Below are positions 1 to 64,000 of a DNA stretch of 64,000 bases, piece by piece (positions within the stretch are counted from its first letter, which is position 1; the number at the start of each line of letters is the position of its first letter). The notes under the pieces were generated by a model, which had not been told where the DNA came from, ran no database searches, and saw only the letters and a list, made by a program, of their open reading frames with translations. Location: positions 15,000 through 78,999 of the forward strand of contig CAJPGC010000039.1 of the NCBI GenBank assembly GCA_905339405.1, given 5' to 3'. The position numbers were made by a program, and so were the translations under genes. This stretch comes from an uncultured bacterium (GTDB lineage Bacteria; Desulfobacterota; GWC2-55-46).

Positions 1-105
1 CACCTTGCTTACGAGGTAGACGTTCGAGTTCAGGGATTCCCTGAAACCGTCCTCCATGGCGGAGATGTCGTCCCTTACAAGGTCCAGGACCTCTTCCATG
101 CTCAT
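1..105 (-). CDS. Polyprenyl diphosphate synthase (IspB-like), N-terminal 35 codons only; the gene continues beyond the window start
   Basis: Reverse-strand translation from the ATG at 103-105 gives MSMEEVLDLVRDDISAMEDGFRESLNSNVYLVSKV, which resembles the IspB/polyprenyl synthetase N-terminus. The fragment is very short, so the call is weak. Confidence 0.35.
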   Translation of the reverse strand, partial: MSMEEVLDLVRDDISAMEDGFRESLNSNVYLVSKV

Positions 106-187
106 GCGCCCTTCAACCGGGCGGTCTTTTTCCCTGACGCCTGTCTGCTGCACTCTTTGAAAACTCCGGGCCAAGATTTTTCGTCTT

Positions 188-212
188 AAAAAGGGCCGGA
201 CGGCCCTTTTCT
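188..212. terminator. Rho-independent terminator hairpin GGGCC-GGAC-GGCCC flanked by an A-run and a T-run (bidirectional), downstream of the DUF2400 gene
   Basis: Hairpin plus flanking A/T runs read directly from the sequence; it lies just past the 3' end of the minus-strand gene ending at 316. Confidence 0.5.
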
Positions 213-315
213 CGCGCTGACGATAGTTCTGATTTTACCGCTGATGTTACCCCAGAAGAACGGCCCTGTCAAAATATATTATTATCTCCTGGACAGGGCG
301 TTTTACCGGGATTTG

Positions 316-1209
316 TCAAAGGACGCAAATGTCCTTGATAAGGCAGCTTTCGCACTTTGCGGCATCCGCGTTTTTCGGGCACTTGTCGAGTATGCCTAGC
401 CTGCAGAGCGCGAAGTCGTATTTGACGGGGTCTTTCGGGTCGAGGGCCTTCAACGCACCGGTTATCTCCTCGGCCATCTTCCAGTCGGGGCTCGCCCTCC
501 TGGTAAGGCCTATGTTCCTCGATATCCTCGCTATGTGAGTGTCGAGAGGGACCACGAGTTTGGCCGGATCTACCCCGGTCCACTGCCCGAAGTCCAGCCT
601 GTCGCGCCTGACCATCCACCTGAGGTACAAGTTGAGCCGCTTGCATGGGCTTCCGTCCTCAGGGTCCGGAAAAAAGAACCTCACGCCAGCTTTGGGCGCA
701 AGCCGCTTTTTTCCGTATACTGCGGAAGAGTCGAGCGAAAGGACGTTCTTTGAGAAAGCGGACAGGGCCTCTTTCACGTTCATCTGTTCCGGAGAGTAGC
801 CCTTCATGAAAAAGCCGCCGATGGAGCCGCTCTCCTCTATCATCTGCCTGGCGAACCAGAAAAGGCAGACGACGTCGTCACCCCTGTTGAACCTGTGGAC
901 AAAGCCGTTAAAAAGGGACTTCCCACTCAACGGGTCGAACCTTCTGACGAACCTGTACGGGTGCGGGCCTACGGCGGCCATCACCTTCGCTATGCTCTTT
1001 TTTATGGTGTCGACCCTGCCGTAAGCCAGTGATGAAGAGACGAGGCCGACAATCTCCCTGTCTTCGGGGGTGTCGTATTTGTGCACGAACTCGAGCGGGT
1101 CGGTCGCGAGAAACGCGAGGTCAAAGGTCCTGTAAAGCCCGTCAAGACGCGATTTCAGCTTTTTATCCATCAGCTCTTTCCAATACCGGAAAAGGTTACT
1201 CCAAGCCAC
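316..1209 (-). CDS. Conserved hypothetical protein, DUF2400/TIGR02757-like
   Basis: 297-aa ORF. The N-terminal pattern LDGLYRTF..DPLEFVHKYDTPEDREIVGLVSSSLAYGRV is the pattern I recall for the DUF2400 family. Function unknown. Confidence 0.5.
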   Translation of the reverse strand: MAWSNLFRYWKELMDKKLKSRLDGLYRTFDLAFLATDPLEFVHKYDTPEDREIVGLVSSSLAYGRVDTIKKSIAKVMAAVGPHPYRFVRRFDPLSGKSLFNGFVHRFNRGDDVVCLFWFARQMIEESGSIGGFFMKGYSPEQMNVKEALSAFSKNVLSLDSSAVYGKKRLAPKAGVRFFFPDPEDGSPCKRLNLYLRWMVRRDRLDFGQWTGVDPAKLVVPLDTHIARISRNIGLTRRASPDWKMAEEITGALKALDPKDPVKYDFALCRLGILDKCPKNADAAKCESCLIKDICVL

Positions 1210-1291
1210 GCCCTTGTCAAGGCCGCTTCAATAAAAACGAACGAGGCGGCCGCCAGGGCTGCCCCGCCAACGAATCAGCAGAAACCACGCT

Positions 1292-2590
1292 TTAAGCCAT
1301 GCCGATATCCTTCTTCGCGAACTTCTCTGCGCAATCCGGGCAGATGCAGTGGGTGAATTCGGCACCGGTACGCTCGTGCAGGAACTTCTCGAGGCCTTCC
1401 CAGGAGCCCTTGTCGTTCCTTATTTTCTTACAGTAGGCGCATATTGGCAGGAGGCCGCTTGAAAAATTCACGTTGGCCGGCTCAGCCCGCTTGCGCCCGG
1501 TCATATCGACGACTATTCCGCGGAGGCCCGTTACGCGGCCGTCAAGGGAGCGCTTGACGCCTCCGCGCGCGATGACCCATCTTCCTGAACCAGCCAGTTC
1601 GAGGTCGAGCTCATAAGGCTGCCCCGTCTCGAGGCTCTTTTTCACAGCCTCACCGAGCTCTTTCGCGCTTCCGGGGACATATACCCTCAAGTGCTCCTCG
1701 AACCTCTCCGGAGGCATACCCGGGTCAAGGCCCAAAAGGCGGCAGGCCCCGACTGACCATGCTGCCCTGCCTGATTCCACGTCCAACTCCCAGCTACCGG
1801 TCCGGCCTATTCTCTCTATTTCTCCGGCCTCCTGCTCCATCCTGCCGATGGTATCCTCCGAGAGATTGTTGAGAGACTCGAGGCGCTCCCGTTCGAGTAT
1901 GTTGTAAAGGAGCCTGCTGACCTCGAGGTAGCCCTGGTTTGGAAGGAGCATCTCCTCGGGGGAGGTATAATAGAAGTTCCTGCAGACCTGCCCCCTGTAG
2001 ATGACCAGCGGGTGGGTCCGTATGACGTCCATGATTATCTCGGGGCTGAACCGCCCGATATTGTATTGGCAGATCGCGAGCGCGTCGTTTTCAGGGAAGA
2101 AATAATTGAGCTTCGATTCGTACTCAATGAGCCTGTCTGAGCCCGGGTCTCCGCCGAGCATCCATGTCATCTCGCCAGTCACGCGAAGGCCCGTGTACCC
2201 GTCGGACTTTGCGGCATCGGCCGCGTCCTTGAGGAAACCTATCATCCAGTCCGGGTCGAAATATCCCTGCTTGAGGTAGGCTTCCTTCTTGCTTATGACG
2301 CTCAAGGCCCCTTTGGCGAGAGCGGCCTTGATGTCGACACCGCCTTTTTCCATCCGCTCGAGGACCTCGCCGGAGGTGTTTTCGTCGGCGACATACACGC
2401 ACCTCTCGCCGCGCTCGAGGCCGATGCGCACGAATGGGACTACGGCGGCGAACTGCTCTTCAGGTGTCTCGTAGATAAGACAGAGGTGGTCGTGAAAACC
2501 AAGCCCTTCGACGGCCTTCAAAAGACCCTTGTAGCGCGGATACTCGCCGGAGGAGCTATCCCTTCTACTGTCTATGGCCATGAGCCGCAC
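1292..2590 (-). CDS. MEDS-domain plus PAS-domain sensor protein with a C-terminal Cys/His-rich (zinc-ribbon-like) motif
   Basis: N-terminus (HDHLCLIYETPEEQ...) matches the MEDS sensory domain. The centre looks like a PAS fold. The C-terminus LPICAYCKKIRNDKGSWE...HCICPDC carries a CxxC..HxxCxxC metal-binding-like motif. Confidence 0.55.
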   Translation of the reverse strand: MRLMAIDSRRDSSSGEYPRYKGLLKAVEGLGFHDHLCLIYETPEEQFAAVVPFVRIGLERGERCVYVADENTSGEVLERMEKGGVDIKAALAKGALSVISKKEAYLKQGYFDPDWMIGFLKDAADAAKSDGYTGLRVTGEMTWMLGGDPGSDRLIEYESKLNYFFPENDALAICQYNIGRFSPEIIMDVIRTHPLVIYRGQVCRNFYYTSPEEMLLPNQGYLEVSRLLYNILERERLESLNNLSEDTIGRMEQEAGEIERIGRTGSWELDVESGRAAWSVGACRLLGLDPGMPPERFEEHLRVYVPGSAKELGEAVKKSLETGQPYELDLELAGSGRWVIARGGVKRSLDGRVTGLRGIVVDMTGRKRAEPANVNFSSGLLPICAYCKKIRNDKGSWEGLEKFLHERTGAEFTHCICPDCAEKFAKKDIGMA

Positions 2591-2721
2591 CCCTTTCAGT
2601 TCTCATTATATCATCTGCTGATATTTTGAAAAAAGGAAAGAAATGCGCAGTTACTTTTCCAAAACTGGTTCCACATTAAATCTATTGTGCTTAGAACTGT
2701 ATTCTAAGCCTATCCCCATGG

Positions 2722-3579
2722 TCAAGACAAAAAAGATGGCTGTATATGGTGTAGAAGAGCCTGCCTTGGTTTTGTCTTTGTCTCTGAGTCTTTCCTGATA
2801 TTTCTTTCCTTGAAGTAAACATCCTGAGGCGTCCGGTAGTCGAGGGCCTGATGGAGCCTCTCCGTGTTGTAGAAGTGAAAGTACCTGGCAAGGGACTCTC
2901 TGGCCTCTTTGACGGTCTCGTAGCTCTTAAGGTAGACTTCTTCGTACTTGACCGTCCTCCAGAGCCTCTCAACGAAGATGTTGTCCATTGCTCTGCCCCT
3001 GCCGTCCATGCTGATGGCGACCCCGAGTTTTTCAAGCCGCTCCGTGAACTCAACGCTCGTGAACTGACTTCCCTGGTCGGAGTTGAAGATGTCCGGGCTG
3101 GAAAGAGAAAGCGCCCTTTCCAGTGCCCTTATGCAGAACTCCGCATCCAGCGTCGTCGAGACCTCCCAGGAGAGCACATAGCGGCTGTGCCAGTCCATTA
3201 TGGCCACGAGGTAGATAAAGCCGCCCTTGAGCCGTATATACGTTATGTCCGTTGACCACACGTGGTCAGGGCGCTCTATGACGACGTCCTTCAGGAGATA
3301 CGGATACTTCTTATGGTCCTTGGCTGGCTTTGAGAGCCACGGCTTCGGATATACGGCCTCCAGCCCCAGGATCTTCATCAGACGCCTTACCCTCTTGCGG
3401 TTTACCATGTAGCCCCGGGTCCTGAGCCACTCCGTCATCTTCGGCACGCCGTAGAAGGGTGTCTTCGTATACTGCTCGTCCAGGAGCGTCATAAGGGCCT
3501 CGTTGAGCTCGTTCCGCTCCCTTGCCCTGTAATAGTAAGCCGCCTTAGAGAGGCCAAGAAGCCGGCACTGGCGCGACAC
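2722..3579 (-). CDS. IS3-family transposase OrfB (DDE integrase core, rve); probably expressed as an OrfAB fusion by a -1 frameshift, so the true frame extends upstream to the A9 site near 3650
   Basis: Motifs DITYIRLKGGFIYLVAIMDWHSRYVLSWEV ... NSDQGSQFTS ... ERLWRTVKYEEVY are the canonical rve/IS3 OrfB signature. Confidence 0.85.
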   Translation of the reverse strand: MSRQCRLLGLSKAAYYYRARERNELNEALMTLLDEQYTKTPFYGVPKMTEWLRTRGYMVNRKRVRRLMKILGLEAVYPKPWLSKPAKDHKKYPYLLKDVVIERPDHVWSTDITYIRLKGGFIYLVAIMDWHSRYVLSWEVSTTLDAEFCIRALERALSLSSPDIFNSDQGSQFTSVEFTERLEKLGVAISMDGRGRAMDNIFVERLWRTVKYEEVYLKSYETVKEARESLARYFHFYNTERLHQALDYRTPQDVYFKERNIRKDSETKTKPRQALLHHIQPSFLS

Positions 3580-3619
3580 AGGTATCTCAGAATTCCTTGG
3601 CTCTATTAAGGCTTTCTTC

Positions 3620-3904
3620 TCACTTGCCGAGGAGCTGAGATTTTTTTTTAAGCCAGTCCAGCTCCACCTTGAGCTGCCCTATTTGCCGGTAAAGCTCATC
3701 TGTCTCCGCCGCGTCTTCTTTTTGTTCCTTTCGCCGCCTGTCAGAGAAAAGGCCGGGGAGGTCCTCCAGAAGCCGCTTCTTCCACTGGCCGATCTGGTTT
3801 GGATGTACCCCGTACTCGCTCGCGATCTGGGCTATCGTTTTCTCGCCCTTGACCGCCTCAAGCGCCACCTTAGCCTTGAACGCCGCATCATGATTCTTCT
3901 TCAT
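3620..3904 (-). CDS. IS3-family transposase OrfA (HTH DNA-binding)
   Basis: 94 aa. IAQIASEYGVHPNQIGQWKKRL is an HTH and a leucine-zipper-like C-terminus follows. The final codons LKKKSQ are encoded by the A9 slippery sequence. Confidence 0.85.
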   Translation of the reverse strand: MKKNHDAAFKAKVALEAVKGEKTIAQIASEYGVHPNQIGQWKKRLLEDLPGLFSDRRRKEQKEDAAETDELYRQIGQLKVELDWLKKKSQLLGK

Positions 3905-3926
3905 TCTGCCTGCCTCCTGACCGTTA

Positions 3927-6605
3927 TTAGCAGGCTACCATACACCAAATACCTTTGTCTAAATTTTGGGGAGTATTATATTCAATTATTTTAATTTTCA
4001 TATGATTACCAAGTTCTAAAGAATAGATGTTCAATCCTAGGTGTGACAATTTTGCGATATAAATGAATCCGACAGCAGCTACGCCAAACTCCACAAAAAC
4101 GCCATAATTTTGAATAGAAATTATTTCACCTTCAATAATTGTTCCCGGAGGATAATCATTTATCAATTTTTCTTCTGCATTCAAATTGGTATGTGATTTT
4201 GCTCTTTCTAAATTTAAAAGTGCCGCAGAAATATCAAACAACTTCTCAAAATGTCCATCCTCCAAATATGCCTCCGGCCTAGAAATAAACTCTGCCCTAT
4301 AACTCTGCAAATATTTTGTTAAATCTTCGGCATTCAAGATACTTGTCTCTTGAGAAAAATGACCCTTGCCTGTTTGATTTGTCATTCTTTTCCAAATCCT
4401 ATCAGCCACTTCGCTGTTCTTATACCAAACATCCTCCGAACAAGCAGCCAAATAATCAATATTATTAACCAAGTCTAGATGAACGTGACCTGCCGGAGAA
4501 ATTGACACCAAATCACCCTCATTAATCTGATCAAGATCTTGGGTTTCAGAAACTACAGCCCCAAATTTCAGTAATTGAGCGAGCTCAATTTGTACTTTGT
4601 CAATGGAATGACCTAAAGACACCATATCTGAGCAAAGATCTATAATTTTATGATATCCTTTTATGCCGCTCGGGCCAAACTTTCTATATCTTTTTTCTAG
4701 CCACTGTAAAATCTCTAATCTAATAAAGGGATCAGGTATAATGTCTTCAGGATAAGAAAGAAATAAATTTTTTACTGACGATCCTGCATCCTGAAAATAT
4801 CTCCTATTTCCACGAAGAATGAGTCTCATTATTATGTGTTTTGGCAACGTATAATCACCTTGCGACTGCCTTATCTTTAGAATTTCATCTGGCGTAATAT
4901 GTCCACTTTTACAGAATTCAAGAAAAATTTCCAGCCCTCTCCTTATATCTCGGCCTGAAATTCCAGTTACAATTCTCCTAAAAAGGCTATCTGTAAAAAG
5001 TGATCTCAAGATGCAAGCCAAATAAATACCCTGCTCAGACCGTGGGTACTCAACTCTCATACCATTAGGGAGCACATAGCTTAATAGTTCCTCATCTTTT
5101 TGTTCTCCTCTCTTCTTATTCATCGTAGCCAAAGCAAAACCAATTCGTTTTGCTATTACCTGTGCTAACAATGGTGGGTCGATCCTGAATACTAAATCCT
5201 TTATTACTGTATCAAGTGGCGGTTCCTTACGGTGATGATCAAATGTGGTATCGCGTATTGGTAGAACCACTAAGCACTCAAACTCATTCTGCATCCACTT
5301 TGCGACTTCAAACATCAATAGCTGATCATCCCTTTTCCTTCTGTCACAATTATCCAGAACTACTACTGCCAATTTGCCTCTGTCTCGACACAGATATCTA
5401 ATATAAGCTTTCAAAGAATGTATTGGATTATTAAGGAGGCTTTGTAGTTCTGACGCAATGAGGTTTTTATATTCTACAGTACAAGGGTCAAATATTGCTG
5501 CCGGCCCTTTCTCAATTTTACGCAGTTCAACAGAATATAACTTTCTAAGTGTATTAAGTTCTTCGAAGTCAATATCAGAATACAATTCCTTAAATTTCGC
5601 CATTAGGCTTTCACAAAGCCATTTATAAATTTCCTCTTTGGACAAAGGGGCCTTATTTAAATCAACAGAAAGCCACACTGTTTTATCTTTTATTTCCCGG
5701 TGCAACGCAACTTCTGTTAAATAATCTATAAAGGTAGATTTTCCACTACCAACTCCACCCACTAATAGTAATATTTCATTTTTTAGACTCCAAAGGTTTT
5801 TAAATTTATCGGTTAGTTCTATTGGTCGTCCAGTATCCTGAATTTCTTTTATGCTAGACATTGTTAAAGGTATTGCCGATTTAATTATTCTTTCTATAGG
5901 GCTTACATGGCTTATTCTCTTTTTTGTAGTCACATAAGCATTTTTAACAACATTTTTTCTCTCATCTAATGTGCTCGGATTGAAAAGATAACGGTAATCT
6001 AGTGCTAATGTTGCACCAAAACTGTTTTGTTCTAATTCTTCATTTTGGACTGCTCGACCACCCAACATATTAATCGGTCTTTTAAATGTGGTGCCGCTTC
6101 TTAGAGAATTTAGTTTTGAATTTATAAAATCTGTCAATATTCTTTTTGACCCAAATTCAAGCAATCTAGAATACTTTTCACCTCCTACAAATATTTCATC
6201 AAAGAAAAGACTTACTTGCTCCTCTACGCTATCAGAAAAAGTTGCTACTATTTTCTTGCCATTAGTGGTTAAAATCTTTTGACAGGGGTTTATGTTATGC
6301 GGGAATTTTGCATTTAATTCTTGCGCATACAATCTAGCTTCTGTGCATGCACTTTCCAGTTCCACACTTGGATGTTTAACCTCGATTATCAAAACAGGCA
6401 ATCCTTGAATAAGTATTACATAATCCGGATAGTATAATTTTGAGCTTTTACCCTTTCCAATTACCAACTGTCTTAAATCAACTTTCGTTCTGAATTCAGA
6501 AGTACTGAACCCAAACCCCAGCGGATCAGGCGCAATAAGCATTTGGATAACAAACTTTTGTTCAACATCGCTTTCATTTAATAAATCTTCTATTTTACAA
6601 AACAT
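3927..6605 (-). CDS. Large island protein (892 aa): N-terminal HsdR-N-type PD-(D/E)xK nuclease-like domain, central P-loop NTPase (Walker A GGVGSGKST, Walker B VVVLDNCD, about 130 aa apart, STAND/KAP-like), helical middle region, C-terminal S1/OB-fold domain; the 3' end is overlapped by the IS3 terminus
   Basis: N-terminus SDVEQKFVIQMLI..LGF...YPDYVILIQGLPVLIIEVKHP fits the type I restriction HsdR N-terminal (HSDR_N) PD-(D/E)xK pattern. LLLVGGVGSGKSTFIDYL and LAVVVLDNCD are the P-loop motifs. C-terminus GTIIEGEIISIQNYGVFVEFGVAAVGFIYIAKLS...MKIKIIEY..LDKG fits the S1 pattern G.V.G.V..I..FGAFV..G..GL.HIS. The locus has a strong RBS (GGGAGGG) and is AT-rich throughout. Confidence 0.7.
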   Translation of the reverse strand: MFCKIEDLLNESDVEQKFVIQMLIAPDPLGFGFSTSEFRTKVDLRQLVIGKGKSSKLYYPDYVILIQGLPVLIIEVKHPSVELESACTEARLYAQELNAKFPHNINPCQKILTTNGKKIVATFSDSVEEQVSLFFDEIFVGGEKYSRLLEFGSKRILTDFINSKLNSLRSGTTFKRPINMLGGRAVQNEELEQNSFGATLALDYRYLFNPSTLDERKNVVKNAYVTTKKRISHVSPIERIIKSAIPLTMSSIKEIQDTGRPIELTDKFKNLWSLKNEILLLVGGVGSGKSTFIDYLTEVALHREIKDKTVWLSVDLNKAPLSKEEIYKWLCESLMAKFKELYSDIDFEELNTLRKLYSVELRKIEKGPAAIFDPCTVEYKNLIASELQSLLNNPIHSLKAYIRYLCRDRGKLAVVVLDNCDRRKRDDQLLMFEVAKWMQNEFECLVVLPIRDTTFDHHRKEPPLDTVIKDLVFRIDPPLLAQVIAKRIGFALATMNKKRGEQKDEELLSYVLPNGMRVEYPRSEQGIYLACILRSLFTDSLFRRIVTGISGRDIRRGLEIFLEFCKSGHITPDEILKIRQSQGDYTLPKHIIMRLILRGNRRYFQDAGSSVKNLFLSYPEDIIPDPFIRLEILQWLEKRYRKFGPSGIKGYHKIIDLCSDMVSLGHSIDKVQIELAQLLKFGAVVSETQDLDQINEGDLVSISPAGHVHLDLVNNIDYLAACSEDVWYKNSEVADRIWKRMTNQTGKGHFSQETSILNAEDLTKYLQSYRAEFISRPEAYLEDGHFEKLFDISAALLNLERAKSHTNLNAEEKLINDYPPGTIIEGEIISIQNYGVFVEFGVAAVGFIYIAKLSHLGLNIYSLELGNHMKIKIIEYNTPQNLDKGIWCMVAC

Positions 6606-6624
6606 CTTTTTTCCCTCCCATTAG

Positions 6625-6660
6625 AGAATTTAACAGAAAATAACATTTTTTCAAACAAAA
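6625..6660 (-). promoter_or_regulatory. Putative sigma-70-type promoter for the island gene (minus strand TTGAAA-N16-TAAATT), followed by RBS GGGAGGG 7 nt upstream of the ATG
   Basis: Read from the reverse complement of 6606-6680. The hexamer spacing fits the consensus. No experimental support. Confidence 0.3.
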
Positions 6661-6911
6661 AGGTTGACAGGCGGTCTAACACATCAATGCTGCGTAATGC
6701 AGTTTAATAACAACTGGAACATAAATAAAATTGTCTATCCAGCCCACGAGAATACCGCTGTTTTTTTGTGTTTTTGGATATTACATTATAATCAAGTGTG
6801 GACATTCACACAGTTTCAATGCTTCTGAGTCATACGGTATACTCACCACTACTGAATTAGATCAATGTAAGGGTACTGGAAAAAGGGTTAGCACAAATTT
6901 TTCAGCTAAAT

Positions 6912-6944
6912 AAAAAAGGGACCTGCCTTCCGGCGGTCCCTTTT
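6912..6944. terminator. Rho-independent terminator hairpin GGGACC-TGCCTTCCGGC-GGTCCC with flanking A6 and T4 runs (works on either strand)
   Basis: Hairpin and U-tracts read directly. It lies between tRNA-Pro and the island gene promoter. Confidence 0.5.
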
Positions 6945-7093
6945 ACTTGGTCAGTTCGAGGCGGCACCGGTCGTCGGCTCCCGCCTCCTCCCTCTGGCCG
7001 CGGGCCGGCTCGCTTCCGGCCTGCCTCCCGGCAGGCCTCTTCCTCGCGCTGCTCGGCGCTCGCCGTCTTTCGAATCCTGCCATTTACCAATAT

Positions 7094-7130
7094 AAAAAAA
7101 GGGGGCAGCCTGAAGGCTGTCCCCTTTTTA
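7094..7130. terminator. Rho-independent terminator for tRNA-Pro (minus-strand reading GGGGACAGCC-TTCA-GGCTGCCCCC then T7)
   Basis: Perfect 10-bp GC-rich stem, 4-nt loop, T-run immediately 3' of the tRNA on the minus strand. Confidence 0.65.
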
Positions 7131-7134
7131 TTAT

Positions 7135-7212
7135 TTGGTCGGGGCGAGAGGATTCGAACCTCCGGCCCCCGCGTCCCGAACGCGGTGCTCTACCAGACTG
7201 AGCCACGCCCCG
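7135..7212 (-). tRNA. tRNA-Pro (anticodon CGG), CCA encoded
   Basis: Minus strand reads CGGGGCG-TG-GCTC-AGTCTGGT-AGAGC-A-CCGCG-TTCGGGA-CGCGG-GGGCC-GGAGG-TTCGAAT-CCTCT-CGCCCCG-A-CCA. All four stems pair and the anticodon loop is UU-CGG-GA. Closely similar to E. coli tRNA-Pro. Confidence 0.85.
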
Positions 7213-7381
7213 ACTGTCAACTGAATCAACTGCTTGCGTCTCAGGAAAACGCCTTGGAATCACATTTCCCGGTGTTTCGCCGTAACCTGCCGCGCCCGCA
7301 AAAACCTGCATTTGAAGCGGTGAGTCCTTTTTAATAACATATCTCTACAGCCTACGCAAGAGATTCTATGAATTTCTATGC

Positions 7382-8611
7382 TCAGCTGCTCAGGACCCGG
7401 CCCACCCTGTTGTCCTCGTCTACCGCGTCCCTCAGGAAGTCGAGCACCCCGGGTATGCCCGCGCTCACCCTCCTCCAGCTCGGTATGAGAGGCGTTCCCA
7501 TCGGGTTTTCCAGCACTGCAGCGGCCCCCTTGTGAATCGCCCTTATGAACGCCTCCACGGCCTTTGCCTCGCCGTGCCTATCGTAAACTAGCCCGTTTAT
7601 CGCGGCGTCGGCCTCGTATTTGACCATCGTGTCCTCGGCGAGCCTCAGGTAGCCCACTTCAAGGGACTTGAAAAAGTTGTCCGAGAACACCACGCCCTCT
7701 GCCGCGAGGACCCTGAATATGGACTTTGAGATGTCCACGCACATCTTCATGAGCCCCCTGCTCTCGTCCTCTGGGGAGAGATCCTGGTGCTTGTGCTCGT
7801 AATTGTCGGTTATGTCCACCTGACAGACCCTTTTCGCCGAATAGTTCCTGAAGACCTCCGAAAGAACGCCTACCTCGAGCCCCCAGTCCCAGGGGATACG
7901 GTTGACCCAGGCGAGGTCGGTTATCATGCAGAACTCCCCGGAAAGAGGGTACCTGAAATCATCGAGGAACGAGAGGAAGTCGTGGCCGCCCACCAGCTTC
8001 TGCAGGGCCCTCACGAGCGGAGTTATGAGGAGCCTTGTGACCCTCCCGTGCATCCTGTCTGTCACCCTGCTGTAAAAGCCTTTGCAGAACACCACGTCTA
8101 TGTTGGGGTTCATCACGGGATAGCACAGGCGCGCGAGCATCTCCCTGTTATAGTTCACGATGTCGCAGTCGTGGAGGGCTATGACGTCCGAGCGCCCGGA
8201 AGCTATCGTGTACCCGTAGGCGAGCCAGGCCGAACGCCCCTTGCCGTCCTCGCCAGCCCACAACCCGTAGTCTTCGAGCGTCGAGTAGAGCGCCTTTATC
8301 CTCTTGCCTTCGTTATGTATTATCTTGACGTCGTAGGGGATGTCGGACATGAACTTCATCGCTTTTTCGAACTCCTCGTCCGAAGCCCGGCCCAGAGAAA
8401 GAACTATCTCCTTTATGTACCTGACTCTCTTGAGCTCCTCTACTATGCCGCGGAGCGCGTCTGCCTCGAACTCTGAGTAAAGCGCGGGCAGGACCAGGGT
8501 TGCAGGCCTGCTCTTGGAAAAACCGGCCAGCTCGTGCTCTATCCTGTCGAGCCCGTCGCCGCCCAACCTGTGCAGCGTCGTTATGACGTCAGTCTGGTAA
8601 AAATCCGACAT
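7382..8611 (-). CDS. Glucosyl-3-phosphoglycerate synthase-like glycosyltransferase (GT81/GpgS family) with a C-terminal extension
   Basis: Recalled alignment to mycobacterial GpgS: VLPAL near the N-terminus, GKGRSAWLAYGY (GKG.A.W), DVIALHDCD (the DxD-type SDL motif region), and KGFYSRV...GRVTRL...PLSGEF (KSFYRRP..GGRVTEL..PLSGEY). Confidence 0.55.
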   Translation of the reverse strand: MSDFYQTDVITTLHRLGGDGLDRIEHELAGFSKSRPATLVLPALYSEFEADALRGIVEELKRVRYIKEIVLSLGRASDEEFEKAMKFMSDIPYDVKIIHNEGKRIKALYSTLEDYGLWAGEDGKGRSAWLAYGYTIASGRSDVIALHDCDIVNYNREMLARLCYPVMNPNIDVVFCKGFYSRVTDRMHGRVTRLLITPLVRALQKLVGGHDFLSFLDDFRYPLSGEFCMITDLAWVNRIPWDWGLEVGVLSEVFRNYSAKRVCQVDITDNYEHKHQDLSPEDESRGLMKMCVDISKSIFRVLAAEGVVFSDNFFKSLEVGYLRLAEDTMVKYEADAAINGLVYDRHGEAKAVEAFIRAIHKGAAAVLENPMGTPLIPSWRRVSAGIPGVLDFLRDAVDEDNRVGRVLSS

Positions 8612-8831
8612 GATTACCTCCTTTTATTACGGTGCGCCATCCAGAAACTCCCTTAAAAAATAAAAGGCCAGATGAACTTTCGTTCGTCTCTGGCCTACTT
8701 TCCCCATTGTGAACGGGGCGCGTCAGTCCGCGTACTAAGAATAACTTCAAAAGACGCCTTATGTCAATTTTTTTGGCCTAACCATCTGAATACTCAAGGG
8801 ATTTTCAGCCGGGCCAAACGGCGTGCCGCCT

Positions 8832-10679
8832 CTACTTCACGGCTTTCCCCGGCACCGTGAAATGGAAGGACGACCCGCTGCCCTCGGCTGATTCGACCCA
8901 TATCCTGCCGCCGTGGCGCTCGACTATCCTTTTGCATATCGCCAGCCCCAGCCCGGTGCCGGGATACCTCTTGCCGTGGACGCGCTGGAATATTATGAAG
9001 ACCTTGTCAATGTCCCCCGGGGCTATGCCCACGCCATTGTCCTTCACGGAGAAGACCCAGCCTTCGGCGCTTTCACGGGAGACGACCTCTATGACCGGCT
9101 TCCCGCCGGGCTTCCTGAACTTGATGGCGTTGCCGATGAGGTTCTGCAGGAGGCGGACGAATTGCGCCGGGTCGGCGTAGACAACGGGCAGCTGACCGCG
9201 TTCGACAACGGCCCCGCTTTCTTTTATTGCCGTCGAGAGGTTCTCGAGCGCGCCGTCCAGGACGGCGTTCATATCGACCCTCTCGAAAGCACCGCCAGCG
9301 GTGTTGACTCGCGAGAACTCGAGGAGGTCTTTTATCATGTGCTCCATTCTGGCCGCGCCGTCGACGGCCGATTCCACGAAGCCCTCAGCCTCTTGGTCGA
9401 GTCTTCCGGTAAGCCTCCTTTCTAGAAGACGCAGGTAGCTCGTCACCGCGCGCAGCGGCTCCTGCAGGTCGTGAGAGGCGACGAAAGCGAACTGCTGCAG
9501 GTCGGCGTTCGAACGCGTAAGCTCGTCCAGTACCTTATCGAGCTCCTCTTCGGCCTTCTTCCGCTCGGTTATGTCGCGGTCGATACCCCTGTACCCGCGG
9601 ACGACGCCTGACTTGCCGTAAAAAGGCACGCCGCCGCTTTCGAGCACCACGAGACGGCCGTCCTTCGTCAGGTTCCTGTTCTCAAGGTTTGAGAACGGCT
9701 CGGCCGCGCCCATCACCTTCGCGAAAAACTCCCTTACCCGGGCCGCCTCGCCCTCAGGCATCACGTCGAAAGGCGTCTTTCCGATGAGCTCTTCGGGTTC
9801 GTACCCGAGGATAGAGCGCACCTGCGGGCTGATATAGCTGTAGACGCCGTTTACGTCGACCTCCCATATGATGTCGTTCGTCGTCTCGACGAGGTTGCGG
9901 AACCGCTCCTCTTCGGCCATTATGGCTTCCCGCGCCTTCATGCGCTCGCGTATGTCGACGCTGCCCCTTCGGTAGGCGAACCCTATGCCAGCCATGCCCA
10001 GGACCCAGACGAGCAGATGCGAAGAGACGATAGTGCGGTCAAGCATCGTCTCCTTGGCGAGATAGGGCTTCATCGGCAGAGACACGCTTACACCTCCGCG
10101 AATGTCCCCCACCTTATAACCCTGATGGGCGTGGCACTTGAGGCACCCCTCCTGCGTGACCATCGGCTGCATTAGACGCAGATAAGGCTGCCCGCCGATT
10201 TTCGTGAACTCGACCTTCTCTTTGACTGCCCTGTTCTCGAATGACTTGAGGGCCTCCGCCTCCCAAGCGTCGGGTCTGTTCGCCGGGTTAAGGGGGTTCA
10301 GGCTCGTTATGTGGCCCTTTACGCCGTAAAGCTCGCTGTATTCGGCCATTGCCTGCTTCATGATATAGGCCGGGTTCATGAGGGTGAGCTTCTTGCCTGA
10401 AGGGAGCTCGATGTCCCTGTCGGGTATGTGGCTCAAGTAGGGGTTTGGCGGGGTAGTCTCACTGGGCGGGACGTAAACGCCGCCGTGGTTTGTCGCCCAG
10501 AAGCGGAACGCCTGGTCCTTGTTGAAGGTCGTCAATGCCTCCATTTTGGCCAGCTCGCGGGTATGGTCCCGCACCTGGCGGAGGTTCACGCCCACGGACG
10601 CCCCGGCAAGGGCCGTAAACGCGATTACTATGACGGCGGTCAGCCGCCTCAAATTGTAATATGTCCCTTTACTATGCAT
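8832..10679 (-). CDS. Sensor histidine kinase with a periplasmic DUF3365/Tll0287-like domain carrying a CxxCH haem-c motif, then PAS, HisKA and HATPase_c
   Basis: TM segment near the N-terminus. CLKCH (CxxCH) sits in the predicted periplasmic domain. A PAS domain follows (NDIIWEVD...), then the H-box (FVASHDLQEPLR) and N/G-boxes (GNAIKF.., GTGLGLAICKRIVERHGG). The likely start is the internal ATG (MHSKG...) with RBS GGAG; the longer ORF runs to 10727. Confidence 0.75.
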   Translation of the reverse strand: MHSKGTYYNLRRLTAVIVIAFTALAGASVGVNLRQVRDHTRELAKMEALTTFNKDQAFRFWATNHGGVYVPPSETTPPNPYLSHIPDRDIELPSGKKLTLMNPAYIMKQAMAEYSELYGVKGHITSLNPLNPANRPDAWEAEALKSFENRAVKEKVEFTKIGGQPYLRLMQPMVTQEGCLKCHAHQGYKVGDIRGGVSVSLPMKPYLAKETMLDRTIVSSHLLVWVLGMAGIGFAYRRGSVDIRERMKAREAIMAEEERFRNLVETTNDIIWEVDVNGVYSYISPQVRSILGYEPEELIGKTPFDVMPEGEAARVREFFAKVMGAAEPFSNLENRNLTKDGRLVVLESGGVPFYGKSGVVRGYRGIDRDITERKKAEEELDKVLDELTRSNADLQQFAFVASHDLQEPLRAVTSYLRLLERRLTGRLDQEAEGFVESAVDGAARMEHMIKDLLEFSRVNTAGGAFERVDMNAVLDGALENLSTAIKESGAVVERGQLPVVYADPAQFVRLLQNLIGNAIKFRKPGGKPVIEVVSRESAEGWVFSVKDNGVGIAPGDIDKVFIIFQRVHGKRYPGTGLGLAICKRIVERHGGRIWVESAEGSGSSFHFTVPGKAVK

Positions 10680-10874
10680 GTCTCCGGCCTTGCTGAACGG
10701 CGGCAGCGTTTGGATGAGTGAAAGCAAGGTTTATGCAGCTTACGTAAATTATATCATGCGGAAAGAGGGAGTGACTCTGAAAATCGAAAGTTGCCCGGGC
10801 CCGGAAAGCCGGTGAAAAGAAAAACGGGCGGCAACTTGAGTTGCCGCCCGCCGCCGTCGTTATTTAAAAACAGA

Positions 10875-13556
10875 TTATCCCCTGACGCCCTTGAGGTACG
10901 CCGAGGCCTGTCCGTTTATGGAAGCGCACGCGCTTTCAGGCACAAGCCCAACTATCCGCTCGAGTGCCGAAGCGGCCTTCTCCTTGAGATTCGGCTTGAG
11001 CCTTGCCACGTGCTGGAATGTATTGAGGAGGCGCGAGGCGGTCGTGGCGTTGACCGTGGCCAGCGACACGACGGTATCAGCGGCCCACTCAATGCCACGG
11101 TCCGTCCATACCATCTTGTTGTTTCCGGCCATCGTCAGAAAAAGCGCGCGGCACCAGGTCGGCTGGTTGATATCGAAGCTGCCCCTGTTCTTCTCGGCCT
11201 CGATCATGTCGAAGACGTCCGCCCCCGTCCCGCTGGAGACAACGCGAAGGTAGTTGGCGTACCCGCTCAAATGGCCGTGCCATTCGGCGTAGTACTTCTC
11301 GAGGACGCTCTTTCTCGACGGCTCGCCCGAGCGGTTCAATGCCGTAAGCGCGGATACGCGCTCTGTTGCAGTGCCCGCCCTTTCAAGAGAATCCAGGATG
11401 AGCCGGTGGCTCTCCTTCGTGTCGTCTATCGCTATGAGGTCGAGGAGAACGCCCTTGAGCATCCTCTCCTCTATGCCCTCCCTCATGCTCTTGCCGGTCG
11501 ACTGGCCCAGCGCCTTGAACTGCACGACAAGCCCGTCCCTGAACCGGCCGTTGACCGCTGACATGAGCCGCTCCCTCGCGGCCACAAGCTCGAGATACCA
11601 GGTAGCGTAGGAGCGGTCGACCGGCTGCTCGTCTATCCTGAGGAAGTACGCCTTCAGCGAGGCCGGAAGGCCCTTGTCAAAAAGGAAGCCGCCGTAGACG
11701 TCGAGCCACTCTGAGCTTATGGGGGCCGTGGGGTCGGCAAGGAGCTTCAGGCGCTCGATGTCGGTGAGCTTCCTCATTGCGTCTACGCGATTGTAGGCGT
11801 TCGGGTCGAGCCTGGCCTGCATGGAAAGGGCGCGTGCGTCTGCGTTCTCGTGGCGGAAGGTGCCGTAAAAAGAGCTGTCCCTGTTCATAGAGGCGAAAGC
11901 GGGCTCTTCGGCAAGCCCCTCGAAGACCACCTTGTCCTCGAACTTATTCAATATGAAGACCCGTCCGGCGCCTTCGATGTCCCGGCCCGCCCCGTCGACC
12001 AGGCCCAGCTCTATCGGCAGGAAAAAGGGCGGCCTTCCTTCCTCGGCCTCCTGACGGAAGCGCACGCTAAAGCGGCCCGCGGCCTTGTCGTATTCCGTCG
12101 TAGCGGTCACTTTCGGGTAGCCTATCCTGTAGAGCCATTCGCTCTTGAACTGCTTGAGGGATATGCCCGAGACCTCCTCGAAACACTCGAAGAACTGGTC
12201 GGTGTTGGCGTTCCCTGCGGCGTAGCGGCTGAAGTAGAGCCTCTTCCCGGCCTTGAAAGCCTCCTGCCCTATGACGAGGCGGAGCATCCGTATGACCTCT
12301 GCGGCCTTCACGTAGGTAACTCCGTCAATGAGTTCCTCCGGGTCGTTGAAGCCCTCCCTTACTATGCGGCCGTAGTGGCCCGCGTCCTCTATCGTCAAGG
12401 GGCCAAGAAGCGGCGCCCTTATCGAGTCGACCTGGTTCAGCCTCACGAAAGCCGCGTCAAAGAGGTCGGCCATGAACTGTCTTTCCACGTCGACGGTGTA
12501 AGCCTCGTTGAGCCAGACGTCGAAGGGCGTTTCCATCGTCGTCTCCGAGCCGCACTGGTTGTGCTCGAACTCGTGGACGATTACGGCGTGGGCGTACAGG
12601 AGCAGGTGGTCGAGCGTGTGAGGGGTTATGAGGGCGGCGTCGGTCACTATCGTAGTGTTCCCCAGGTTCTCCATGCCGCCGAAGTTGGACTTGGTCATGC
12701 ATATCGTGCGGTAGGTATCGAATTCGTACTCATAGTCCTGCGTCTTGCCGACCCACAGGACAGAGTCCTTCAGGATGGACATGGGCACGCGGGCCTCTTC
12801 CTTCGAGCCCGGCGGCACGAGGTACTCGAGGCGCACTTTGCGCCCCGAGGGGTAGACGGCCTCGTCGACGAGAGTGTCCCATGTGCCCGCCGCCACGAAA
12901 AACAGGTACGGGGCCATTGGGACCGGGTTCTCGTACGTTATTCGCTGGCGCGAAGGGTCGCCCTGCACGGGCACAGGGGCCCCTGCAGGGTTCGTCTTTG
13001 TGCTTACGTTGCCGTTGCTGATAAGGTGCGTGTAGGCTTTGTCCGCCTCTATGGTCGTGGTCATGGTGCACTTGGCGCGGCAGTCGTCGAATATCGGCAT
13101 TATTCGCTGGAAGCCCCACTGCTGGCACTGCGAGATGTACTGCTGCGGGGCTCCCTCAGGCGTTGTGTCCTTATATATGCCTTCGAGGATGTGCTCCGTG
13201 GGGGAGCACCTGCTTTTCGTCCTCACGAAAAACCTCTCTCCCGGCGCGACCCTCTTCGGCAGCTTCACCTCGAGCTTGTCCTTGTCGCGCCTGTATTCAA
13301 ACGCGAGAAGCTTTCCCTTTTCATCGTCCGGGCCGGAGAGCCATTCCACGCTTTCTATTTCGAGCTCCTTCGCGTCGAGCTGAAGCGAATCAAGCGGTCC
13401 AGCCGCGCTCATATGGAGGGTGTTCGATGCTTCTACCTTGTCGCGGGCGAAGTTTATGTAAATTGTCAGGTGCTCGAGCTTGACCGGGAGTTTCCCGAAA
13501 TCTTCCCTCTGGTATTTGAAACGCCTGGAGCTGGCCGTGCTTTCAGTTTTTCCCAC
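10875..13556 (-). CDS. pepN: M1-family zinc aminopeptidase (aminopeptidase N-like)
   Basis: GGMEN exopeptidase motif and HEFEH-X18/19-E zinc-binding motif. The N-terminus aligns with PepN (FKYQREDFGKLPVKLEHLTIYINF). A GTG at 13554-13556 preceded by GGAGGAAGG is the probable start; the ORF track extends it to 13622. Confidence 0.65.
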   Translation of the reverse strand: MGKTESTASSRRFKYQREDFGKLPVKLEHLTIYINFARDKVEASNTLHMSAAGPLDSLQLDAKELEIESVEWLSGPDDEKGKLLAFEYRRDKDKLEVKLPKRVAPGERFFVRTKSRCSPTEHILEGIYKDTTPEGAPQQYISQCQQWGFQRIMPIFDDCRAKCTMTTTIEADKAYTHLISNGNVSTKTNPAGAPVPVQGDPSRQRITYENPVPMAPYLFFVAAGTWDTLVDEAVYPSGRKVRLEYLVPPGSKEEARVPMSILKDSVLWVGKTQDYEYEFDTYRTICMTKSNFGGMENLGNTTIVTDAALITPHTLDHLLLYAHAVIVHEFEHNQCGSETTMETPFDVWLNEAYTVDVERQFMADLFDAAFVRLNQVDSIRAPLLGPLTIEDAGHYGRIVREGFNDPEELIDGVTYVKAAEVIRMLRLVIGQEAFKAGKRLYFSRYAAGNANTDQFFECFEEVSGISLKQFKSEWLYRIGYPKVTATTEYDKAAGRFSVRFRQEAEEGRPPFFLPIELGLVDGAGRDIEGAGRVFILNKFEDKVVFEGLAEEPAFASMNRDSSFYGTFRHENADARALSMQARLDPNAYNRVDAMRKLTDIERLKLLADPTAPISSEWLDVYGGFLFDKGLPASLKAYFLRIDEQPVDRSYATWYLELVAARERLMSAVNGRFRDGLVVQFKALGQSTGKSMREGIEERMLKGVLLDLIAIDDTKESHRLILDSLERAGTATERVSALTALNRSGEPSRKSVLEKYYAEWHGHLSGYANYLRVVSSGTGADVFDMIEAEKNRGSFDINQPTWCRALFLTMAGNNKMVWTDRGIEWAADTVVSLATVNATTASRLLNTFQHVARLKPNLKEKAASALERIVGLVPESACASINGQASAYLKGVRG

Positions 13557-13808
13557 TGTATGCCTTCCTCCAATGTAGTCTGTAGATGACGGGTATGGCT
13601 CAAGGGCGCGCCTCAAGCGCAATGGTAGATTATAATTGAAGAACGCGCGGATATCGAGTTGTTTGGAGGAAAAGGAAACGCCCCCTGCGGGACAGGGGGC
13701 GGCGGGGTTCGACTGCGGGAGTTAACTGCGGAAAAAAAGCGTGAAGAGGGGGGATTACAAGAGAAGTCTTTTATCAAAGCCCGCTTCTTGCGGGCGCGCC
13801 GTCACCTG

Positions 13809-14195
13809 TCAACTTTCGCTCATGCGGCCCTTTTCCGGGAACACTACCATCCGCACCATCTCGAGGAGCTGCTCGTGAGTGATCGGCCACGTCAGCCAGC
13901 AAGTCACCCCGGCTTCCCTCCATTCCATCTGCCGCTCCAGGTCTTCCTTGTGCGCGACCATGACCATCGGCACTCTTTTCATCGCGGGATGGGCCTTGAG
14001 CCATCTCAAGTGGGTCAGGTCGCTGGCCGACTTCGACTGGAAGGCTACGACGACGTCGGGGGAGAACCCCTTGTCGAGAAAGCCCATCAGCTCGTGCGTA
14101 CCCGGCGCGTGCCTGACGTCGAAACCTTCCGCGTCAAGCATGTACCCGACCATCGTCCTTAACGCCTGCCCTCCGTCCACGATTAGCGCCTTCAT
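13809..14195 (-). CDS. Single-domain receiver-like protein (CheY fold) lacking an obvious phospho-acceptor Asp (pseudo-receiver?)
   Basis: ALIVDGG...PDVVVAFQS... has the receiver layout, but I see no conserved D at the expected phosphorylation position. Confidence 0.5.
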   Translation of the reverse strand: MKALIVDGGQALRTMVGYMLDAEGFDVRHAPGTHELMGFLDKGFSPDVVVAFQSKSASDLTHLRWLKAHPAMKRVPMVMVAHKEDLERQMEWREAGVTCWLTWPITHEQLLEMVRMVVFPEKGRMSES

Positions 14196-14388
14196 CTGCC
14201 TCCAGGGCCGGCCGCTTCAAGCCGGACCCATTTGCGGAGCGTGCCTCTCACGCGCATTTGAATTATTTATCGGGAGGAGATGGCTTTTAACTAATCGGGA
14301 ATGAGGACTAATTTAGGGAGAAAAAGGTATTGAATAAGGGATAGGCCAAAAGGATGAAGCGTGTTGCCGTCCTAAAGGTTGAAAAGGG

Positions 14389-15042
14389 TCAGTCGGGGGT
14401 AACTATGCCTTTCTTGATGGCCGTCTTGATGAGGCTCGCCATGTCGTTGACCTTGAGCTTCTTCATTATGTTGTTCCTGTGGCTTTTGACCGTGGCAAGC
14501 GAGATGAAGAGCTTCTCGGCTATCTCCTTGGAAGTGGAGCCGTCGGCGATATGCTTCAATATCTCTTTTTCGCGTCCTGAAAGAGTGTCGAACGGGTCGT
14601 TGGACTGCTCTTTTTTTATGACGTCGACGAAGTCGTTCAAGAGCTCCTCTGTGACGGCTGGGCTGGCGTACTTGCCGCCCGAGCTTACGCGCTCTACGGC
14701 CTTGAGCAGTTCTCCCGGGTCGGAGTCCTTGAGCACGTACCCGAGCGCGCCAGCCCTGAACGCCTCAATCGGGTGGTTCAGGTCCGCGTGCATGGAAAGT
14801 ATTATGACCCTTGTTCCGGGGACCTCTTCGGCTACCCGCCTCGTCACCGCGATGCCGTCGAGGTCAGGCATGGTGATGTCGAGGATGGCTATGTCGGGCT
14901 TCATCACCGAGATGGCCTTCAAGGCGGTGTTCCCGTTGTCGGCCTCGCCCACTACGTCGTAGTCAGAGCCCGACAGTACGGATTTTATCCCGTTACGGAA
15001 GACCGGATGGTCGTCCGCTATGAATATCCTGATTTTCTTCAT
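14389..15042 (-). CDS. NarL/FixJ-family response regulator (receiver plus LuxR-type HTH)
   Basis: MKKIRIFIADDHPVFRNG...DIAILDITMPDLDG..., with C-terminal LSGREKEILKHIADGSTSKEIAEKLFISLATVKSHRNNIMKKL. Start taken at the internal MKK; the ORF track extends to 15108. Confidence 0.8.
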   Translation of the reverse strand: MKKIRIFIADDHPVFRNGIKSVLSGSDYDVVGEADNGNTALKAISVMKPDIAILDITMPDLDGIAVTRRVAEEVPGTRVIILSMHADLNHPIEAFRAGALGYVLKDSDPGELLKAVERVSSGGKYASPAVTEELLNDFVDVIKKEQSNDPFDTLSGREKEILKHIADGSTSKEIAEKLFISLATVKSHRNNIMKKLKVNDMASLIKTAIKKGIVTPD

Positions 15043-15352
15043 TGATTTGACTACCCCGGCAAGATGTAGGGCCATTATATAGATTATCGGGGCATGAATC
15101 AACCGCAAACCTTAAAGACAGCGTGGAAAAACCGGCTTCGAAAAAAACAATACAGTATTTACAGCTGGCTGAACGGACAAGGCGGTTGTCAGGGGATGTT
15201 ATCAATGGGAAAAACGGGACGCATTTGAGTGAGCAGGTAAGCTCTTTGAACATCGCTCACTCAGGCCGCTCAAAAAGTTCTTGATGCGAGTAGCCGGGGA
15301 AACGAGACGAGATGCGTACTCTCATGTACGACGCAAAGCCGGGAGACGGCGG

Positions 15353-17263
15353 TCAGTTGCTGGCCTTCCTCAACGGCTCTGCCCCCTTGGACCTTCGTAT
15401 TATGGCGTCGACCTCTTCGGCGTCGAGAGACTCGTTCACGATTAGCGCGGCGGCGAGGTCTTCGAGGACGCCTTTGTCCCTGTTGAGCATGGCGTCGGCC
15501 CTGCTTTCGGCCTCAAGCAGCATATTCCTTATCTCCTGGTCCATGAGCCACGCCATGTCCTCGCTGTAGCGCTTCTGGACTGAGATGTCCCTGCCGAGGA
15601 ACGGGTGCTCCTCTCCCCTGCCGAAGTTCAAGGGCCCGACCTTGTCGGACATCCCCCACTGGGCGACCATCTTCTCGGCCAGGCCGGTCGCGTTCTTCAG
15701 GTCGTCGTTGGCCCCGGAGCTCACGTCCCTGAATATGAGCTTCTCGGCGGCCCTTCCGGCAAGGGCCACGGCGAGCCTGTTCATCAGGTAGCTCCTCGGG
15801 TAATAATGCCTGTCTTCCTCGGGGACGAACTGGGTCGCCCCGAGCGACATGCCCCTGGGTATTATCGACACCTTGTGGATGGGGTCTGTGTGCGGCAGCC
15901 CCCATGACACGAGAGCGTGGCCAGCCTCATGGAAGGCGGTTATCCTCTTCTCCTGGTCCGAGAAAGTCTCCTCCCGCTTGGAGCCCATTATGACCTTGTC
16001 CATCGCCTCCTCGAAGTCCCTCGTATCTATCTTCTCCTTGCCCTTTTTCACGGCTTCGAGCGCGGCCTCGTTCACGAGGTTTTCGAGGTCCGCCCCGGTC
16101 ATGCCGGGCGTGCCCTTGGCAATCTTTTCCATGTCGACTTCTGTAGAGAGTTTCTTGTTCCGCGAGTGGACCTCGAGGATGGCTTTCCTGTCCTTCCAGC
16201 CCGGCCTGTCTATGACGATATGGCGGTCGAACCTGCCGGGGCGCAAAAGGGCCGGGTCAAGGACGTCCGGCCTGTTGGTAGCTGCTATCAAGATTATCTC
16301 CTCGTGCGGCTCGAAGCCGTCCATCTCGCTCAAGAGCTGGTTGAGCGTCTGCTCCCTCTCGTCGTGGCCGCCGCCGAGCCCAGCCCCGCGCGTCCTGCCG
16401 ACCGAGTCTATCTCGTCTATGAAAATGATGGAAGGCTTGGTCTCCCTCGCCTTCTTGAACATGTCCCTTACCCTGGACGCGCCCACGCCCACGAACATCT
16501 CTATGAACTCGGACGCGCTAATGCTGAAAAACGGCACTCCCGCCTCCCCGGCGGTCGCCCTCGCAAGAAGCGTCTTGCCGGTGCCGGGCGGGCCTATGAG
16601 GAGTATCCCCTTGGGCACCTTCGCCCCGATGGAAGCGAACCTGCCCGGGTTTTTAAGGAAGGCGACAGTCTCCTGCAGCTCGGTCTTGGCGTTCTCGAGG
16701 CCCGCTACTCCGTTGAACGTGACTCCCGGCTTCTTGACGTTGAAGAGCTTGGCCTTGCTTAGCCCGAAGTTGAAAAGACCTCCCTGGCTTCCCTGCCCTC
16801 CCTGCTGGACCCGCCGCATTATGAAGACCCATACGCCTATTATCAGCACCCATGGCAATATGAGCAGGAAGACCTGCCAGAAGCCCGACCCTCCGGAGGG
16901 CTTTACGTCTACCGACACGCCCCGGCTCTCGAATTCGTTCAATATGCCCGGGCCCTGGAACGGCGGCAGGTAGGCGCGGAAATCCATCGCCCTCACGGGC
17001 TCCTGCCCTTTGACCTGGCTTACCGTGACGGGCGAGATGAACTCACCGGAGACCTCCTCGCCCTCTATGGTGACTGAGCTTATGTTCCCGGCCTCGAGCT
17101 GGTTCCTGAACTCGGTATAGGTTATATTGTGGCGGGCGCCCGCGCCGGTGTCTACCGACTCGCCCCACAGGTAGATGAACGCTCCGAAAAGAATAAGGGT
17201 TATCGCTATTTTCCAGGCAGACCCCCTTTGTCCGCCTCCCGCGTATTTCCTTTCATCAGACAT
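15353..17263 (-). CDS. ftsH: ATP-dependent zinc metalloprotease FtsH
   Basis: N-terminal TM segments, AAA Walker A GPPGTGKT, Walker B IIFIDEID, SRH, and the HEAGHAL zinc-protease motif. Confidence 0.95.
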   Translation of the reverse strand: MSDERKYAGGGQRGSAWKIAITLILFGAFIYLWGESVDTGAGARHNITYTEFRNQLEAGNISSVTIEGEEVSGEFISPVTVSQVKGQEPVRAMDFRAYLPPFQGPGILNEFESRGVSVDVKPSGGSGFWQVFLLILPWVLIIGVWVFIMRRVQQGGQGSQGGLFNFGLSKAKLFNVKKPGVTFNGVAGLENAKTELQETVAFLKNPGRFASIGAKVPKGILLIGPPGTGKTLLARATAGEAGVPFFSISASEFIEMFVGVGASRVRDMFKKARETKPSIIFIDEIDSVGRTRGAGLGGGHDEREQTLNQLLSEMDGFEPHEEIILIAATNRPDVLDPALLRPGRFDRHIVIDRPGWKDRKAILEVHSRNKKLSTEVDMEKIAKGTPGMTGADLENLVNEAALEAVKKGKEKIDTRDFEEAMDKVIMGSKREETFSDQEKRITAFHEAGHALVSWGLPHTDPIHKVSIIPRGMSLGATQFVPEEDRHYYPRSYLMNRLAVALAGRAAEKLIFRDVSSGANDDLKNATGLAEKMVAQWGMSDKVGPLNFGRGEEHPFLGRDISVQKRYSEDMAWLMDQEIRNMLLEAESRADAMLNRDKGVLEDLAAALIVNESLDAEEVDAIIRRSKGAEPLRKASN

Positions 17264-17423
17264 ACTTAGAGTCTATAAGAGAATCCGGCAAAAGCAATGG
17301 GGGGGCGGCAAGGAAGGAAAAGGGGGGATTATGCAGAGTTTTATGATGAAAATGTAGCGAATGTCTTTTTTGAAGTTCTAATAGATATGAGATGTATGCT
17401 CACAAAGAGTTTTACCAAAAACC

Positions 17424-17575
17424 ATGTAACGCGGCTTCCGCCGCTCTCTGTAACAGGGCTCTACGCGCTTTCTTCCTCCCCACCCGCGAACCTAGCCCCT
17501 GAGGTCGCTTCGCTCCCGACTTCCCCGGCTCGGTTCGCCACTCCCTCCCTTAGGCGCGCTCCGCCCTGTTACGGT
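17424..17575. repeat. Intergenic repeat family A, copy 1 (about 150 bp, long imperfect palindrome with GTAACAGGGC / GCCCTGTTAC termini)
   Basis: Near-identical core (CCCACCCGCGAACCT.GCCCCTGA.GTCGCTTCGCTCC...CCCCGGCTCGGTTCGCC) to copies at 39468-39622 and, reverse-complemented, 53063-53215. Confidence 0.7.
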
Positions 17576-17633
17576 GTAAGGTTAAATACAATACAAGTAC
17601 AATTATTCTCCATTTTAGCGGGGCCGTCTTTCA

Positions 17634-18725
17634 TCAAAACGCGAACGCCAGCACCATCTCTATGGCAATGAGTATGAGTATGCCGAGTTCCACGACGTAG
17701 GCCCGCCTGCCGGAGATCTCGTCGTGTATCATGCTGTAGGTGTTCGTTATTATCTGGAGCTTTTCCCTGATGCTCGTCTCCCAGTCGCGGCTCCTCAACA
17801 CGGCCATGAAGGTCCTGTAGATCCTGGCGTAGTAGACGTCCTCGGTGACTTTAAGAGAGTTGTTGACCTTCTCGGTAACCTCGGTTATGTCCGTGACCGT
17901 CCGCATTATCCTCCTGGCGAGCCTCTCGTACTCCCTCAAGCGCAGGAAAGAAGGGCCCCTGCTGCCGGATATGCGCTTGTAGATGGACTTGAGCTCGGAG
18001 TCTATGACCCTGTCGTAGTACCTGAGCTCGAATATCTGGGCGTTGGCGAACTCGAGTATGTCGGGCAGGTCGAAGCTCCCCGACGGGTCTATTACGAGCG
18101 AGTTGTCGACGTGGACGATTATGAGGTCTTCCGGGTAGTAGCTGAAGCTGTGCCGGAGCGTTTCTTCCCTCGTGAACCGGCTCAGTTCCCTGGTCTCGTA
18201 AAGGAGCAGCCTCGTGGGGTCGTATCTCTCGAGGAATTCCCGGACTTTCAGGCCGCCCCCGAGCTCCTCTATGTATATGACGGTGTAGTCTTCGAGAAAG
18301 TCCTCTTTTATCTCCGGGCTGACTATGGCCGGCCCGAGTGAGTCCATCAAGCCGTTGACGTACTCCCTTGCCTTCGCGTCTATCGTCTCGTCGCTGTCGA
18401 GCTCCCTTGCCACCCTCTCCAGGTCGGCCATCTCCGTCCCCGGCGGTATGGCTATGTCAAAGGCGATGGAGAGGACGCCGAAGTCAAAGGCCTTCGCTAT
18501 GACGTTGACGCGCGTCTCGGAGCCGAAATACCCGCTCGAGAACGGGGCCAGCTCGAGCGCGACCGGCGGGTTCGCGAACTCAAGGGCTTTCGTGTAGCCG
18601 TACCTCGAGAGCTTGAATCTCCTGGTGCCGGCCTTCACGCGCTCTTCGGTCCTGGCGAGGTCTATTTCCAGGGCCACGTCGAAGAGCCTGTATACGAGTA
18701 TCCTTCCCCTGCCTATGGAGATCAT
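17634..18725 (-). CDS. Hypothetical protein with a C-terminal transmembrane anchor (possibly DUF155/RMD1-like)
   Basis: 363-aa ORF with a hydrophobic C-terminus (ELGILILIAIEMVLAFAF). No motif I can assign with confidence. It overlaps the upstream hybrid kinase gene by 4 nt. Confidence 0.45.
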   Translation of the reverse strand: MISIGRGRILVYRLFDVALEIDLARTEERVKAGTRRFKLSRYGYTKALEFANPPVALELAPFSSGYFGSETRVNVIAKAFDFGVLSIAFDIAIPPGTEMADLERVARELDSDETIDAKAREYVNGLMDSLGPAIVSPEIKEDFLEDYTVIYIEELGGGLKVREFLERYDPTRLLLYETRELSRFTREETLRHSFSYYPEDLIIVHVDNSLVIDPSGSFDLPDILEFANAQIFELRYYDRVIDSELKSIYKRISGSRGPSFLRLREYERLARRIMRTVTDITEVTEKVNNSLKVTEDVYYARIYRTFMAVLRSRDWETSIREKLQIITNTYSMIHDEISGRRAYVVELGILILIAIEMVLAFAF

Positions 18726-21208
18726 TCAACGCAGTCAGCGGCTGCCGCCGGGAGCGTTATCCTGGCGGCCGTACCGGCTCCGGGAGCGGAGTCGAGCTCA
18801 AGGGAGCCCCTGTGCTCCTTTATTATCGAATACGATATCGAAAGCCCAAGTCCGGTGCCGCCGCGGTCGGATTTAGTCGTGAAGAAGGGCTCCATCACCC
18901 TGTCGAGGACTTCCCTGGCCATCCCGTCCCCTTCGTCCCTGACCTCGATCACTACCTTGCCTTCCTCCTGCCTGGTCGAGACCCTGACGCGCCTTTTCCT
19001 GTCCGGCAGCGCGTGCAAGGCGTTGAGGACGAGGTTTATTATGACCTGCTCCACCTTCTGGCTCGAGCCCCTCACCTTCGGGAGGTCCTCAGCGCAGTCG
19101 ACCTCGAAGGAATCCGTGTACTTGGTTATCTGGTTGCTCAGAATCGACACTGAAGCCTTCACGGCCCGGTTCACGTCGAAACTGCCCTCCAGGCCCGCCT
19201 TGTCCTTGCGCGAGAAGTCCTTGAGGTTGTCGACTATCCCCTTTATCCTCCTCGACCCGTCGGTTATGCCGGCCAGGAGCTCCGGGACCACCTCGCTCAT
19301 CTCGGAGTAAGGCAGGCCGCCCAGGGAGAAATCCCCGTTGTCGCGGTAGTACGTCTCAAGTATCCTGGCCGCGTCCTTCCACGCGTCCGAAAGAAGGGTC
19401 GAGTTGAAGAGGATGAAGTTGTTCGGGTTGTTTATCTCATGGGCAACGCCTGAGGCGAGAGTGCCGATCGAAGCCATCTTGTTCGCGTGGATGAGCTTCG
19501 CCTGGATGTTCCTTGCCTCCTCCTCCATCCTGAGGAGCTCGGTGAGGTCCTTGACGGTGCACAGCACCATCGCGCTCTGCCTTAGGTTTATTACCTGCCC
19601 CCTCAAGGAGACCACCGCCTTCGTGCCGTCCTTCCTCACCGCCTCCGTCCTCTCGAACGAGAAGCCTCCCCGCGTAGAGTAACCCTCTTTCACTTTCACG
19701 CAGACCTCCGGGCCCATGAAACAGGCCTCAGGCATGCCGGTGAGCTCAGCGCGCGTATAGCCGAAGAGCGCCACTGCCGCCGGGTTGGCGTCGATTACGC
19801 GGCAGCCGCCCAGGCCGAGTATCACCTGAGCGTCCTGGTTCTGCTCGAACATTTGCCTGAAGCGCTCTTCGCTTTCGCGCAGGGCCTCCTCGGCCATCTT
19901 CCTCGCGGTTATGTCGCGCTTTATCCCGAGCGCCAGCTCCTTGTCGCCCACCCTCAGGGGCGTTATCGCCATGTCGACCCATATCTCCGAGCCGTCCTTC
20001 CTCCTGAGGCGGACCTCCGGCATATACCCGCCGTCCTTCCACGCGCGCCTGTGCTCTTCTATCTTTCCGATGGCTTCAGGCTGGACGAGGAGACGCACGC
20101 CGGAGGAAAGGAGCTCCTCTTTCGTGTAGCCGAACATCCGGCAGCCAGCGAGGTTCACGTCGAGGTAGTTCCCATCGAGGTCTATGACGAACATCCCGTC
20201 GAGGGCGGAGTCGAATATGGTCCGGAGCCGCTTCTCGCTGTCCCTCATGGCAGCCTCGGCCTTCTTCCTTTCAAAGGACTGCTCGAAGGACTGCAGGGCG
20301 AAGCCGATGTCAGCAGCAAGGCTCTCAAGGAGGTCTATGGTCTTTCCGGCGAAGGAGCCGGGAGAGGAGCTGTAAACGTTCATGCTGCCGAAGACGGCCC
20401 CTTCCGCCAGTATGGGGAAAGAGGCGCACGCCCTGAACCCGAAGGCCCGCGCAGCCTCCCTCCAGGGCGCGTATCTTTCGTCCGTCTCCGTGTCCAGGCA
20501 GACGGCGTGCCTTCCTGTGCGCACGGCGGCCCCTGCCAGACCCATGCCGAACGGCTTTCCATCGGCCCCGTCGTTTAGCGCGGCGAAAAAGCCTTCGGCG
20601 CACCCGGCGTGGCATACCGGCCTTATCGACGCCCCGGCAAAGTCGGCCTTGCCTATCCAGGCCATCATGAACCCGGCCTTCTCGACGAGTATCCTGCAAG
20701 TCTCGGAGAAGACCCTGCCGCTGCAGCTCTCGCGCACGACCATCTTGTCGACTTCAAGTATGGTCTCGAGAAGGCGGTTCAGGAACAATATCTCTTCTTC
20801 AGCCTTCCTTCGGGCGCGCCTGGTCTCGTACTCCCGGAGCTCCCTTTCAACGGCGGGAGGGAGCCTGGAAAGCCTGTCCTTCAATATGTAATCGTCGGCA
20901 CCGGCCTGCATGGCCGTCACCGCGAAATCCTCGCCCATGTAGCCGGAGACTATTATGACGGGCACGTCGAGCCCTGCCGCTCGCACGCTCCTTACGACCT
21001 CGAGACCCGAGAGCAAAGGCATCCGGTAGTCCGCGATGACGAGGTCCCAAACGCCGGCCGAGATGGCTTCGGCGAGGTCCTTTTCGTTGTCCACGCGCCT
21101 GAAGGACATCTCGAAACCGCCGCGCCTCAGCTCGCGCATGATGAATATGAGGTCGTCTTCGGAGTCTTCCGCTATAAGTACTCTTAACGGCCTGATTTCC
21201 TTCGTCAT
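18722..21208 (-). CDS. Hybrid response-regulator / sensor histidine kinase (N-terminal receiver, GAF, two PAS, HisKA, HATPase_c)
   Basis: Receiver VLIAEDSEDD...DLVIADYRMP, GAF-like region, PAS cores, H-box GVAHEINNP, and ATPase boxes (NLVLNALHAL, GTGLGLSISYSIIKEHRGSL). Confidence 0.8.
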   Translation of the reverse strand: MTKEIRPLRVLIAEDSEDDLIFIMRELRRGGFEMSFRRVDNEKDLAEAISAGVWDLVIADYRMPLLSGLEVVRSVRAAGLDVPVIIVSGYMGEDFAVTAMQAGADDYILKDRLSRLPPAVERELREYETRRARRKAEEEILFLNRLLETILEVDKMVVRESCSGRVFSETCRILVEKAGFMMAWIGKADFAGASIRPVCHAGCAEGFFAALNDGADGKPFGMGLAGAAVRTGRHAVCLDTETDERYAPWREAARAFGFRACASFPILAEGAVFGSMNVYSSSPGSFAGKTIDLLESLAADIGFALQSFEQSFERKKAEAAMRDSEKRLRTIFDSALDGMFVIDLDGNYLDVNLAGCRMFGYTKEELLSSGVRLLVQPEAIGKIEEHRRAWKDGGYMPEVRLRRKDGSEIWVDMAITPLRVGDKELALGIKRDITARKMAEEALRESEERFRQMFEQNQDAQVILGLGGCRVIDANPAAVALFGYTRAELTGMPEACFMGPEVCVKVKEGYSTRGGFSFERTEAVRKDGTKAVVSLRGQVINLRQSAMVLCTVKDLTELLRMEEEARNIQAKLIHANKMASIGTLASGVAHEINNPNNFILFNSTLLSDAWKDAARILETYYRDNGDFSLGGLPYSEMSEVVPELLAGITDGSRRIKGIVDNLKDFSRKDKAGLEGSFDVNRAVKASVSILSNQITKYTDSFEVDCAEDLPKVRGSSQKVEQVIINLVLNALHALPDRKRRVRVSTRQEEGKVVIEVRDEGDGMAREVLDRVMEPFFTTKSDRGGTGLGLSISYSIIKEHRGSLELDSAPGAGTAARITLPAAAADCVE

Positions 21209-21278
21209 TTCCCTTCCAGGATGCGATTATAGAATGATTGGGCAATAGTGAAGCGGATATGTATATTGTATTAACAAT

Positions 21279-24278
21279 TTATTGAAGAGTAAAATAAAAA
21301 GTGGCTCCCCTGTCCTTTTGGCCAATCGCCCAGATCCTGCCGCCGTGCCGCTGGATTATCCTCTGCACGGTGGCAAGCCCTATGCCGGTGCCGGGGAATT
21401 CCATCTCGGCGTGAAGGCGCTGAAAGGGGTTGAAGAGCCTGTCGGCGTACTTCATGTCGAAGCCCGCGCCGTTGTCCCTCACGAAGTAGACTACCGCCCC
21501 GTCCTCAGCCTTCTCCACGCCTACCTCGATGGACGCCTCTTCTTTTTTCGAAGTGAACTTCCAGGCGTTGCCGACGAGGTTCTCCAGCACCAGCCTCAGA
21601 AGGCTCGGGTCGCCTTTGGCCGCCATGCCCTCCGCTATGGAGAACACGGCCCTGCGCCCGGGTTCGGTCTTCCTGAGATCTTCGGCGACGTTCTCCGCGA
21701 ACGCCGAGAGGTCCACATCTTCCCTCGTTATGCCGGTGCGCATCACGTGCGCAAGCTTCAGCAGGGCGTCTATGAGCTGGCCCATTCTCTGGGAAGCCCC
21801 GCTGACCCTCGCCATGTAGTCGCGCCCGGTGGCGTCGAATTTCTCATGGTATTCCCTGAGGAGTATCCTCGTGAAACCGTCGATTATCCTCAAGGGGGCC
21901 CTGAGGTCGTGGGCTACCGAATAGCTGAACGCCTCGAGCTCCTGGTAAGCCTCCTGGAGCTCCTTTGTACGGTCCTCCACCCTGTGCTCGAGCTCTACGT
22001 TGAGCTTTCGTACCTCTTCCTCGGCCCTCTTCCTCTCGGTTATGTCCTGGACCGTGCCGGACATCTTCACGGCCTTTCCCGACTCGTCGAACTCGACCTC
22101 GCCCTGTTCGTGTACTATCCTCTCAACGCCGTTTCCAAGCACTATCCTGTGGTCCATCGAATACGGCTTCCTGTCGCTCAGCGCCTTGCTCACGGAGCTC
22201 ATCACTGACTCGCGATCGTCCGGGTGCACGTAGCCGAGGAAAGCGTCGTAGGTCGCGCCGAACTCCTGCGGGGCCACGCCGAATATCCTGTATATCTCGT
22301 CGGACCAGCGGAGCTCGTTCGTGGCGATGTCCCAGTCCCAGTTCCCTATGTGCGCTATCCTCTGCGCGTTGGCAAGAGAAGCCTCGCTGCTTCTGAGGGC
22401 CGCTTCCGCCGCCACCCTGTCAGTTATGTCCTGGACGGTGCCGGAAAGCTTCACCGGAATATCGTCGATGCATACGACCTCGCCCTCCTCGTGCATGAAC
22501 CTCTCGGCGCCGTCGGGCCTTATTATCTTGTAGTCCATCGAATAGGACCGGCCGGTCGAACAGCTCGTCTCTATGGTCCTCAGTACCATGTCCTTGTAAT
22601 CAGGATGGAGGACCCTCATGAAGTCGTCGTACCCGTTCGTCCATTCCTCTTTCCTGATGCCGAAAAGGGAGTACGTCTCCTCGGACCAGGAGCCTTTCAT
22701 GTTCGTGAGGTCGTACTCCCAGCTGCCCAGCCCCGCTATCCTCTGCGCGTTTGCAAGAGAAGCCTCGCTTCTGCGGAGGGCCTCCTGGGAGCGCTTGAGC
22801 TCGGTTATGTCGGTCGAGATGCCTGCCAGTGCGTACGGCCTCCCGCTCTCGTCCAGCAGCCTGAACTTCACTGAAAGGTATATGCGCCTGCCGTCGAACG
22901 GGACGGTCTCCTCGAACTCCAGCGGAGCGCTCGACTCCAGGGCCTTCAGGTCGTTCTCCCTGAACACGTCCGCCACTTCCCTTGGGAACAGGTCGTGGTC
23001 GGTCTTGCCGCGCACGCCTTCATTGCTTACGTGAAAGAGGGCCTCGAATATCCTGTTTATGAAAATATAGCGGCCCTCAGGGGTCTTCAGGTACACGACG
23101 TTTATCGTGTTGTCCATTATGGCCCTGAACCTCGCCTCGCTTTCGCGCAGGGCCTGGTTCCGTTCCTTGACCTGCCTGGCCATGTTGTTGAACGAGTCCG
23201 TAAGGACGCCTATCTCGTCCTCGCTCTCGACCGGCAGGGATATGTCGTAGTTCCCGGCTGCAATCTCCCTGGAGGACGCGGCGAGCCTGCGGAGCTGCAC
23301 TACAGCGACCCTGTAGAAGAACGCGACGAGCCCGGAGATGAGGGCTATTGCCACTATCATGGTCACCAGGCCGTAAAGCCGTATCTCGCGCACCGGGCGC
23401 AGGGCCTCTTCTGTATCGACCTCGGCGACGAACACCCACCTGTACGGCAGCATGCATATCGAGGAGCCCGCAACGTCAACGCCCCTGTAGTCGGCGTAAT
23501 AGCCGGAGTAGTCCTGCCCCTTCTCGAAGCAGGCCTCCACGGGGGCGCTGGAAACCTTCTGTTTGAGGGGCGGCATCGGCGCAAGCGGGGACTTCGTCAG
23601 CATGAGCCTGTCCCTGTTCACCAGGTAGATGTCCAGGCTTTTGTATGAAGTAAGGGCGCTCCACTTTATGTCTTCCTCCGTCAGCTCAGGAGACCCCATG
23701 AAAACGTCTTCGAGCTTCTCGAGCGTCACGAAGCCGACGATGACGCCCAGGAGCTTCCCGTCGGAGCGGCTGTGCACAGGGGCGGCCACGGCAAGCTCGG
23801 GGACTCCCCTGAGCCCCTTTTCGCGCATTGAAATGGTTATGCCCTCTATCCCGTTCATGAAAAACTCTTCCTCGCTCTGAACGGTCCCGATCGCGCCGCT
23901 GTTCGTGGAGGCGATAGTGACTCCCGAGGTGTTTATGGCGGATATCCTGAAAAAACTCCTCTCAAGCGGGAACTTGTTCGCGATTATATACTCGCTGAGA
24001 AGGCGGCTTTCCGAGGCGTTGGCCGCTACAGCTTTCTCGAACTCGTCCCTTATGACCCCGTCGCTTGCGAAGTCTATGACCCTGTTCCTCATTATCTCGA
24101 AGAAAAGGAATAGTTCTCCGGCCCTGGCCTCGGATATGCTCCTGAGGTCGTCGAGTATTAGTTCCTCTACGTGTTTGCGAGTGGAATTGAGGCTGAGGAA
24201 AAAAGCGATGATGATTGGCAGCAGGACCGCGATGAACGCCAGAAGTATCTTGTATGCGAGGGGGAAGGACCTTTTCAT
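21279..24278 (-). CDS. Membrane sensor histidine kinase (periplasmic sensor domain, HAMP, three PAS, HisKA, HATPase_c); paralogue of 59242-62280
   Basis: TM helix after MKRSFPLAYKILLAF, HAMP (VAVVQLRRLAASSREIAAGNY), repeated PAS cores (AQRIAGLGSWEYD / AQRIAHIGNWDWD), H-box SYSVAHDLRAPLR, G-boxes. Start chosen at MKRSF; the ORF track extends to 24320. Confidence 0.8.
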   Translation of the reverse strand: MKRSFPLAYKILLAFIAVLLPIIIAFFLSLNSTRKHVEELILDDLRSISEARAGELFLFFEIMRNRVIDFASDGVIRDEFEKAVAANASESRLLSEYIIANKFPLERSFFRISAINTSGVTIASTNSGAIGTVQSEEEFFMNGIEGITISMREKGLRGVPELAVAAPVHSRSDGKLLGVIVGFVTLEKLEDVFMGSPELTEEDIKWSALTSYKSLDIYLVNRDRLMLTKSPLAPMPPLKQKVSSAPVEACFEKGQDYSGYYADYRGVDVAGSSICMLPYRWVFVAEVDTEEALRPVREIRLYGLVTMIVAIALISGLVAFFYRVAVVQLRRLAASSREIAAGNYDISLPVESEDEIGVLTDSFNNMARQVKERNQALRESEARFRAIMDNTINVVYLKTPEGRYIFINRIFEALFHVSNEGVRGKTDHDLFPREVADVFRENDLKALESSAPLEFEETVPFDGRRIYLSVKFRLLDESGRPYALAGISTDITELKRSQEALRRSEASLANAQRIAGLGSWEYDLTNMKGSWSEETYSLFGIRKEEWTNGYDDFMRVLHPDYKDMVLRTIETSCSTGRSYSMDYKIIRPDGAERFMHEEGEVVCIDDIPVKLSGTVQDITDRVAAEAALRSSEASLANAQRIAHIGNWDWDIATNELRWSDEIYRIFGVAPQEFGATYDAFLGYVHPDDRESVMSSVSKALSDRKPYSMDHRIVLGNGVERIVHEQGEVEFDESGKAVKMSGTVQDITERKRAEEEVRKLNVELEHRVEDRTKELQEAYQELEAFSYSVAHDLRAPLRIIDGFTRILLREYHEKFDATGRDYMARVSGASQRMGQLIDALLKLAHVMRTGITREDVDLSAFAENVAEDLRKTEPGRRAVFSIAEGMAAKGDPSLLRLVLENLVGNAWKFTSKKEEASIEVGVEKAEDGAVVYFVRDNGAGFDMKYADRLFNPFQRLHAEMEFPGTGIGLATVQRIIQRHGGRIWAIGQKDRGATFYFTLQ

Positions 24279-24460
24279 TCTCACCGTGACCGGGAAGACG
24301 CATCCAGCGCGCCGTTCCATAGCTTTTTTTCGGATACTTTCGTGATGACGGGACGCCGCCGGCCAGGCTCACTTGTTTTGAAGCCCCGCGCAAAAAGCCT
24401 CGCGGAGCCTTGGAGGACTGAGAAGATTCCGGAGTCAGTCCGCTCGCTTGACCCCGAAAT

Positions 24461-25024
24461 CTATCTGCGGGGACTCTCTCTTTGCGGGTTTTCTATGTAC
24501 CTCCGGCGCGCCTCCTCTATTATCTCCTGGGCCTCATTGTGGCCTGCCCAGCCTTCGATCCCGGTCTTCTTCTTTTCCAGGTCCTTGTATATCCGGAAAA
24601 AGTGCCCTATCTCGCGCAGCAGGTGCGGGGGCACTTCCTTGAGCGTCTTTATATGGTTCCAGAGGGGGTCGCCTATGGGGACGCACAATATCTTCTCGTC
24701 GGGGCCCTTCTCGTCCCACATCTTGAAAAGGCCCACGGGCCTGGCCTGTATGTGGCAGCCCGGGAAGGTCGGCTCCCACAAAAGCACAAGCGCGTCAAGG
24801 GCGTCTCCGTCCTTGCCGAGCGTTTCGGTGATGAAGCCGTAGTCGCTCGGGTAATGGACCGAGGAGAAGAGCATCCTGTCGAAGCGCAGAACTTTCGCTT
24901 CAGGGTCCCACTCGTACTTGTTCCGGCAGCCCTTGGGTATCTCGATGAAAACGGTGACTTCGCCTGCCTCCAAAATGCCCCTCCTGAAAACCGGTTCCGC
25001 GCGGCGATGCCATGGACGCGGCAA
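24461..25024 (-). CDS. ppa: Inorganic pyrophosphatase (family I)
   Basis: VFIEIPKGCRNKYEWD, HYPSDYGFITETLGKDGDALDALVL and FFRIYKDLE are conserved PPase motifs. The exact start is uncertain. Confidence 0.85.
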   Translation of the reverse strand: MPRPWHRRAEPVFRRGILEAGEVTVFIEIPKGCRNKYEWDPEAKVLRFDRMLFSSVHYPSDYGFITETLGKDGDALDALVLLWEPTFPGCHIQARPVGLFKMWDEKGPDEKILCVPIGDPLWNHIKTLKEVPPHLLREIGHFFRIYKDLEKKKTGIEGWAGHNEAQEIIEEARRRYIENPQRESPRR

Positions 25025-25091
25025 TGCAAAGCGCCTGTTGGAAGTCTACTGGAGGGGCACGGGATTGTCAAACGGGGCCCGGCGGAGTACG

Positions 25092-25748
25092 TTAGATAAT
25101 CCGCCGCTCTGCTGCGCCTGCTCCAAAGCTCTCAGCCGGCTGGTTTCTGATGGCGAAGGTTATGAGCTGGGGCCTGTTCTGGATATCGAGCTTCTGGAAT
25201 ATGCGCTGCAGATGGGTCTTTACCGTAGGTTCGCTGATGCAGAGCTTTTCGGCTATCTCCCTGTTCCTGTATCCCTGGCCTACGAGCCCCACCACCTCCC
25301 ACTCCCTGGCGGACAGGACGGGCCTGCTGCTCTTTTTAAGGGCGTGGAGCCCCGTAAGGAGGTTCTTTACGTCTATCTTGTCCAGCCATATCTCTCCGGC
25401 GGCCACTTCCCTTATCGCCTTCCTTAAAAGCAGCGGGGTTGAGCCTGCTACCAGCACGCCTTTCAAACCTTTCGTCAGAACGGCTGATATGATGTTGTCC
25501 TCCCCGCAGCTCGTGTCCACGAGTATGAACCTGTTCGCATCGCCTCCAAGGTCGCCGAAGCCGTTGAACAGGGTCGTGAAGTCCACGAGCACCACGTCCG
25601 GCCTCATCGACTCCAGGCGGGCCTGAAGCTCGGAGCCGGGGCGTGCTATGTCGACGACCTTTATGTCTTCACTGCCTTCCAAGAGCCTCAGTATGCCTTC
25701 GGAGAACAGAAGGTTGCTGAAGGCGAGCATGACCTTGATCATTATCAC
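25092..25748 (-). CDS. LuxR-family regulator with an N-terminal receiver-like domain
   Basis: The C-terminus LSAREWEVVGLVGQGYRNREIAEKLCISEPTVKTHLQRIFQKL is a LuxR HTH. The N-terminus has a receiver fold with a non-canonical acidic pocket. Confidence 0.65.
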   Translation of the reverse strand: MIMIKVMLAFSNLLFSEGILRLLEGSEDIKVVDIARPGSELQARLESMRPDVVLVDFTTLFNGFGDLGGDANRFILVDTSCGEDNIISAVLTKGLKGVLVAGSTPLLLRKAIREVAAGEIWLDKIDVKNLLTGLHALKKSSRPVLSAREWEVVGLVGQGYRNREIAEKLCISEPTVKTHLQRIFQKLDIQNRPQLITFAIRNQPAESFGAGAAERRII

Positions 25749-25838
25749 GGACCTTTCAGTTCTTTTTACCCAAGATGCTGGCGCACCTTTTCATGCACGC
25801 GGCTTTCCGGCGCGCCCGGTGAAATGTATTCAAAGCCG

Positions 25839-26939
25839 TCAGATTGTGTCGAAGGAGCAGATGTCCGTCTGCTTTATTATCTTCTTGAGCTTGTCCAGGG
25901 CCTTGACCTCTATCTGGCGGACCCTCTCCCTTGTCACGCCGAAGGATTTCCCTATCGACTCCAGCGTCTGGGGCTCGTCTGATTCGAGTCCGAACCTGAG
26001 CTTCAATATCGTCCTCTCGTTGTCGTCGAGCATGCCGAGCCAGTTGGTTATCCTCTCGGTCCTCCTGGACTCGTCTATTATCTCCATGGGGCTGGGGAAC
26101 CTGTCGTCTTCCAGCCTGTCAAGGAGCGACTGGTCGGTGTCGTCCGGGAAACTCGCCTCGAGCGAGTAGCTTTTCTTGCTTATGGTATTGAGCTTTTTCA
26201 CGTACCTGCCGGAAAGGCCGGTCTTCTCGGTGAGCTCCACTATGCTGGGCTCCCTCTTCAAAGTCCTGGAGAGCTCCCTCGTGGCCCTGGTGAGCTTGGA
26301 TATGTCGGCGGTGACGTGTATGGGGAGCCTTACTATCGAGGACTGGTTGGCTATGGCGCGCTCAATGGCCTGCTTTATCCAGTAGGTCGCGTAAGTGGAG
26401 AACTTGCAGCCCTTCGTAGCCTTGAAGCGCTCCACCGATTTTATGAGCCCTATGTTGCCCTCTTCAATGAGGTCCTGGAGCGGCAGTCCCCTGTTCAGGT
26501 ACCTCTTGGCAATATTCACGACCAGCCTCAGGTTGGCCTCTATCATCTTCCTGCGCGATTCCATGCACCCTTTGGCGATTTTCCTGGCCAGGGTCTTCTC
26601 CTCGTCCGAGGTCAGGAGGGCGAACTTCTTTATGCCGCTGAAGTAGACCTTGACGGAATCGGAAGCCGTCGCGGCCTCCTTATCACGCTCCTCCTTCTTG
26701 GCGCGCCTCCTGGGTTTCGCTTCGGCCGCAAGGACCGGCGTCTGAGCGGGGTCGGTTATACCGGCGCCCTCGAAGGCGCCCTTTCCGTCAGCCGCGCCGC
26801 CGTGCCTGTAGGGGAGCGGCCAGTTCTCAGCTCCCTTGGCGGCGCCCTTTGACGCCTTCTTGAGGGGCACGAAACCTGCTTCCTTGCCCTCCCCTTCGCC
26901 GAACCCGATGAACTTCTTCTTGTCCTTGGCCTTGTTCAT
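25839..26939 (-). CDS. RNA polymerase sigma factor, sigma-70 family (group 2, RpoS/RpoD-like)
   Basis: Region 2 ([55 protein letters not shown]), region 3, and region 4 ([24 protein letters not shown]). The likely start is [10 protein letters not shown]; the ORF track extends to 27128 and overlaps the next gene. Confidence 0.8.
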
Positions 26940-27006
26940 TGAAGTGCCTCCTGATGTTTTTGAAAGCCGCCCGCGTCGCGGAGGCTCCGGTATGCCTGTT
27001 TTTTTC

Positions 27007-27724
27007 TTACCTTCCGCCTGCCATGATGTTGACGATGGACGACACCGGCATGGGCTCCCTGAACTCGATGCCCGAGACGAACCCGCCGTCAGCCCGCTCG
27101 GTCCAGACCATTCGCGCGCCGCGCTCAAAGGACAAGCCGCTGAGGCTCACTTTCACGAGTACGTCCTCTCCCGCGCCGATGGGCTCTCCGGCGTACTCGG
27201 CCCTCATGCCGTGAGGCGATATGTCGCGGGCGACCCCGGTGACAGCCCCTGCCGCCGATACAACGGAGCACAGATCCGTGAAGCTCAAGCGTCCTTCCTT
27301 CCTGCTGCCAGCCTCCCTGGCCGCCAACACCGCGTTCAAAGGCGCCCTCATCATCGCCTCCACGGCGCCTATGAGCTCCGGGATCCTGAAAGGCTTCTCA
27401 AGGCATTTGAGCCCTCTTTCCGAGATGGCGAGCAAGACCTCCTCTGAAGCTCCCCCGCTCATGAACAGGAAGGTCCGGGGCGCGCCCGGAAGGTTCATCG
27501 CGGCCTCATGGAATTCCAGGCCGCCGAGCTCCGGCATATTGACGTCGGAGATGACAAGGTCGTAGTCCGACTGGCGAAGCTTGCCGAGCCCATCCGCGCC
27601 ATGCACGGCCACGTCGACCTTGTAACCGGCGGTCCGCAGCACCATGCCGCAAAGGTCGCGTATGGACTCGTCGTCGTCTACCACGAGCACCCTTCTCGAA
27701 AGATTCAAGGCTGCGTTGTCCAAG
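27007..27724 (-). CDS. Response regulator with a receiver domain and a C-terminal PilZ (c-di-GMP-binding) domain
   Basis: Receiver [13 protein letters not shown]...[14 protein letters not shown], and a C-terminal PilZ-like beta-barrel region. The probable start is a TTG/GTG near 27724 preceded by GAGGGGG; the ORF track extends to 27888. Confidence 0.6.
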
Positions 27725-28075
27725 ATGTATGTCCCCCTCTTATGAGAACCGGCAATGTTAATTTGATAGCGACTGTTGCTGAATGGAAAATCCGGCCTTC
27801 GCAGGGTCTTGATAATCCATGAAGGGCGCTTCCTTATCTTCAGAGCCGCGTGTTCAGTGAAAGGGTTAATTTGCAGGAAGCATGCCAAGGAGGTTGTAAG
27901 GAGCTATTGTCAATCAAGGCGTTGAGCTTTTCAAAACGAGCCTCTGCCGCACGGCGCGCCGAGGTGCGACAGTTGTTCTTTCGTCTTGGGGGAATAAAGA
28001 TGAAAACAGGGGAAAAACAAGGAAAAACAGAGGCTTAACAGGGGTGCAAAAAAATTCGCAGGAGCAAAAAATGTC

Positions 28076-29557
28076 TCAACCCTTTTTGGGGTCGGGGTCT
28101 ACACCTTTGAGTCTCAACTGTGTGCCTGAGCTTTTCTTTTCAGGCGCTTTTCTGTTGAGGCGCTTGTTGAGGGCCTGCCGGGTTATGCCGAGAAGGGATG
28201 CCGCGATGCCCTGGTTGCCGTTGGCGAGTTCCATGGCCCGGGTTATGAGTGAGCTTTCAGCTTCACGGAGCGTGGGGAAGTGCTCGGACGAGCCGTATTG
28301 CGCACTCTCCTCGGCGGCCCTGGCCTGGGTCGCGGCCCCGAGCCTTTCCTGGCCGATTATCTCCCTGAAGCTCTCCAGCGAGAGAACCCCGCCCTTGTGC
28401 CTGGCCACGGCGTCATAGACCATCGCCTGGAGCTCTCTTACGTTGCCGGGGAAATTATATGTGGACATGAGCGTCTTGAGCTCCGGCGGAGGGGTCGGCT
28501 TTTTCTTTTTCATCGAGTGGGCCGCCTCTTCGAGGTAATAGTCGAGGAGGACGGGTATGTCGTCCATGCGCTCGCGGAGCGGCGGTATGTGTATCTGGTG
28601 GGCCCTCAGCCTGTAGTAAAGGTCCTTCCTGAAGCCGCCCTCGGCTATGAGCTTCTGGAGGTCCTGGTTGGTCGCCACGACTATCCTGACGTCGCTCTTT
28701 TTCGGGACGTCAGAGCCGAGCGGGTAGTACTTCTGCTCCTGCAGGAGGCGCAGGAGCTTTACCTGGGAGCTTTCCTTAGTGTCGCCTATCTCGTCGAGGA
28801 AGAGGGTCCCCCCGGCGGCGTACGCTATGAGCCCTTCCCTGGCGGCCTCCGCGCCCGTATAGGCCCCCTTCTTGTGGCCGAACAGAGTGTCAGAGAACAT
28901 CGTGTCGTCGAGCCCCGCGACGTTCACCGCCACGAACTCGCCCTTTTTGCCGCTTATCGCGTGGACGGCCTTCGCAAAGAGCTCCTTGCCGGTGCCGGTC
29001 TCGCCGGTTATGAGGACCGGCTGCTGGGTTGCCGCGATGACCTCGACGTACTGGAAGATGGCGCGCATCCTCTTGTTCACGGTCTTTATGGACGAGAAGG
29101 CGTCCTCGTTCTCGAGCCCGCCCATGAGGAGGTGCTCCTTCAGGTGCAGCACCTCGAGGCGGAGCGCGTGGAAGTCTACGGCCCTCCTTATGCCGGCCTC
29201 GAGCCTGCTGGGCTCGACCGGCTTCAAAATGTAATCGAAAGCCCCGGCCTTCATGCACTCCACTGCCGTCTCCAGTTCGTTGACGGCAGTGAGGATGACG
29301 ACGGGCACCATCGGGTAGTTGGCGGTTATCTCCGGCAGGAGGTCGATGCCGGAGAGCTTCGGCATGGAAAGGTCGAGGACGATTGCGGCCACTTCCTGCT
29401 TCGCGAGAAGCGGCATGACCTCGGAGCTGTCGTCCAGCGTCAGCACGTTCTTCAAGCCTGAGCTCCGGAGCATGACGCTGTAGCTCTTCAGTATCTGCGT
29501 CTCGTCGTCTACGAGCAGCACCGGAAGGGGCGTGCCTGTCTGCCTTGAAGTTCTCAT
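28076..29557 (-). CDS. Sigma-54-dependent response regulator (NtrC family: receiver, AAA+ sigma-54 interaction domain, Fis-type HTH)
   Basis: Receiver VLLVDDE..., Walker A GETGTGKE, the GAFTGA-like loop (KGAYTGA), and a C-terminal HTH (GNQGIAASLLGITRQALNKRL). Confidence 0.85.
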   Translation of the reverse strand: MRTSRQTGTPLPVLLVDDETQILKSYSVMLRSSGLKNVLTLDDSSEVMPLLAKQEVAAIVLDLSMPKLSGIDLLPEITANYPMVPVVILTAVNELETAVECMKAGAFDYILKPVEPSRLEAGIRRAVDFHALRLEVLHLKEHLLMGGLENEDAFSSIKTVNKRMRAIFQYVEVIAATQQPVLITGETGTGKELFAKAVHAISGKKGEFVAVNVAGLDDTMFSDTLFGHKKGAYTGAEAAREGLIAYAAGGTLFLDEIGDTKESSQVKLLRLLQEQKYYPLGSDVPKKSDVRIVVATNQDLQKLIAEGGFRKDLYYRLRAHQIHIPPLRERMDDIPVLLDYYLEEAAHSMKKKKPTPPPELKTLMSTYNFPGNVRELQAMVYDAVARHKGGVLSLESFREIIGQERLGAATQARAAEESAQYGSSEHFPTLREAESSLITRAMELANGNQGIAASLLGITRQALNKRLNRKAPEKKSSGTQLRLKGVDPDPKKG

Positions 29558-29653
29558 ACCATGTCCGTCCGCGGGTGAAAGGCGTTGAGGCGAAGTGGAT
29601 ATTTTACAAGTTAACTTGAGAAAGTAAACACTTTAGTTTACGCCCTTTTTCAA

Positions 29654-29695
29654 AAAAAATCCCTTTGCCCTGAAAGGGGAAAGGGATTTTCTCCG
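29654..29695. terminator. Probable terminator hairpin (ATCCCTTTGCCC-TGAA-AGGGGAAAGGGAT, one mismatch) with flanking A/T runs, downstream of the hybrid kinase gene
   Basis: Read directly; the stem is imperfect. Confidence 0.4.
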
Positions 29696-29714
29696 GAAGC
29701 GCGTCAAAAGCGGC

Positions 29715-32624
29715 CTATATCACCATCCTCGAAACCGCCTCGCTCAGCTCGTCGAGCGTAAAAGGTTTTTTGAGTGACGGGTTGCCGACCTCTTCAAGGA
29801 AGGCCAGTGTCTCGGAGCCCATGCTGTCGCCGGATATGAAGATTATCTTCCTGAGCGCCTCTGGGCATATCTTCTCGACCTCCCTGTAGAAGCCCTTGCC
29901 CCCGAGCCCTGGCATCTTTATGTCGCTTATGATGAGGTTGTAGCTCTCCTCCGATATCCTTTTCAAGGCTTCCTCCGCAGAGGAGCATTTGTCCACTTCG
30001 AAACCGAATCCGGAGAGCGAGTCGGCCAGCAGGTCCAGGACTATGGCCTCGTCGTCAAGGACGAGGGCCTTCATGTCTTCGACGCTCACCCTGTCCTGGC
30101 GGGCAGCGGCGCAGGGCACTCCGTAGCAGAACCCGTCCTCCTCCATGACCGGCAGTTCCACCACGAAGGTGGTCCCTATCCGCGGCCTGCTCGAGGCGTA
30201 TATGTTGCCGCCGTGCTCGTTTATTATGCCGTAGGAGATGCTGAGGCCCAGCCCCGTGCCCTTGCCGACGTCCTTCGTGGTGAAGAAAGGGTCGAAGAGC
30301 CTGTTGGCCACTTCATCCGAGAAGCCCTTGCCGGTGTCGGTTATGCTGACCATTATCTTCCCTGATGCGAGCCTGCTGGTTATCTCTATCCGGCCGCTGG
30401 GCCCCTTCTCCCTGATGGCGTCCCTGGCGTTGTTTATGAGGTTCAAAAAGACCTGCTGTATCTGGCTGGCGTCCACCATAGTGCCCGGGACGTCCGCTCC
30501 GAGGTCGAGCTTCATCTCAATGTTGTCCATGCTGAGCTGGTAGGCCCTGAACTCGATGCTTTCCCTTATTATCCTGTTGATGTCGTCGTACTTCTTCTCC
30601 GGCCTCTTCCACCTGGCGAACGTCAAAAGGTTCTCGATTATCTTCTTGCACCTGTGGGAGGCGTCGTTTATCTTGCGTAGCTTCGAGTCAGCGCTCTCGC
30701 CGAGCCTTTCCTCCATGAGGAGCTCGGAGAAGCACATTATTCCGGTAAGCGGGTTATTCAGCTCGTGCGCCACGCCCGAGACGAGCTCGCCGAGGGAGGA
30801 GAGCTTGTCCGACTGGATGAGCTTTTGCGTAAGGAGCCTTTTTTCCGTGACGTCCTGTATGTAGACGACCGCGCTCCTGGGCTCTGCCCCGTCTCCGGGC
30901 GCCATCGGGTAGGACTGCCATACCAGCACCTTGCCCTCCGGCGTCGTCATCTCGAATTCAGCCGGGGTGAGCGTGTCGATGGACCTCCTTATGGGGCAGC
31001 TGCCGTTCAGCGGCGGGACCGCTCCGAAGACCTCGTATATGCCCCTTCCGGTGACCGACTGCTCTGTGAGGCCCGCGGTCTCGAGGAAATGCCTGTTGGC
31101 CTCGAGTATTGAGTAGTCGTAACCGACCTGCAGCACATAATCGCGTATGCTGTCGTATATGAGCCTCAACTTGTTTTTGGCGGCCTTGAGCTCCTCTTCC
31201 TCCCGAGTGATGGTCCTGTTGGCCTTCTGGAGCTCCAGGTTCTTGCGGTCGAGGTCCTCGTTGAGGAGCTTCAGTTCCTCGTTTATGGCGTGCAGCTCCT
31301 CGGTCTGGCTCTGCGTCTCCTCGTAGGCTATCTCGAGCTCCTCGTTGGCTACCCTCAGGTTTTCATTGAGCCCCGCCAGGGCCTGCCCCTTCTGCTCGAT
31401 CTCCTTCAGGTACCTGCCTTTCTCGTTCTCCCTCAAGTTGACGTCGTCCATCATCTTGTTGAAGCTGGCTGCCAGGACCGTGAGCTCGTCCCCCCTGCCC
31501 CTGTAGCCCCCGAACTCGACGAGGTCTATGCGCGCGTCGAAATCCCCCGAGCCGAAAGCCGCGAGCTTCTCCTTGAGCTCCTTCAGGGGCCTGGTTATCC
31601 TCCGGGCGGATATGAGAGCGGCGAGTATCGAGAAGCTCAGCCCCAGGAGCGTTACGACCGCGACCGCCCTCTGGTTGCCTTTCTGGATGGTCCAGGTCTT
31701 CTCCTTGGAGAGCCCCACGTCCAGCGAGCCGATGACATTGCCCTTGTAGTCCTTTATGGGCTCGAACATCGATATGAGGGTCAGCCCCTTTATGCTCCAT
31801 TCGGCGAAAGCGCTCCTGCCGCCCTCGATGAGCGAGCTTACCTCACCGTCGACGGCGGTCCCCCTGAACGTGCCGGCCCCGGGCGCGGACAGGTTGGTAG
31901 CTATCCTCGTGCCGCCTGCGGTTATCGTAGTAAAAAGTCCGGGCAGCTTGTACGAGACCATGTCAGGGACGAAGCTGTCGTTGTTCAGCACGTCTGCAGT
32001 CACTATGGCCCCTATGGCCCTTTGCCTGTCGTCCAGCACCGGCGTGACGACGGTCAGGGCCAGGACGTCGGCTTTGGCCCCGGAGCCCATGCCGTCGGGC
32101 AGGGCCGCCATCTCGGAGATGCTGTTGCCTTCGAGCCTTATGACCTCTTCCGGGATGACTTCCGTTGAAACCTGAGGCCTCTTGGAATCCATGGCGTGCT
32201 GGACGAGTCCGCCCAGGAGGAGCTTGTCCCCGCTGAACTGGCTGTTTATCCTTGAGATGACCCGGCCGCTTCCGTCAGTGACGGCCCAGATGTCGACGTA
32301 GGGCCTCATCTGGCTCCACTGGGTCATGACTTTGCGCAGGTACTCGACGTCCCCCCTTGCGACGGCCTTTTTTATCTCCTCCATCGAAGAGGCCTGCAGC
32401 ATGCCGTAGCGCATCTGCTCGCCCCTTATGTAGTACTCGGTCCAGGCCGCCTTCATGCCGTTTGAAACTTCGGCGCGCGCGTGTTCCATCAACCGGGTGT
32501 CTATGACCTTGTATGAGACTATGGCCAGGAGCAGCATGGGCGCGAGCACGACCAATACGAAGATGGCCGTCAGCTTGAAACCGACCGGCATTGACGAGAA
32601 GAGCTTCAAAGGTGATTTTCCCAT
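29715..32624 (-). CDS. Hybrid sensor histidine kinase (TM, periplasmic Cache-like domain, HAMP, coiled coil, PAS, HisKA, HATPase_c, C-terminal receiver)
   Basis: HAMP (RPLKELKEKLAAFGSGDFDARI), H-box GVAHELNNPLTGI, G-boxes, and a C-terminal receiver (KALVLDDEAIVLD...NLIISDIKMPGLGG). Its start overlaps the cheR stop by 1 nt (TAATG). Confidence 0.8.
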   Translation of the reverse strand: MGKSPLKLFSSMPVGFKLTAIFVLVVLAPMLLLAIVSYKVIDTRLMEHARAEVSNGMKAAWTEYYIRGEQMRYGMLQASSMEEIKKAVARGDVEYLRKVMTQWSQMRPYVDIWAVTDGSGRVISRINSQFSGDKLLLGGLVQHAMDSKRPQVSTEVIPEEVIRLEGNSISEMAALPDGMGSGAKADVLALTVVTPVLDDRQRAIGAIVTADVLNNDSFVPDMVSYKLPGLFTTITAGGTRIATNLSAPGAGTFRGTAVDGEVSSLIEGGRSAFAEWSIKGLTLISMFEPIKDYKGNVIGSLDVGLSKEKTWTIQKGNQRAVAVVTLLGLSFSILAALISARRITRPLKELKEKLAAFGSGDFDARIDLVEFGGYRGRGDELTVLAASFNKMMDDVNLRENEKGRYLKEIEQKGQALAGLNENLRVANEELEIAYEETQSQTEELHAINEELKLLNEDLDRKNLELQKANRTITREEEELKAAKNKLRLIYDSIRDYVLQVGYDYSILEANRHFLETAGLTEQSVTGRGIYEVFGAVPPLNGSCPIRRSIDTLTPAEFEMTTPEGKVLVWQSYPMAPGDGAEPRSAVVYIQDVTEKRLLTQKLIQSDKLSSLGELVSGVAHELNNPLTGIMCFSELLMEERLGESADSKLRKINDASHRCKKIIENLLTFARWKRPEKKYDDINRIIRESIEFRAYQLSMDNIEMKLDLGADVPGTMVDASQIQQVFLNLINNARDAIREKGPSGRIEITSRLASGKIMVSITDTGKGFSDEVANRLFDPFFTTKDVGKGTGLGLSISYGIINEHGGNIYASSRPRIGTTFVVELPVMEEDGFCYGVPCAAARQDRVSVEDMKALVLDDEAIVLDLLADSLSGFGFEVDKCSSAEEALKRISEESYNLIISDIKMPGLGGKGFYREVEKICPEALRKIIFISGDSMGSETLAFLEEVGNPSLKKPFTLDELSEAVSRMVI

Positions 32625-33448
32625 TATCCTTTTTTCCTGAAGAGATTTAACCCCTTGCCAACCGGGGCGTACCCGGGCATGAACTGCTGAGGGAGCACCT
32701 CGGCCCTGCCGAGCGCCAGCAGTCCGCCGGGCCTCAATGCGTAGTCGAGCTTCTGAAACACTTTCTCCTGGAGCGGCTTGCCGAAATATATGAACAGGTT
32801 CCTGCAGACCACCAGCTGCATGCCGGAAAGCGGCGTGGACTGCACGATGTCCAGCGTACCGAACTTCACCAGGTTCCTTATGGCGTACTTTACCTTGTGC
32901 TGGCCGTCCTTCTGGATGAAATAACGCTCCATCATCTCCGGCGGGACGTTCAGCATCGAATCGATCCTGTATGTAGCGCGCCTGGCCTGCTCAAGCGCAT
33001 CCGGGTCTATGTCAGTTGCAAAGACTTTCGCCTTGACGAGCGCGTCCATGCCCAGGCATTCGGAAAGCAGCATCGCGACAGAATAAGGCTCCTCCCCGCA
33101 GGCGCACCCGCAGCACCACGCGCGTACGTGGGTGCCGCAAAACTCGTTTCTCAAGACTTCGGCGACGGCCGCGAAGACCTCGGGCTCCCTGAAGAACTCG
33201 CTGACCTTTATCGTTATGCTGGAGAACAGGCGGGAGTACTCCTGCGGGTCGCTGTCGAGAAGGCGCTCGTATTCGCTTATGGAGGTGCCGCTGGCCTGGA
33301 GCCTCTTGGAGATGCGCCTCAAGAGCGTCATCTTCTTGTAGCCGCGAAAATCCCAGCCGCGTTCGGCGTATATCTTCTCGAGCAGGGCCGGGAGACCCTG
33401 CTCGATACCGGCGTTCGCCTCGTTGCGGAAAATGGAAAGAACATTCAT
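32624..33448 (-). CDS. cheR: CheR-type protein-glutamate O-methyltransferase
   Basis: SEFFREPEVFAAV..., the SAM-binding region VRAWCCGCACGEEPYSVAMLL, and ATDIDPDAL...LVVCRNLFIYF are CheR signatures. Start chosen at the internal MNVLSIF; the ORF track extends to 33490. Confidence 0.8.
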   Translation of the reverse strand: MNVLSIFRNEANAGIEQGLPALLEKIYAERGWDFRGYKKMTLLRRISKRLQASGTSISEYERLLDSDPQEYSRLFSSITIKVSEFFREPEVFAAVAEVLRNEFCGTHVRAWCCGCACGEEPYSVAMLLSECLGMDALVKAKVFATDIDPDALEQARRATYRIDSMLNVPPEMMERYFIQKDGQHKVKYAIRNLVKFGTLDIVQSTPLSGMQLVVCRNLFIYFGKPLQEKVFQKLDYALRPGGLLALGRAEVLPQQFMPGYAPVGKGLNLFRKKG

Positions 33449-33600
33449 GCTGCACCAGGGATGATGAAGAGGCCCATGGATTTGTAACAATTCTAATTTA
33501 GGTAACGCTCTCTTATAGCACGCTACAATCCTTTTATCAACAGGTTATTGAAAAATAATGCCGGTTTTATGCTTATTCTCAAAAAAACGGCACTTCTGCT

Positions 33601-36600
33601 ATGCTGAAGCATATGGAAATCCCGGGCCTCATCAAAAGCGTGAAGGTCAACGTCAAAGCAAGGGACCACGAGTCGGTCTTGAAAGAGATGTTCACGGGTC
33701 TACTGGCGGAGGGCGGGCCAAAGACCTTCCGCGACCTCGAGGTTCACGAGAGCTCGGAAGGCGCCCTGGCCGGGACAGGCGGGGCCATATTCCATTGTTT
33801 CGCGGAAGAGGCGGAAAACACGGTCATAGCCCTGGGGACGACGAAAAAGGCCGTCTCCCGCAAAGGGGGCAAAGGGGCTGCCAGGGTATTTTTCGTCATA
33901 GTCTCGCCCATGAGGGAGAGCGGCACCCATATGCAGCTCCTCTCAAGGCTCGAGGCCCTTCTCCTTGACAGGGCCTTCACGCACGCGGTCCTGGCGGCCT
34001 CGACTCCGGAAGAGGCGAGAAGGGCCGTGAAATGGGCGGAGGGGTCGTCAAAAGCGCTGTACTTGCCGCTGGAAAAAGACGAAGTGCTCTCCGAGCTCGG
34101 CACCTCTGACAAAGGCCTTTCTCATGAAGAAGCCGCCAGCAGGCTCGGACAGACAGGGCCGAACACGATAAAAGGGGTAAGGGGCCGCAGGCTCCATAAA
34201 GACCTCGCCAAAAACCTCTTCTTCAACCTTTTCGCGGCCCTACTCTGGGCGGGCGGGCTCATGTCGTTCATCGCGGGCATGCCCGAGCTCGCCTCGGCCA
34301 TCTTCCTGGTCATAGTCATAAACGCCGTCTTCAGCTTCATACAGGAGTACAAGGCGGAAAGGGCAGTCGAGGCGCTCACAAAGCTTCTGCCCCTTCGCGT
34401 AAAGGCCATACGGGGCGGAAAAGAAGTAGAGGTAGAAGCGGCGGGGCTCGTGCCCGGCGACCTCGTGAAGCTGTCCGAAGGCGGCCAGATACCGGCTGAC
34501 GGCAGGCTCATCTCATCTGACGACCTGAAGGTCGACAATTCTGCCCTTACGGGAGAATCAAGGCCGGTCTGGAAGACCGCCGGGCCCATTGAGGCCGGTC
34601 GCGAGTTCAACTGGATAGAGTTGCCCAACATGGCTTTCGCCGGGACCGGGGTCGCCTCCGGCGCCGGTACGCTGGTCGTCACCGCCACCGGCATGGATAC
34701 CGAAATAGGCTCTCTCGCCTCGCTTACACAGGCGATAAAAAACGAGGAAAGCCCTCTTCAAAAAGAGATATCCCGCCTCACTAAGACAGTAACGCTCATC
34801 GCCGTCGTCCTCGGCGCGCTCTTTTTCCTCCTCGGCTGGCGCTTCGGCGGGCTCACCCTTGCTGGAAGCTTCATCTTCGCCATCGGCATAATCGTCGCGA
34901 ACGTGCCCGAGGGGCTGCTGCCTACAGTCTCGCTGTCGCTGGCGATGGGCGTGCAGAGGATGGCCTCCCGCAGGGCCATCGTAAAGAAACTCTCCTCCGT
35001 CGAAACGCTCGGCTCCGCCTCCGTCATCTGCACGGACAAGACGGGAACGCTCACCGAGAACAGGATGTCGGTAACCGAGGTCTACACCGGCGGGAGGACC
35101 TTCTCAGTAAAAGGCGACGGATACGCCCCTGAAGGCTCGTTCTTTTTCGAAGGCAGGGACCTGGGCGGAGATGATTTTACCGCCACTGGAATAAGAGAGA
35201 TGCTGGAGATAACGGCCCTGTGCAATAACGCCCGCCTCAACGCCCCCGGCTCCACTTCAGGCGAATGGACGGTATCCGGCGACCCTACCGAAGGCGCGCT
35301 CCTCTCGGCGGCCGCAAGGGCCGGGGTTGACCTCGATAGGCTCATTGAAGCCAACCCCAGGGCCGGCCACATCCCTTTCGAGAGGATAAGAAAGAGGATG
35401 ACGACCATCCACGGGAACGGAATGAGGCTGGCGGGCGGCTTAAAAAGAGTCGCCCTTACGAAAGGCGCGCCAAAAGAGGTCCTCTCACGCTGCGATTTCA
35501 TCCGCGTCGACGGCAAGACCGTCCCCCTTACCGAAGATGCGCGCTCATCGATACTCTCGAAGAACGACTCAATGGCGGCCAGCGGGCTCCGCGTCCTGGC
35601 GGCGGCTTTCGGCCCGGCGGATGACGAAGGCCCTTATGAAGCCGAACGGGTCGAAAAAGGGCTGACCTTCTCCGGGCTCGCGGCCATGCGGGACCCGTTG
35701 AGGCCCGAGGTGAAGCGGGCCGTCGAGGAATGCGCGAGCGCGGGCATAAAAATAATAATGATGACCGGAGACTACGGCATAACGGCCAGGACGATAGCCA
35801 GCGAGGCCGGCATAGCCGCCGGAAGGACAGTGACCGGCGAAGAGCTCTCCAGGATGAGCGGCAGGGAGCTCAAGAAAGCTCTGAAGGGGGAGGTCCTCTT
35901 CGCGAGGGTAGCTCCTCAGGACAAACTCCGTGTCGTGGCCGCCCTGCAGGAGAACGGCGAGACCGTCGCCGTCACCGGAGACGGGGTAAACGACGCCCCT
36001 GCACTCAAGAAGGCCGACATAGGCATAGCGATGGGCCGGCGCGGCAGTGACGTCGCGAAGGGGTCGGCGGACATGATACTCACTGACGACAACTTCGCCT
36101 CCATAGTGGAGGCGGTGCGCGAAGGGCGGGCCGTATACTCGAACATCAGAAAGTTCGTCACCTACATCTTCGCCAGCAACGTCCCGGAGATGGTCCCGTT
36201 CATAGCCTTCGTACTCCTCAAGATACCGCTGCCGCTCACGATAATGCAGATACTTGCCGTAGACCTCGGGACAGACGTCCTCCCTGCCCTCGGGCTCGGT
36301 GCCGAACCTCCGGAGCCCGGCATAATGAAAGAGCCGCCAAGGCCCAGGGGCAAAAGACTCCTCGACTTCAGGACCCTGTCCAGGGCCTATCTTTTCCTCG
36401 GCCTCATCGAGGCGGCCCTGGCGATGTCGGCCTTCTTCTTCCTGTACTGGATGAGAGGGTGGACGCCCGGAGAGCCGATGGCGGATACGGGGGCCGTGTA
36501 CATGGCCGCCACGACGATGACCTTCGCTGCGATAGTCGCGGCCCAGATAGGCAACGTCATGGCGTGCAGGACCTCGAAAGAGCCGGTCTTCAAGGCCGGA

Positions 36601-36795
36601 CTCCTCAAAAACCGTCTCATCCTGGCCGGGATAGCCCTTGAGGCGGCGCTCGTCATCGTCCTTACGTACACTCCTCTCAGATCGGTCTTCAACCTCCACC
36701 CGTTGAGGCCCGTTGAATGGGCCTTTCTCCTCTCTTTCCCATTCATAGTTCTTCTGGCGGAAGAGGCAAGGAAGGCGTTTGGCAGGCGGGCCTAA
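33601..36795 (+). CDS. P2-type cation-transporting P-type ATPase with an N-terminal PTS EIIA(Ntr)/PtsN-like domain fused
   Basis: The N-terminal roughly 150 aa align with PtsN (GTGGAIFH versus GNGIAIPH; VFFVIVSPMRESGTHMQLLSRLEALLLD versus LLFALLVPADQTKTHLHTLSLVAKRLAD). The ATPase core carries PEGLLPTV, ICTDKTGTLT, KGAPKEVL and TGDGVNDAPAL, with about 10 TM segments. Confidence 0.85.
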   Translation: MLKHMEIPGLIKSVKVNVKARDHESVLKEMFTGLLAEGGPKTFRDLEVHESSEGALAGTGGAIFHCFAEEAENTVIALGTTKKAVSRKGGKGAARVFFVIVSPMRESGTHMQLLSRLEALLLDRAFTHAVLAASTPEEARRAVKWAEGSSKALYLPLEKDEVLSELGTSDKGLSHEEAASRLGQTGPNTIKGVRGRRLHKDLAKNLFFNLFAALLWAGGLMSFIAGMPELASAIFLVIVINAVFSFIQEYKAERAVEALTKLLPLRVKAIRGGKEVEVEAAGLVPGDLVKLSEGGQIPADGRLISSDDLKVDNSALTGESRPVWKTAGPIEAGREFNWIELPNMAFAGTGVASGAGTLVVTATGMDTEIGSLASLTQAIKNEESPLQKEISRLTKTVTLIAVVLGALFFLLGWRFGGLTLAGSFIFAIGIIVANVPEGLLPTVSLSLAMGVQRMASRRAIVKKLSSVETLGSASVICTDKTGTLTENRMSVTEVYTGGRTFSVKGDGYAPEGSFFFEGRDLGGDDFTATGIREMLEITALCNNARLNAPGSTSGEWTVSGDPTEGALLSAAARAGVDLDRLIEANPRAGHIPFERIRKRMTTIHGNGMRLAGGLKRVALTKGAPKEVLSRCDFIRVDGKTVPLTEDARSSILSKNDSMAASGLRVLAAAFGPADDEGPYEAERVEKGLTFSGLAAMRDPLRPEVKRAVEECASAGIKIIMMTGDYGITARTIASEAGIAAGRTVTGEELSRMSGRELKKALKGEVLFARVAPQDKLRVVAALQENGETVAVTGDGVNDAPALKKADIGIAMGRRGSDVAKGSADMILTDDNFASIVEAVREGRAVYSNIRKFVTYIFASNVPEMVPFIAFVLLKIPLPLTIMQILAVDLGTDVLPALGLGAEPPEPGIMKEPPRPRGKRLLDFRTLSRAYLFLGLIEAALAMSAFFFLYWMRGWTPGEPMADTGAVYMAATTMTFAAIVAAQIGNVMACRTSKEPVFKAGLLKNRLILAGIALEAALVIVLTYTPLRSVFNLHPLRPVEWAFLLSFPFIVLLAEEARKAFGRRA

Positions 36796-36844
36796 AAAAC
36801 TTGAATAAAAGCATACCCCTGCGATATCATGAAAGATAAATGGA

Positions 36845-37351
36845 ATGGAGCGGGATATGCAGACACAGACACAGAAAAAACCACCGGTCACGATAGTGCT
36901 TTTCAGCGGCGAGCTGGACAAGGCGATGGCCGCCTTTGTAATAGCCACGGCCGCCGCCTCGATGGGCATGACCGTCAACATCTTTTTCACCTTCTGGGGG
37001 CTCAACGTCATAAAAAAGAAGGGCGGCCTCATAAAAGGGCAGAACTGGATGCAGAAGATGCTCAACGTGGTCAACTACGGACACGCCAGGAAACTCGCCC
37101 TCTCCAAGCTCAACATGATGGGCATGGGCCCGGTGATGCTCAAGGAGATGATGTCGCAAAAGCGCGTCCCCTCGCTCGACGAGTTCATAAAGACCGCGAA
37201 GACCCTGGGCGTCAGGTTCTATCCGTGCGAGATGAGCATGACCGTGATGGGCCTTAAAAAAGAGGACTTCATAGACGAATGCGACGAGATCATCGGCGCT
37301 GTAAGCTATCTGTCCGTTGCGAAAGATTCGAACATAAACCTGTTCATATGA
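36845..37351 (+). CDS. DsrE/DsrF-like (YrkE-type) sulfur-relay family protein
   Basis: VTIVLFSGELDKAMAAFVIATAAASMGMTVNIFFTFWGL is the DsrE-like fold signature, and the gene is immediately followed by a TusA gene. This is the typical DsrE2–TusA pairing. Confidence 0.55.
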   Translation: MERDMQTQTQKKPPVTIVLFSGELDKAMAAFVIATAAASMGMTVNIFFTFWGLNVIKKKGGLIKGQNWMQKMLNVVNYGHARKLALSKLNMMGMGPVMLKEMMSQKRVPSLDEFIKTAKTLGVRFYPCEMSMTVMGLKKEDFIDECDEIIGAVSYLSVAKDSNINLFI

Positions 37352-37359
37352 GGTAAGAG

Positions 37360-37593
37360 ATGGACTTCACTGCAGACAAGACGCTGGACGCAAGGGGCCT
37401 TTCGTGCCCCATGCCCTCGGTCAAGACGGCCCTCGCCCTAGAGGCGATGGAAGAGGGGAAGGTGCTTCTGGTGCTGACGGACGACCCTGTCTCGAGAAAG
37501 GACCTCCCGGTGTGGGCCCAGTCCACGGGCAACACCCTCCTGGGGGTCGAGGAAGAAGGGGCCACCATAAAGATATTCCTCAAAAAGGGATAA
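37360..37593 (+). CDS. tusA: TusA-family sulfurtransferase
   Basis: 77 aa with the CPxP active-site motif (LDARGLSCPMP) and the TusA two-layer fold pattern. Confidence 0.8.
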   Translation: MDFTADKTLDARGLSCPMPSVKTALALEAMEEGKVLLVLTDDPVSRKDLPVWAQSTGNTLLGVEEEGATIKIFLKKG

Positions 37594-37600
37594 TGCGCCG

Positions 37601-38374
37601 ATGGGAAAAGTCTACCACCTCGACCTCGCGAAAAAAGACATCCAGGGAGCGCGGATAGCGCTCATGCCAGGGGACCCTGGAAGGAGCCCTCTCCTTGCCG
37701 CGGCCATTGCCGGCGCCTACGGCGGAGCTTTTTCAGTAATCGCAAAAAAAAGGGAGTTCACGACCTGCCTTACGGAGGTCATGGGGAAAAAAGTCCTCGT
37801 GACCTCTACCGGCATAGGCGGGCCTTCCACTTCGATAGCGGTAGACGAGCTCGCCCAGCTCGGCGTGAAGACCTTCATACGGGCCGGCACCACAGGCGCG
37901 ATACAGGAAAATATCAACGACGGCGAGTGCGTCATCACTACCGCTGCGGTGCGCCTCGAAGGGGCCTCAACACATTACGCCCCGCTTGAGTACCCGGCCG
38001 TGGCCTCCTTCGAGGTCGTCTCCGCACTCATATCAGGGGCGAAAAAGGCCGGTGTAGGCTATCACACGGGCGTGACAGCCTCTTCTGACACCTTCTACCC
38101 GGGCGAAGAGCGCACCGATTCGTTCATGGAATACAAGCTCCGCCGTTTCAAGGGCGCAACGGCCGAATGGCGAGCCCTTCACGTGCTCAACTACGAGATG
38201 GAAGCGGCAACGCTCCTTACCATGACTTCGGCCTTCGGCTTGAAGGGCGGGTGCGTAACAGGGGTCGTGAACAGGGGCTCTACAGGAAGGATAACCGCTG
38301 AATCGCTGAGGAAGGGCGAGGAGAACGTGATATCCCTGGCGGTTGCTGCCCTTCAGTTCCTCGTCCAGGAATAG
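37601..38374 (+). CDS. Nucleoside phosphorylase (PNP/UDP family I; DeoD- or Udp-like)
   Basis: ALMPGDPGRS..., VTSTGIGGPS, ...RAGTTGA fit the purine/uridine phosphorylase family 1 motifs. Confidence 0.75.
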   Translation: MGKVYHLDLAKKDIQGARIALMPGDPGRSPLLAAAIAGAYGGAFSVIAKKREFTTCLTEVMGKKVLVTSTGIGGPSTSIAVDELAQLGVKTFIRAGTTGAIQENINDGECVITTAAVRLEGASTHYAPLEYPAVASFEVVSALISGAKKAGVGYHTGVTASSDTFYPGEERTDSFMEYKLRRFKGATAEWRALHVLNYEMEAATLLTMTSAFGLKGGCVTGVVNRGSTGRITAESLRKGEENVISLAVAALQFLVQE

Positions 38375-38383
38375 CGGACACAA

Positions 38384-38788
38384 TCACTCTTTCAGCCTCA
38401 TTACAAGCCAGCTCTTTTCGCTTATATGTATGATGGCGTAGCGGCCCTTGAGCTTCCTGCCCTTGAGCTCGACAGTTATCTTTCCCTTCTCCCACGATTC
38501 CTCTACGTAGGCCCCGCTGTCCCAGACAAAGACGTCCCCTGCGCCGTACTGCCCCTCGGGTATCTCCCCTTCGAAATCGGCGTAGCTCAACGGATGGTCC
38601 TCGACCTCGACCGCGAGCCTCTTGACGCCCTCCTCGTCGGAGACGCCCTTCGGGACGGCCCAGCTCTTCAGAACCCCGCCCCTCTCCAGCCTCAGGTCGT
38701 AGTGGTGGTGCCTTGCGTGGTGCTCGTGGACGACGAACTTCAAAGGCTTTTTCAACGCTCCCCCTTTGTTGACAGGACAAAAGAACAT
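38384..38788 (-). CDS. Stand-alone DNA ligase D 3'-phosphoesterase (LigD-PE) domain protein
   Basis: FVVHEHHARHHHYDLRLE..LKSWAVPKG...EDHPLSYADFEGEIPEGQYGAGDVFVWDSG is the LigD phosphoesterase signature. No ligase or polymerase domain is attached. Confidence 0.7.
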   Translation of the reverse strand: MFFCPVNKGGALKKPLKFVVHEHHARHHHYDLRLERGGVLKSWAVPKGVSDEEGVKRLAVEVEDHPLSYADFEGEIPEGQYGAGDVFVWDSGAYVEESWEKGKITVELKGRKLKGRYAIIHISEKSWLVMRLKE

Positions 38789-38850
38789 GGTATTGTCTCA
38801 TTATAGCTTCTTGCGAAGGGATTTGCGGCAAAAATTCAAATTCAGGCGGG

Positions 38851-39366
38851 ATGGACATGAACTCTTTTAAGATGCTTATCATGGCGGCGGCCCTCCTCAT
38901 GGTCTCCGGCTGCGGCCCGGTCCTCTCGGAGAACGTCATGAAGACGGTCGACCGCGGCATAGAATTCAAATCCGTTGTCGCCGACCCAGCCAGTTTTGAG
39001 GGAAAAACCGTGGTCTTCGGAGGCACGATAATCAAGGTCGAGAACCTCGAAGGCGCAACCGTCATGGAGGTCGTGCAGGAGGGGATGAACTCTCAGCTCA
39101 AGCCCGTTGACAAGAACGAGTCAGAGGGCAGGTTCCTGGTGAAGTTCGGCCGATTCATGGACCCGGCCATATTCTCGGCCGGAAAGAAGATAACCGTAGC
39201 GGGCGTTGTCACCGGCACCGAGACGAGGCCGCTGGGCAAGGCGAACTACCGGTACCCGGTCATTGAGCCGAAGGAGCATTACCTCTGGGAGCCGAGCGAC
39301 TATGACAGGGACGGATGGCCGCGCATAGGGATAGGCATAGGGCTGGGGTATACACATATAGATTAG
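38851..39366 (+). CDS. Slp/YeaY-family outer-membrane lipoprotein
   Basis: Lipobox LMVSGC. The Slp-like body (ASFEGKTVVFGGTIIKVENLEGATVMEV...GRFLVKF...ITVAGVVTG) matches the starvation lipoprotein family. Confidence 0.65.
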   Translation: MDMNSFKMLIMAAALLMVSGCGPVLSENVMKTVDRGIEFKSVVADPASFEGKTVVFGGTIIKVENLEGATVMEVVQEGMNSQLKPVDKNESEGRFLVKFGRFMDPAIFSAGKKITVAGVVTGTETRPLGKANYRYPVIEPKEHYLWEPSDYDRDGWPRIGIGIGLGYTHID

Positions 39367-39467
39367 AAAAGCCGTAACCGTAACCGGTCACGGCTTTGTG
39401 AACGCGCTTTAGCAAGGCTTTCATGAAACTTTTCGGTCGCTGCCGCGCAAAGAGAACTGTTCCGTAA

Positions 39468-39622
39468 TACCGCGTAACGCGGCTGCCGCCGCTCTCTGTA
39501 ACATGTTCTGCGCGCTTTCCGCCTCCCCCACCCGCGAACCTCGCCCCTGAAGTCGCTTCGCTCCAACAGCCCCGGCTCGGTTCGCCGCTTCCTCCGCAAG
39601 AAGCGCTCCACATGTTACGGCG
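39468..39622. repeat. Intergenic repeat family A, copy 2 (termini GTAACATGT / ACATGTTAC, compensatory to copy 1)
   Basis: Shares the core (CCCACCCGCGAACCTCGCCCCTGAAGTCGCTTCGCTCC...CCCCGGCTCGGTTCGCC) with copies 1 and 3. Confidence 0.7.
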
Positions 39623-39675
39623 CTTGGGTTAAAGACAAAGAAAAAGATGAAATTAAATAAAGCGGTCAAACAGAA

Positions 39676-40344
39676 TCAAACTCCGGATTTTACCGAACCC
39701 GCCTGCCTCTTGAGCTCCGCTATGGTCTTCCCGTAATCCGGAGTCGAAAAGACGCCTGAGCCAGATACGAATACGTCCGCTCCGGCGGCAGCCGCTTCCT
39801 TTATGTTGGAGGTCTTTATGCCGCCGTCGACCTCGAGCTCGATGGCGCGCCCCGACGCCGTAATCATCTTCCTTATTTCCGCTATCTTCTTAAGGCTGCC
39901 CGGAATAAAGCCCTGGCCGGAAAAGCCTGGGTTGACCGACATTACTAGGATGAGGTCCGCTTCGTCCATTATCGGCTCGAGCGTCACAACAGGAGTGCCT
40001 GGGTTGAGCGTCACTCCGGCCTTGAGCCCGTGGCCCTTTATCGCCTGCACCACCTTGTGGAGGTGCCTGGTGGCCTCCACGTGGACGGTTATTATGGAGC
40101 TCCCGGCCTTCGCGAAGTCGTCTATGTACCTCTCCGGCTCCTCTATCATGAGGTGCACGTCCAGAGGCAGCGCCGTCGCCCTTTTTATCGCCTCAACTAT
40201 GAAAGGGCCTATCGTTATGTTCGGCACGAAACGGCCGTCCATCACGTCGACATGGACGTAATCGGCCCCGCCCTTTTCAAGAGCCTGCAATTCCTGGGTG
40301 AGTTTCGTGAAGTCAGCGGAGAGTACGGATGGGGATATCTTCAT
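39676..40344 (-). CDS. rpe: Ribulose-phosphate 3-epimerase
   Basis: MKISPSVLSADF...VHVDVMDGRFVPN...VNPGFSGQ are classic Rpe motifs. Start at MKIS; the ORF track extends to 40449. Confidence 0.9.
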   Translation of the reverse strand: MKISPSVLSADFTKLTQELQALEKGGADYVHVDVMDGRFVPNITIGPFIVEAIKRATALPLDVHLMIEEPERYIDDFAKAGSSIITVHVEATRHLHKVVQAIKGHGLKAGVTLNPGTPVVTLEPIMDEADLILVMSVNPGFSGQGFIPGSLKKIAEIRKMITASGRAIELEVDGGIKTSNIKEAAAAGADVFVSGSGVFSTPDYGKTIAELKRQAGSVKSGV

Positions 40345-40395
40345 TGGTACGCCTTCCTTTTTAAAAAATTTACTCAACTGCCTATATAAATTTAA

Positions 40396-40625
40396 AAAAC
40401 AGAAATTTTTTCCGAGGTCGAGGAAAGGTGGAAGAAAAAAGCGGAGCATATATTAAAATATGTGAGCATTTTTTCTTACGCCCTGACAAAGAGATCGGGA
40501 AAAACAGCAATTTTTAGATGTGATTTTTTAACAGATTTCCGTTTCGTTGTCCATACCTCAGGGTGCCTCTAAAATTAGACATTTTTTCCGAGGTCGAGGA
40601 AGTGTGAAAATGAAAAGCGGCACCC
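40396..40625. repeat. Two direct copies of an approximately 45-bp motif (TTTTTTCCGAGGTCGAGGAA.GTG.AA.A.AAAGCGG) about 175 bp apart in the nrdJ–rpe spacer
   Basis: Copies at about 40396-40442 and 40574-40618, read directly. Confidence 0.5.
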
Positions 40626-40626
40626 C

Positions 40627-42411
40627 TCAACAATAGAGCGGGTTTTTGCAGGTCAACACCTGCTCCGCCCTCGTCCCGGACCTGTAGACCGTAACACTCT
40701 TGCAGCCGAGCCGCCACGCCAGCAGGTAAGCCTCCTTGACGTCCTCGACAACAGCTTCAGGCGGCAGGTTTATGGTCTTTGAAACCGCGTTGTCAGTATG
40801 CTTCTGGAAGGCGGCCTGCATCTTTATGTGCGCCTCAGGCGGCAGGTCGTAGGCAGTGACGAAAATCTCCTTTATGCGCTCCGGCACCTCGTCCCTGTCC
40901 CTTATGTCGCCCCCGGCCTCTATGTGCGCGATGAGGCTCTCGTTGTAGAAGCCCTCCTCCTTCGCGACCTCCGCAACCAGCGGGTTGACCTCGGGTATGC
41001 GCACGCCGTTCAATACCTGCCTCGTGTAGCTCAGCGAAAAGAACGGCTCTATGCCCGAAGAGCACCCGGCGATGATGCTGAGAGTCCCTGTCGGAGCTAT
41101 CGTGGTCACGGTCGCGTTCCTCACGGCAGGCTTGCCATCGAAGACTGAGCCCTTTATGTTCGGGAAGGGGCCCCTTTCGGCCGCGAGCTCGCGGGAGGCT
41201 TCACGCGCGCTATTGCTTATGGACTTCATTATCTCTTCGGCCATGCGGAAGCTCTCTTCGCTGCCGTAGCGCACACGGAGCTTCACGAGGAGGTCGGCGA
41301 AGCCCATAACCCCAAGCCCTATTTTCCTGTTGCCCTTCGCCATGGCGTCTATCTCGGGCGTCGGGTACCTGCACGCCTCTATGACGTCGTCGAGGAACCT
41401 TACGCTGAGCTTCACCGTCCTGGCGAGTTTGCCTTTATCCAGCGCCCACCTGCCGGAGACTTCATTCACCATCTTACCCAGGTTTATGGAGCCCAGGTTG
41501 CAGGGCTCATAGGCAAGGAGCGGCTGCTCGCCGCAGGGGTTTGTCGCCTCGAAACCGCCCAGACGAGGCGTCGGGTTGGAGCGGTTTATCCTGTCTATGA
41601 AAACGACCCCCGGCTCGCCGCTCCTCCAGGCGCTTTCGGCGATCCTCGTGAAGACCTCCTTAGCGCTCACCCTCTTTGTCTCCATGCCCGTCCTCGGGTT
41701 AACGAGGGAGTAGTCTGAGCCTTCTTCGAGCGCCTTCATGAACCCGTCGGTCACGGCGACAGACAGGTTGAAGTTGACGAACTCGCCGGGGTCTTCCTTG
41801 ACCGTTATGAAGGAGATTATGTCCGGGTGGTCCACGCGGAGGATCCCCATGTTGGCCCCGCGCCTCGTGCCGCCCTGCGTGATGGCCTCGGTCGTGGCGT
41901 TGAAGACGCGCATGAAAGAGACCGGGCCGCTGGCAAGCCCGCCGGTCGAGGAGACCATGTCGGAGGCCGGGCGAAGGCGCGAGAACGAAAAACCCGTCCC
42001 TCCGCCGGACTGATGTATGAGCGCGGTGTTCTTCACGGCGGTGAATATCGATTCGAGGGAATCTTCCACGGGTAGGACGAAACAGGCCGCGAGCTGCTGG
42101 AGCCTTCGTCCAGCGTTCATCAGCGTGGGGGAGTTCGGCAGGAACTCGAGTGAGCTCATGAGAGAAAAGAACGCCTCTTCGAACTCCGCCCTGGCCCTTC
42201 CTTTGGCCCGGCTGCCCCTGAAAAGCTCCTCGGCGGAAGCTACGTTGGCCGCGACCCGGCGGAAGAGCTCCTCCGGGCTCTCTGTTACGGCCCCGTTTTC
42301 GTTTTTTTTCAGATAGCGCCGCTCGAGGACGGTCATGGCGCCGGGAGTAAGCTTCACAGGCACACCTCTTTTTGAAGGACACCCATGAATCGAGTCTATC
42401 AGCGTAGGCAA
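40627..42411 (-). CDS. nrdJ: Adenosylcobalamin-dependent (class II) ribonucleotide reductase
   Basis: The N-terminus VLERRYLKKNENGAVTESPEELFRRVAANVA is typical of NrdJ. The active-site region contains NPCGEQPL and CNLGSINL, and the C-terminus carries a Cys pair (TCKNPLYC). Confidence 0.75.
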   Translation of the reverse strand: MPTLIDSIHGCPSKRGVPVKLTPGAMTVLERRYLKKNENGAVTESPEELFRRVAANVASAEELFRGSRAKGRARAEFEEAFFSLMSSLEFLPNSPTLMNAGRRLQQLAACFVLPVEDSLESIFTAVKNTALIHQSGGGTGFSFSRLRPASDMVSSTGGLASGPVSFMRVFNATTEAITQGGTRRGANMGILRVDHPDIISFITVKEDPGEFVNFNLSVAVTDGFMKALEEGSDYSLVNPRTGMETKRVSAKEVFTRIAESAWRSGEPGVVFIDRINRSNPTPRLGGFEATNPCGEQPLLAYEPCNLGSINLGKMVNEVSGRWALDKGKLARTVKLSVRFLDDVIEACRYPTPEIDAMAKGNRKIGLGVMGFADLLVKLRVRYGSEESFRMAEEIMKSISNSAREASRELAAERGPFPNIKGSVFDGKPAVRNATVTTIAPTGTLSIIAGCSSGIEPFFSLSYTRQVLNGVRIPEVNPLVAEVAKEEGFYNESLIAHIEAGGDIRDRDEVPERIKEIFVTAYDLPPEAHIKMQAAFQKHTDNAVSKTINLPPEAVVEDVKEAYLLAWRLGCKSVTVYRSGTRAEQVLTCKNPLYC

Positions 42412-42530
42412 GGGGGCGCAACCCGCCTGGGGGCGAACCCTGGCGCTAAAACCGTCGATTGAGGTGAGACTGATAAATGAAAGAAAGGCAAAGGAGTGAC
42501 GGCCGCCGATAAACGCCGGACAAAGCGGCC

Positions 42531-43064
42531 TTAAAGAGTGAGCTTTATCGCCTTATCAAGGTCTTCGCGGGTAATGACGCCGGAGTGTTCGTAGAGGACA
42601 AGGCCTTTCCTGTCTATGATGTAGGTCTTGGGTATGCCGTAGATGTTGTATGAGTTCATTATCTCGCCGGTAGAGTCGAGACCGGCCGTGAAGACGAGCC
42701 TGAACTCCTTGAGGAACTCCCTGGCCCCTTGCTCGCTGTCGTCAATGGCCACCGCCACGAACTCGACCCTGTCGCCGAACTCGGTCCAGGCCTCCCTCAA
42801 AGCCGGGGCCTCGAGCTGGCACGGGCCGCACCAGCTAGCGAAGAAGTTCACCACGACGGGCTTTCCCTTGAGCTCCGCAAGAGAGACGTCCCTGCCGTCG
42901 AAGCTCTTTATGCTGAAGGGGACTGCCTGCCTTGCCTGCTCCACGGGAGGCTCGCCGAAGACGCTTTTCTCCTCGGCGCTCTCGCCGGCTTTTTTGCACC
43001 CGGCCATGAAGAGCCCGGCTGCAAGTATGGTCATGAAAAACGCTGTTCCCCTCAATGACATCAT
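42531..43064 (-). CDS. TlpA/ResA-family thiol:disulfide oxidoreductase lipoprotein
   Basis: Lipobox LFMAGC. The thioredoxin fold carries the WCGPC active site. Confidence 0.75.
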   Translation of the reverse strand: MMSLRGTAFFMTILAAGLFMAGCKKAGESAEEKSVFGEPPVEQARQAVPFSIKSFDGRDVSLAELKGKPVVVNFFASWCGPCQLEAPALREAWTEFGDRVEFVAVAIDDSEQGAREFLKEFRLVFTAGLDSTGEIMNSYNIYGIPKTYIIDRKGLVLYEHSGVITREDLDKAIKLTL

Positions 43065-43129
43065 AAGACCTCTTTATTTTTACATATTTTACATCAACGG
43101 CGGCACGCTTACAAGACCATTGAAATGAC

Positions 43130-43172
43130 AAAAGGGCAGCCCCCCCTTGGGGGCTGCCCTTTAAACACGAAA
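43130..43172. terminator. Rho-independent terminator downstream of trxA (minus-strand AGGGCAGCCCCC-AAG-GGGGGCTGCCCT followed by TTTTGTCATTT)
   Basis: 12-bp GC-rich stem read directly. Confidence 0.55.
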
Positions 43173-43182
43173 CCGATTCGCG

Positions 43183-43509
43183 TCAGAAGCCTTTTTCTAT
43201 GAGCTCTTTTATCTGGTTTCTCGGCACCGCGCCGACGAGCTGGTCCACGACCTTGCCGCCCTTGAAAAGGATGAGCGTGGGTATGCCCCTTACGCCGTAC
43301 TTGCCAGGGGTGGCCGGGTTGTCGTCGACGTTGACCTTCACGACTCTGAGCTTGCCCGTGTACTCCTGGGCCATTTCGTCTACTATGGGAGCGATAGCCC
43401 TGCAGGGAGCGCACCAGCTTGCCCAGAAATCGACGAGGGCCGGCATGTCGGATTTCAGCACCAGAGACTCGAACGTGGAGTCCGTCACATTAATTATATT
43501 CTCACCCAT
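43183..43509 (-). CDS. trxA: Thioredoxin
   Basis: 108 aa with the WCAPC active site and the canonical thioredoxin sequence. Confidence 0.9.
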
Positions 43510-43712
43510 TTATATACCGCTCCTTTCAGTCTTTAAATAGCCTATTTTCCAGCGTAAAGGACCCTGGTAAACCATAGATTTCACACCGGGCGTCTTACAT
43601 CCTCTATGGAATATAATCTAATGGAGAAAGCCTGTCAACATCTTTGCCTCCGGAATGGCTCCCTCCTCTTTTGTCTTGACAGGAAAATGCCTTTTGGAGA
43701 AAATAAGCACCC

Positions 43713-44006
43713 ATGAAAGACGAAGCGGTACTACAGGCCCTCGAGGAAGCAGCGGAACGCCTCGACATAAAACTCAGCTACGAAGACCTCCTGAAGGGCG
43801 TCGTGGCCACCCACGGCGGCATGTTCATGCTCCGCGGCGAAAAGCGCATAATTATCCACAAGGGCCTTCAGGTGAGGGACAAGATAGAACTGCTGGCCGA
43901 GCTCCTCGCCTCTATCAACACGGAAGATATACACCTCGCACCCGAAGTGCGGGACAGGATAGAAAAAGCAAGGCTGAAGGCGGCCCCCAGGGAAGCCCAG
44001 GCCTGA
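43713..44006 (+). CDS. Small hypothetical protein
   Basis: 97-aa ORF with plausible codon usage. No recognisable motif. Confidence 0.35.
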   Translation: MKDEAVLQALEEAAERLDIKLSYEDLLKGVVATHGGMFMLRGEKRIIIHKGLQVRDKIELLAELLASINTEDIHLAPEVRDRIEKARLKAAPREAQA

Positions 44007-44300
44007 AAAAAATTCGGCTGTAACCGGAACTCCTCACTTTCCTCCTCGTTACGCGAACCTCCGAACGTTCACACGCGCCTCCGTAGCTCCGAGCATCCGA
44101 AGGGTTTTTAGACCCGAACGGGATTAGCGCGCCCTTGGTCATGCCCTTGTTTTGGTTTGACTAATGGACTTGTTTGGTGGTACCATAAGACGCGTCAGAG
44201 TCCGCCCAGGACAAGACGCTTCTTAAAGGCCCCTCAACCCGCCTGGCAACATGAAAGGCGCCCAAAAAGGCCCGCCCCGGGCAGATTCGGAGGAGCAGTC

Positions 44301-46034
44301 GTGAAAGATTCCGTATACTTGAGGAAATTGGCGATACCCGCGCTCGCGGCCCTGCTGTTCGTACCCTCGTTGTCGTCCCCGACCCACGCGAAAGACGCCA
44401 AGCCCAAGAAGACCGCCAGCAGGCAGGGCGGCTCCGGTGAGTCGTTCTACTACTTCACAGCCGCGCAGATGCTCAAAAAGAGCGGCAACACCGCCGGCGC
44501 GATAGACCTTTACACGAAAGCCATCGAGGCTGACCCCGACTCCGCGGTACTGTTCTCCGACCTCGGCTCCCTTTACATGAGCGAGGGAGACGCGGAAACG
44601 GCGCGCGGGCACCTTGAGACGGCCATAGAAAAAGACCCCGCGTACGCCCCGCCCTACGCCGCGCTCGCGGAGATATACGCGACGGCGAAGGACGAGAAGA
44701 CCGCGGCCAAGTACTACTCCAAGGCCATAGAGCTCGACAGCGAGAACGTCAAGAACTACCTCCTGCTGGGCCTCCTTCACATGAGGGCCAAGGAATACGA
44801 CAAGGGCATCGAGGTCTTGAAAAAGCTCCTGGCTGCCAGCCCAGAGTCTGTGATGGGCTACTACTACCTCGCCAAGATAGAGTTCGACAGGGCCGACTAC
44901 GTGAAGGCCGCCGAGTACTACAACCAGGCCCTCGGCGTCAACCCCAACTTCGGCGCGGTCTACTTCGAGCTCGGCATCACCTACGAGCTCGGCAAGAAGA
45001 CCGAAAAAGCCATAGAGGTCTACAAGAAAGGCATCGAGCTAATGCCGCACGACGCGGGCATAATGACCAGGCTCGGCACCCTGTACATCCAGCAGAACAA
45101 GCTCGACGACGCTCTCCAGCAGTTCAGCGCCCTCGAGAAGAACGAAGAGACCAGGCTGGACGCGATGGTCAAAATCGGCCTCATACACTTCGAGAGGAAG
45201 AACTACGCCGAGGCCATCGCCAAGTTCGAGGAGATATTGAAGGCGAGCCCCGAGTTCCACAGGGTGCGCTACTACCTGGGCTCGACCTACGAGGAAAAGG
45301 GCGACCTCGCAAGCGCCGAGGCCGAATTCAAGAAGATACCCGAGAAGGACACCAGCTTCATAGACTCCAAGATACACCTGGCCTACATCTACGAGCGCCA
45401 GGGCAGGATAGACAACACGATAACCCAGCTCAACCAGGCCCTCAAGGCCAAGGGCGAGAGCGTAGAGCTATTGCGCCTTCTGGCCTCTATATACAGGGAC
45501 GCCAAGAGGTTCGACGAAGCCATATCCGCCCTCGAGCGCGCCATCAACGTGAGCCCCAAAGACCCTGAGCTCTACTTCCTCCTCGGGGTCGTCTACGACG
45601 AGGCAAAGGTGCACGACAAGGTCATCACGTCGATGCGCAAGGTCCTGGAGATCGAGCCGGCCCACGCCAACGCGCTCAACTACATCGGCTACTCGTACGC
45701 CGAGCAGGGGATCGAGCTGGACATGGCTGAAGAGCTCGTCAGGAAGGCCCTCACGCTCAAACCCGACAGCGGCCACATACTCGACAGCCTCGGCTGGGTC
45801 TACTACAAGAAGGGCGAGTTCTCAAAGGCAGTCGCCGAGCTCGAGCGGGCCATGAAGCTCCTGCCCGAAGACCCGATAGTGAGCGAGCACCTCGGGGACG
45901 CGTACCTGAAGCACAACAACAAGCAGAAGGCCCTCACGGCCTACGAGAGCGCCATCAGGATAAACCCTGGCAACGAGCAGCTCCAGGAGAAGCTCAACCG
46001 CCTGAAAGACGAGATGAAGGCCAGCAGCAAGTGA
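44301..46034 (+). CDS. Secreted tetratricopeptide-repeat (TPR) protein
   Basis: GTG start at 44301 preceded by GGAGGAG, a signal peptide (LAIPALAALLFVPSLSSPTHA), and more than ten TPR units (the AxxYYxxAIELDP-type pattern recurs). The ORF track extends upstream to 44157. Confidence 0.7.
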   Translation: MKDSVYLRKLAIPALAALLFVPSLSSPTHAKDAKPKKTASRQGGSGESFYYFTAAQMLKKSGNTAGAIDLYTKAIEADPDSAVLFSDLGSLYMSEGDAETARGHLETAIEKDPAYAPPYAALAEIYATAKDEKTAAKYYSKAIELDSENVKNYLLLGLLHMRAKEYDKGIEVLKKLLAASPESVMGYYYLAKIEFDRADYVKAAEYYNQALGVNPNFGAVYFELGITYELGKKTEKAIEVYKKGIELMPHDAGIMTRLGTLYIQQNKLDDALQQFSALEKNEETRLDAMVKIGLIHFERKNYAEAIAKFEEILKASPEFHRVRYYLGSTYEEKGDLASAEAEFKKIPEKDTSFIDSKIHLAYIYERQGRIDNTITQLNQALKAKGESVELLRLLASIYRDAKRFDEAISALERAINVSPKDPELYFLLGVVYDEAKVHDKVITSMRKVLEIEPAHANALNYIGYSYAEQGIELDMAEELVRKALTLKPDSGHILDSLGWVYYKKGEFSKAVAELERAMKLLPEDPIVSEHLGDAYLKHNNKQKALTAYESAIRINPGNEQLQEKLNRLKDEMKASSK

Positions 46035-46693
46035 GCCTTAAAAAAAGGCTCCTGCCCTTCCTCGCCGCCTTCGCGCTCCTTTGCGGCTGCGCGGCATTAA
46101 AACCAGCCGGGGAGGAGCCGGCCGGCCCCCCGAAGCTCAAGGCTTCGTCCATACGCGCGAGGGCCGTCGTCGAGATAAAAAGAAAGACGTTTACCGCCGC
46201 CGGGCGCGCCGCGATACTCGCGAAAGCCCCCGGCTCCTTCAGGATAGAGGTCTTCGCCCCGTTCGGCCAGACGGCCGCCCTCATCGCCAGCGACGGACGT
46301 AGGCTCCTCGTCGACTCCGACGGGGCCGCCCGCGAGTTCCTCTGGGGCGACCCGGAGATACCCTATTCCTTCGGGGCTGAAGAGGTCGTCTCTTTTCTCA
46401 CCGGCGGGCAGAGCGCGCTTTCGCCAGCCTCTTCCGGCGCAAGCGAGACGAGGGACGAGTGGGGCCGCCTCCGCGAGTACTACAGGCCCGCGGCAGACGG
46501 GGACGCCCTGAAAGTGACCCTCACCGAGTACAGGGACGTCAGCGGCGCGCACATACCCTTTCACATAAGGATCGAGGACGGCAGACGCGACCTCGCCATA
46601 AAATACACGGAGGTGGAAATAGACCCTCTTCTCGGAGACGATCTATTCGAGCTGGAAGCTCATTCGGACCCGGGCCCTAAAGAAGTTGACTGA
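46031..46693 (+). CDS. Putative lipoprotein (LolB/DUF4292-like?)
   Basis: Lipobox LLCGCA. No catalytic motif. Overlaps the TPR gene stop by 4 nt. Confidence 0.5.
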   Translation: MSLKKRLLPFLAAFALLCGCAALKPAGEEPAGPPKLKASSIRARAVVEIKRKTFTAAGRAAILAKAPGSFRIEVFAPFGQTAALIASDGRRLLVDSDGAAREFLWGDPEIPYSFGAEEVVSFLTGGQSALSPASSGASETRDEWGRLREYYRPAADGDALKVTLTEYRDVSGAHIPFHIRIEDGRRDLAIKYTEVEIDPLLGDDLFELEAHSDPGPKEVD

Positions 46694-46749
46694 AAAGCCC
46701 CTGATATGGTATAAAGGTAGTACCCGCACCCCTAACCCGAAAGGCTTTC

Positions 46750-47256
46750 ATGTCCAAGATAATCGTTGAAATTTTCAAGTCAGGCGAACTGGCCGTATAT
46801 CCGGCGCATGGCGTGGGCATGATAATGGGGGTCGAAACGAGAGAAGTCTCGGGGCTCCACAAGAGCTTCTACATCATCAAGATACTCGACACCGAAGCCA
46901 CCATAATGGTCCCGACTGACACGGCGGCTGCGGTGGGCCTTCGCAAGATAGTCAAGAAGTCGATGGTCCCCAAGATATACGACATCCTGAAGGACCGCTC
47001 GGAGATCGCGCTCGACAACCAGACCTGGAACAGGCGTTACAGGGAGTACACCGACAAGATAAAGAGCGGCTGCGTGATGGAAGTCGCCAGGGTGCTGCGA
47101 GACCTGTACATCCTGAAGTACGACAAGGAACTCTCCTTTGGCGAGCGCAGGATGCTCGACACCGCAAAAAACCTCCTCGTAAAAGAACTCTCGATAGCCA
47201 GGAACGTAAAGGAAGAAAAAGTAGAGGAAGAGCTTTACCGTCTCATGCAAAGGTAA
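46750..47256 (+). CDS. CarD/CdnL-family RNA-polymerase-binding transcription regulator
   Basis: FKSGELAVYPAHGVGMIMGVETREV is the CarD_CdnL_TRCF N-terminal Tudor-like domain. Length about 165 aa. Confidence 0.8.
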   Translation: MSKIIVEIFKSGELAVYPAHGVGMIMGVETREVSGLHKSFYIIKILDTEATIMVPTDTAAAVGLRKIVKKSMVPKIYDILKDRSEIALDNQTWNRRYREYTDKIKSGCVMEVARVLRDLYILKYDKELSFGERRMLDTAKNLLVKELSIARNVKEEKVEEELYRLMQR

Positions 47257-47273
47257 AGAAGGGGGGTATTTTT

Positions 47274-48314
47274 TTGTTCCTCGTGATGAGGTCGCTTCTC
47301 GTAATATTCGCTTCAGCCAGCGGATATTTCATCGTATATGAGATCGCAGGCAACAATCTCGCCTTCATCGGTCTCGTAAGCGGCCTCCTCATATCCGTCC
47401 TCGCGCTCATCTTCGAAGACAGGGTAAAGCGCACGCCGCTGCGCATAGTCATCGGCGGGGCGGTCGGCCTAATCATAGGCCTCATCGTCGCAAACCTCCT
47501 CACCTACCCGGTGATGCTCAACTTCAAGAGCAGGTACATCGAGCTCGCTGTCTATCTCCTCACAAACATCATAATCGGGTACATCGGCCTCAGCATCGGC
47601 ATGAAAAAGGGCGACGAGTTCGACTCCGAATGGTTCGCCAACCTTTTCGCCGGACGTCAGAAGGACGGAGAAGCAAAGAACGCGAAAACCCCTCAGCTGC
47701 CCCCTCTCGTCGTCGACACCAGCGTCATAATAGACGGCAGGATAGCCGAGGTCTGCGAAACTGGCTTCCTTGAGGGAGTGCTCGTCGTCCCGCAGTTCGT
47801 CCTCCAGGAATTGCAGTACATAGCCGATTCAGGCGACCCCATCAAGCGCGCTCGCGGCAAGAGGGGCCTTGACGTCCTGAAGCAGATACAGACGAACAGG
47901 AAGACGATGGTCGAGATAACCGACCGGGACTTCCCGGAGATACGCGAGGTCGACAGCAAGCTCGTGGCCCTCGCCAAAGAGCTCTCAGGCAAGATAATAA
48001 CCAACGACGCCAACCTCCACAAGATAGCCGAGCTCCACGGTGTGCGCGTGCTGAACCTCAACAAGCTCGCCACCGCCATGAAGCCGGTAGTGCTGCCCGG
48101 AGAGGTCCTGAACATACTCGTCCTCAAGGAAGGCAAAGAGCACGGCCAGGGCGTGGGATACCTCGAGGACGGCACCATGGTCGTCATAGACAACGCCAGG
48201 GAGTACGTGGGCAAGGCCATAGACGTGAACATAACGAGCGTCCTCCAGACTACCGGCGGCAGGATGATATTCTCGAAGGTGAAAGAAGACCTCAAGCGGG
48301 CCGCTTACCAATAG
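47274..48314 (+). CDS. Membrane-anchored PIN-domain plus TRAM-domain protein (YacL family)
   Basis: N-terminal TM helices. The PIN core (LVVDTSVIIDGRI...ITNDANL) and C-terminal TRAM-like OB region (GEVLNILVLKEGKEHGQGVGYLEDGTMVVI) are both present. TTG start 8 nt after AAGGGGGG. The position upstream of ispD matches Bacillus yacL. Confidence 0.7.
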   Translation: MFLVMRSLLVIFASASGYFIVYEIAGNNLAFIGLVSGLLISVLALIFEDRVKRTPLRIVIGGAVGLIIGLIVANLLTYPVMLNFKSRYIELAVYLLTNIIIGYIGLSIGMKKGDEFDSEWFANLFAGRQKDGEAKNAKTPQLPPLVVDTSVIIDGRIAEVCETGFLEGVLVVPQFVLQELQYIADSGDPIKRARGKRGLDVLKQIQTNRKTMVEITDRDFPEIREVDSKLVALAKELSGKIITNDANLHKIAELHGVRVLNLNKLATAMKPVVLPGEVLNILVLKEGKEHGQGVGYLEDGTMVVIDNAREYVGKAIDVNITSVLQTTGGRMIFSKVKEDLKRAAYQ

Positions 48315-48460
48315 CTGCCAGCAAAGCGGGCGTAGTCCAATGGTAGAAAGAAGGCTTCCCAAGCGTCTGCCCCGCTCTCCCCAAAAATCCCTTTAATTCT
48401 CCCCCTTTTTCCATTAAACTGTCCTTTTCCAGCTGTCACGACTCGCTTCTTATCCGGAAT

Positions 48461-49168
48461 ATGACAAAACCCTCATCCAAAAAAACAGTCGCCATAATAC
48501 CGTCCGCGGGCATGGGCAGGAGGATGGGCTCGAGGAAGAAGAACTATCTTACGCTCCTGGACAGGCCGGTCCTCGCCCACACTCTGGCCGCTTTCGAGAA
48601 CGCCTCTTCAATACATTCCGTCATAATCGTGGTGCCGCCGGGAGATGAAGCTTTCTGCCGGGAGGAGATAGTAGCAAAGTACGGCTTTACGAAAGTCATC
48701 GCCGTTGCGGCCGGAGGGGCCGAGCGGCAGGACTCCGTGAAAAACGGCATCAGGGCTGCCGGAAAAGATTTTCAGATCATAGCCGTTCACGACGGCGCGC
48801 GCCCGCTGGTGACGCCTGATATAATAGACCGTACAATCGGGGCCGCAGCCGAGCACGGGGCAGCCATAGCCGCGGTGGCCATAAAAGATACCGTGAAGGA
48901 ATCGTCCGGCGGTTTCGTGCGGCGCACAGTCCCGCGCGAAGACCTCCTTTCGGTGCAGACCCCGCAGGCCTTCTCAAGGGAAGTCCTGGAAGCTGCCTTC
49001 GCAAAGGCCGCCGAGGAAGGCTTCCTGGGCACTGACGAAAGCTCTCTCGTCGAGAGGGCCGGCTTTGGCGTAAGGGTCATCGAGGGCTCATACGAGAACA
49101 TCAAGATAACCACCCCCGAGGACATGGCCTTCGCCGAATGCGTACTGAAAAAAAGGCTTGGAGTTTAA
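48461..49168 (+). CDS. ispD: 2-C-methyl-D-erythritol 4-phosphate cytidylyltransferase
   Basis: VAIIPSAGMGRRMG......HDGARP are IspD motifs. Confidence 0.9.
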   Translation: MTKPSSKKTVAIIPSAGMGRRMGSRKKNYLTLLDRPVLAHTLAAFENASSIHSVIIVVPPGDEAFCREEIVAKYGFTKVIAVAAGGAERQDSVKNGIRAAGKDFQIIAVHDGARPLVTPDIIDRTIGAAAEHGAAIAAVAIKDTVKESSGGFVRRTVPREDLLSVQTPQAFSREVLEAAFAKAAEEGFLGTDESSLVERAGFGVRVIEGSYENIKITTPEDMAFAECVLKKRLGV

Positions 49169-49649
49169 GATGATAAGGACGGGTTTCGGGTACGACGTAC
49201 ACAGGCTTGTGGAGGGCAGGAAGCTCATTATGGGCGGTGTCGAGGTGCCTTTTGAAAAAGGGCTCCTCGGCCACTCCGACGCGGACGTCTTGCTGCACGC
49301 TATCATCGACGCCCTCATAGGGGCGGCAGGCCTCGGCGACATAGGCAAGCACTTCCCGCCGACAGACAACGCGTTCAAGGACATCTCCAGCATGGAGCTC
49401 CTCAAGCGCACACGGGCCCTGATAGAAGGGAAAGGATACGTCGTCAACAACATCGACTCGACAATAGTCTGCCAGGCCCCGAAGCTCCTCGGCCATATCC
49501 CCGGCATGGTGAAGAACATAGAAGACGCGCTCGGCTTGGCCTCCGGCACGGTGAACGTGAAGGCCAAGACCGAAGAAGGGCTCGGCTTCACCGGCACTGG
49601 CGAAGGCATAAAGGCCTACGCCGTCGCCCTCATCACGGAAAAGAAATAA
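49158..49649 (+). CDS. ispF: 2-C-methyl-D-erythritol 2,4-cyclodiphosphate synthase
   Basis: IRTGFGYDVHRL...GHSDADVLLHAI...DIGKHFP are IspF motifs. It overlaps ispD and gltX, so the three are operonic. Confidence 0.9.
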   Translation: MEFKMIRTGFGYDVHRLVEGRKLIMGGVEVPFEKGLLGHSDADVLLHAIIDALIGAAGLGDIGKHFPPTDNAFKDISSMELLKRTRALIEGKGYVVNNIDSTIVCQAPKLLGHIPGMVKNIEDALGLASGTVNVKAKTEEGLGFTGTGEGIKAYAVALITEKK

Positions 49650-51037
49650 TGCCAAACGTCCGCACAAGGTTTGCCCCCAGCCCCACTGGACGCCTGCACA
49701 TAGGGAACGTCCGCACCGCGCTCTTCAACTGGCTCTTCGCCAAAGAGCGCGGCGGGAGTTTCGTCCTCCGCATAGAGGACACGGACACCGCCCGGAGCCG
49801 CTTCGAGTACGAGCTTTCGATAATCGAAGACCTCAAATGGCTCGGCCTCGAGTGGGACGAGGGGCCTGACAAAGGCGGGGAGTTCGGCCCTTACCGCCAG
49901 TCAGAAAGACGTTCGCTGCACAAGGCGGCCGCCGTGAGGCTCGTGACAGAAGGCAAGGCCTACAAGTGCTATTGCACCAAAGAGCAGCTGGAGGACCTCA
50001 AGTCCGCGCAAATGGCCGCAGGCCTGCCGCCCCGTTATGACGGCAGGTGCAGGGAGCTGGCCCCTGAAGCCATGCAGCCCGGCGCGCCCTTTACCGTCCG
50101 CTTCCGCGTGCCTGAAAAGGACGTGCGAGTAGACGACGGCGTGCACGGCCTTCTGGCATTCGACTCGCGCAACATCGGGGATTTTGTCATAGTCGGCTCA
50201 GACGGGGTCGCGGCCTACAACTTCGCCGCAGTTGTCGACGACGCGCTCATGAACGTCACGCACGTAATAAGGGGCGACGACCACCTCTCGAACACGCCCA
50301 GGCAGCTCCTCCTTTTCGAGGCCCTCGAGTTGAAGGCCCCGGAGTTCACGCACATCCCGCTCGTGCTCGGCCCTGACAAGACGCCATTGTCCAAGCGTCA
50401 CGGCTCTTTTTCGATTGAAGAGATAAGGGCAGGCGGCTTTCTGCCGGAGGCGGTCGTGAACGCGGTCGCCAGGCTCGGCTGGAACCCCGGTGAAAGCCTG
50501 GTGGAGCTTGCCGAACTCGCGCCGCTGTTTTCGATAGATAAGCTCTCGGCGAGCCCCTCGGAATTCAACGTGGAGAGGCTCAAGTTTTACAACAAGGCCG
50601 CGATACAGAAGAGCAAGGCCGAAAGGCTCATCGAGCTCTCTTCGCTTTCTACGGCAGGCGGTCCCGAGGAGACCGAACGCGTGGTCGAGGCCGTCAAGGG
50701 CAACGCATCAGACCTGAAGGAACTGAAAGAGCTCTCCCTTCCATTCTTGACAGAGCCGCAGCCCGGCGAGGAAGAGGAAAAAGAGCTTTCAGAGCCGCAC
50801 GCCAGGGCCGTCGTCAAGGCCTTCAGGCAGGAGCTTGAAAAAATTGAAGCGATAGACCAGGGCTCGTACAAGGAGCTGGTCGAAGCGGTGAAGGCAGCAA
50901 CCGGCGAGAAGGGTAAGCGCCTGTTGATGCCCTTGAGGCTCGCCTTGACCGGCACCCACAGCGGCATTGAGCTGGCCGGGGTTTTGACGCTTCTGGGGAA
51001 AGAACGGGCAGTTCAAAGGCTCAGGAAGTACGAGTAG
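49649..51037 (+). CDS. gltX: Glutamyl-tRNA synthetase
   Basis: RTRFAPSPTGRLHIGNVRTALFNWLFA (HIGH motif) and the KMSKR-type motif LSKRHG. Confidence 0.9.
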   Translation: MPNVRTRFAPSPTGRLHIGNVRTALFNWLFAKERGGSFVLRIEDTDTARSRFEYELSIIEDLKWLGLEWDEGPDKGGEFGPYRQSERRSLHKAAAVRLVTEGKAYKCYCTKEQLEDLKSAQMAAGLPPRYDGRCRELAPEAMQPGAPFTVRFRVPEKDVRVDDGVHGLLAFDSRNIGDFVIVGSDGVAAYNFAAVVDDALMNVTHVIRGDDHLSNTPRQLLLFEALELKAPEFTHIPLVLGPDKTPLSKRHGSFSIEEIRAGGFLPEAVVNAVARLGWNPGESLVELAELAPLFSIDKLSASPSEFNVERLKFYNKAAIQKSKAERLIELSSLSTAGGPEETERVVEAVKGNASDLKELKELSLPFLTEPQPGEEEEKELSEPHARAVVKAFRQELEKIEAIDQGSYKELVEAVKAATGEKGKRLLMPLRLALTGTHSGIELAGVLTLLGKERAVQRLRKYE

Positions 51038-51045
51038 TTTGCTTA

Positions 51046-51172
51046 CTCAGGCTGTTCAAAAAGCTCCATATGCTAGGCGTCGAGGAGCGAGCCGCGGAGC
51101 ATACTTGAGAAGTATGTGAGCAGGCGAGCGACGCTTACAACAACGCAAATGAAACTTTTTCAGCAGCCTGCT
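51046..51172. repeat. Intergenic repeat family B, copy 1 (about 125 bp; terminal inverted repeats GCTGTTCAAAAAGCTCCATATGC / GCAAATGAAACTTTTTCAGCAGC, central hairpin CATACTTGAGAAGTATG)
   Basis: Matches 62990-63112. Flanks and inner GCGTCG/CGACGC stem are conserved, while the central hairpin has a different sequence. Confidence 0.6.
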
Positions 51173-51202
51173 TGATACGAATAATTTTTCAAGGAGTGCC
51201 TT

Positions 51203-52648
51203 ATGACCATAAAACTCTACAACTCGCTCACCAGAAAAAAAGAGGACTTCGAGCCCTCGACCCCCGGCAAAGTCACCATGTACGTATGCGGGCCGACGGT
51301 GTATGCATTGAGCCACATAGGCCATGCCAGGAGCGCGGTATCCTTCGACTCGATACAGAGGTTCCTTCGCTACAGGGGCTTCGAAGTCAAGTACGCGCGC
51401 AACTATACGGACGTCGACGACAAGATAATAAACAAGGCCAATGAAGAAGGCGTGCCTCCGCAGGAGCTCGCGGAGAGGTTCATAAAAGCCTTTGACGACG
51501 ACATGGCCGCCCTTCACGTGCAGCTGCCCGACATCAGGCCGAAGGCCACGGAGTCCATCGAAAAGATAATCAACGTGACAGGCTCTCTCATCAAGAAGGG
51601 GGCCGCCTACGAAATCGACGGCGACGTCTATTATTCCGTCCGCAGCAAGAAAGACTACGGCAAGCTTTCCGGCAAGAACATAGACGACCTCGAAAGCGGC
51701 GCGAGGGTGGACGTTGACGAGCGCAAGAAAGACCCGCTGGACTTCGCCCTCTGGAAGGCGAGCAAGCCCGGCGAGCCCTTCTGGGAGAGCCCGTGGGGCA
51801 AGGGGCGGCCCGGCTGGCACATCGAGTGCACTGCGATGGTCATGGAGTGGCTCGGCGAGACCATAGACATACACGGCGGCGGCAAGGACCTCATATTCCC
51901 GCACCACGAAAACGAGATAGCGCAGTCAGAGGCCGCCACAGGCAAGGCCCCCTACGTGAAGTACTGGCTCCACAACGGCTTCGTGAACATCGAAAAAGAG
52001 AAGATGAGCAAGTCGCTCGGCAACATACTCAACATAAGGGACGCGCTCGTCGACCACACCGCCGAAGCCATAAGGCTCTTCCTCCTCTCCAGCCATTACA
52101 GGTCTCCAATCGACTACACGAGGGAGTCCCTCCGTGACGCCGAATCAGCCGTCGAGCGCTTCTACAAGACCGTCCAGCGCGTCTCGGAGGAGTTCCCCAA
52201 CGTGCTCGAGGCAGAGTTCTGCCATTCGTGCATACAGGACAAGCTCGACGAGGCCTTCTCACCGATGGAGGACGACTTCAACACAGCCGAGGTCGTGGGC
52301 AACCTCTTCAAAGAGATGACCCGCATGAACAAGGCGCTGGACGAAGCCAAGGCCACCGGCAGCAGGAAAGGCGTCTGGGAAGAGCTCTCATACTCGCTGG
52401 GCATAATAAAAGAGGCCTCGAAGTTCCTCGGCATATTCGACCGCACGCCTGAGGAGTACTTCAAAGACAAGAACTCGCGCGCGGCCGTCCCTGCCGAAGA
52501 GGTCGAAAGGCTCATCAACGAGCGCAACGAGGCGAGAAAGAATAAAGACTTCGCAAGGGCCGACGCGATAAGAAAAGAGCTGCTGGACAAGGGCATATTG
52601 CTCGAGGACTCGGCCAAGGGCACGACCTGGAGCGTGAAGACGCAGTAA
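51203..52648 (+). CDS. cysS: Cysteinyl-tRNA synthetase
   Basis: CGPTVYALSHIGHARSAV (HIGH), KMSKSLGN, and zinc-ligand Cys/His residues. Confidence 0.95.
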   Translation: MTIKLYNSLTRKKEDFEPSTPGKVTMYVCGPTVYALSHIGHARSAVSFDSIQRFLRYRGFEVKYARNYTDVDDKIINKANEEGVPPQELAERFIKAFDDDMAALHVQLPDIRPKATESIEKIINVTGSLIKKGAAYEIDGDVYYSVRSKKDYGKLSGKNIDDLESGARVDVDERKKDPLDFALWKASKPGEPFWESPWGKGRPGWHIECTAMVMEWLGETIDIHGGGKDLIFPHHENEIAQSEAATGKAPYVKYWLHNGFVNIEKEKMSKSLGNILNIRDALVDHTAEAIRLFLLSSHYRSPIDYTRESLRDAESAVERFYKTVQRVSEEFPNVLEAEFCHSCIQDKLDEAFSPMEDDFNTAEVVGNLFKEMTRMNKALDEAKATGSRKGVWEELSYSLGIIKEASKFLGIFDRTPEEYFKDKNSRAAVPAEEVERLINERNEARKNKDFARADAIRKELLDKGILLEDSAKGTTWSVKTQ

Positions 52649-52734
52649 GAGAATGGTGCGACAGCGCTCTCCTCACTGAAAAAAAAATGAAATGAATAGC
52701 TTTGTTGGTTGGGTTGGCGTAGCGTAACCCAACA

Positions 52735-52840
52735 AAAATGTCATTCTGAGCGAAGCGAAGAATCACGGCTTTTATAAACAGCCGCGAGCATTGCGACGAG
52801 ATTCTTCGGTCGCTACGCTTCCTCAAAATGACAACAAAAC
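52735..52840. repeat. Hairpin-forming repeat C (GTCATTCTGAGCGAAGCGAAGAATC ... GATTCTTCGGTCGCTACGCTTCCTCAAAATGAC). Its right arm recurs at 53295-53335
   Basis: Imperfect inverted repeat read directly. The second partial copy (AGATTCTTCGGGCGCTACGCTCCCTCAGAATGACAA) lies on the far side of repeat A3. Confidence 0.45.
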
Positions 52841-53062
52841 ACCTCTAATCCCTCTCCTTTGTTGGATAGGAAGTTTTTGGAACTTGTATTTAACACATAC
52901 ACTGTAACAGGACGGTATTTTGGCAAGGCACTTCGAGCGCGACAGCGCGCGAGGTGGAATGGTGGGCACCCCACCCTACCCTCTGAGATTGCTTCGCTCC
53001 GCACGCGATGACAAACCCTCTCCCACAAGTGGAGAGGGTTTTTGCTTTGCCTTTAACCCAGA

Positions 53063-53215
53063 CACCGTAACAGGGCGGAGCGCGCCTAAGGGAGGAAGAG
53101 GCGGAGCCGAGGCTGTCGGGAGCGAAGCGACCTCAGTGGCGAGGTTCGCGAGTGGGGGAGGAAGAAAGCGCGTAGAGCCCTGTTACAGAAAGCGGCGGCA
53201 GCCGCGTTACGCGGT
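53063..53215. repeat. Intergenic repeat family A, copy 3 (reverse orientation)
   Basis: Reverse complement matches copies 1 and 2 (CCGTAACAGGGCGGAGCGCGCCTAAGGGAGG...GTCGGGAGCGAAGCGACCTCAGTGGCGAGGTTCGCG...CTGTTACAG). Flanked by 23-bp direct repeats TTCGAGCGCG(A/G)CAGCGCGCGA at 52930-52952 and 53234-53256. Confidence 0.7.
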
Positions 53216-53436
53216 ATTTCAGCGAAGCATTTCGAGCGCGGCAGCGCGCGAACAAGTTGGCGAAAGCCTCAAACACCCTGCTCAAAAAAGACGAGATTCT
53301 TCGGGCGCTACGCTCCCTCAGAATGACAAATTAATCCCATGTCCCCCTTCAAAAAAGAAGGGATATTCAATGACAGTGAAATAAAAAAAGGCGGTCAGCT
53401 TTCGCTGACCGCCCTTTTCAATTCATGCCCAACCCC

Positions 53437-53814
53437 TTACCGGGCGCTTATCCACTCGTCTATCTCGTCCCGCGTAGCGTCGTCAAGGTCGAGGAACTTG
53501 ATGCCCATGCCCGGCTCCTGCTTCACGAGAGAGTCGTACTCTCTCACCCACACGACGACGGCCCTGCATTTAATCTCGCGGCCCAGTTCGTCGAGCTTGA
53601 AGGTTATCTCGAACTCCTCGGCCATCTTCCTCGGGTTCACGGAAGAGATGAACATCCCTCCCCTGCTTATGGTTTTCGCGTACCCGAAGAAAACGCCCCG
53701 GTTGTCCTCGCCCCTTATCTTGAGGACAAGGAGCTGCGTCCGGAGGTTCTTCCTCCTGTCGGAACGAAGGAGCACGTACTCGTCTTCGGGCTGGTGCTTT
53801 TTACCACTTCCCAT
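53437..53814 (-). CDS. PilZ-domain protein (c-di-GMP receptor)
   Basis: The RxxxR motif (RSDRRKNLR) and the D/NxSxGG motif (TISRGGMFISS), at the spacing expected for PilZ. Confidence 0.7.
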   Translation of the reverse strand: MGSGKKHQPEDEYVLLRSDRRKNLRTQLLVLKIRGEDNRGVFFGYAKTISRGGMFISSVNPRKMAEEFEITFKLDELGREIKCRAVVVWVREYDSLVKQEPGMGIKFLDLDDATRDEIDEWISAR

Positions 53815-54334
53815 AATGGATTATCTCCGCGAGAGGTTTTCTGGCCTTGTCCTCTGTAACCAGTTCTTTTTCAGGATAGCCGACGGCTATTACCGCGACT
53901 ATCTCTATGTGCTCCGGTATCCCGAGCTTCCCTTTGACCAGGCCGGGCTCCACGGCTGCCACCCAGCAGCTCCCGAGCCCTTCGGCAGTGGCCGCGCCTA
54001 TCATCTCGGTCACCGCTATCGTCACGTCGACCCACGCGTAATTGACCTTGTCGGCGCGCCTGGTCCATGCCTGTGAAGGGTCGGCGCAGGCGACGATGAG
54101 AAGGGGGGCCTTTTTAAACCCTTCCTTCGTGAAGACGTCCGCCATGGCGGCCCTCTCGTCCTTGTCGACTACGACGACGAACTGCCAGGGCTGGCGGTTG
54201 GCCGCGCTCTGCGCCCTCCGGAGCGACTCCAGGAGCCTGTCTATCTTTTCAGGCTCGACCAGCCTTTCAGAGAACTCGCGGACGCTTTTTCTCCGCCAGT
54301 AAAGGTCGTAAAAGTTTTTGAGCTTGCCGTCCAC
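53801..54334 (-). CDS. Nitroreductase-family protein
   Basis: RRSVREF..., ...PWQFVVV, and GAATAEGLGSCWV are nitroreductase fold motifs. Confidence 0.75.
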   Translation of the reverse strand: MDGKLKNFYDLYWRRKSVREFSERLVEPEKIDRLLESLRRAQSAANRQPWQFVVVVDKDERAAMADVFTKEGFKKAPLLIVACADPSQAWTRRADKVNYAWVDVTIAVTEMIGAATAEGLGSCWVAAVEPGLVKGKLGIPEHIEIVAVIAVGYPEKELVTEDKARKPLAEIIHYGKW

Positions 54335-54352
54335 TTCCCCGTATTCCTCCCC

Positions 54353-55261
54353 TCAAATAAGGGCGTCGACGAAGTCCCTCGCGTCGAACACCTTCAGGTC
54401 GTCTATGCTCTCCCCCACCCCTATGAAACGGATGGGTATCTTCAATTCCTTCGCGATGGCGATTATTATCCCGCCCTTCGCGGTGCCGTCGAGCTTCGTA
54501 AGCGCTATGCCAGTGACCCCCACGGCCTCGTTGAAAAGCCTGGCCTGGTTGAGGGCGTTCTGCCCTGTCGAAGCGTCGAGCACCAGGAGCTTTTCATGGG
54601 GCGAGCCGGCCAATTCCCTGGCGGCCACTCTCTGTACCTTTTTGAGCTCCTCCATAAGGTTTACCTTAGTATGGAGCCTCCCGGCGGTGTCAAGAATCAC
54701 AACGTCGGTCCTTCTCGCCTCTGCGGCCTTCATGGCGTCGAAAATTACCGCGCCGGGGTCCCCGCCGTGCGCCTGCCGTATGACCGGGCACCCTGCCCTC
54801 TGCCCCCAGCCTTCGAGCTGCTCTATTGCGGCGGCCCTGAAGGTGTCTCCGGCCGCGAGCAGGACAGAGCGGCCTTCAGAGGAGTACTTCGAGGCGAGCT
54901 TGCCTATCGTGGTCGTCTTGCCGACCCCGTTCACCCCGAGCACCATGATGACGAAGGGCCTCTCGTTCAGCTCGAGCGGCCTCTCGACTTCCCTTAATAT
55001 TGAGTATATCGAGTCTTTTAGAAAAGACTTGAGCTTTTCCGGGTCGTTACCGATAAGTTTGGTCCGGAGGCCATCGACTATCTCGGTGGCGGCGTTGACC
55101 CCTACATCAGAAAGGATGAGCGCCTCCTCCAGTTTCTCCAGCAGGTCTTCCCTGGATTCCCCGGAAAATACGGCCTCGACGTTGCCCATTATCGCGTTAT
55201 GGGTCCTGGCAAGACCGGCCTTCAGGCTCTCGAAACCAGCTTTGAGCTTTTTGAACATCAC
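54353..55261 (-). CDS. ftsY: Signal recognition particle receptor FtsY (NG-domain form)
   Basis: MVLGVNGVGKTTTIGKLA, DTAGRLH, and TKLDGTAKGG are SRP-GTPase G1/G3/G4 motifs. Confidence 0.9.
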   Translation of the reverse strand: MMFKKLKAGFESLKAGLARTHNAIMGNVEAVFSGESREDLLEKLEEALILSDVGVNAATEIVDGLRTKLIGNDPEKLKSFLKDSIYSILREVERPLELNERPFVIMVLGVNGVGKTTTIGKLASKYSSEGRSVLLAAGDTFRAAAIEQLEGWGQRAGCPVIRQAHGGDPGAVIFDAMKAAEARRTDVVILDTAGRLHTKVNLMEELKKVQRVAARELAGSPHEKLLVLDASTGQNALNQARLFNEAVGVTGIALTKLDGTAKGGIIIAIAKELKIPIRFIGVGESIDDLKVFDARDFVDALI

Positions 55262-55518
55262 TTCCCCTTTTATTTGGATATCGTCTTTTTAGCATAAAAG
55301 ACGTTTTATTAGTAGTTTTTTAAACGGCCCGGCCAGCCCTTATTTCCATTATAACCGTCCAAACCGTCTGCAAATAGGAATAAAAGTAAAAAATGGGCTT
55401 GCATACAGCCGTTAAAAATGATAAATAAATCGTGAATCACAGGCCGTCCTTTAAACAGCAACCTCAAAGGCCTCCTCCTCGAACCCCATCCAGAACATAA
55501 AGGCCCCAAAAAGAGCGA

Positions 55519-56364
55519 ATGTCCGTACTGAAGCTCACAAGAGCGTTGGCGCTGGCGCTTATGTTGCCGCAGCTTGCCCTGCTGGCCCTTTGCGTATTTT
55601 ACGCAGGCGGCCTCAACATGGCAGTCGGCGCAGCCGGTGCGGCGGCGTTCGCGTTCCAGGCTGCCGCCTACCTCATGCTCTCGAAAAAAGTGGCAAGGCC
55701 GCTCAGAGAACTTGCCGCCGCCTCTGCCGGCAAAGTGCCGTTCCTGCCGGGCCGGAGTTTCCCCTCGGAGATCGAATCGATAAAGTCTTACGTCTTGAGC
55801 GCCGGAGCCCTTCTCGAAGAATACAGGGAGCAGTACAGGGACCTTCTCACGAGCATCCCTGACATACTCCTCGAGCTCGACAGGTCAGGCTCGGTCCTGT
55901 TCGTCAACAGGGCCGCACTCGCTCTCACGGGCTACTCCGAAGACGAAGTGCTCGGCAAACCGTTCCTGGAGCTCATGGAGGCGGAATGGCGGCCGCGCTG
56001 GCTTCACGCGCTCTCCATGCTGCAGGACGGAGAACCGGCCGGGAACATCGACCTCAAGATGACCCTTGCCGGGGGCGGCGCGAGCTTCTTCGAATTCAGC
56101 GCGGTCCCGGTCTGGAAAAACAACCTCGTGGCCGGCTTCTGCTGCGTCGGGCGCGACATCGAGGAGCGAAGGAAAATAATTACCGAACTGGAAGCGGCAA
56201 GGAGGCACGCCGAGGAAGCCTCCCTGAAGCTCAAAAAAACCGTAAACGACCTCGAGGAGTTCTCGCTGCTTGCCGTCCGGCGCGAGCTCAAGATGCAGGA
56301 GCTGCGCGAGATGTTCGTGAGGCTCAAGGAGGAACATGAGATTAACAAGGAATTCCCGGGCTGA
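55519..56364 (+). CDS. Membrane-anchored PAS-domain sensor protein with a C-terminal coiled coil (no output domain)
   Basis: Two N-terminal TM segments, a PAS core (SIPDILLELDRSGSVLFVNRAALALTGYSEDEVLGKPF), then a charged helical tail. Its 3' end overlaps the next gene by 29 nt in another frame. Confidence 0.6.
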   Translation: MSVLKLTRALALALMLPQLALLALCVFYAGGLNMAVGAAGAAAFAFQAAAYLMLSKKVARPLRELAAASAGKVPFLPGRSFPSEIESIKSYVLSAGALLEEYREQYRDLLTSIPDILLELDRSGSVLFVNRAALALTGYSEDEVLGKPFLELMEAEWRPRWLHALSMLQDGEPAGNIDLKMTLAGGGASFFEFSAVPVWKNNLVAGFCCVGRDIEERRKIITELEAARRHAEEASLKLKKTVNDLEEFSLLAVRRELKMQELREMFVRLKEEHEINKEFPG

Positions 56365-57556
56365 AGAGGCAATAGACGCCCCCGGCTTAATGGCTTCCAT
56401 TCCAGACATCTCCCTTGTGGGCGCGCCGATGGCGCTCATCGGTGAGGGCGGCGAGTTTCTCGGCGCGAACCGCGACTTCAGCAGCCTCACTGGCTTTACC
56501 GAACCCGAACTCAAGGGAATGCCGCTTTGCATGCTCCTTGAAAACGCCCAACCAGGCAAGGGCGCCAGCAGGGGAAAAAGCGCCCTGACTATCAAGAACG
56601 GCCCGGCGGCGCACGTGTCATACACGATAACACAGGCCCCCGGCACGGAGATCTCCGTCCTTACCGTTATCCCGAGGACGGAGGCCAGGAAGCTCGAAGA
56701 GGAGCTTACCGCGAAGCGCGAAGAGCTCGAGAAGCGCGAGAAGTACATCGAGTGTTTCAGGGAAGGGGTCCTCAAGATGATAACCGACCTGGACAGGAGC
56801 GAAACGGAGCTGAAGGGCACTTTGAGGAACCTTCAGGAAACTCAGGTACAGCTCGTCCAGTCGAGCAAGATGACCGCCCTGGGAGAGCTTTCAGCCTCTC
56901 TCGTCCACGAGATAAGCCAGCCGCTCACTGTCATAAGGGGCCTCACCCACGGCATGCTCCGCACGATGAAGGACAGCTCCGAATGGCACGGCAAGGTGCG
57001 CCTTATCGCGGACGCCGCCGCCAGGATGGAAAAGATCGTGAAGCACCTGAGGACCTTCTCGAGGTCAGAGCCGCTGGTGCTCTCGCCGGTGGACATCAAC
57101 TCGGTCGTCAAGGACGCGTTCCTCATCCTGAACGAGCACCTGCTTTCCCATTCGATAGAAACAATCCTCGACCTCGCGCCCGTCCCTCTCGCCCTCGGCA
57201 ACCCGAACCGCCTCGAACAGGTCGTAATAAACCTCGTCACCAACGCGAGGGACGCCATGCCCCAGGGAGGCGTGCTCACGGTCTCCACGAAAGAAGAAAA
57301 AACCAACGGCAACCCGTTCATCCGGCTCATGGTCAGGGACTCGGGCTCCGGCATACCTGACGATATCGTCGGCAAGGTCTTCGACCCGTTCTTCACCACT
57401 AAAGAGTCGGGCAAGGGGACCGGGCTCGGCCTCTCTATAAGCCTCGGCATAGTGCGCGAGCACAAGGGGGAGATAAGGGTTGAGAGCGTAAAGGGCTTCG
57501 GCTCGGCTTTCCACGTCATCATACCTGCATTAAGCGCGGCTTCAAACCCCGGTTGA
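56336..57556 (+). CDS. Cytoplasmic PAS-domain histidine kinase (PAS, HisKA, HATPase_c)
   Basis: PAS (ASIPDISLVGAP...), H-box SLVHEISQPLTVI, N-box NLVTNARDAM, G-boxes GSGI..GTGLGLSISLGIV. The probable true start is MASIPD at 56390. Confidence 0.8.
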   Translation: MRLTRNSRAEEAIDAPGLMASIPDISLVGAPMALIGEGGEFLGANRDFSSLTGFTEPELKGMPLCMLLENAQPGKGASRGKSALTIKNGPAAHVSYTITQAPGTEISVLTVIPRTEARKLEEELTAKREELEKREKYIECFREGVLKMITDLDRSETELKGTLRNLQETQVQLVQSSKMTALGELSASLVHEISQPLTVIRGLTHGMLRTMKDSSEWHGKVRLIADAAARMEKIVKHLRTFSRSEPLVLSPVDINSVVKDAFLILNEHLLSHSIETILDLAPVPLALGNPNRLEQVVINLVTNARDAMPQGGVLTVSTKEEKTNGNPFIRLMVRDSGSGIPDDIVGKVFDPFFTTKESGKGTGLGLSISLGIVREHKGEIRVESVKGFGSAFHVIIPALSAASNPG

Positions 57557-57586
57557 AGCGCTTGCCGGGCTGTGCTATCCTGAGGC

Positions 57587-58288
57587 ATGCTCAAGGCCCT
57601 CATAGACATCGTCTTCCCACCGATGTGCCTGCTGTGCGGGGAAAGGTCGCCTGAGAAAGGCTTCTGCGACGGCTGCGGCGGCCTGGTGGAAAAAGAGCGC
57701 ATAAGGCCGCCCTTGTGCATCGTCTGCGGCACCCCTTTCCCGTCCGCGAAAGGGGTCGACCACGCCTGCGGCAGGTGCGTGGAAGAGCCTCCCAGTTTTA
57801 CCTCGGCCAGGAGCGCCTTTGTCTTCGAAGGCAAGGTCCTGGAAGCTGTACATAAGCTCAAATACGGCGGAGATACGGCTCTGGCGGGCCCTCTCGCCTC
57901 CCTCTTAAGCGCAGCGCATCTCCCGGAAGGCCTCTCGATGGTCGTACCGGTCCCTCTACACCCGGCAAGGCTGAAGGAACGAGGCTTCAACCAGTCGCTT
58001 CTTATCGCCAGGGAGCTGTCGCGGAACTATGGCCTTTCTCTCGTGTACGACCGGCTCAAAAGGGCCAGGGACACCGGCCAGCAGGTCGGCCTCAAGGCTG
58101 CCGAAAGGAAAAAGAACGTCTCCGGCGCTTTCACCCTCGACGGCGGCAGCTTCTTCAAAGGCAGGAAAGTGCTCCTGGTCGACGACGTAACGACCACTGG
58201 GGCAACGCTGAACGAATGCGCGAAAGTGCTCAAAAAAGCCGGTGCCGAGGTCATTGCCATTACGGTGGCGAGGGCCGTGAAGCTTTAA
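57587..58288 (+). CDS. ComF-family protein (phosphoribosyltransferase-like, N-terminal zinc finger)
   Basis: The CxxC...CxxC zinc-finger at the N-terminus (MCLLCGERS...CDGCG...CIVCGTPF) and the C-terminal PRTase motif LLVDDVTTTGATL. Confidence 0.75.
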   Translation: MLKALIDIVFPPMCLLCGERSPEKGFCDGCGGLVEKERIRPPLCIVCGTPFPSAKGVDHACGRCVEEPPSFTSARSAFVFEGKVLEAVHKLKYGGDTALAGPLASLLSAAHLPEGLSMVVPVPLHPARLKERGFNQSLLIARELSRNYGLSLVYDRLKRARDTGQQVGLKAAERKKNVSGAFTLDGGSFFKGRKVLLVDDVTTTGATLNECAKVLKKAGAEVIAITVARAVKL

Positions 58289-58331
58289 AAACGGCTGCGG
58301 CCGAAATAAACCGACATGGAGTCCGCGTACT

Positions 58332-58817
58332 ATGGGCAAGGTAGTCTCTTTAAGGAAGCTCAAAGCCGGGCTTTCTTCCGGCAGGAAAAAAAAGAAAGTG
58401 GTCTTCACGAACGGCTGCTTCGACATCCTCCATGCGGGCCACGTTAGATACCTGAAGAAGGCCAGGTCTCTGGGGGACGTGCTCGTCGTAGGGCTCAACA
58501 GCGACAGTTCGGTGCGCGCCATAAAGGGAGAGACCAGGCCCATAGTCCCCGAGAAGGAGCGCTCGGAGGTGCTCGCCGCGCTCGAGTGCGTGGACTACGT
58601 CGTGCTTTTCAACGGGCCGACCCCGTTGAAACTCATCGAGGCCTTGAAGCCCGACGTGCTGGCCAAGGGGGCCGACTGGGCCGCCAAGGACATAGCCGGA
58701 GCGGACGTCGTCAAAAAAAGCGGCGGCCGGGTAGCGAGGATAACTCTCGTGAAGGGCAGGTCGACCACCAACATCATAAGGAGGATACTCGAGCTGCACA
58801 AGGAGCGCGGTCAATAA
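58332..58817 (+). CDS. D-glycero-beta-D-manno-heptose 1-phosphate adenylyltransferase (RfaE domain II / HldC-like cytidylyltransferase fold)
   Basis: VVFTNGCFDILHAGHVRYL with the (H/T)xGH nucleotidyltransferase motif. About 160 aa, as expected for the stand-alone domain. Confidence 0.75.
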   Translation: MGKVVSLRKLKAGLSSGRKKKKVVFTNGCFDILHAGHVRYLKKARSLGDVLVVGLNSDSSVRAIKGETRPIVPEKERSEVLAALECVDYVVLFNGPTPLKLIEALKPDVLAKGADWAAKDIAGADVVKKSGGRVARITLVKGRSTTNIIRRILELHKERGQ

Positions 58818-59245
58818 GGCCTCCTGTTCAGCTTGAGCCAGTAAGCGCACGCGGCGGTTATCGTGTCGTGGTAGACGTCATAGTCGATGGCCTTCACTAT
58901 GTAGCTGTTCGCTCCAAGCTCGTACGCCCTCGTTATATCGTCCCTCAGCTTCGAGACCGTCAGCATGACTACGGGCACTAACTTCGTCCGGCTGTTCGAG
59001 CGTATCTGCTCGAGCACCTCGAAGCCGTCCACCTTCGGGAGCCTCAGGTCAAGAAGGACGACCTCAGGCAGCTCGGCCGTCTCCCTGCCCTCGTACCTGC
59101 CCGCAGCGAACAGGTAGTCGAGCGCGTCCTGGCCGTCGTAGGCTACCTTTATGGCTTTGCTTTCGAGGCTGCACCCTTCGAGCGCGTGCTTCGTGAGCTC
59201 GACCGCCTCAGGGCTGTCCTCGACCAGAAGGATCCTGCCAGTCAT
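58811..59245 (-). CDS. Single-domain response regulator (CheY-like receiver)
   Basis: ILLVEDSPEA...VVLLDLRLPKVDGFEVL...KLVPVVMLT...SYIVK has the canonical acidic pocket. Its start overlaps the kinase stop by 4 nt. Confidence 0.8.
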   Translation of the reverse strand: MTGRILLVEDSPEAVELTKHALEGCSLESKAIKVAYDGQDALDYLFAAGRYEGRETAELPEVVLLDLRLPKVDGFEVLEQIRSNSRTKLVPVVMLTVSKLRDDITRAYELGANSYIVKAIDYDVYHDTITAACAYWLKLNRRPY

Positions 59246-62200
59246 CGGCCTTTCCCCTTTTGAAGAGTGAAATAAAAAGCCGCTCCTTTTCCTTTTTCTC
59301 CATCTGCCCAGACCCTTCCTCCGTGCCTCTGCACTATACGCTTCACGGTGGCCAGACCGATGCCCGTCCCTGGAAATTCATCCTGGGAATGGAGCCTCTG
59401 GAACGGCTGAAAGAGCCTTTCCGCGTGGGCCATGTCAAACCCCACGCCATTGTCTTTTACGCAAAAAACCTCCCAGCCTGCCTCTTCGCCGCACCTCCTG
59501 AACTCGATGAACGGCTCGTCTTTTTTCGAGGTGAACTTCCAGGCGTTCCCCAGGAGGTTCTCGAGCACCATCCTCAAAAGCTTCTCGTCCCCCCGCGCGG
59601 CCAGGCCTTCTTCGATAATGAAGTTGCTCTTTTTTTCAGGGTCGGCCTTTTCAAGGTCTACGGCGATTGCCATAGCGACGGCGCTCAGATCGACTGAGGC
59701 GGTCACGACCTCTGCCCTCATCACGAACGAGAGGTTCATGAGGTCGTCTATGAGCTGCCCCATCCTCTTTGACGAAGCCCTGATGCGCTCCAAATGGTCC
59801 TGGCCGTCCCTGTCGAGCCTGTCGCGCTGTTTTTTGAGGAGCAATAACGTAAACCCGTCAATGAGCCGCAAAGGCGAGCGCAGGTCGTGGGCCACGGAAT
59901 AGGTGAAGGTCTCTATCTCAGTCTTGGCCGCCGCGAGGTCCTCGTTGGCGCGCTTCAATTCCAGCGTCCTCTCCTCTACCCTGTGCTCCAGCTCCCTGTT
60001 GAGCTTCACTACCTCGTCCTCCGCGAGCTTCCTCTCGGTTATGTCCTGGACGGTGCCGTCCATCCGTACCGTCTTGCCCGAGGGGTCCCTCACGACCTCG
60101 CCCTGGAAGTGCACGATGCGCTCGCCGCCGTCCCCCCTCTTTATCCTCGCGTCGACCGAGTAGGCCCTTTCCTTGTCAATGGCTTCCCTGAACCTCATTA
60201 TTACGGCCTCCCTGTCGTCGGGGTGCACGGAGGTGATTATCGACTCATAATTGGCAAGCTCCCCGGCGCGCCTCCCGAATATCCTCAGGACCTCGTCTGA
60301 CTTGTACACCTGGTCCTTTTCAACGTCCCATTCCCAGTTGCCTATGTGGGCTATCCTCTGCGCCTCGCGAAGGCTCTGCTCACTTTTTTTCAATGCCTCC
60401 TCGGCGTTCTTGAGGTTCGTTATTTCGGTCGACACGCCGCACACGGCATACGTCTTACCCTTCGTGTCCTTCAGGGGGAACTTTATCGAGATGTACGAAT
60501 GAAAGCCGTCCTCGAGCGGGAGCGCCTCCTCGAACTCCATCGGCCTGTCGTACTCGAGGACCTTCATGTCGCTCTTTTCGAACTCCGCAGCAATCCGTTC
60601 GGGGAACAGCTCCCGGTTCGTCCTGCCGTAGATAGCCGCCTTGCTCCTGCGCGCAACAATCTCGAAGAGCCTGTTGACGAATATGTGCCTTCCCTCGAGG
60701 TCCTTCATGTAGACCACGTTTCCCATGTTGTCGAGGATGGCCCTGAACCTCTCCTGGCTCTCGCGCAGCGCCTCCTCGGCTTTTTTTCTTTCGGTGATGT
60801 CGACGATGCCGGCTATCGCGCCCCTGTACTCTCCGGCCTCCATCAACGGAGCGGCGGAGACCGTGGCATAGAGCCTGCTGCCGTCTTTTTTTATGTATTC
60901 GTTGTCGACGACCTCCCTTACTCCCCTGCGCTTGAGATCGAGCCTTTCCATGGTGAACTTTTTCCTTTCCTCGTCCATGAAGTCGAAAAGGCTCCTCCCC
61001 ATCATCTCGCTCACGGTGTACCCGAGCATCTCCGCCATCTTCGGGTTGACGTAGGTGGTGACGGCGTCCGCGTCAATCACCCATATCCCTTCCTGGAGGT
61101 TTTCCACGAGCATCCTGTACCTCAGCTCGCTTTCGGCAAGGCTCTTCTGGCTTTTTACAAGCTCCCTCTGCCTCTCGAGGACGCTTTCGGCCATGACGTT
61201 GAAGGAAGAGGCAAGCTGACCTATCTCGTCCCTTGTCCTCACCGGCACCCTTATTTCGTAGTTGCCAGCGGCTATCTCGCCCGCGCCCGCCGCCAGCGTC
61301 CTCAGGTGCCTTACAATGACCCTTATGAAATAAAAAACGAGGCCGCCGATGAGCGCCGTCACCAGTATGATGACCGAGAAGGAATAGCGGTGGCTTCTCG
61401 TGAGGGGGGCGAAGACCTCCTCACGGTCGACCTCCGCGACGAGCGTCCAGCCGAGCGAGGGCATGCACATCGAAGCGCCGGCGACCATTTTCCCCCTGTA
61501 ATCGGGATATATCCCGGTTATCTCCCTGCCGCGCTCAAGACACTCCCTTACAGGGAAGGTATCGACCTTCTGCTTCAACACCGAGCCCGGGACGTACCTC
61601 GAAGGAGTAATGAGGAGCTTGTCCCTGTTCACCAGGTATATCTCGAAGGTGTCCCACCTGCCCCATTCGCTCCAGCTCAGGGCCCCAAGACGCCTCATGT
61701 ACTCTCCGGTGAAGAACTCGACGAACTTGGAAAGAGGCACGAACCCTGTGATGACCCCGAGCACCTTTCCTCTTTCGACGCGGCTATATATCGGCGCCGA
61801 CACCGCCAGCTCCGGGCCGAACTTGGTGACTATCTCGGCTACCGAGACTACCTTGAGCCCGTTCCTGAAAAACTCCTCTTTTGAGACGTCCTCTCCCTCC
61901 ATGCCCGGCGCTGTCGAGGCAAGGACGTGCCCGTCGGGCGCGGTTATGATGTTTAGCCGGTATATCTCCTTGAATATCGGGAGCTTGTGGAGCCTCATGT
62001 ACTCGCCCAGGATCCTTCCCGCTTCCTTGCCCTGGATGCGCTCCAGCGAATTCACTATGAACCCGTCGCTGGAGAAGTCCTGTATCCTGTACCTGTTCAT
62101 CTCCATGTACATGAGGATGTTGGACTCGCTCTCGTCGGCGTTCTGGCGCAGCTCTCTTATGATGAGATTTTCAATCTCCTTCCTGTCGTTCTCGAACATT

Positions 62201-62280
62201 ATCGAGATGACCGCCAGGATTGGCAGAAGGATCACGATAAAGGCTATGATGACCTTGTATAATAATGAAAAACGGCGCAT
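59242..62280 (-). CDS. Membrane sensor histidine kinase (periplasmic domain, HAMP, multiple PAS, HisKA, HATPase_c); paralogue of 21279-24278
   Basis: Same layout and several near-identical blocks as the 21279-24278 kinase (AQRIAHIGNWEWD, FTYSVAHDLRSPLR, LENLLGNAWKFTSKK). Start chosen at MRRFSLL with GGGAG 10 nt upstream; the ORF track extends to 62364. Confidence 0.8.
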   Translation of the reverse strand: MRRFSLLYKVIIAFIVILLPILAVISIMFENDRKEIENLIIRELRQNADESESNILMYMEMNRYRIQDFSSDGFIVNSLERIQGKEAGRILGEYMRLHKLPIFKEIYRLNIITAPDGHVLASTAPGMEGEDVSKEEFFRNGLKVVSVAEIVTKFGPELAVSAPIYSRVERGKVLGVITGFVPLSKFVEFFTGEYMRRLGALSWSEWGRWDTFEIYLVNRDKLLITPSRYVPGSVLKQKVDTFPVRECLERGREITGIYPDYRGKMVAGASMCMPSLGWTLVAEVDREEVFAPLTRSHRYSFSVIILVTALIGGLVFYFIRVIVRHLRTLAAGAGEIAAGNYEIRVPVRTRDEIGQLASSFNVMAESVLERQRELVKSQKSLAESELRYRMLVENLQEGIWVIDADAVTTYVNPKMAEMLGYTVSEMMGRSLFDFMDEERKKFTMERLDLKRRGVREVVDNEYIKKDGSRLYATVSAAPLMEAGEYRGAIAGIVDITERKKAEEALRESQERFRAILDNMGNVVYMKDLEGRHIFVNRLFEIVARRSKAAIYGRTNRELFPERIAAEFEKSDMKVLEYDRPMEFEEALPLEDGFHSYISIKFPLKDTKGKTYAVCGVSTEITNLKNAEEALKKSEQSLREAQRIAHIGNWEWDVEKDQVYKSDEVLRIFGRRAGELANYESIITSVHPDDREAVIMRFREAIDKERAYSVDARIKRGDGGERIVHFQGEVVRDPSGKTVRMDGTVQDITERKLAEDEVVKLNRELEHRVEERTLELKRANEDLAAAKTEIETFTYSVAHDLRSPLRLIDGFTLLLLKKQRDRLDRDGQDHLERIRASSKRMGQLIDDLMNLSFVMRAEVVTASVDLSAVAMAIAVDLEKADPEKKSNFIIEEGLAARGDEKLLRMVLENLLGNAWKFTSKKDEPFIEFRRCGEEAGWEVFCVKDNGVGFDMAHAERLFQPFQRLHSQDEFPGTGIGLATVKRIVQRHGGRVWADGEKGKGAAFYFTLQKGKGR

Positions 62281-62436
62281 CGGGTGCATTCTCCCTTGCC
62301 TTATAAGAGGGGCTGGACGCAGAACCGGATATTCCGAGTCTACAGTAACAAAGCCCCGTGTCAATGGCCGCCGTTGTGCCTTTCGTCACATACTTCCCGG
62401 GCCCGCGGGTGTAGATTCGACTGATAAAATGCAGGA

Positions 62437-62940
62437 GTGTCGCTCATGAAAAGATATCTGCCAGTTCTCGGCGCCGGGCTCCTTTTCGCGGCCCTTTGCG
62501 CTTCTCCGGCGAAAGCGGAGGTGAACATAAACGTAGGCATAGGCATTCCGCCTATTGTCGTATCAGCCCCTCCTGCGGTCGTCGTCATCCCCGGGACTTA
62601 CGTCTATATCGCCCCTGACATCGAAGAGGACGTCTTTTTCTACAGGGGCTACTGGTGGCGCTCTCACGGCAAGAGATGGTACAGGTCCAGCGACTTCGGA
62701 GGCCCCTGGATATACATAAGCATAGAGAGGATGCCGAGGGCTATAATCCACCTGCCCCCGCGCTACAAGGAAAGGCACTCCGGCCTCGACCGGATGGACC
62801 ACGTCCACGTGAAGAAGCACTGGAAGAAGTGGGAGGCTGAAAAGCACTGGGACAGACACGAATCATGGAAGAGGCACAAGAAGGAGCACAAGGAACACAG
62901 GAAAGAACATAAGAATAACGGGAAACACGGGCGCGACTGA
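62437..62940 (+). CDS. Secreted hypothetical protein with a His/Lys-rich C-terminal tail
   Basis: Signal peptide (LLFAALCASPAKA). The low-complexity basic tail HKKEHKEHRKEHKNNGKHG suggests metal or nucleic-acid binding. No assignable family. Confidence 0.5.
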   Translation: MSLMKRYLPVLGAGLLFAALCASPAKAEVNINVGIGIPPIVVSAPPAVVVIPGTYVYIAPDIEEDVFFYRGYWWRSHGKRWYRSSDFGGPWIYISIERMPRAIIHLPPRYKERHSGLDRMDHVHVKKHWKKWEAEKHWDRHESWKRHKKEHKEHRKEHKNNGKHGRD

Positions 62941-62950
62941 TAAAAAAACA

Positions 62951-62984
62951 AAGCCCCGCTGCCGTAAGGCAGCGGGGCTTTTTA
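62951..62984. terminator. Rho-independent terminator (AGCCCCGCTGCC-GTAA-GGCAGCGGGGCT then TTTTT) after the secreted-protein gene
   Basis: Perfect 12-bp stem read directly, with an A-run on the other side (bidirectional). Confidence 0.65.
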
Positions 62985-62989
62985 CATTT

Positions 62990-63112
62990 CAGGGCAATGT
63001 GAGGCTGCTCAAAAAGTTCCAGATGCCAGGCGTCGAGGAGCGAGTATTGCGGCGTACTCTCTCTGTTTGTACGCCGCAATTACGAGCGACGCTGACAACG
63101 ACGCAGATGGAC
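62990..63112. repeat. Intergenic repeat family B, copy 2 (central hairpin ATTGCGGCGTAC...GTACGCCGCAAT)
   Basis: Conserved flanks match 51046-51172. The central stem differs in sequence but pairs perfectly, which is compensatory. Confidence 0.6.
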
Positions 63113-63132
63113 TTTTTGTGCTGCCGCAGGGC

Positions 63133-64000
63133 TTAGCAGTCGTAGTACAGATAGAACTCGTACGGCACCGGGCGGAGCCTGATGGGGTCGAGCTCGGCTT
63201 TCTTCTTGTACTCTATCCAGGTGTCGATGACGTCCTGGGTGAAAACGTCTCCCTTCAGGAGGAACTCGTGGTCGGCCTTCAGGGCGTCGAGGGCCTCTTC
63301 GAGGGAGCCGCAGGCCGAAGGTATCTTGGCGAGCTCTTCGGGAGCGAGCCCGTAGATGTCCTTGTCGAGCGGCTCGCCCGGATGTATCTTGTTCTGTATG
63401 CCGTCAAGGCCGGCCATGAGCATGGCCGCGCAGGCCAGGTAGCCGTTGCAAGACGGGTCGGGGAACCTCACCTCTATCCTCTTGGACTTGGGCGAGGGCG
63501 AGTACATCGGTATCCTGACGGACGCGGAGCGGTTGCGGCTCGAGTACGCGAGGTTGATGGGGGCCTCGTAGCCTGGCACCAGACGCCTGTAGGAGTTCGT
63601 GCCGGGGTTGCAGAACGCGTTCAGGGCCCTGGCGTGCTTCAGTATGCCGCCTATGTAGTACAGGGCCAGCTCGCTCATGCCGCCGTACTCGTTGCCCGCG
63701 AACAGGGGCTTGCCGCCCTTCCATATTGACTGGTGGACGTGCATGCCGCTGCCGTTGTCGCCGAATATGGGCTTGGGCATGAAGGTGACGGTCTTGCCCC
63801 ACTTCTTCGCGACGTTCTTCACTATGTACTTGAACCACATGAGCTTGTCGCCCATCCTGACGAGGCTGTCGAAACGCATGTCTATCTCGGCCTGTCCGGC
63901 GGTGGCGACTTCGTGGTGCTGCCTCTCGACGCGTATGCCGACGCTCTCCATGACCATGCTCATCTCGGAGCGGATGTCTTCCTGGCTGTCGGTCGGGGGG
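63133..64000 (-). CDS. glnA: Glutamine synthetase type I, C-terminal portion (the gene continues beyond the window end)
   Basis: [30 protein letters not shown]...[40 protein letters not shown] is the GSI catalytic/C-terminal signature. Confidence 0.9.

What the first reader, a model, noticed from the sequence alone, without database searches (positions are those of the whole stretch)
2595..6900. AT-rich genomic island next to the tRNA-Pro 3' end, in a genome that is otherwise about 60% GC or higher
Base composition drops abruptly at about 2595, the stop of the MEDS/PAS gene, and returns to host-like GC at about 6900. It is interrupted only by the GC-moderate IS3 element at 2713-3972. The island abuts two tandem terminators and tRNA-Pro(CGG) at 7135-7212. 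tRNA 3' ends are classic integration sites, but I see no integrase and no clear direct repeat of the tRNA 3' end. This looks like an old or minimal horizontally acquired cargo locus carrying one large gene.
Basis: seen in the sequence. Interest (0 to 1): 0.75.

Follow-up and report, generated by a model that had tools for sequence, protein, structure and literature searches.

The report
Foreign single-gene islet beside tRNA-Pro
A 3-kb AT-rich stretch carrying one large nuclease-ATPase gene, probably an anti-phage defence gene, was inserted between a tRNA-Pro gene and its normal neighbour and later hit by an insertion sequence; this is an ordinary kind of genomic island, but its cargo gene family has not been studied.

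Summary
Window 3979-6912 has GC 0.354 against about 0.58 for the rest. The big gene has GC3 0.28 against 0.74-0.80 for its neighbours. Three related genomes (L002/L037, L033, L067) have tRNA-Pro(CGG), one terminator, an ~80-nt spacer and then the MEDS/PAS promoter, so the block is an insertion. A fourth relative (L004) carries a different low-GC island there (type III R-M plus MNT/HepT), bounded by a 43/43-nt copy of the tRNA 3' part. The locus is therefore a reused hotspot.

- 2595-2638 is the native MEDS promoter, not island. 2590 is the start of that gene, not its stop.
- The IS3-family element spans 2705-3980 with a GAA duplication. It sits inside the cargo gene and replaces its last 16 codons.
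- A decayed tRNA 3' repeat does exist (6948-6989), but it lies on the tRNA side of the AT-rich block.

The cargo protein (891 aa when intact) has an HsdR-N-type PD-(D/E)xK nuclease, an ORC/Cdc6/STAND-like AAA+ ATPase, winged-helix domains and an S1 domain. It matches no PADLOC model. Its homologues are solo genes, always poorer in GC than their flanks, in ICEs, plasmids and prophages, including the P2 gpA-gpQ defence hotspot. The island is ordinary. The cargo is a good uncharacterised defence candidate.

The parts
7136..7212 (-). tRNA-Pro(CGG), intact. Its 3' end faces the island.
   Evidence: ARAGORN; Rfam tRNA 65.8 bits. Orthologous tRNAs lie next to MEDS in L002, L033, L037 and L067.
7098..7129 (-). 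Terminator T1, directly after the tRNA.
   Evidence: Hairpin plus T-run. Aligns with the single terminator of L002 and is nearly identical to that of L033.
6990..7097 (-). GC-rich filler (GC 0.66 over 6913-7093). It holds a copy of the native post-terminator spacer motif GGATTCGAAAG.., and I read it as the ghost of an earlier insertion event.
   Evidence: Aligns with L004 9757-9800 and with the spacer of L067 and L004. The 62-aa ORF here is low-complexity and runs through T2, so I do not take it as a gene.
6948..6989 (-). Decayed direct repeat of the 3' part of tRNA-Pro (an old attR-like remnant).
   Evidence: Against the degenerate copy in L004, score 24 with 0/1000 shuffles reaching it. Against the tRNA 3' part, score 12 with 10/1000. 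The L004 copy against the tRNA gives 0/1000; alignment A2.
6913..6944 (-). Terminator T2, of the native type. The AT-rich DNA begins right after its T-run.
   Evidence: 91% identical to the terminators of L002 and L004-Tb.
6606..6912 (-). AT-rich 5' region of the cargo gene (GC 0.345), with a promoter-like site at 6654-6627 and a GGGAGGG ribosome-binding site.
   Evidence: No Rfam hit, no excess folding (z 0.58) and no conservation with the upstream regions of homologues.
3981..6605 (-). Cargo gene, codons 1-875. Approximate domain ranges: PD-(D/E)xK nuclease (1-135), AAA+ ATPase (275-480), helical and winged-helix region (480-806), S1 domain (from about 820). The present ORF runs on into the IS to 3927 (892 aa, last 17 aa encoded by the IS).
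2705..3980 (-). IS3-family insertion sequence, 1276 bp. orfA is 3620-3904 and orfB (DDE/rve) is 2722-3579, with an A9 slippery run near 3641-3649. It is flanked by a 3-bp duplication, GAA, at 3981-3983 and 2702-2704.
   Evidence: Pfam. An identical copy in another context (L028) fixes the orfA-side end: identity stops exactly at L027 position 1100, which is window 3980. The other end is set by the end of the L028 contig and by where the cargo reading frame resumes. GC3 is 0.70-0.74, like the host.
2651..2701 (-). Displaced 3' end of the cargo gene: 16 codons (YSSKHNRFNVEPVLEK) plus the TAA stop at 2651-2653.
   Evidence: Joining across the IS gives an 891-aa ORF whose C-terminus aligns with those of homologues (..H.RF.LKP..). 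The S1 profile match lengthens from positions 3-39 to 3-65 of 74.
2639..2650 (-). Distal junction. About 12 nt lie between the cargo stop codon and the point where similarity to relatives resumes.
   Evidence: L002 9944-10052 aligns with window 2638-2530; A3 alignment.
2582..2638 (-). Native promoter and leader of the MEDS/PAS gene (-35 TTTTCA, extended -10 TGATATAAT). AT-rich, but not island DNA.
   Evidence: Conserved in L002, L004, L033 and L067.
1292..2581 (-). MEDS/PAS sensor gene, the native neighbour of tRNA-Pro in related genomes.
   Evidence: Pfam MEDS 2.9e-54. Orthologues are 76-83% identical and sit next to tRNA-Pro.

Best explanation
The AT-rich block is foreign DNA. It was gained after this genome's lineage split from its sampled relatives. 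About 3.0 kb, made of a 307-bp 5' region and one 891-codon gene ending about 12 nt before native sequence resumes, now takes the place of the ~80-bp spacer between the native-type terminator downstream of tRNA-Pro(CGG) and the MEDS/PAS promoter.

The interval between the tRNA and MEDS is a hotspot that has been used repeatedly in this lineage. It carries a decayed copy of the tRNA 3' part in this genome. In a relative it carries a complete att-bounded defence island.

Later, a resident IS3-family element inserted 16 codons before the stop of the cargo gene, duplicating GAA and swapping the last strand of the S1 domain for IS-encoded residues.

The cargo is a stand-alone protein: an HsdR-N-type PD-(D/E)xK nuclease, an ORC/Cdc6/STAND-like AAA+ ATPase, winged-helix domains and an S1 domain.

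Inferred, not shown: it is a one-protein defence gene against phages or mobile elements. The winged-helix and S1 end would bind invader RNA or single-stranded DNA, NTP-dependent assembly of the ATPase module would follow, and that would switch on the N-terminal nuclease.

Also inferred: the gene arrived on a larger mobile element, or by recombination between the conserved flanks, and only the gene survived.
For: Foreign composition. GC is 0.354 against about 0.58, and GC3 is 0.284 against 0.74-0.80.

Empty sites. L002/L037, L033 and L067 have tRNA-Pro, one terminator, an ~80-nt spacer and then the MEDS -10 box and ATG.

Hotspot. L004 has methylase, MNT/HepT, ResIII and a second methylase in low-GC DNA ending at a 43/43-nt copy of the tRNA 3' part. 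That is followed by the same terminator / spacer / decayed-repeat unit seen at window 6913-7129.

IS came later and is resident. It has a clean 3-bp duplication inside the ORF, the ORF continues in frame beyond it, its GC3 matches the host, and a 100% identical copy lies next to a GmrSD_N gene in another sample.

Defence context of homologues. They are solo genes in an ICE (L026), in an integrative element next to a type I R-M system (L025) and next to HicAB (L024). They occur on 16 IMG/VR viral contigs. In three P2-like prophages they sit between gpA and the portal gene gpQ, and in at least three others directly after a CI-like repressor. Rousset et al. 2022 describe the gpA-gpQ interval as an anti-phage hotspot (PMC9122126).
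Against: The route of entry is not visible. There is no recombinase, no att repeat or target duplication flanking the AT-rich block, and no similarity between its ends and other loci.

Only four relatives were informative, and all are metagenome-assembled genomes.

Defence function rests on gene neighbourhood and domain content only. No PADLOC v2 model matches the protein, nothing was found in the literature searched, and no experiment exists.

The IS has altered the S1 domain, so the gene here may be crippled (pLDDT below 50 for residues 879-886).

Low GC is shared by the whole family. That weakens it as a sign of recent transfer, though not as a sign of foreignness.
Confidence: 0.72

Rival explanations
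1. The AT-rich gene is the last remnant of a classical integrase-mediated island that integrated into the 3' end of tRNA-Pro. Its integrase, its far att repeat and its other cargo were later deleted. T2 and the decayed repeat in front of it would then be the junction left when a younger element integrated on the tRNA side.
For: The tRNA is a proven attachment site in the lineage, since L004 has a 43/43-nt attR bounding a defence island. The window holds a decayed tRNA 3' repeat at 6948-6989. In tandem arrays, older elements lie farther from the tRNA. Homologues of the cargo ride on integrative elements (L025, with an integrase) and sit near tRNA genes (L031 tRNA-Asp about 880 nt upstream, L026 at the end of an ICE).
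Against: The block lies beyond a terminator of the native type (T2 is about 91% identical to the sole terminator of L002 and L004-Tb), exactly where relatives have their native spacer. Nothing tRNA-like is found at the far end, which is 12 nt from the stop codon. This reading needs at least one extra, very precise deletion.
Confidence: 0.3
2. The gene is ancestral at this position and was lost independently in the relatives. Its AT-richness would reflect a functional constraint of the family rather than foreign origin.
For: Every homologue examined is poorer in GC than its flanks (22 of 22 loci, by 0.01-0.20), so low GC travels with the family.
Against: It is absent from three related lineages that keep a simple tRNA, terminator, spacer and MEDS arrangement, and a fourth has unrelated cargo there. 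The nearest homologue anywhere is only 57% identical. Homologues sit in ICEs, plasmids and prophages across phyla. A GC3 gap of about 0.5 is far beyond any functional bias seen in neighbouring genes.
Confidence: 0.04
3. The IS3-family element brought the gene in, as a composite or one-ended transposon, or by IS-mediated rearrangement.
For: The IS lies at the MEDS-side edge of the block. An identical IS copy sits next to another defence-type gene (GmrSD_N) elsewhere.
Against: The IS has its own 3-bp duplication inside the gene, and the last 16 codons and stop of the gene lie beyond it. The IS therefore interrupts the cargo and does not bound it. There is no second IS copy in the 64-kb window. 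The composition of the IS is host-like, unlike the cargo.
Confidence: 0.03
4. The cargo is foreign but is not an immune gene. It could be a selfish or addiction-type nuclease, or an RNA-processing or DNA-repair enzyme that mobile elements carry for their own use.
For: It matches no known defence HMM. The S1 domain is typical of RNA metabolism. There are no experimental data. Some contexts are not clearly defensive (L031, L032).
Against: It occupies the P2 gpA-gpQ hotspot in three prophages and lies after a CI-like repressor in at least three others. It sits next to a type I R-M system and to HicAB. Its layout of nuclease effector, AAA+/STAND-like switch and nucleic-acid-binding end mirrors known immune proteins. 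Its distribution is patchy and MGE-borne.
Confidence: 0.25

Closest known systems
tRNA-linked genomic or defence islands (integrase-mediated islands at tRNA 3' ends)
   Same: It lies next to the 3' end of a tRNA, has atypical base composition, is absent from relatives and carries defence-type cargo. The same tRNA carries an att-bounded island in relative L004.
   Different: There is no integrase. No att repeats flank the AT-rich block. The block sits distal to a native-type terminator and a decayed repeat. It holds only one gene.
Avs/AVAST-type antiviral STAND NTPases with N-terminal nuclease effectors
   Same: It is a single polypeptide with an N-terminal PD-(D/E)xK effector and a central P-loop switch that resembles CED-4/Apaf-1/NLR. 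It is borne on mobile elements.
   Different: No Avs model in PADLOC matches it. The ATPase is at least as close to ORC/Cdc6 and BrxC. The C-terminal part is winged-helix plus S1 rather than TPR-like repeats, which points to a nucleic-acid ligand rather than a protein ligand.
Type I restriction enzyme HsdR (the name NCBI gives to many homologues)
   Same: It has the N-terminal HSDR_N PD-(D/E)xK nuclease fold with conserved D, E and K.
   Different: It has no SF2 helicase or translocase domains and no adjacent hsdM or hsdS. It has an AAA+ ATPase and an S1 domain instead.
Cargo of the P2-like prophage gpA-gpQ hotspot (old, tin and others; Rousset et al. 2022, PMC9122126)
   Same: Homologues occupy exactly this interval in three P2-like prophage contigs. 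They are 2.7-kb single-gene cassettes, which is within the typical size for this hotspot.
   Different: The main text of that paper gave no match for the terms I searched (HsdR, S1 domain, REase, ATPase). Here the gene is chromosomal and not in a prophage.
BREX BrxC, ORC/Cdc6 and RADAR RdrA AAA+ modules
   Different: Sequence identity is only 8-13%. The cargo has no partner genes from those systems, and the fused domains differ.
IS3-family insertion sequences
   Same: It has orfA (HTH) and orfB (DDE/rve), an A-run frameshift site, a length of 1276 bp, a 3-bp target duplication, and identical copies elsewhere.
   Different: The terminal inverted repeats are poor and start with TA rather than the usual TG. 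The group within IS3 was not assigned.

Membership tests
tRNA-integrated genomic island | Lies directly downstream of the 3' end of a tRNA gene | tested here: met
   tRNA-Pro(CGG) is at 7136-7212 (-). The extra DNA begins at 7093 and the AT-rich part at 6912.
tRNA-integrated genomic island | Flanked by direct repeats derived from the tRNA 3' end (attL/attR) | tested here: not met
   A decayed repeat exists at 6948-6989, but it lies on the tRNA side of the AT-rich block. Nothing tRNA-like is found at the far end or inside the block.
tRNA-integrated genomic island | Encodes a tyrosine or serine recombinase | tested here: not met
   Within 2639-7093 the only ORFs with Pfam hits are the cargo gene and the two IS genes.
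tRNA-integrated genomic island | Atypical composition and absence from related genomes | tested here: met
   GC3 is 0.284 against 0.74-0.80. The site is empty in L002/L037, L033 and L067.
IS3 family | orfA (HTH) and orfB (DDE rve) with a programmed -1 frameshift site | tested here: met
   HTH_Tnp_1 at 3620-3904; HTH_21, rve and rve_3 at 2722-3579. An A9 run lies in the overlap region. Frameshifting itself was not tested.
IS3 family | Defined ends with a short target-site duplication | tested here: met
   The identical copy L028 diverges exactly at window 3980, and its contig ends at the other IS end. GAA is duplicated. The inverted repeats are imperfect.
Type I restriction enzyme HsdR | SF2 helicase/translocase (ResIII plus Helicase_C) after the nuclease domain | tested here: not met
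   Pfam finds only HSDR_N, AAA_22/KAP and S1. TIGR00348 hsdR scores 15.6 bits against a cutoff of 284.
Type I restriction enzyme HsdR | Adjacent hsdM and hsdS genes | tested here: not met
   None in the window locus. Only one of six annotated homologue loci has a type I system nearby, and that system has its own complete HsdR.
Avs / antiviral STAND NTPase | STAND-class NTPase domain (NACHT / NB-ARC type) | tested here: inconclusive
Avs / antiviral STAND NTPase | N-terminal effector domain on the same polypeptide | tested here: met
   HSDR_N PD-(D/E)xK with invariant D61, E75 and K77.
Avs / antiviral STAND NTPase | C-terminal repeat (TPR-like) sensor, and a match to Avs family models | tested here: not met
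   The C-terminal part is helical and winged-helix plus S1. PADLOC gives only P-loop-level hits with E of 0.007 or worse.
Anti-phage defence system (generic) | Recurrent location in defence islands or MGE hotspots | tested here: met
   P2 gpA-gpQ hotspot in L095, L097 and L098; after a CI-like repressor in L086, L088 and L089; next to type I R-M, HicAB and ICE cargo (PMC9122126).
Anti-phage defence system (generic) | Experimentally shown protection against phage | not testable with these tools
   Nothing was found in the papers searched.
Ribosomal protein S1 (a name some sources give) | Several tandem S1 repeats and no other enzymatic domains | tested here: not met
   There is one S1 domain, at residues about 820-891. 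rpsA models score 15-26 bits against cutoffs of 368 or more.

The most novel reading that the evidence does not exclude
The cargo gene may belong to an undescribed family of one-protein immune sensors: an HsdR-N nuclease, an ORC/STAND-like ATPase, winged-helix domains and an S1 domain. The family has about 250 clusters at 50% identity with E of 1e-30 or better. Such a protein would detect invader RNA or single-stranded DNA through its S1 end and answer with nuclease activity. It moves between ICEs, plasmids, prophage hotspots and chromosomal hotspots as a self-contained ~3-kb AT-rich single-gene islet. The uniform AT-richness could itself be functional, for example through xenogeneic silencing that keeps a dangerous nuclease quiet.
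Probability: 0.4. Interest if true: 0.65.

Novelty: new member of a known kind. Interest (0 to 1): 0.4.

Why it matters
As a genomic island this is textbook: a compositionally foreign islet at a variable hotspot next to a tRNA, later hit by an IS. Its value lies in two things.

First, it is an unusually clean example. The empty sites, the decayed att remnant, an alternative island in a relative and the IS target duplication can all be read at base resolution. That makes it useful for studying how hotspot cargo is turned over and whittled down to a single gene.

Second, it points to a widespread, well-conserved gene family. The family is misnamed in databases as 'type I restriction endonuclease' or 'ribosomal protein S1'. 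It sits in recognised anti-phage hotspots and matches no PADLOC v2 model. If it is an immune protein with an S1 sensor, it would add a nucleic-acid-sensing variant to the single-protein class built from a nuclease and a STAND/AAA+ ATPase.

Tried and rejected
(1) I searched for tRNA 3' repeats inside and at the far end of the block. Only the T1/T2 terminator similarity appeared, and it was no better than shuffles. The decayed repeat at 6948-6989 became convincing only through the intermediate copy in L004.

(2) A motif AAAATT(T)GTGCTAA is shared by the start of the AT-rich block and the end of the L004 island. It is a chance match: 209 of 300 shuffles did as well.

(3) I looked for a non-coding RNA or conserved element in the 307-nt upstream region. 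There was no Rfam hit apart from a sub-threshold SurA match, the folding z-score was 0.58, and there was no similarity between the upstream regions of distant homologues.

(4) The 62-aa ORF in the GC-rich segment 6902-7090 is low-complexity and runs through the T2 hairpin, so I rejected it as a gene.

(5) PADLOC gave P-loop-level hits only. The PDB sequence search hit only the S1 domain. No solved structure resembles the whole protein (query-normalised TM-score 0.23 or less).

(6) Literature: full-text term and accession searches, and targeted reading of DefensePredictor, a component-modularity preprint, the 2026 STAND survey, the CoCoNuT paper and Rousset 2022, gave no description of this family.

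(7) L003, L035 and L036 (MEDS 68% identical) are not syntenic: no DUF2400 or GpgS match was found beside the MEDS homologue in L003 (the only one of the three checked for this), and no tRNA-Pro in any of the three. They say nothing about the site.

(9) GenBank phage records have no homologue, although 16 IMG/VR contigs do.
Full report
OBSERVATION

The composition drop is real and large. In 300-nt windows GC is 0.32-0.41 from about 3900 to 6900 and 0.55-0.63 on both sides. The block 3979-6912 has GC 0.354. No other 2.9-kb stretch of the 64-kb window falls below 0.552. Third-position GC of the one large ORF is 0.284, against 0.74-0.80 for the four neighbouring host genes. tRNA-Pro(CGG) is at 7136-7212 on the minus strand with its 3' end facing the block. 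Two hairpin-plus-T-run terminators lie at 7098-7129 (T1) and 6913-6944 (T2).

- The MEDS/PAS gene is on the minus strand, so about 2581-2590 is its start, not its stop.
- The AT-rich 2582-2638 is that gene's own promoter and is conserved in relatives.
- The insertion sequence spans 2705-3980, not 2713-3972.

ANATOMY, READ ON THE MINUS STRAND FROM THE tRNA
- tRNA-Pro, then T1.
- About 110 nt of GC-rich filler.
- A decayed copy of the tRNA 3' part (6989-6948).
- T2.
- 307 nt of AT-rich leader with a promoter-like site and a GGGAGGG ribosome-binding site.
- The cargo ORF from 6605.
- An IS3-family element (3980-2705).
- The last 16 codons and TAA stop of the cargo gene (2701-2651).
- About 12 nt, then the MEDS promoter.

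The ORF as it stands today (3927-6605, 892 aa) is a fusion whose last 17 residues come from the IS. Removing the IS and one GAA restores an 891-aa ORF. Its tail ..KIKIIEYSSKHNRFNVEPVLEK aligns with the C-termini of homologues (..H.RF.LKP..). It also lengthens the S1 profile match from positions 3-39 to 3-65 of 74.

IS THE BLOCK ACQUIRED?

The window comes from GCA_030834745.1, contig JAUQXI010000024.1. Scans with the MEDS protein found four informative relatives, all uncultured deltaproteobacterial MAGs or metagenome contigs.
- L002 (and its near-duplicate L037; MEDS 76%, GpgS 92%, DUF2400 87% identical), L033 (MEDS 78%) and L067 (MEDS 83%): tRNA-Pro(CGG) is followed by one terminator, an ~80-nt variable spacer, the conserved TGATATAAT box and the MEDS ATG. 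The tRNA-to-ATG distance is 175-180 nt.
- Pairwise alignment places L002 9743-9862 on window 7213-7094, and L002 9944-10052 on window 2638-2530. The window therefore has 4455 extra bases (2639-7093) where L002 has 81.
- L004 (MEDS 71%, DUF2400 86%): about 9.5 kb of lower-GC DNA (0.32-0.50) lies directly upstream of MEDS. It encodes a methylase, an MNT/HepT pair, a ResIII protein and a second methylase.

The block is not present at this position in related genomes.

A REUSED HOTSPOT, AND THE MISSING REPEAT

The L004 island ends with a 43/43-nt copy of the tRNA-Pro 3' part, a textbook attR. After it come a terminator, a copy of the native spacer motif (GGATTCGAAAG..), a second and degenerate copy of the tRNA 3' part, another terminator, another spacer copy and then the MEDS promoter.

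The window has the same unit between T1 and T2. Window 6948-6995 aligns with the degenerate L004 copy (score 24, reached by 0 of 1000 shuffles) and more weakly with the tRNA itself (score 12, reached by 10 of 1000). So there is a decayed direct repeat of the tRNA 3' end. However, it delimits a ~190-bp ghost next to the tRNA, not the AT-rich block.

The AT-rich DNA begins right after T2. T2 is of the same type as the sole terminator of L002, L067 and L004-Tb. The AT-rich DNA ends about 12 nt after the cargo stop codon. It therefore takes the place of the native spacer. I found no repeat, target duplication or tRNA-like sequence at its ends. The CCTTTTTT strings on both sides are also present in the empty sites, so the insertion did not create them.

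THE INSERTION SEQUENCE

orfA (HTH_Tnp_1) and orfB (HTH_21, rve, rve_3), with an A9 run between them, identify an IS3-family element. An identical transposase occurs on a contig from another sample (L028) in a different context, next to a GmrSD_N gene. The two copies are 100% identical from window 3980 inward and unrelated outside. The L028 contig ends exactly at the other IS end. GAA is duplicated at 3981-3983 and 2702-2704. GC3 of the IS genes is 0.70-0.74, like the host.

The IS is therefore a resident, recently active element that hit the cargo gene after its arrival. It did not deliver the gene. A 1334-nt contig from a further sample (L029) carries both gene-IS junctions, so the insertion is not an assembly artefact.

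THE CARGO PROTEIN

Pfam finds HSDR_N (residues 54-119), AAA_22/KAP P-loop (277-437) and S1 (from 820). In an alignment of 56 family members, mean column identity is 54%. The nuclease triad D61/E75/K77, the Walker A G283-x2-G286-x-G288-K289 and the Walker B D418/D421 are invariant, and all are intact here.

The AlphaFold model is confident (pLDDT 88.8, pTM 0.83), except for residues 879-886 within the IS-encoded tail. Structural matches by region:
- No solved chain resembles the whole protein.

By sequence the PDB matches only the S1 domain. PADLOC v2 gives only P-loop-level hits. NCBIfam hsdR and rpsA models score far below their cutoffs.

THE FAMILY AND ITS CONTEXTS

The word-index search listed 1097 hits. 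The best 120 are 739-921 aa long (114 of them 873-921 aa) and 42-57% identical to the query. The exhaustive search found 252 cluster representatives (clusters at 50% identity) at E of 1e-30 or better, including an ~800-aa subgroup whose matches end before the query's S1 region. Sources call these proteins 'type I restriction endonuclease', 'S1 RNA-binding domain-containing protein' or 'ribosomal protein S1'.

In six annotated loci the gene is always solo. Its neighbours are:
- ICE transfer genes in Pseudomonas syringae;
- a PrimPol/D5 primase, an integrase, a resolvase and a complete type I R-M system;
- HicAB;
- Fic proteins, an IS110 element and MerT;
- RadC and SSB.

Sixteen IMG/VR viral contigs carry it. 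In L095 and L098 it lies between replication gene gpA and portal gene gpQ, followed by terminase gpP and, in L098, gpO. In L097 it lies next to gpQ, gpP and gpO. In L086, L088 and L089 it directly follows a CI-like HTH plus Peptidase_S24 repressor. Rousset et al. 2022 describe the gpA-gpQ interval of P2-like phages as an anti-phage hotspot, home of old and tin (PMC9122126). Three plasmids carry full-length copies. No GenBank phage record does.

A FAMILY-WIDE PROPERTY

In all 22 homologue loci examined, the gene has lower GC than its flanks, by 0.01-0.20 and typically by about 0.13. The dip is confined to the gene and roughly 300 nt on either side. The single-gene AT-rich islet seen in the window is therefore how this family looks everywhere. 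This supports foreignness. It also means low GC cannot be used to date the transfer.

HOW IT MOST LIKELY WORKS

Shown:
- The insertion is real relative to relatives.
- The locus is a hotspot.
- The IS arrived later.
- The domain make-up and the conserved catalytic residues.
- The recurrence of homologues in MGEs and prophage hotspots.

Inferred:
- The gene is a one-protein immune nuclease. Its winged-helix and S1 end would bind invader RNA or ssDNA, NTP-dependent assembly of the AAA+/STAND-like module would follow, and that would license the PD-(D/E)xK domain.
- The gene reached this site on a larger element, or by recombination between the conserved flanks, and only the gene was kept.
- The IS hit has damaged the last S1 strand and may have weakened or silenced the protein.

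I put about 0.9 on acquisition, about 0.6 on a defence role and no more than 0.3-0.35 on any single route of entry.

RIVALS

- A decayed att-bounded island is plausible (0.3). It needs an extra precise deletion, and it is at odds with the block lying beyond a native-type terminator.
- Ancestral presence with repeated loss (0.04) and IS-mediated delivery (0.03) are contradicted by the synteny and the junction anatomy.
- A foreign but non-defensive function (0.25) cannot be excluded without experiments.

COMPARISON WITH WHAT IS KNOWN, AND VERDICT

As an island, this is a new member of a well-known kind. It has the location, composition and patchy presence of a tRNA-linked island but fails the integrase and flanking-att criteria.

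The cargo works like the single-protein class built from a nuclease and a STAND/AAA+ ATPase (the Avs-like class). It fails membership of Avs because it has no repeat sensor and no model match. It fails membership of HsdR because it has no helicase and no M/S partners. It appears to be uncharacterised.

Interest is moderate (0.4): the island is routine, and the cargo family is a worthwhile lead.

Noticed in passing
L004 1-9718 (relative of the window genome): A low-GC island upstream of MEDS encodes an 887-aa DNA methylase, an MNT/HepT toxin-antitoxin pair, a 927-aa ResIII protein, a 595-aa methylase and a 314-aa unknown protein. It ends in a 43/43-nt copy of the tRNA-Pro 3' part. The contig starts inside the island, so the tRNA and any integrase are not seen.
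   Followed up: partly
22 homologue loci: L024-L026, L030-L032, L086-L101: Every homologue of the cargo gene has lower GC than its flanks (by 0.01-0.20). The dip is limited to the gene plus or minus about 300 nt, whatever the host GC (0.40-0.65). This is a family-wide AT-rich single-gene islet signature, and its cause is unexplained.
   Followed up: partly
L095 1120-9450; L097 1-6991; L098 3155-12876: In three P2-like prophage contigs the homologue sits in or beside the cos-proximal gpA-gpQ interval, the old/tin defence hotspot of Rousset et al. 2022. In L086, L088 and L089 it directly follows a CI-like repressor gene.
   Followed up: yes
L028 1-2375 (Logan SRR34449294): A 100% identical copy of the IS3-family element lies just downstream of a GmrSD_N (type IV restriction-like) gene and a 144-aa ORF in another sample. 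This makes two of two known copies next to defence-type genes. The number is too small to call a target preference.
   Followed up: no
window 7213-8611 compared with L002 5256-9743 and L033 3262-3347: The 5' side of tRNA-Pro also varies. The window has GpgS 170 nt from the tRNA. L002 has an extra 4.5 kb there (Na/H exchanger with TrkA_N, a Cache-domain protein, an unknown protein, and a DUF1722/2-thiouracil desulfurase protein). L033 has the histidine kinase directly before the tRNA, with no GpgS.
   Followed up: partly
window 17417-17586, 39466-39609, 53053-53219: A GC-rich repeat of about 150-170 nt is present three times in the window. Copies are 88-97% alike, and the third is inverted relative to the other two. 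It was not examined and could be a MITE or REP-like element.
   Followed up: no
window 9540-10000, 19880-23160, 59300-60800: Paralogous sensor-kinase genes contain repeats spaced at about 381 nt (tandem PAS domains). Stretches at 21500-23160 and 59500-60800 are 71-80% identical, so the window is rich in duplicated PAS/histidine-kinase genes.
   Followed up: no
window 7382-8611 (-): The 409-aa protein has no Pfam hit but matches the NCBIfam glucosyl-3-phosphoglycerate synthase model (GpgS_Meth, E 2.6e-106). The score is below the equivalog cutoff (356 against 700 bits).
   Followed up: no
representative search, P0206-P0282 (about 800-830 aa): A subgroup of relatives about 800-830 aa long matches query residues about 10-770, so their matches end before the S1 region. 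One homologue (P0076) has an RRM among its Pfam domains and no S1 hit, and some plasmid relatives are annotated as cold-shock-domain proteins. The nucleic-acid-binding end appears to be exchangeable.
   Followed up: no

Follow-up and report, generated by a model that had tools for sequence, protein, structure and literature searches.

In the window (the whole 64,000-nucleotide stretch of DNA that we analyzed), the best explanation for the 3' end of one island gene, and one in which we have high confidence, is the insertion of an IS1447/ISGlo6-like IS3-family element (positions 2705–3980) after codon 875, accompanied by a 3-bp target-site duplication and an exchange of the protein's tail. On this reading, the element transposed directly behind codon 875 (GAA), duplicating those 3 bp, and the gene now runs 17 codons into the left inverted repeat and stops at an IS-borne TAA (3927–3929). 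As the first IS-derived codon still encodes Tyr, 15 native residues (SSKHNRFNVEPVLEK) have been exchanged for 16 foreign ones (NTPQNLDKGIWCMVAC), and the native codons and stop at 2651–2701 persist intact but untranslated. This is ordinary biology: an ordinary, probably recent insertion that will not surprise a specialist.

The element is complete, 1,276 bp long and on the minus strand, with boundaries set by two other copies. The copy on contig L002 lies in another context and is 100% identical over all 1,276 bp, with identity beginning at 3980, so the terminus at about 3972 in the original prediction was off by 8 bp. A second copy, L020 (93% identical), diverges directly past 2705, after GGCTTA. 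The IS ends read TATAATAC.../...GGCTTA, in register with ISGlo6 and with an element of Desulfosarcina sp. BuS5. The core of the left terminal inverted repeat, on the orfA side, is TATAATACTCCCCAAAATTTAGACAAA (3954–3980, minus strand), and that of the right one is TAAGCCTATCCCCATGGTCAAGACAAA (2705–2731, plus strand); weaker repeats extend these to about 3930 and about 2764, respectively. Left and right repeats match ungapped at 16 of 27 positions, and at a further 18 of 23 after a 9-nt offset. The 3-bp target-site duplication that had been suggested as a check is present as TTC at both ends: at 3981–3983, where it reads as GAA (Glu875) of the island gene, and at 2702–2704. Its length falls within the 3–5 bp of the IS3 family. 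The right end of the L002 copy coincides with a contig end, which leaves the second duplication uncheckable there. The termini of the window IS are TA...TA and not the 5'-TG...CA-3' of the IS3 family, the deviation described for the IS1447 subgroup. Alternative TG...CA ends (2698–2699 and 3983–3984, with GAATA inside the repeat) were rejected because L002 diverges from the window outside 3980. A search for further copies within the 64-kb window found none, and the four loci that a scan of the genome collection with the IS left end recovered were cut or consisted of short left-end fragments, none of them offering a right end that could be used.

The interrupted reading frame (3927–6605, minus strand) encodes a chimeric protein of 892 residues with an HSDR_N nuclease-like domain, an ORC/STAND-like P-loop NTPase and an S1 domain that lacks β5. 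As originally proposed, its C-terminal residues and stop are IS-encoded, the stop lying within the orfA-side terminal inverted repeat; the IS contribution amounts to 17 codons (Y NTPQNLDKGIWCMVAC) plus the TAA (3927–3980, minus strand) rather than to roughly 1–15 residues. The native 3' end does survive across the IS, where AT-rich island DNA resumes: orphaned codons 876–891 (Y SSKHNRFNVEPVLEK) are followed by a TAA at 2651–2653 (2651–2701 in all, minus strand). Conceptual removal of the IS together with one duplication, 1,279 bp (3n+1), gives an 891-residue ORF that ends in IIEYSSKHNRFNVEPVLEK and a stop, with the native tail ...IIEY-SSKHNRFNVEPVLEK. This tail is homologous to that of the family: the C-terminal consensus of 115 homologues is Y-N-x-E-H-x-[RK]-F-x-L-K-[LP], and its conserved His (92 of 115) and Phe (105 of 115) are both in the reconstruction. 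We built a family-specific C-terminal HMM because Pfam S1 scores failed to discriminate between alternative tails (31.7 bits for the native versus 30.5 for the chimeric tail). With this HMM, the reconstruction reaches 94.5 bits, its alignment extending to position 91 of the 93 in the profile, versus 80.5 bits for the chimera and 76.3 for a truncation at the Tyr. None of the 87 columns that are invariant across the family alignment is altered in the window protein. A comparison with the anti-phage defense systems of PADLOC-DB 2.0 gave no significant match, only fragments at E ~0.01 (AriA, REase_I, mad3), and apart from its domains, the island protein received no family name from the PADLOC and PDB sequence searches.

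Two other placements of the junction have to be weighed. The original prediction put the IS end near 3972 and had the island frame continue for about 6 codons to RLRIQF, with a stop at 2691. A minus-strand ORF ending there does exist (2691–3053), and its short RLRIQ could superficially resemble the last S1 strand, with Pfam aligning it to position 59 of 74. However, the start of that ORF lies within the IS, and the codons for RL (2706–2711) are IS DNA. The two frames could be joined only by removing a multiple of 3 bp; since the IS plus duplication is 1,279 bp, the RLRIQF frame does not join the island ORF. Nor does this version gain anything in the family HMM (80.4 bits, against 80.5 for the chimera and 94.5 for the +1-shifted reconstruction), and it lacks the conserved His and Phe. 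We regard it as extremely improbable; the boundaries taken from independent IS copies refute the junction, and the real tail has 15 residues. It is also decidedly unlikely that the element is 1,274 bp long (2705–3978) with a 5-bp duplication, TATTC, like IS2-type members. The direct repeat is indeed identical over 5 bp (2700–2704 and 3979–3983), and assembly-graph break points are unable to separate the 1,274-bp and 1,276-bp versions. The longer identity, however, reflects a native Tyr codon that likewise starts with TA; each of the six independent left ends opens with T(A/G)TAATACTC, as do ISGlo6 and the BuS5 element, the inverted repeats align gap-free when both bases are included (TCCCCA at 9–14, AGACAAA at 21–27), and IS1447-type elements produce repeats of 3–4 bp. 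Both versions lead to the same empty site and reconstructed protein.

Returning to the 1,276-bp element, its two genes lie on the minus strand. orfA (3620–3904) encodes 94 residues with a helix-turn-helix (HTH_Tnp_1) and ends in ELDWLKKKSQLLGK, and orfB (2722–3579), which carries the DDE (rve) transposase domain, lies +1 relative to orfA in a frame that stays open upstream through a run of nine As. With NCBIfam transpos_IS3 (cut-off 160), orfB reaches 278.9 bits, and Pfam rve, rve_3 and HTH_21 also match the transposase. A helix-turn-helix orfA followed by an orfB in another frame, to be fused by recoding, is the IS3-family layout; the call of an intact IS3-family element was sound. The A9 run had also been located correctly (3641–3649, minus strand); it lies at the 3' end of orfA in the context TGGCTTAAAAAAAAATCT, and, as in IS1447/IS120-like elements, OrfAB requires a +1 shift there. 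A transcript with A8 joins orfA to orfB in a 393-residue OrfAB. On this frame analysis we infer that the window IS would make OrfAB by +1 transcriptional slippage, one A being dropped from the run in the mRNA as has been demonstrated experimentally for IS1447, and not by −1 ribosomal frameshifting. The copy looks transposition-competent. A CAGCUC/GAGCUG hairpin is possible 9 nt upstream of the run, with a fold no better than that of shuffled sequences (z = −1.35).

The relatives of the element link it to IS1447-type elements. The search for members of the IS1447 subgroup asked for an OrfAB identity of 35% or more across 50% or more of the IS1447 OrfAB (PMC6211511); the window OrfAB is 43% identical over 362 aligned residues of 393 (~92% of the length). 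Like the window IS, IS1447 (ISfinder group IS120), from Clostridium thermocellum, carries two ORFs, the second (orfB) in the +1 frame, along with an A9 run, 5'-TA instead of TG termini, long, weakly matching inverted repeats and 3–4 bp direct repeats (PMC6211511), and the slippage site TGGCTTAAAAAAAAATCT (W-L-K-K-K-S) is identical in the two elements (Table S3 of PMC6211511). They differ in that sequence identity is only moderate, slippage was measured in IS1447, and the window IS resides in a Desulfobacterota MAG, whereas the IS1447 subgroup has been described as Firmicutes-enriched (PMC6211511). The nearest relatives found are from Thermodesulfobacteriota. Identity to OrfAB rises from 54% in an Aminomonas element to 57% in ISGlo6 (plasmid pGLOV01 of Trichlorobacter lovleyi SZ) and 64% in the BuS5 plasmid element. 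The latter two share with the window IS the left terminus TATAATACTC, the orfA end ELDWLKKKS, the A-run and the +1 orfB. ISGlo6 is also similar in length (~1,279 bp), but its right end is TG where the window IS has TA. DNA identity to these two elements is only 64–67%, so the window IS is distinct and apparently unnamed. The classical IS3-family elements IS911, IS3, IS150 and IS2 likewise have a helix-turn-helix orfA and a DDE/rve orfB, need the OrfAB fusion for transposition, measure 1.2–1.5 kb and make a short target duplication; their recoding, by contrast, is a −1 ribosomal frameshift at A6G-type heptamers and their ends are TG...CA, where the window IS has a predicted +1 shift on A9 and TA...TA ends.

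The A9 run could instead be a degenerate site or a disabling indel in a dead copy, or a signal for −1 ribosomal frameshifting as in IS911 and IS3, and the original prediction had read it in the latter way. Frameshifting of this kind on A6G-type motifs is usual in the IS3 family (PMC6211511). Yet changing the run to A8 or A11 gives 393 or 394 residues, whereas A10, equivalent to the −1 frame, meets a stop after 99. The A9 run is unchanged in three independent assemblies, and the A9, +1 layout is common to IS1447, ISGlo6 and elements of Bacillus and Aminomonas; the BuS5 element is also +1, its Leu codon CTA lengthening the run to A10. Among 52 cDNA clones of IS1447, moreover, 9 had A8 and 8 had A10 (PMC6211511). 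We therefore consider a dead copy or −1 frameshifting highly improbable. A different question is whether the chimeric protein is still fully functional, with the IS-coded GIWCMVA standing in for β5. RNA-binding S1 domains (PF00575; the repeats of ribosomal protein S1, MJ1198 with PDB 2k52) have a five-stranded OB fold, as in the island family. In the AF2 model of a homologue (P0004, pLDDT 87), β4 spans 870–879 and β5 spans 884–889 (KFNLKP), the segment that matches the displaced native codons. The window allele has IS-encoded sequence in place of the fifth strand, and its five-stranded barrel is incomplete: the Pfam S1 model covers positions 4–38 of 74 in the window protein versus 3–66 of 74 in the reconstruction. 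The change is thus larger than the remodeling of only the extreme C-terminus first envisaged; the β4–β5 turn and the whole of strand β5, including the conserved H..[RK]F.L motif, are lost, and the S1 domain is for this reason probably damaged, with the nuclease-like and NTPase parts untouched. Full function is favored by the intact remainder of the gene, by an AF2 model in which residues 887–891 form a strand, and by the identical chimeric protein deposited in a second NCBI record. Weighing against it, pLDDT of the modeled tail is below 50 (including 879–886; the means for the two final 10-residue blocks are 46 and 49), the motif is missing, and the same tail occurs on an unrelated truncated ORF at the L002 copy, which marks it as a side effect of the frame left open at the end of the IS. 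A fully functional chimera is thus unlikely. Loss of S1 function would be expected, perhaps short of complete, given the low-confidence strand that AF2 predicts for WCMVA.

The left end of the IS indeed provides a frame without stops, through which any gene that it enters acquires the same 17-residue tail (YNTPQNLDKGIWCMVAC). The identical element is known from two insertions, both in the 3' part of defense-type genes: the nuclease–NTPase–S1 gene of the window and, at L002, a RelA/SpoT-like ORF adjoining a GmrSD gene. That the IS preferentially disarms or re-tails costly defense genes of AT-rich islands, its hydrophobic tail partly replacing the S1 strand, seems to us very unlikely.

The insertion is probably recent, as had been supposed, and probably still polymorphic in natural populations. 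The two IS copies are 100% identical. In other samples, contig L003 consists of exactly 30 nt, the IS and another 30 nt, contigs L009 and L010 begin exactly at the duplication, and L006 begins 30 nt inside the IS. Such break points, on the assumption that Logan contigs come from a k=31 graph, are signatures that suggest the coexistence of occupied and empty alleles, and hence a recent event. Direct searches recovered no IS-free allele for the comparison that had been proposed: an exact 24-nt junction scan for the empty site in JGI metagenomes gave 0 hits, and an exact look-up of the reconstructed 891-residue protein showed it to be absent from a collection of 15 billion proteins. Besides the chimera itself, its 90% cluster contains one unrelated representative of 49 residues and nothing else.

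These results bear mostly on annotation. The 892-residue protein as deposited (CAG1066465.1, and likewise the call made in the MAG) is a chimera with the IS; the native product has 891 residues, and its S1 domain is complete. For the transposase, the appropriate annotation is a +1 slippage fusion, neither two genes nor a −1 frameshift product. The locus offers a dated-looking example of an IS entering a candidate defense gene, and it brings uncultured Desulfobacterota into the range of IS1447-type +1 slippage elements.

The IS3-family element sits on the minus strand inside the 3' end of the island gene (3927-6605, minus strand), in a stretch of 31-41% G+C (~2619-6900) with one large gene, the 892-aa ORF; the element itself has a G+C content of ~52-58% and the host flanks 55-63%. 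It carries orfA (3620-3904, minus strand; 94 aa; HTH_Tnp_1 domain) and orfB (2722-3579, minus strand; 285 aa; HTH_21, rve and rve_3 domains), the latter scoring 278.9 bits against NCBIfam transpos_IS3 (cut-off 160). In outline, the original reading is borne out: an IS has entered the gene at its 3' end, a real and ordinary event. The boundary, the native tail, the extent of damage to the S1 domain and the direction of the frameshift given there all require correction.

The 64-kb window contains this one copy of the IS and no further ones, so the search for copies was extended beyond it. Looking up the exact orfB protein retrieved a second, 100% identical copy in another context (L002, Logan SRR34449294), in which the identity starts at window position 3980 and extends for 1,276 bp to the contig end, at the base equivalent to 2705. 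A 93%-identical copy found by a pattern scan of JGI metagenomes (L020) diverges from the window directly past ...GGGGATAGGCTTA, i.e., after 2705. A left-end sequence scan of GTDB representative genomes yielded four more independent left ends, and all six (these four, L002 and the window) start T(A/G)TAATACTCCCC, as do ISGlo6 and the Desulfosarcina BuS5 element. With these two leading bases included, both ends align without gaps (16/27 positions matching) and share the initial TA, TCCCCA (positions 9-14) and AGACAAA (positions 21-27). Because of the independent copies and this gap-free alignment, we set the limits of the IS at 2705-3980 (1,276 bp), moving the terminus from the about 3972 first proposed to 3980. 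The flanks then carry the 3-bp target-site duplication that was to be looked for, TTC at 2702-2704 and 3981-3983 (GAA on the gene strand). Since the flanks are in fact identical over 5 bp (TATTC), an element of 1,274 bp with a duplication of 5 bp is formally conceivable, and the empty site would be exactly alike under either reading.

With the element taken as 1,276 bp, the occupied junctions read ...AATTGAA followed by TATAATACTCC and ...GGGGATAGGCTTA followed by GAATACAG, and the IS-free junction predicted by our reconstruction is 5'-AAAATTAAAATAATTGAATACAGTTCTAAGCACAATAG-3'. The four GTDB loci (L016-L019) come from MAGs, three of them deltaproteobacterial and one of Actinomycetota; they contain stretches of 53-202 bp that are 82-91% identical to the IS left end and all begin T(A/G)TAATACTCCCC; where the locus permitted a check, transposase similarity stops. 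These may be solo-end remnants or the ends of distant relatives.

The IS plus one copy of the duplication amounts to 1,279 bp, or 3n+1, and removing it in silico yields an ORF of 891 aa that ends ...KIKIIEY-SSKHNRFNVEPVLEK and whose stop codon occupies 2651-2653. A database search returned 1,097 homologues of the island protein at E <= 0.001 (the best 57% identical), mostly of 880-910 aa and covering 98% of the query, with the extreme end of the query unmatched. The C-terminus of 115 full-length homologues follows Y-N-x-[ED]-H-x-[RK]-F-x-L-[KR]-[LP]-[IV], with His in 92 and Phe in 105 of the 115. The reconstructed tail, Y-S-S-K-H-N-R-F-N-V-E-P-V, matches this motif; neither the chimeric tail encoded by the IS nor the tail originally proposed does so. 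Against an HMM built from the last 95 residues of the homologues, the reconstruction scored 94.5 bits, its alignment reaching position 91 of the 93-position profile, versus 80.5 bits for the chimera, 80.4 bits for the original version and 76.3 bits for the sequence cut at Tyr. The native end first suggested (...RLRIQF, stop at 2691) was rejected, being in the wrong frame: it demands a 3n deletion, and it opens with codons that belong to the IS.

In the 892-aa protein, the N-terminus is HSDR_N nuclease-like, the core is a P-loop NTPase and the C-terminus is an S1 domain, of whose 74-position Pfam profile only positions 4-38 are matched. We mapped the S1 strands on an AlphaFold model of the homologue P0004 (pLDDT 87, pTM 0.80), which places beta1 at 822-831, beta2 at 834-839, beta3 at 843-848, beta4 at 870-879 and beta5 at 884-889 (KFNLKP). 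The insertion point equates to the end of beta4 in this model, so the IS is predicted to displace the turn and the entire beta5, which is more than the extreme C-terminus that had been thought to be remodelled. When the chimera itself was modelled, pLDDT stayed below 50 over residues 879-886, and WCMVA was drawn as a strand at low confidence. Residues 1-876 are unaltered, and the window protein retains 87/87 invariant columns of the family alignment.

The insertion looks young on several counts: the identity between the two IS copies is 100%, the duplication shows no mismatch, and the orphaned tail retains its conserved motif and stop. The chimeric protein also appears in a second NCBI record, CAG1066465.1, and the insertion is therefore not an assembly artefact. 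Contig break points are further, indirect evidence of a young age, if Logan contigs are taken as products of a k=31 de Bruijn graph. One contig (L003, SRR13926677; window 4008-2675) consists of exactly 30 nt, the occupied-specific segment and 30 nt, the bubble branch expected at this k if occupied and empty alleles coexist. Two others (L009 and L010; SRR25397369 and ERR12380222) begin precisely where GAATA does (2704), at this k the first k-mer common to both alleles. L006 comes from a sample with several copies of the IS (SRR34449294), and its start, 30 nt into the element, is what a repeat boundary would give. The empty allele itself was retrieved neither by a junction scan of JGI metagenomes nor by an exact look-up of the 891-aa protein.

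In L002 (2219-3875 of SRR34449294_4226), the ORF that holds the identical IS in its 3' part is 144 aa long and lies downstream of a GmrSD_N gene. Its match to RelA_SpoT is weak and truncated (E = 5e-4; positions 1-76 of the 113 in the profile), and it enters the IS in the same frame as the island gene, with the same IS-coded tail, YNTPQNLDKGIWCMVAC*. On the other side of the island gene from the IS is a tRNA-Pro CGG (7136-7212, minus strand). Logan contigs of three samples all stop at 7139, within the tRNA-Pro 3' end, and those of two other samples begin at 2618; together with the drop in G+C (31-41% vs 55-63%), these ends suggest a single-gene island of ~3.2 kb without the IS, adjoining tRNA-Pro. 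No integrase or obvious att repeat was seen. Promoter-like sites, as consensus matches only, occur at 2696-2730 and 2605-2632 on the minus strand. Two such sites have their -35 (TTGTCT or TTGACC) in the right inverted repeat of the IS and their -10 either at the junction of IS and flank or spanning it, and face the MEDS/PAS gene (1292-2581). This gene also has a stronger promoter-like site of its own (TTTTCA, 16-nt spacer, TG-TATAAT), with 10/12 consensus matches.

The island protein itself has no matching PADLOC model. Foldseek groups the core of the P0004 model with Cdc6/ORC, RdrA (RADAR) and CED-4/Apaf-1-type NTPases and its C-terminus with S1 domains, and overall it looks to be a nuclease-NTPase-S1 protein, as yet uncharacterised, of a type found in defence islands. 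Family members are typically ~885 aa, occur in many phyla and carry source labels such as 'type I restriction endonuclease', 'S1 RNA-binding domain-containing protein' and 'ribosomal protein S1'. The query's own 90% cluster (P0121 / P0122) was missing from the homology search because its representative is an unrelated 49-aa sequence, which looks like a clustering artefact of the protein collection.

The transposase frames do not fit the programmed -1 frameshift originally proposed. Counted within the IS, orfA occupies frame 2 and orfB frame 0, which puts orfB at +1 with respect to orfA; a -1 reading (the same as A10) stops after 99 aa, and A8 (one A removed) or A11 (two added) gives an orfA-orfB fusion transposase, OrfAB, of 393 or 394 aa. 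A hairpin can be drawn upstream of the A-run, but without statistical support. The same frame layout has been reported for IS1447 (ISfinder IS120), whose orfA ends with an A9 run and which has 5'-TA termini and 3-4 bp direct repeats; among its cDNA clones, 9/52 had A8 and 8/52 had A10, and the full transposase is encoded solely by the A8 (+1) product (PMC6211511). Its slippage site, ...TGGCTTAAAAAAAAATCTG (PMC6211511, Table S3), is identical to ...TGGCTTAAAAAAAAATCTC in the window. OrfAB identity to the window element is 43% for IS1447, 54% for a +1-slippage element of Aminomonas paucivorans, 57% for ISGlo6 and 64% for the BuS5 plasmid element, and the last two share with it the ELDWLKKKS site and a +1 orfB. 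The annotated transposase CDSs of ISGlo6 (T. lovleyi pGLOV01, L023:485-1658; 1,174 nt) and of the BuS5 element (L024:668-1787; 1,120 nt) are both 3n+1 in length, so that skipping one base at the A-run is already part of the public annotation of these relatives. For the window element, we infer that OrfAB would be made by +1 slippage. The IS is a new, unnamed member of an IS1447/ISGlo6-like +1-slippage lineage within the IS3 family.

What the first reader, a model, noticed from the sequence alone, without database searches (positions are those of the whole stretch)
3927..6605. Candidate single-gene defence system: HsdR-N-type PD-(D/E)xK nuclease domain, STAND/KAP-like P-loop NTPase, and a C-terminal S1/OB-fold
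The only cargo gene of the island encodes 892 aa in three parts. First, an N-terminal HSDR_N-like PD-(D/E)xK module (YPDYVILIQGLPVLIIEVKHP), the kind used as the effector nuclease in many antiphage proteins. Second, a P-loop NTPase with Walker A LLLVGGVGSGKST and Walker B LAVVVLDNCD about 130 residues apart. That spacing is longer than in AAA+ and is typical of STAND/KAP NTPases. Third, a C-terminal S1-like OB fold (GTIIEGEIISIQNYGVFVEFG...GFIYI...MKIKIIEY..LDKG). Nuclease–NTPase–sensor is the logic of Avs/STAND immune proteins, but those use TPR-like C-terminal sensors that bind phage proteins. An S1 nucleic-acid-binding sensor in that position is, as far as I know, not described, and would suggest RNA or ssDNA sensing. 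Location in an AT-rich island at a tRNA, next to an IS, fits a defence-island context.
Basis: partly seen in the sequence, partly recalled or inferred. Interest (0 to 1): 0.85.

Follow-up and report, generated by a model that had tools for sequence, protein, structure and literature searches.

The report
IS-disrupted nuclease–ATPase–S1 defence candidate
The 892-codon gene is a real member of a large, widespread, unstudied family that fuses a restriction-type nuclease, an ORC/Cdc6-like ATPase switch and an RNA-binding S1 domain and often sits beside known anti-phage systems, but this copy has an insertion sequence inside its 3' end that cuts off the last strand of the S1 domain.

Summary

The last 16 codons are IS sequence. 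The true end (SSKHNRFNVEPVLEK*) lies at 2651-2699, so S1 strand 5 is lost.

The family has at least 252 clusters at 50% identity across about a dozen phyla. It has no conserved partner in 87 loci. It lies on ICEs, plasmids and prophages, and next to type I R-M, Hma, SIR2-pAgo and Ppl genes. The C-terminal module varies: S1, RRM, cold-shock domain, or none. There is no PADLOC hit, and I found no paper describing it.

Best reading: a stand-alone, ATP-gated defence nuclease with a single-stranded nucleic-acid-binding module. It is a new variant of a known kind, it is untested experimentally, and this copy is probably impaired.

The parts
3979..6605 (-). Native part of the gene: codons 1-875 plus 2 nt of codon 876.
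   Evidence: ORF list. 57% identity and 98% coverage to P0001, and more than 1000 homologues. Junction mapped.
6096..6605 (-). N-terminal HsdR-N-type PD-(D/E)xK nuclease domain (residues 1-170). Core motif Y58...P79 lies at 6369-6434, with D61, E75 and K77. E89xxxY93 follows in the next helix.
5796..6095 (-). Helical linker (residues 171-270).
   Evidence: Secondary structure of the AF2 model.
5172..5795 (-). AAA+ alpha/beta NTPase core (residues 271-478). Walker A is at 5733-5768, Walker B (LAVVVLDNCDRR) at 5337-5372, and the strand-4 end LPIRD (R451) at 5238-5276. An about 85-residue helical insert (323-405) lies between strand 2 and the Walker B strand.
4161..5171 (-). Lid helical bundle, winged-helix domain(s) and a helical region (residues 479-815). 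Includes the invariant R487 and the GRDIRRGLEIF motif (R555, at 4920-4964), which resembles ORC/Cdc6 sensor-2.
3981..4160 (-). S1 OB-fold, strands 1-4 only (residues 816-875).
3927..3978 (-). IS-derived tail of the annotated ORF (NTPQNLDKGIWCMVAC plus stop). It is not part of the original protein.
   Evidence: It lies within the terminal inverted repeat of the IS. It does not align with homologue C-termini.
2705..3978 (-). IS3-family insertion sequence, 1274 bp, GC 53.5%. orfA is at 3620-3904 and orfB (rve) at 2722-3579. Single copy in the window.
   Evidence: Pfam HTH_Tnp_1 and rve/HTH_21 on the called genes. PHROG transposase hits. Inverted repeats. blastn of the IS against the window finds one copy.
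3979..3983 (-). Target-site duplication, copy 1 (GAATA as read on the minus strand).
2700..2704 (-). Target-site duplication, copy 2 (GAATA).
2651..2699 (-). Displaced true 3' end of the gene (SSKHNRFNVEPVLEK plus stop). It encodes S1 strand 5 with the conserved H880, R882 and F883.
   Evidence: Frame-2 translation matches homologue ends such as ..HxRFxLKP. Reconstruction gives 891 aa. Column conservation. Strand E882-887 in the model.
6614..6654 (-). Shine-Dalgarno GGGAGG (6614-6619) and a promoter-like site TTGAAA-16-TAAATT (6627-6654).
   Evidence: Sequence. Consensus scan only, which is not evidence of function.
2600..6905 (.). AT-rich islet (about 35% GC apart from the IS) in a genome of about 58% GC. 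Its only cargo is this gene.
   Evidence: Composition. ORF list.
7136..7212 (-). tRNA-Pro(CGG), about 230 bp from the islet edge. Two terminator-like hairpins (7096-7129 and about 6912-6945) and a GC-rich spacer lie in between.
   Evidence: ARAGORN. Rfam 65.8 bits. Sequence and scan.

Best explanation
The gene is an IS-disrupted copy of a widespread, horizontally mobile, stand-alone nuclease-ATPase family. The family most likely defends cells or their mobile elements against invading nucleic acids.

Anatomy (shown):
- an HsdR-type PD-(D/E)xK nuclease with an intact active site;
- an ORC/Cdc6-like AAA+ ATPase at the ORC/STAND boundary, with intact Walker A and B, a strand-4 arginine and a sensor-2-like arginine;
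- a lid and winged-helix domain(s);
- a C-terminal single-stranded nucleic-acid-binding module that is S1 here and RRM, cold-shock domain or absent in relatives.

Mechanism (inferred):
1. The fast-evolving C-terminal half (winged helix plus S1) engages an invader-derived nucleic acid. Candidates are single-stranded RNA, single-stranded DNA or a single-strand/duplex junction.
2. ATP binding by the AAA+ module then drives a conformational switch or oligomerisation, as in ORC/Cdc6, RdrA and STAND proteins.
3. This brings the N-terminal nuclease domains together, and they cut DNA.
4. The result is either direct restriction of the invader or growth arrest of the infected cell.

In this window, the IS3-family insertion removes S1 strand 5 with its conserved H/R/F residues. 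This copy is therefore probably sensor-defective or inactive.
For: - Domains and catalytic residues.
- RdrA, a defence ATPase solved in an 'RNA-loading state', is among the best NTPase matches.
- No conserved neighbour in 87 loci.
- Patchy spread over about 12 phyla, with 167 species genomes confirmed, and an AT-rich foreign islet here.
- MGE locations: a P. syringae ICE; a Prim-Pol/integrase island; a Desulfocapsa plasmid; ICE-like RadC/DUF932/SSB contexts; phrog_14719 at E 1.4e-129; a Rac-type prophage moron position in 8 E. coli genomes.
- Defence genes directly adjacent: type I R-M (L002, L081, L072, L039); Ppl and PDC-S18 (L039); SIR2-pAgo (L070); embedded between HmaA and HmaB with a separate HmaC (L069, L071)..
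- The 137 immediate neighbours hit 396 PADLOC models, against 15 for 137 distal genes of the same loci.
- C-terminal module swapping: 31 of 54 representatives have S1 and 2 have RRM (one carries two RRMs), plus one cold-shock-domain relative.
- Identity falls along the protein: nuclease 0.36, NTPase 0.40, winged helix 0.26, S1 0.20.
- IS insertion and loss of strand 5.
Against: - No experiment exists for any member. The defence role rests on guilt by association.
- The PADLOC model count is inflated, because one methyltransferase or specificity subunit can hit 25-100 redundant models.
- By Pfam, only about 10-15% of immediate neighbours are clearly defence or MGE genes, and many are housekeeping.
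- In this window and in Bdellovibrio the neighbours are ordinary genes.
- The S1 module is absent from a whole branch, so it cannot be the universal trigger sensor.
- Generic S1, RRM and cold-shock folds bind single strands without sequence specificity, which makes self/non-self discrimination unexplained.
- Oligomerisation, the nuclease substrate and the trigger are all unobserved.
- No member was found in deposited phage genomes or in BFVD.
Confidence: 0.55

Rival explanations
1. It is a direct-acting, ATP-dependent restriction-like enzyme of Type IV, McrBC or CoCoNuT style, not a ligand-gated switch. The AAA+ module and winged helices load onto nucleic acid. S1, RRM or the cold-shock domain holds the substrate itself (RNA or single-stranded DNA, for example entering conjugative or replicating phage DNA). 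The nuclease then cuts that bound substrate.
For: - ORC/Cdc6-type ATPases with an insert after strand 2 and a C-terminal winged helix are nucleic-acid loaders. These are the best structural matches.
- In RNase E, PNPase, RNase R and RNase II, S1 domains bind substrate (established knowledge; PNPase and RNase R appear among the S1 hits).
- CoCoNuTs set a precedent of cold-shock-domain OB folds in an NTPase-nuclease system predicted to target RNA (PMC11090510).
- Members are embedded in R-M-like operons. The BREX paper lists 'REase coupled to CR-ATPases' as auxiliary restriction factors (PMC12839542).
Against: - HsdR-type nuclease domains are known as double-stranded DNA cutters (established knowledge of type I R-M).
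- The short forms lack any single-strand-binding module yet keep everything else.
- No modification-reading domain (SRA, EVE/YTH, PUA) was detected.
Confidence: 0.2
2. It serves the mobile element that carries it rather than the host against phages. Possible roles are exclusion or destruction of competing plasmids or ICEs, or an addiction-like stabilisation function.
For: It is located inside ICEs near transfer or leading-region genes (RadC, DUF932, SSB, TraG), and between rep and parA on a plasmid. Integrases are the commonest immediate-neighbour Pfam family, at 5 of 137.
Against: - Many copies are chromosomal with no MGE genes nearby.
- Adjacency to classical anti-phage systems is at least as frequent.
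- No antitoxin-like partner is conserved.
Confidence: 0.1
3. It is a housekeeping RNA-processing or ribosome-associated nuclease, as the public names 'ribosomal protein S1' and 'S1 RNA-binding domain-containing protein' suggest.
For: The S1 domain resembles ribosomal S1 repeats. Some records carry such names.
Against: - The distribution is patchy: 167 of about 185,000 species genomes matched by the patterns used, and 8 of 5,426 E. coli genomes for the short form.
- It has foreign base composition and sits on MGEs, prophages and in defence neighbourhoods.
- It is tolerated when disrupted by an IS here.
- No NCBIfam equivalog model reaches its curated cut-off; only far sub-threshold partial hits, mostly to the S1 domain.
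Confidence: 0.03
4. It is a remnant or domesticated transposition module: a TnsA-like endonuclease fused to a TniB/TnsC-like AAA+ regulator.
For: AAA_22, the family of TniB-type ATPases, is the best ATPase Pfam hit. There is a weak profile hit to TnsC. According to the Aravind group's classification, basal STAND/CR-ATPases derive from transposon ATPases (PMC8195603).
Against: - The nuclease is HsdR-N type, not TnsA.
- No transposase or other transposition gene is conserved next to it in 87 loci.
- No terminal repeats flank the AT-rich islet.
Confidence: 0.02

Closest known systems
Avs / AVAST antiviral STAND proteins (e.g. Avs3, Avs4)
   Different: No NACHT, NB-ARC or Avs HMM hit. ORC/Cdc6 structures match as well or better. 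There is no TPR-like repeat sensor. The C-terminus is instead a small generic single-strand-binding fold (S1, RRM or cold-shock domain), or is absent. Avs sensors bind phage proteins (established knowledge; PMC11564622 abstract).
RdrA of the RADAR system
   Different: RdrA works with a separate deaminase, RdrB, and has no fused nuclease or S1 domain. There is no sequence-level relationship.
BrxC / HmaC (DUF499) ORC/Cdc6-type ATPases of BREX and Hma (BREX-related) systems
   Different: BrxC and HmaC are larger, lack a nuclease and belong to multi-gene methylation-based systems. The family member in L071 is a separate gene from HmaC and hits no PADLOC model.
HsdR subunit of type I restriction-modification enzymes
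   Different: No SF2 helicase/translocase motor was detected. HsdM/S partners occur in only a minority of loci: an HsdM-like cluster in 6 of 87. The NCBI name 'type I restriction endonuclease' is therefore a domain-based misnomer.
CoCoNuT (coiled-coil nuclease tandem) McrBC-type systems
   Same: A nucleotide-hydrolysing motor, a PD-(D/E)xK nuclease and cold-shock-type OB folds, interpreted as RNA or single-stranded DNA engagement in defence (PMC11090510).
   Different: CoCoNuTs are multi-gene McrB-GTPase/McrC systems with coiled coils and often HEPN RNases. Here the system is one chain with an ORC/Cdc6-like ATPase and an HsdR-type nuclease.
'PD-(D/E)xK REase fused to CR-ATPase' auxiliary effectors noted beside BREX/BR loci
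   Same: This is a REase-plus-basal-STAND/transposase-like ATPase fusion embedded in BREX-related (Hma) loci (PMC12839542; CR-ATPase defined in PMC8195603). It fits what I see in L069 and L071.
   Different: I could not verify that those proteins are this family. The supplements held no matching text, and Zhang et al. 2016 is not held. No S1, RRM or cold-shock fusion is mentioned in the text I could read.

Membership tests
STAND NTPases (NACHT / NB-ARC / Avs) | Sequence match to a NACHT, NB-ARC or other STAND profile. | tested here: not met
   No such Pfam family at E <= 10 for the window protein. No Avs or bNACHT model in PADLOC. Only a sub-threshold nSTAND_NTPase5 hit (19.4 bits against 34) in the distant K. 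aerogenes relative.
STAND NTPases (NACHT / NB-ARC / Avs) | Nucleotide-binding domain, helical domain and winged-helix module resembling Apaf-1/NLR. | tested here: inconclusive
STAND NTPases (NACHT / NB-ARC / Avs) | C-terminal superstructure-forming repeat sensor (TPR, LRR or WD40). | tested here: not met
   The model shows a lid, wHTH, a short helical region and S1. There are no repeat Pfam hits.
STAND NTPases (NACHT / NB-ARC / Avs) | Ligand-induced, nucleotide-dependent oligomerisation that activates the effector. | not testable with these tools
   This needs biochemistry or cryo-EM.
KAP family P-loop NTPases | Match to the KAP_NTPase profile. | tested here: inconclusive
   20.5 bits against a cut-off of 20.0, which is weaker than AAA_22 on the same residues.
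KAP family P-loop NTPases | Transmembrane helices inserted within the P-loop domain (typical of the family; from established knowledge). | tested here: not met
   The insert at 323-405 is made of charged, soluble helices in the sequence and the model.
ORC/Cdc6-type AAA+ ATPases | AAA+ core plus lid plus C-terminal winged helix, structurally similar to Orc/Cdc6. | tested here: met
Type I R-M HsdR | HSDR_N PD-(D/E)xK nuclease domain. | tested here: met
Type I R-M HsdR | SF2 helicase/translocase motor (ResIII/DEAD plus Helicase_C). | tested here: not met
   Absent from the Pfam scan. TIGR00348 hsdR scores 15.6 bits against a cut-off of 284.
Type I R-M HsdR | Obligate HsdM and HsdS partners in the same operon. 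| tested here: not met
   None in the window. An HsdM-like neighbour cluster occurs in only 6 of 87 loci.
S1 RNA-binding domain (OB fold) | Match to the S1 profile and the five-stranded barrel fold. | tested here: met
S1 RNA-binding domain (OB fold) | Complete barrel in the protein actually encoded in this window. | tested here: not met
   The IS junction after Y876 removes strand 5 (882-887) with H880, R882 and F883.
Known anti-phage systems (PADLOC-DB v2.0.0) | Significant hit to any system's protein model. | tested here: not met
   Best E 0.007, from P-loop-only matches. There is also none for the short forms L071, L081 and L022. Systems described after 2023 could not be screened by HMM.
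IS3-family insertion sequence | HTH orfA plus DDE (rve) orfB, terminal inverted repeats and a short target duplication. | tested here: met
   The canonical -1 orfA-orfB fusion was not reproduced.

The most novel reading that the evidence does not exclude
The family is a new class of ORC/STAND-like immune receptor that senses invader nucleic acid directly rather than a phage protein. It would do so through interchangeable generic single-strand binders (S1, RRM or cold-shock domain) and respond by ATP-dependent assembly of an HsdR-type nuclease. That would make it a bacterial, single-chain analogue of nucleic-acid-sensing innate immune receptors.
Probability: 0.25. Interest if true: 0.75.

Novelty: new variant of a known kind. 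Interest (0 to 1): 0.55.

Why it matters
If the family is confirmed as a defence system, three things follow.
- It would add a broadly distributed single-gene system that current defence-finding HMM sets miss. It covers about a dozen phyla, including CPR bacteria, Melainabacteria and Spirochaetes, and it is present in E. coli Rac-type prophages and P. syringae ICEs.
- It would show an ORC/Cdc6-STAND-type switch coupled to RNA- or ssDNA-binding modules rather than protein-sensing repeats. That makes the question of how a generic single-strand binder discriminates invader from self directly testable.
- It would correct misleading public names such as 'type I restriction endonuclease', 'ribosomal protein S1' and 'EcfA2'.

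For this window the practical message is narrower. The annotated 892-aa protein is a chimera created by an IS insertion, so it should not be used as the reference sequence.

Tried and rejected
- att-type direct repeats between the tRNA side and the far side of the islet: none of 9 bp or more. There is no integrase, so a classical tRNA-integrated island is not supported.
- A canonical IS3 -1 frameshift at the A9 run gives a stop after 5 codons. orfB is in the +1 frame relative to orfA.
- NCBIfam: no family-level model reaches its cut-off.
- tblastn against 50,697 phage records found no match. BFVD fold search gave only generic AAA+ and S1 hits.
- Rfam on 2400-7400 found only the tRNA.
- HmaC identity for the Hma-embedded members is rejected: a separate 1114-aa HmaC is present, and the member has no PADLOC hit.
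- The transposon-module reading is rejected, because no transposase is conserved nearby.
- The afdb50 fold library was unavailable.
- Zhang et al. 2016 on CR-ATPases is not held. The BREX-paper supplements contain no searchable 'CR-ATPase' text.
- Literature searches by architecture terms and by eleven accession or identifier strings found no description of the family.
- I first read the 396-versus-15 PADLOC model contrast as a very strong enrichment. I then down-weighted it, after seeing that single methyltransferase, specificity or helicase proteins hit 25-100 redundant models and that Pfam shows many housekeeping neighbours.
Full report
**1. What is in the sequence**

The minus-strand ORF at 3927..6605 (892 aa) exists. 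It is preceded by GGGAGG 8 nt upstream of its ATG. It lies in a stretch of about 33-40% GC (about 2600-6905) within DNA of about 54-62% GC. tRNA-Pro(CGG) is at 7136-7212 on the same strand.

Pfam places four families above their gathering scores:
- HSDR_N: residues 54-119, 36.9 bits against 25.1
- AAA_22: residues 277-424, 28.0 against 27
- KAP_NTPase: residues 280-437, 20.5 against 20
- S1: residues 820-854, 25.4 against 22

**2.

The IS3-type element has orfA at 3620-3904 and orfB/rve at 2722-3579. It has imperfect terminal inverted repeats that reach 2705 and 3978, and it is flanked by a 5-bp direct repeat GAATA at 3979-3983 and 2700-2704.

The last 16 codons of the annotated ORF (NTPQNLDKGIWCMVAC) are IS sequence. 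On the far side of the IS, at 2651-2699, the same strand encodes SSKHNRFNVEPVLEK*. This matches the C-termini of homologues, which read ..H.RF.LKP... Deleting the IS and one repeat copy restores an 891-aa ORF and raises the S1 score to 29.7 bits.

In the structural model the junction, after Y876, falls between S1 strands 4 and 5. The displaced piece carries H880 (86% conserved), R/K882 (89%) and F883 (88%). The protein encoded here therefore has an incomplete OB barrel. The same chimeric ORF is on record in two assemblies, as CAG1066465.1 and in GCA_030834745.1. I could not check reads.

The AT-rich stretch has no integrase and no att-like repeat. It is separated from the tRNA by two terminator-like hairpins and a GC-rich spacer. 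It is a one-gene foreign islet, not a classical tRNA-integrated island.

**3. The family**

A word-indexed search returned 1097 hits. The best 120 are almost all 880-920 aa, 42-57% identical over 98% of the query, with HSDR_N and S1 precomputed. An exhaustive search of 1.84 billion representatives gave 252 clusters (at 50% identity) with E <= 1e-30 and 964 with E <= 1e-10.

A pattern scan of one genome per species confirmed 167 species. The 80 retrieved loci come from the following groups:
- Alpha-, Beta- and Gammaproteobacteria
- Syntrophaceae and 'delta proteobacterium' MAGs
- Bacteroidota
- Clostridia
- Acidobacteriota
- Planctomycetota
- Verrucomicrobiota
- Spirochaetes
- Cyanobacteria and Melainabacteria
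- Parcubacteria and Saccharibacteria
- Trueperaceae
- Nitrospirota

Public names are domain-derived and inconsistent: 'type I restriction endonuclease', 'S1 RNA-binding domain-containing protein', 'ribosomal protein S1' and 'EcfA2'.

In 89 diverse relatives the invariant residues are K51, D61, Y93, N98, N194, G283, G286, G288, K289, D418, N419, D421, T454, R487, R555 and Y718. E11, D13, E15, E75, K77, R451 and the PPLD motif are at least 90% conserved. Both enzymatic centres are therefore under selection.

**4. Structure**

Foldseek ranks ORC2/Cdc6 and RdrA rings first, including an RNA-loading state. No solved chain shares the overall architecture: the best TM-score normalised to the query is 0.24. 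A family profile finds only S1 proteins significantly among PDB sequences.

The following rests on my own inspection of the sequence:
- Walker B is hhhhDNCD[KR].
- Strand 4 ends in an invariant Arg (LPxRD), as in STAND sensor-1.
- GRDIRRGLEIF (R555) resembles the ORC/Cdc6 sensor-2 motif GDxRxAL. The E. coli relative has AAGDIRNAL there.
- The long Walker A-B spacing is due to an about 85-residue soluble helical insert after strand 2. This is the position of the initiator-specific insert in ORC/Cdc6. It is not due to KAP-type membrane helices.

I therefore call the ATPase ORC/Cdc6-like, at the ORC/STAND boundary. NACHT, NB-ARC, Avs and KAP membership is not demonstrated.

**5. The C-terminal module is swappable and fast-evolving**

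Of 54 long-form representatives, 31 match S1 and 2 match RRM_1. One of the RRM forms, P0130, carries two RRMs. P0076, at 44% identity, has RRM in place of S1. A distant plasmid relative (QIE43292.1, 957 aa) has HSDR_N_2, the ATPase and a C-terminal cold-shock domain.

A branch of about 810 aa, at 26-31% identity, lacks the module (34 of 88 full-length representatives). Some closer relatives of 809-828 aa lack it too.

Mean pairwise identity falls along the protein: nuclease 0.36, NTPase 0.40, lid 0.36, winged-helix/helical 0.26, S1 0.20. Three unrelated single-strand-binding folds in the same position argue that binding single-stranded RNA or DNA is the selected function. The existence of short forms argues that this function is modular and not indispensable.

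**6. Genomic context**

I clustered 1286 crudely called flanking ORFs from 87 loci. No family is present in more than 7 loci, and none has a fixed position, so there is no obligate partner.

Contexts are typically mobile:
- a P. syringae ICE, between UvrD and type IV secretion genes
- an integrase, resolvase and Prim-Pol island
- a 36.7-kb Desulfocapsa plasmid
- RadC/DUF932/SSB, IS110 and Fic surroundings
- HicAB nearby

phrog_14719 (function unknown) matches residues 5-783 at E 1.4e-129. In 8 of 5,426 complete E. coli genomes a short-form relative sits on the opposite strand between the replication genes and the nin region of a Rac-type prophage.

Known defence genes are often the direct neighbours:
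- type I R-M in L002, L081, L072 and L039
- Ppl and PDC-S18 in L039
- a SIR2-pAgo in L070
- in two Verrucomicrobia (L069, L071) the member lies between HmaA and HmaB, with a separate HmaC downstream

In aggregate, the 137 immediate neighbours hit 396 PADLOC models, against 15 for 137 genes at positions +/-8 and +/-9 of the same loci. This contrast overstates the effect, because single proteins hit many redundant models. By Pfam the immediate neighbours include 5 integrases, 3 N6_Mtase, 3 Fic, 2 HsdR, 2 DUF1156 and 2 AAA_21, alongside many housekeeping genes. I read this as a real but moderate association with defence and mobile DNA.

In the present window the neighbours are ordinary: a MEDS/PAS protein, a histidine kinase and an aminopeptidase.

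**7. Known or not**

The protein and its short forms hit no PADLOC v2 model beyond P-loop noise. No NCBIfam model reaches its cut-off. Full-text searches found no paper describing the architecture or citing eleven accession or identifier strings.

Two partial precedents exist:
- CoCoNuTs, where cold-shock OB folds fused to an McrB-type NTPase and nuclease were taken to predict RNA targeting (PMC11090510).
- A 2026 BREX survey that lists 'PD-(D/E)xK REases coupled to CR-ATPases' among auxiliary effectors embedded in BREX and BREX-related (Hma) loci (PMC12839542). This may include the short form, but I could not verify it.

**8. Interpretation**

The best-supported reading (confidence 0.55) is a stand-alone, ATP-gated defence nuclease. 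The active-site-intact HsdR-type nuclease is the effector. The ORC/Cdc6-STAND-like AAA+ module is the switch. The winged-helix and S1 half engages invader nucleic acid. This copy is impaired by the IS.

The domains, the conservation, the lack of a partner, the context and the IS insertion are shown. The ligand, oligomerisation, the substrate and the outcome are inferred.

The main rival (0.2) is a direct-acting restriction-like enzyme in which S1 holds the substrate. Lesser rivals are an MGE-competition role (0.1), housekeeping RNA metabolism (0.03) and a transposition remnant (0.02).

**9. Verdict**

The finding is a new variant of a known kind: a single-chain NTPase-nuclease defence candidate. 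It is of moderate to good interest at the family level, and less so for this particular disrupted copy.

Noticed in passing
window 2705-3978: The IS3-family element has orfB in the +1 frame relative to orfA. A -1 slip at its A9 run (near the end of orfA) runs into a stop after 5 codons, so the canonical IS3 OrfAB fusion is not evident. The cause may be a homopolymer sequencing error or a decayed IS. It is a single copy in the 64-kb window.
   Followed up: partly
window 6912-7129: Two terminator-like hairpins (7096-7129 and about 6912-6945) bracket a 150-bp spacer of about 80% GC between tRNA-Pro and the AT-rich islet. Rfam finds nothing there. Its origin is unexplained; it could be a remnant of an earlier junction or a small RNA.
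   Followed up: partly
L069 9971-12400 and L071 9971-12400: In two Verrucomicrobia genomes an 809-aa short-form member (no S1, no PADLOC hit) is inserted co-directionally between HmaA and HmaB, with 10-145 bp gaps and HmaC following. It may act as an embedded auxiliary effector of the Hma/BREX-related system.
   Followed up: partly
L093 9001-11451 (E. coli 789, WP_040091717.1); L009 5098-7548 (K. aerogenes): A distant 816-aa short-form relative annotated 'P-loop NTPase fold protein' occupies a moron-like position in Rac-type prophages of 8 E. coli genomes. In K. aerogenes it lies beside terminase and capsid gene remnants. This makes it an experimentally convenient entry point to the family.
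   Followed up: partly
P0130, P0076, P0149; L008 5098-7971: Family members have one or two RRM domains, and a plasmid relative has a cold-shock domain, in place of S1. Several Acidobacteriota loci (L019, L020, L030) encode longer proteins of 977-999 aa whose C-termini I did not characterise.
   Followed up: partly
L070 64-3084 and L039 7137-9869: A fused SIR2-pAgo (1007 aa) and a Ppl homologue (911 aa) lie immediately upstream of family members. L039 is a dense island: Ppl, the member, PDC-S18, and type I M and R genes.
   Followed up: no
public records of homologues: The same family is named 'type I restriction endonuclease', 'ribosomal protein S1', 'S1 RNA-binding domain-containing protein', 'cold shock CspA family protein' or 'energy-coupling factor transporter ATP-binding protein EcfA2' in different sources. 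All are single-domain-derived misnomers.
   Followed up: yes
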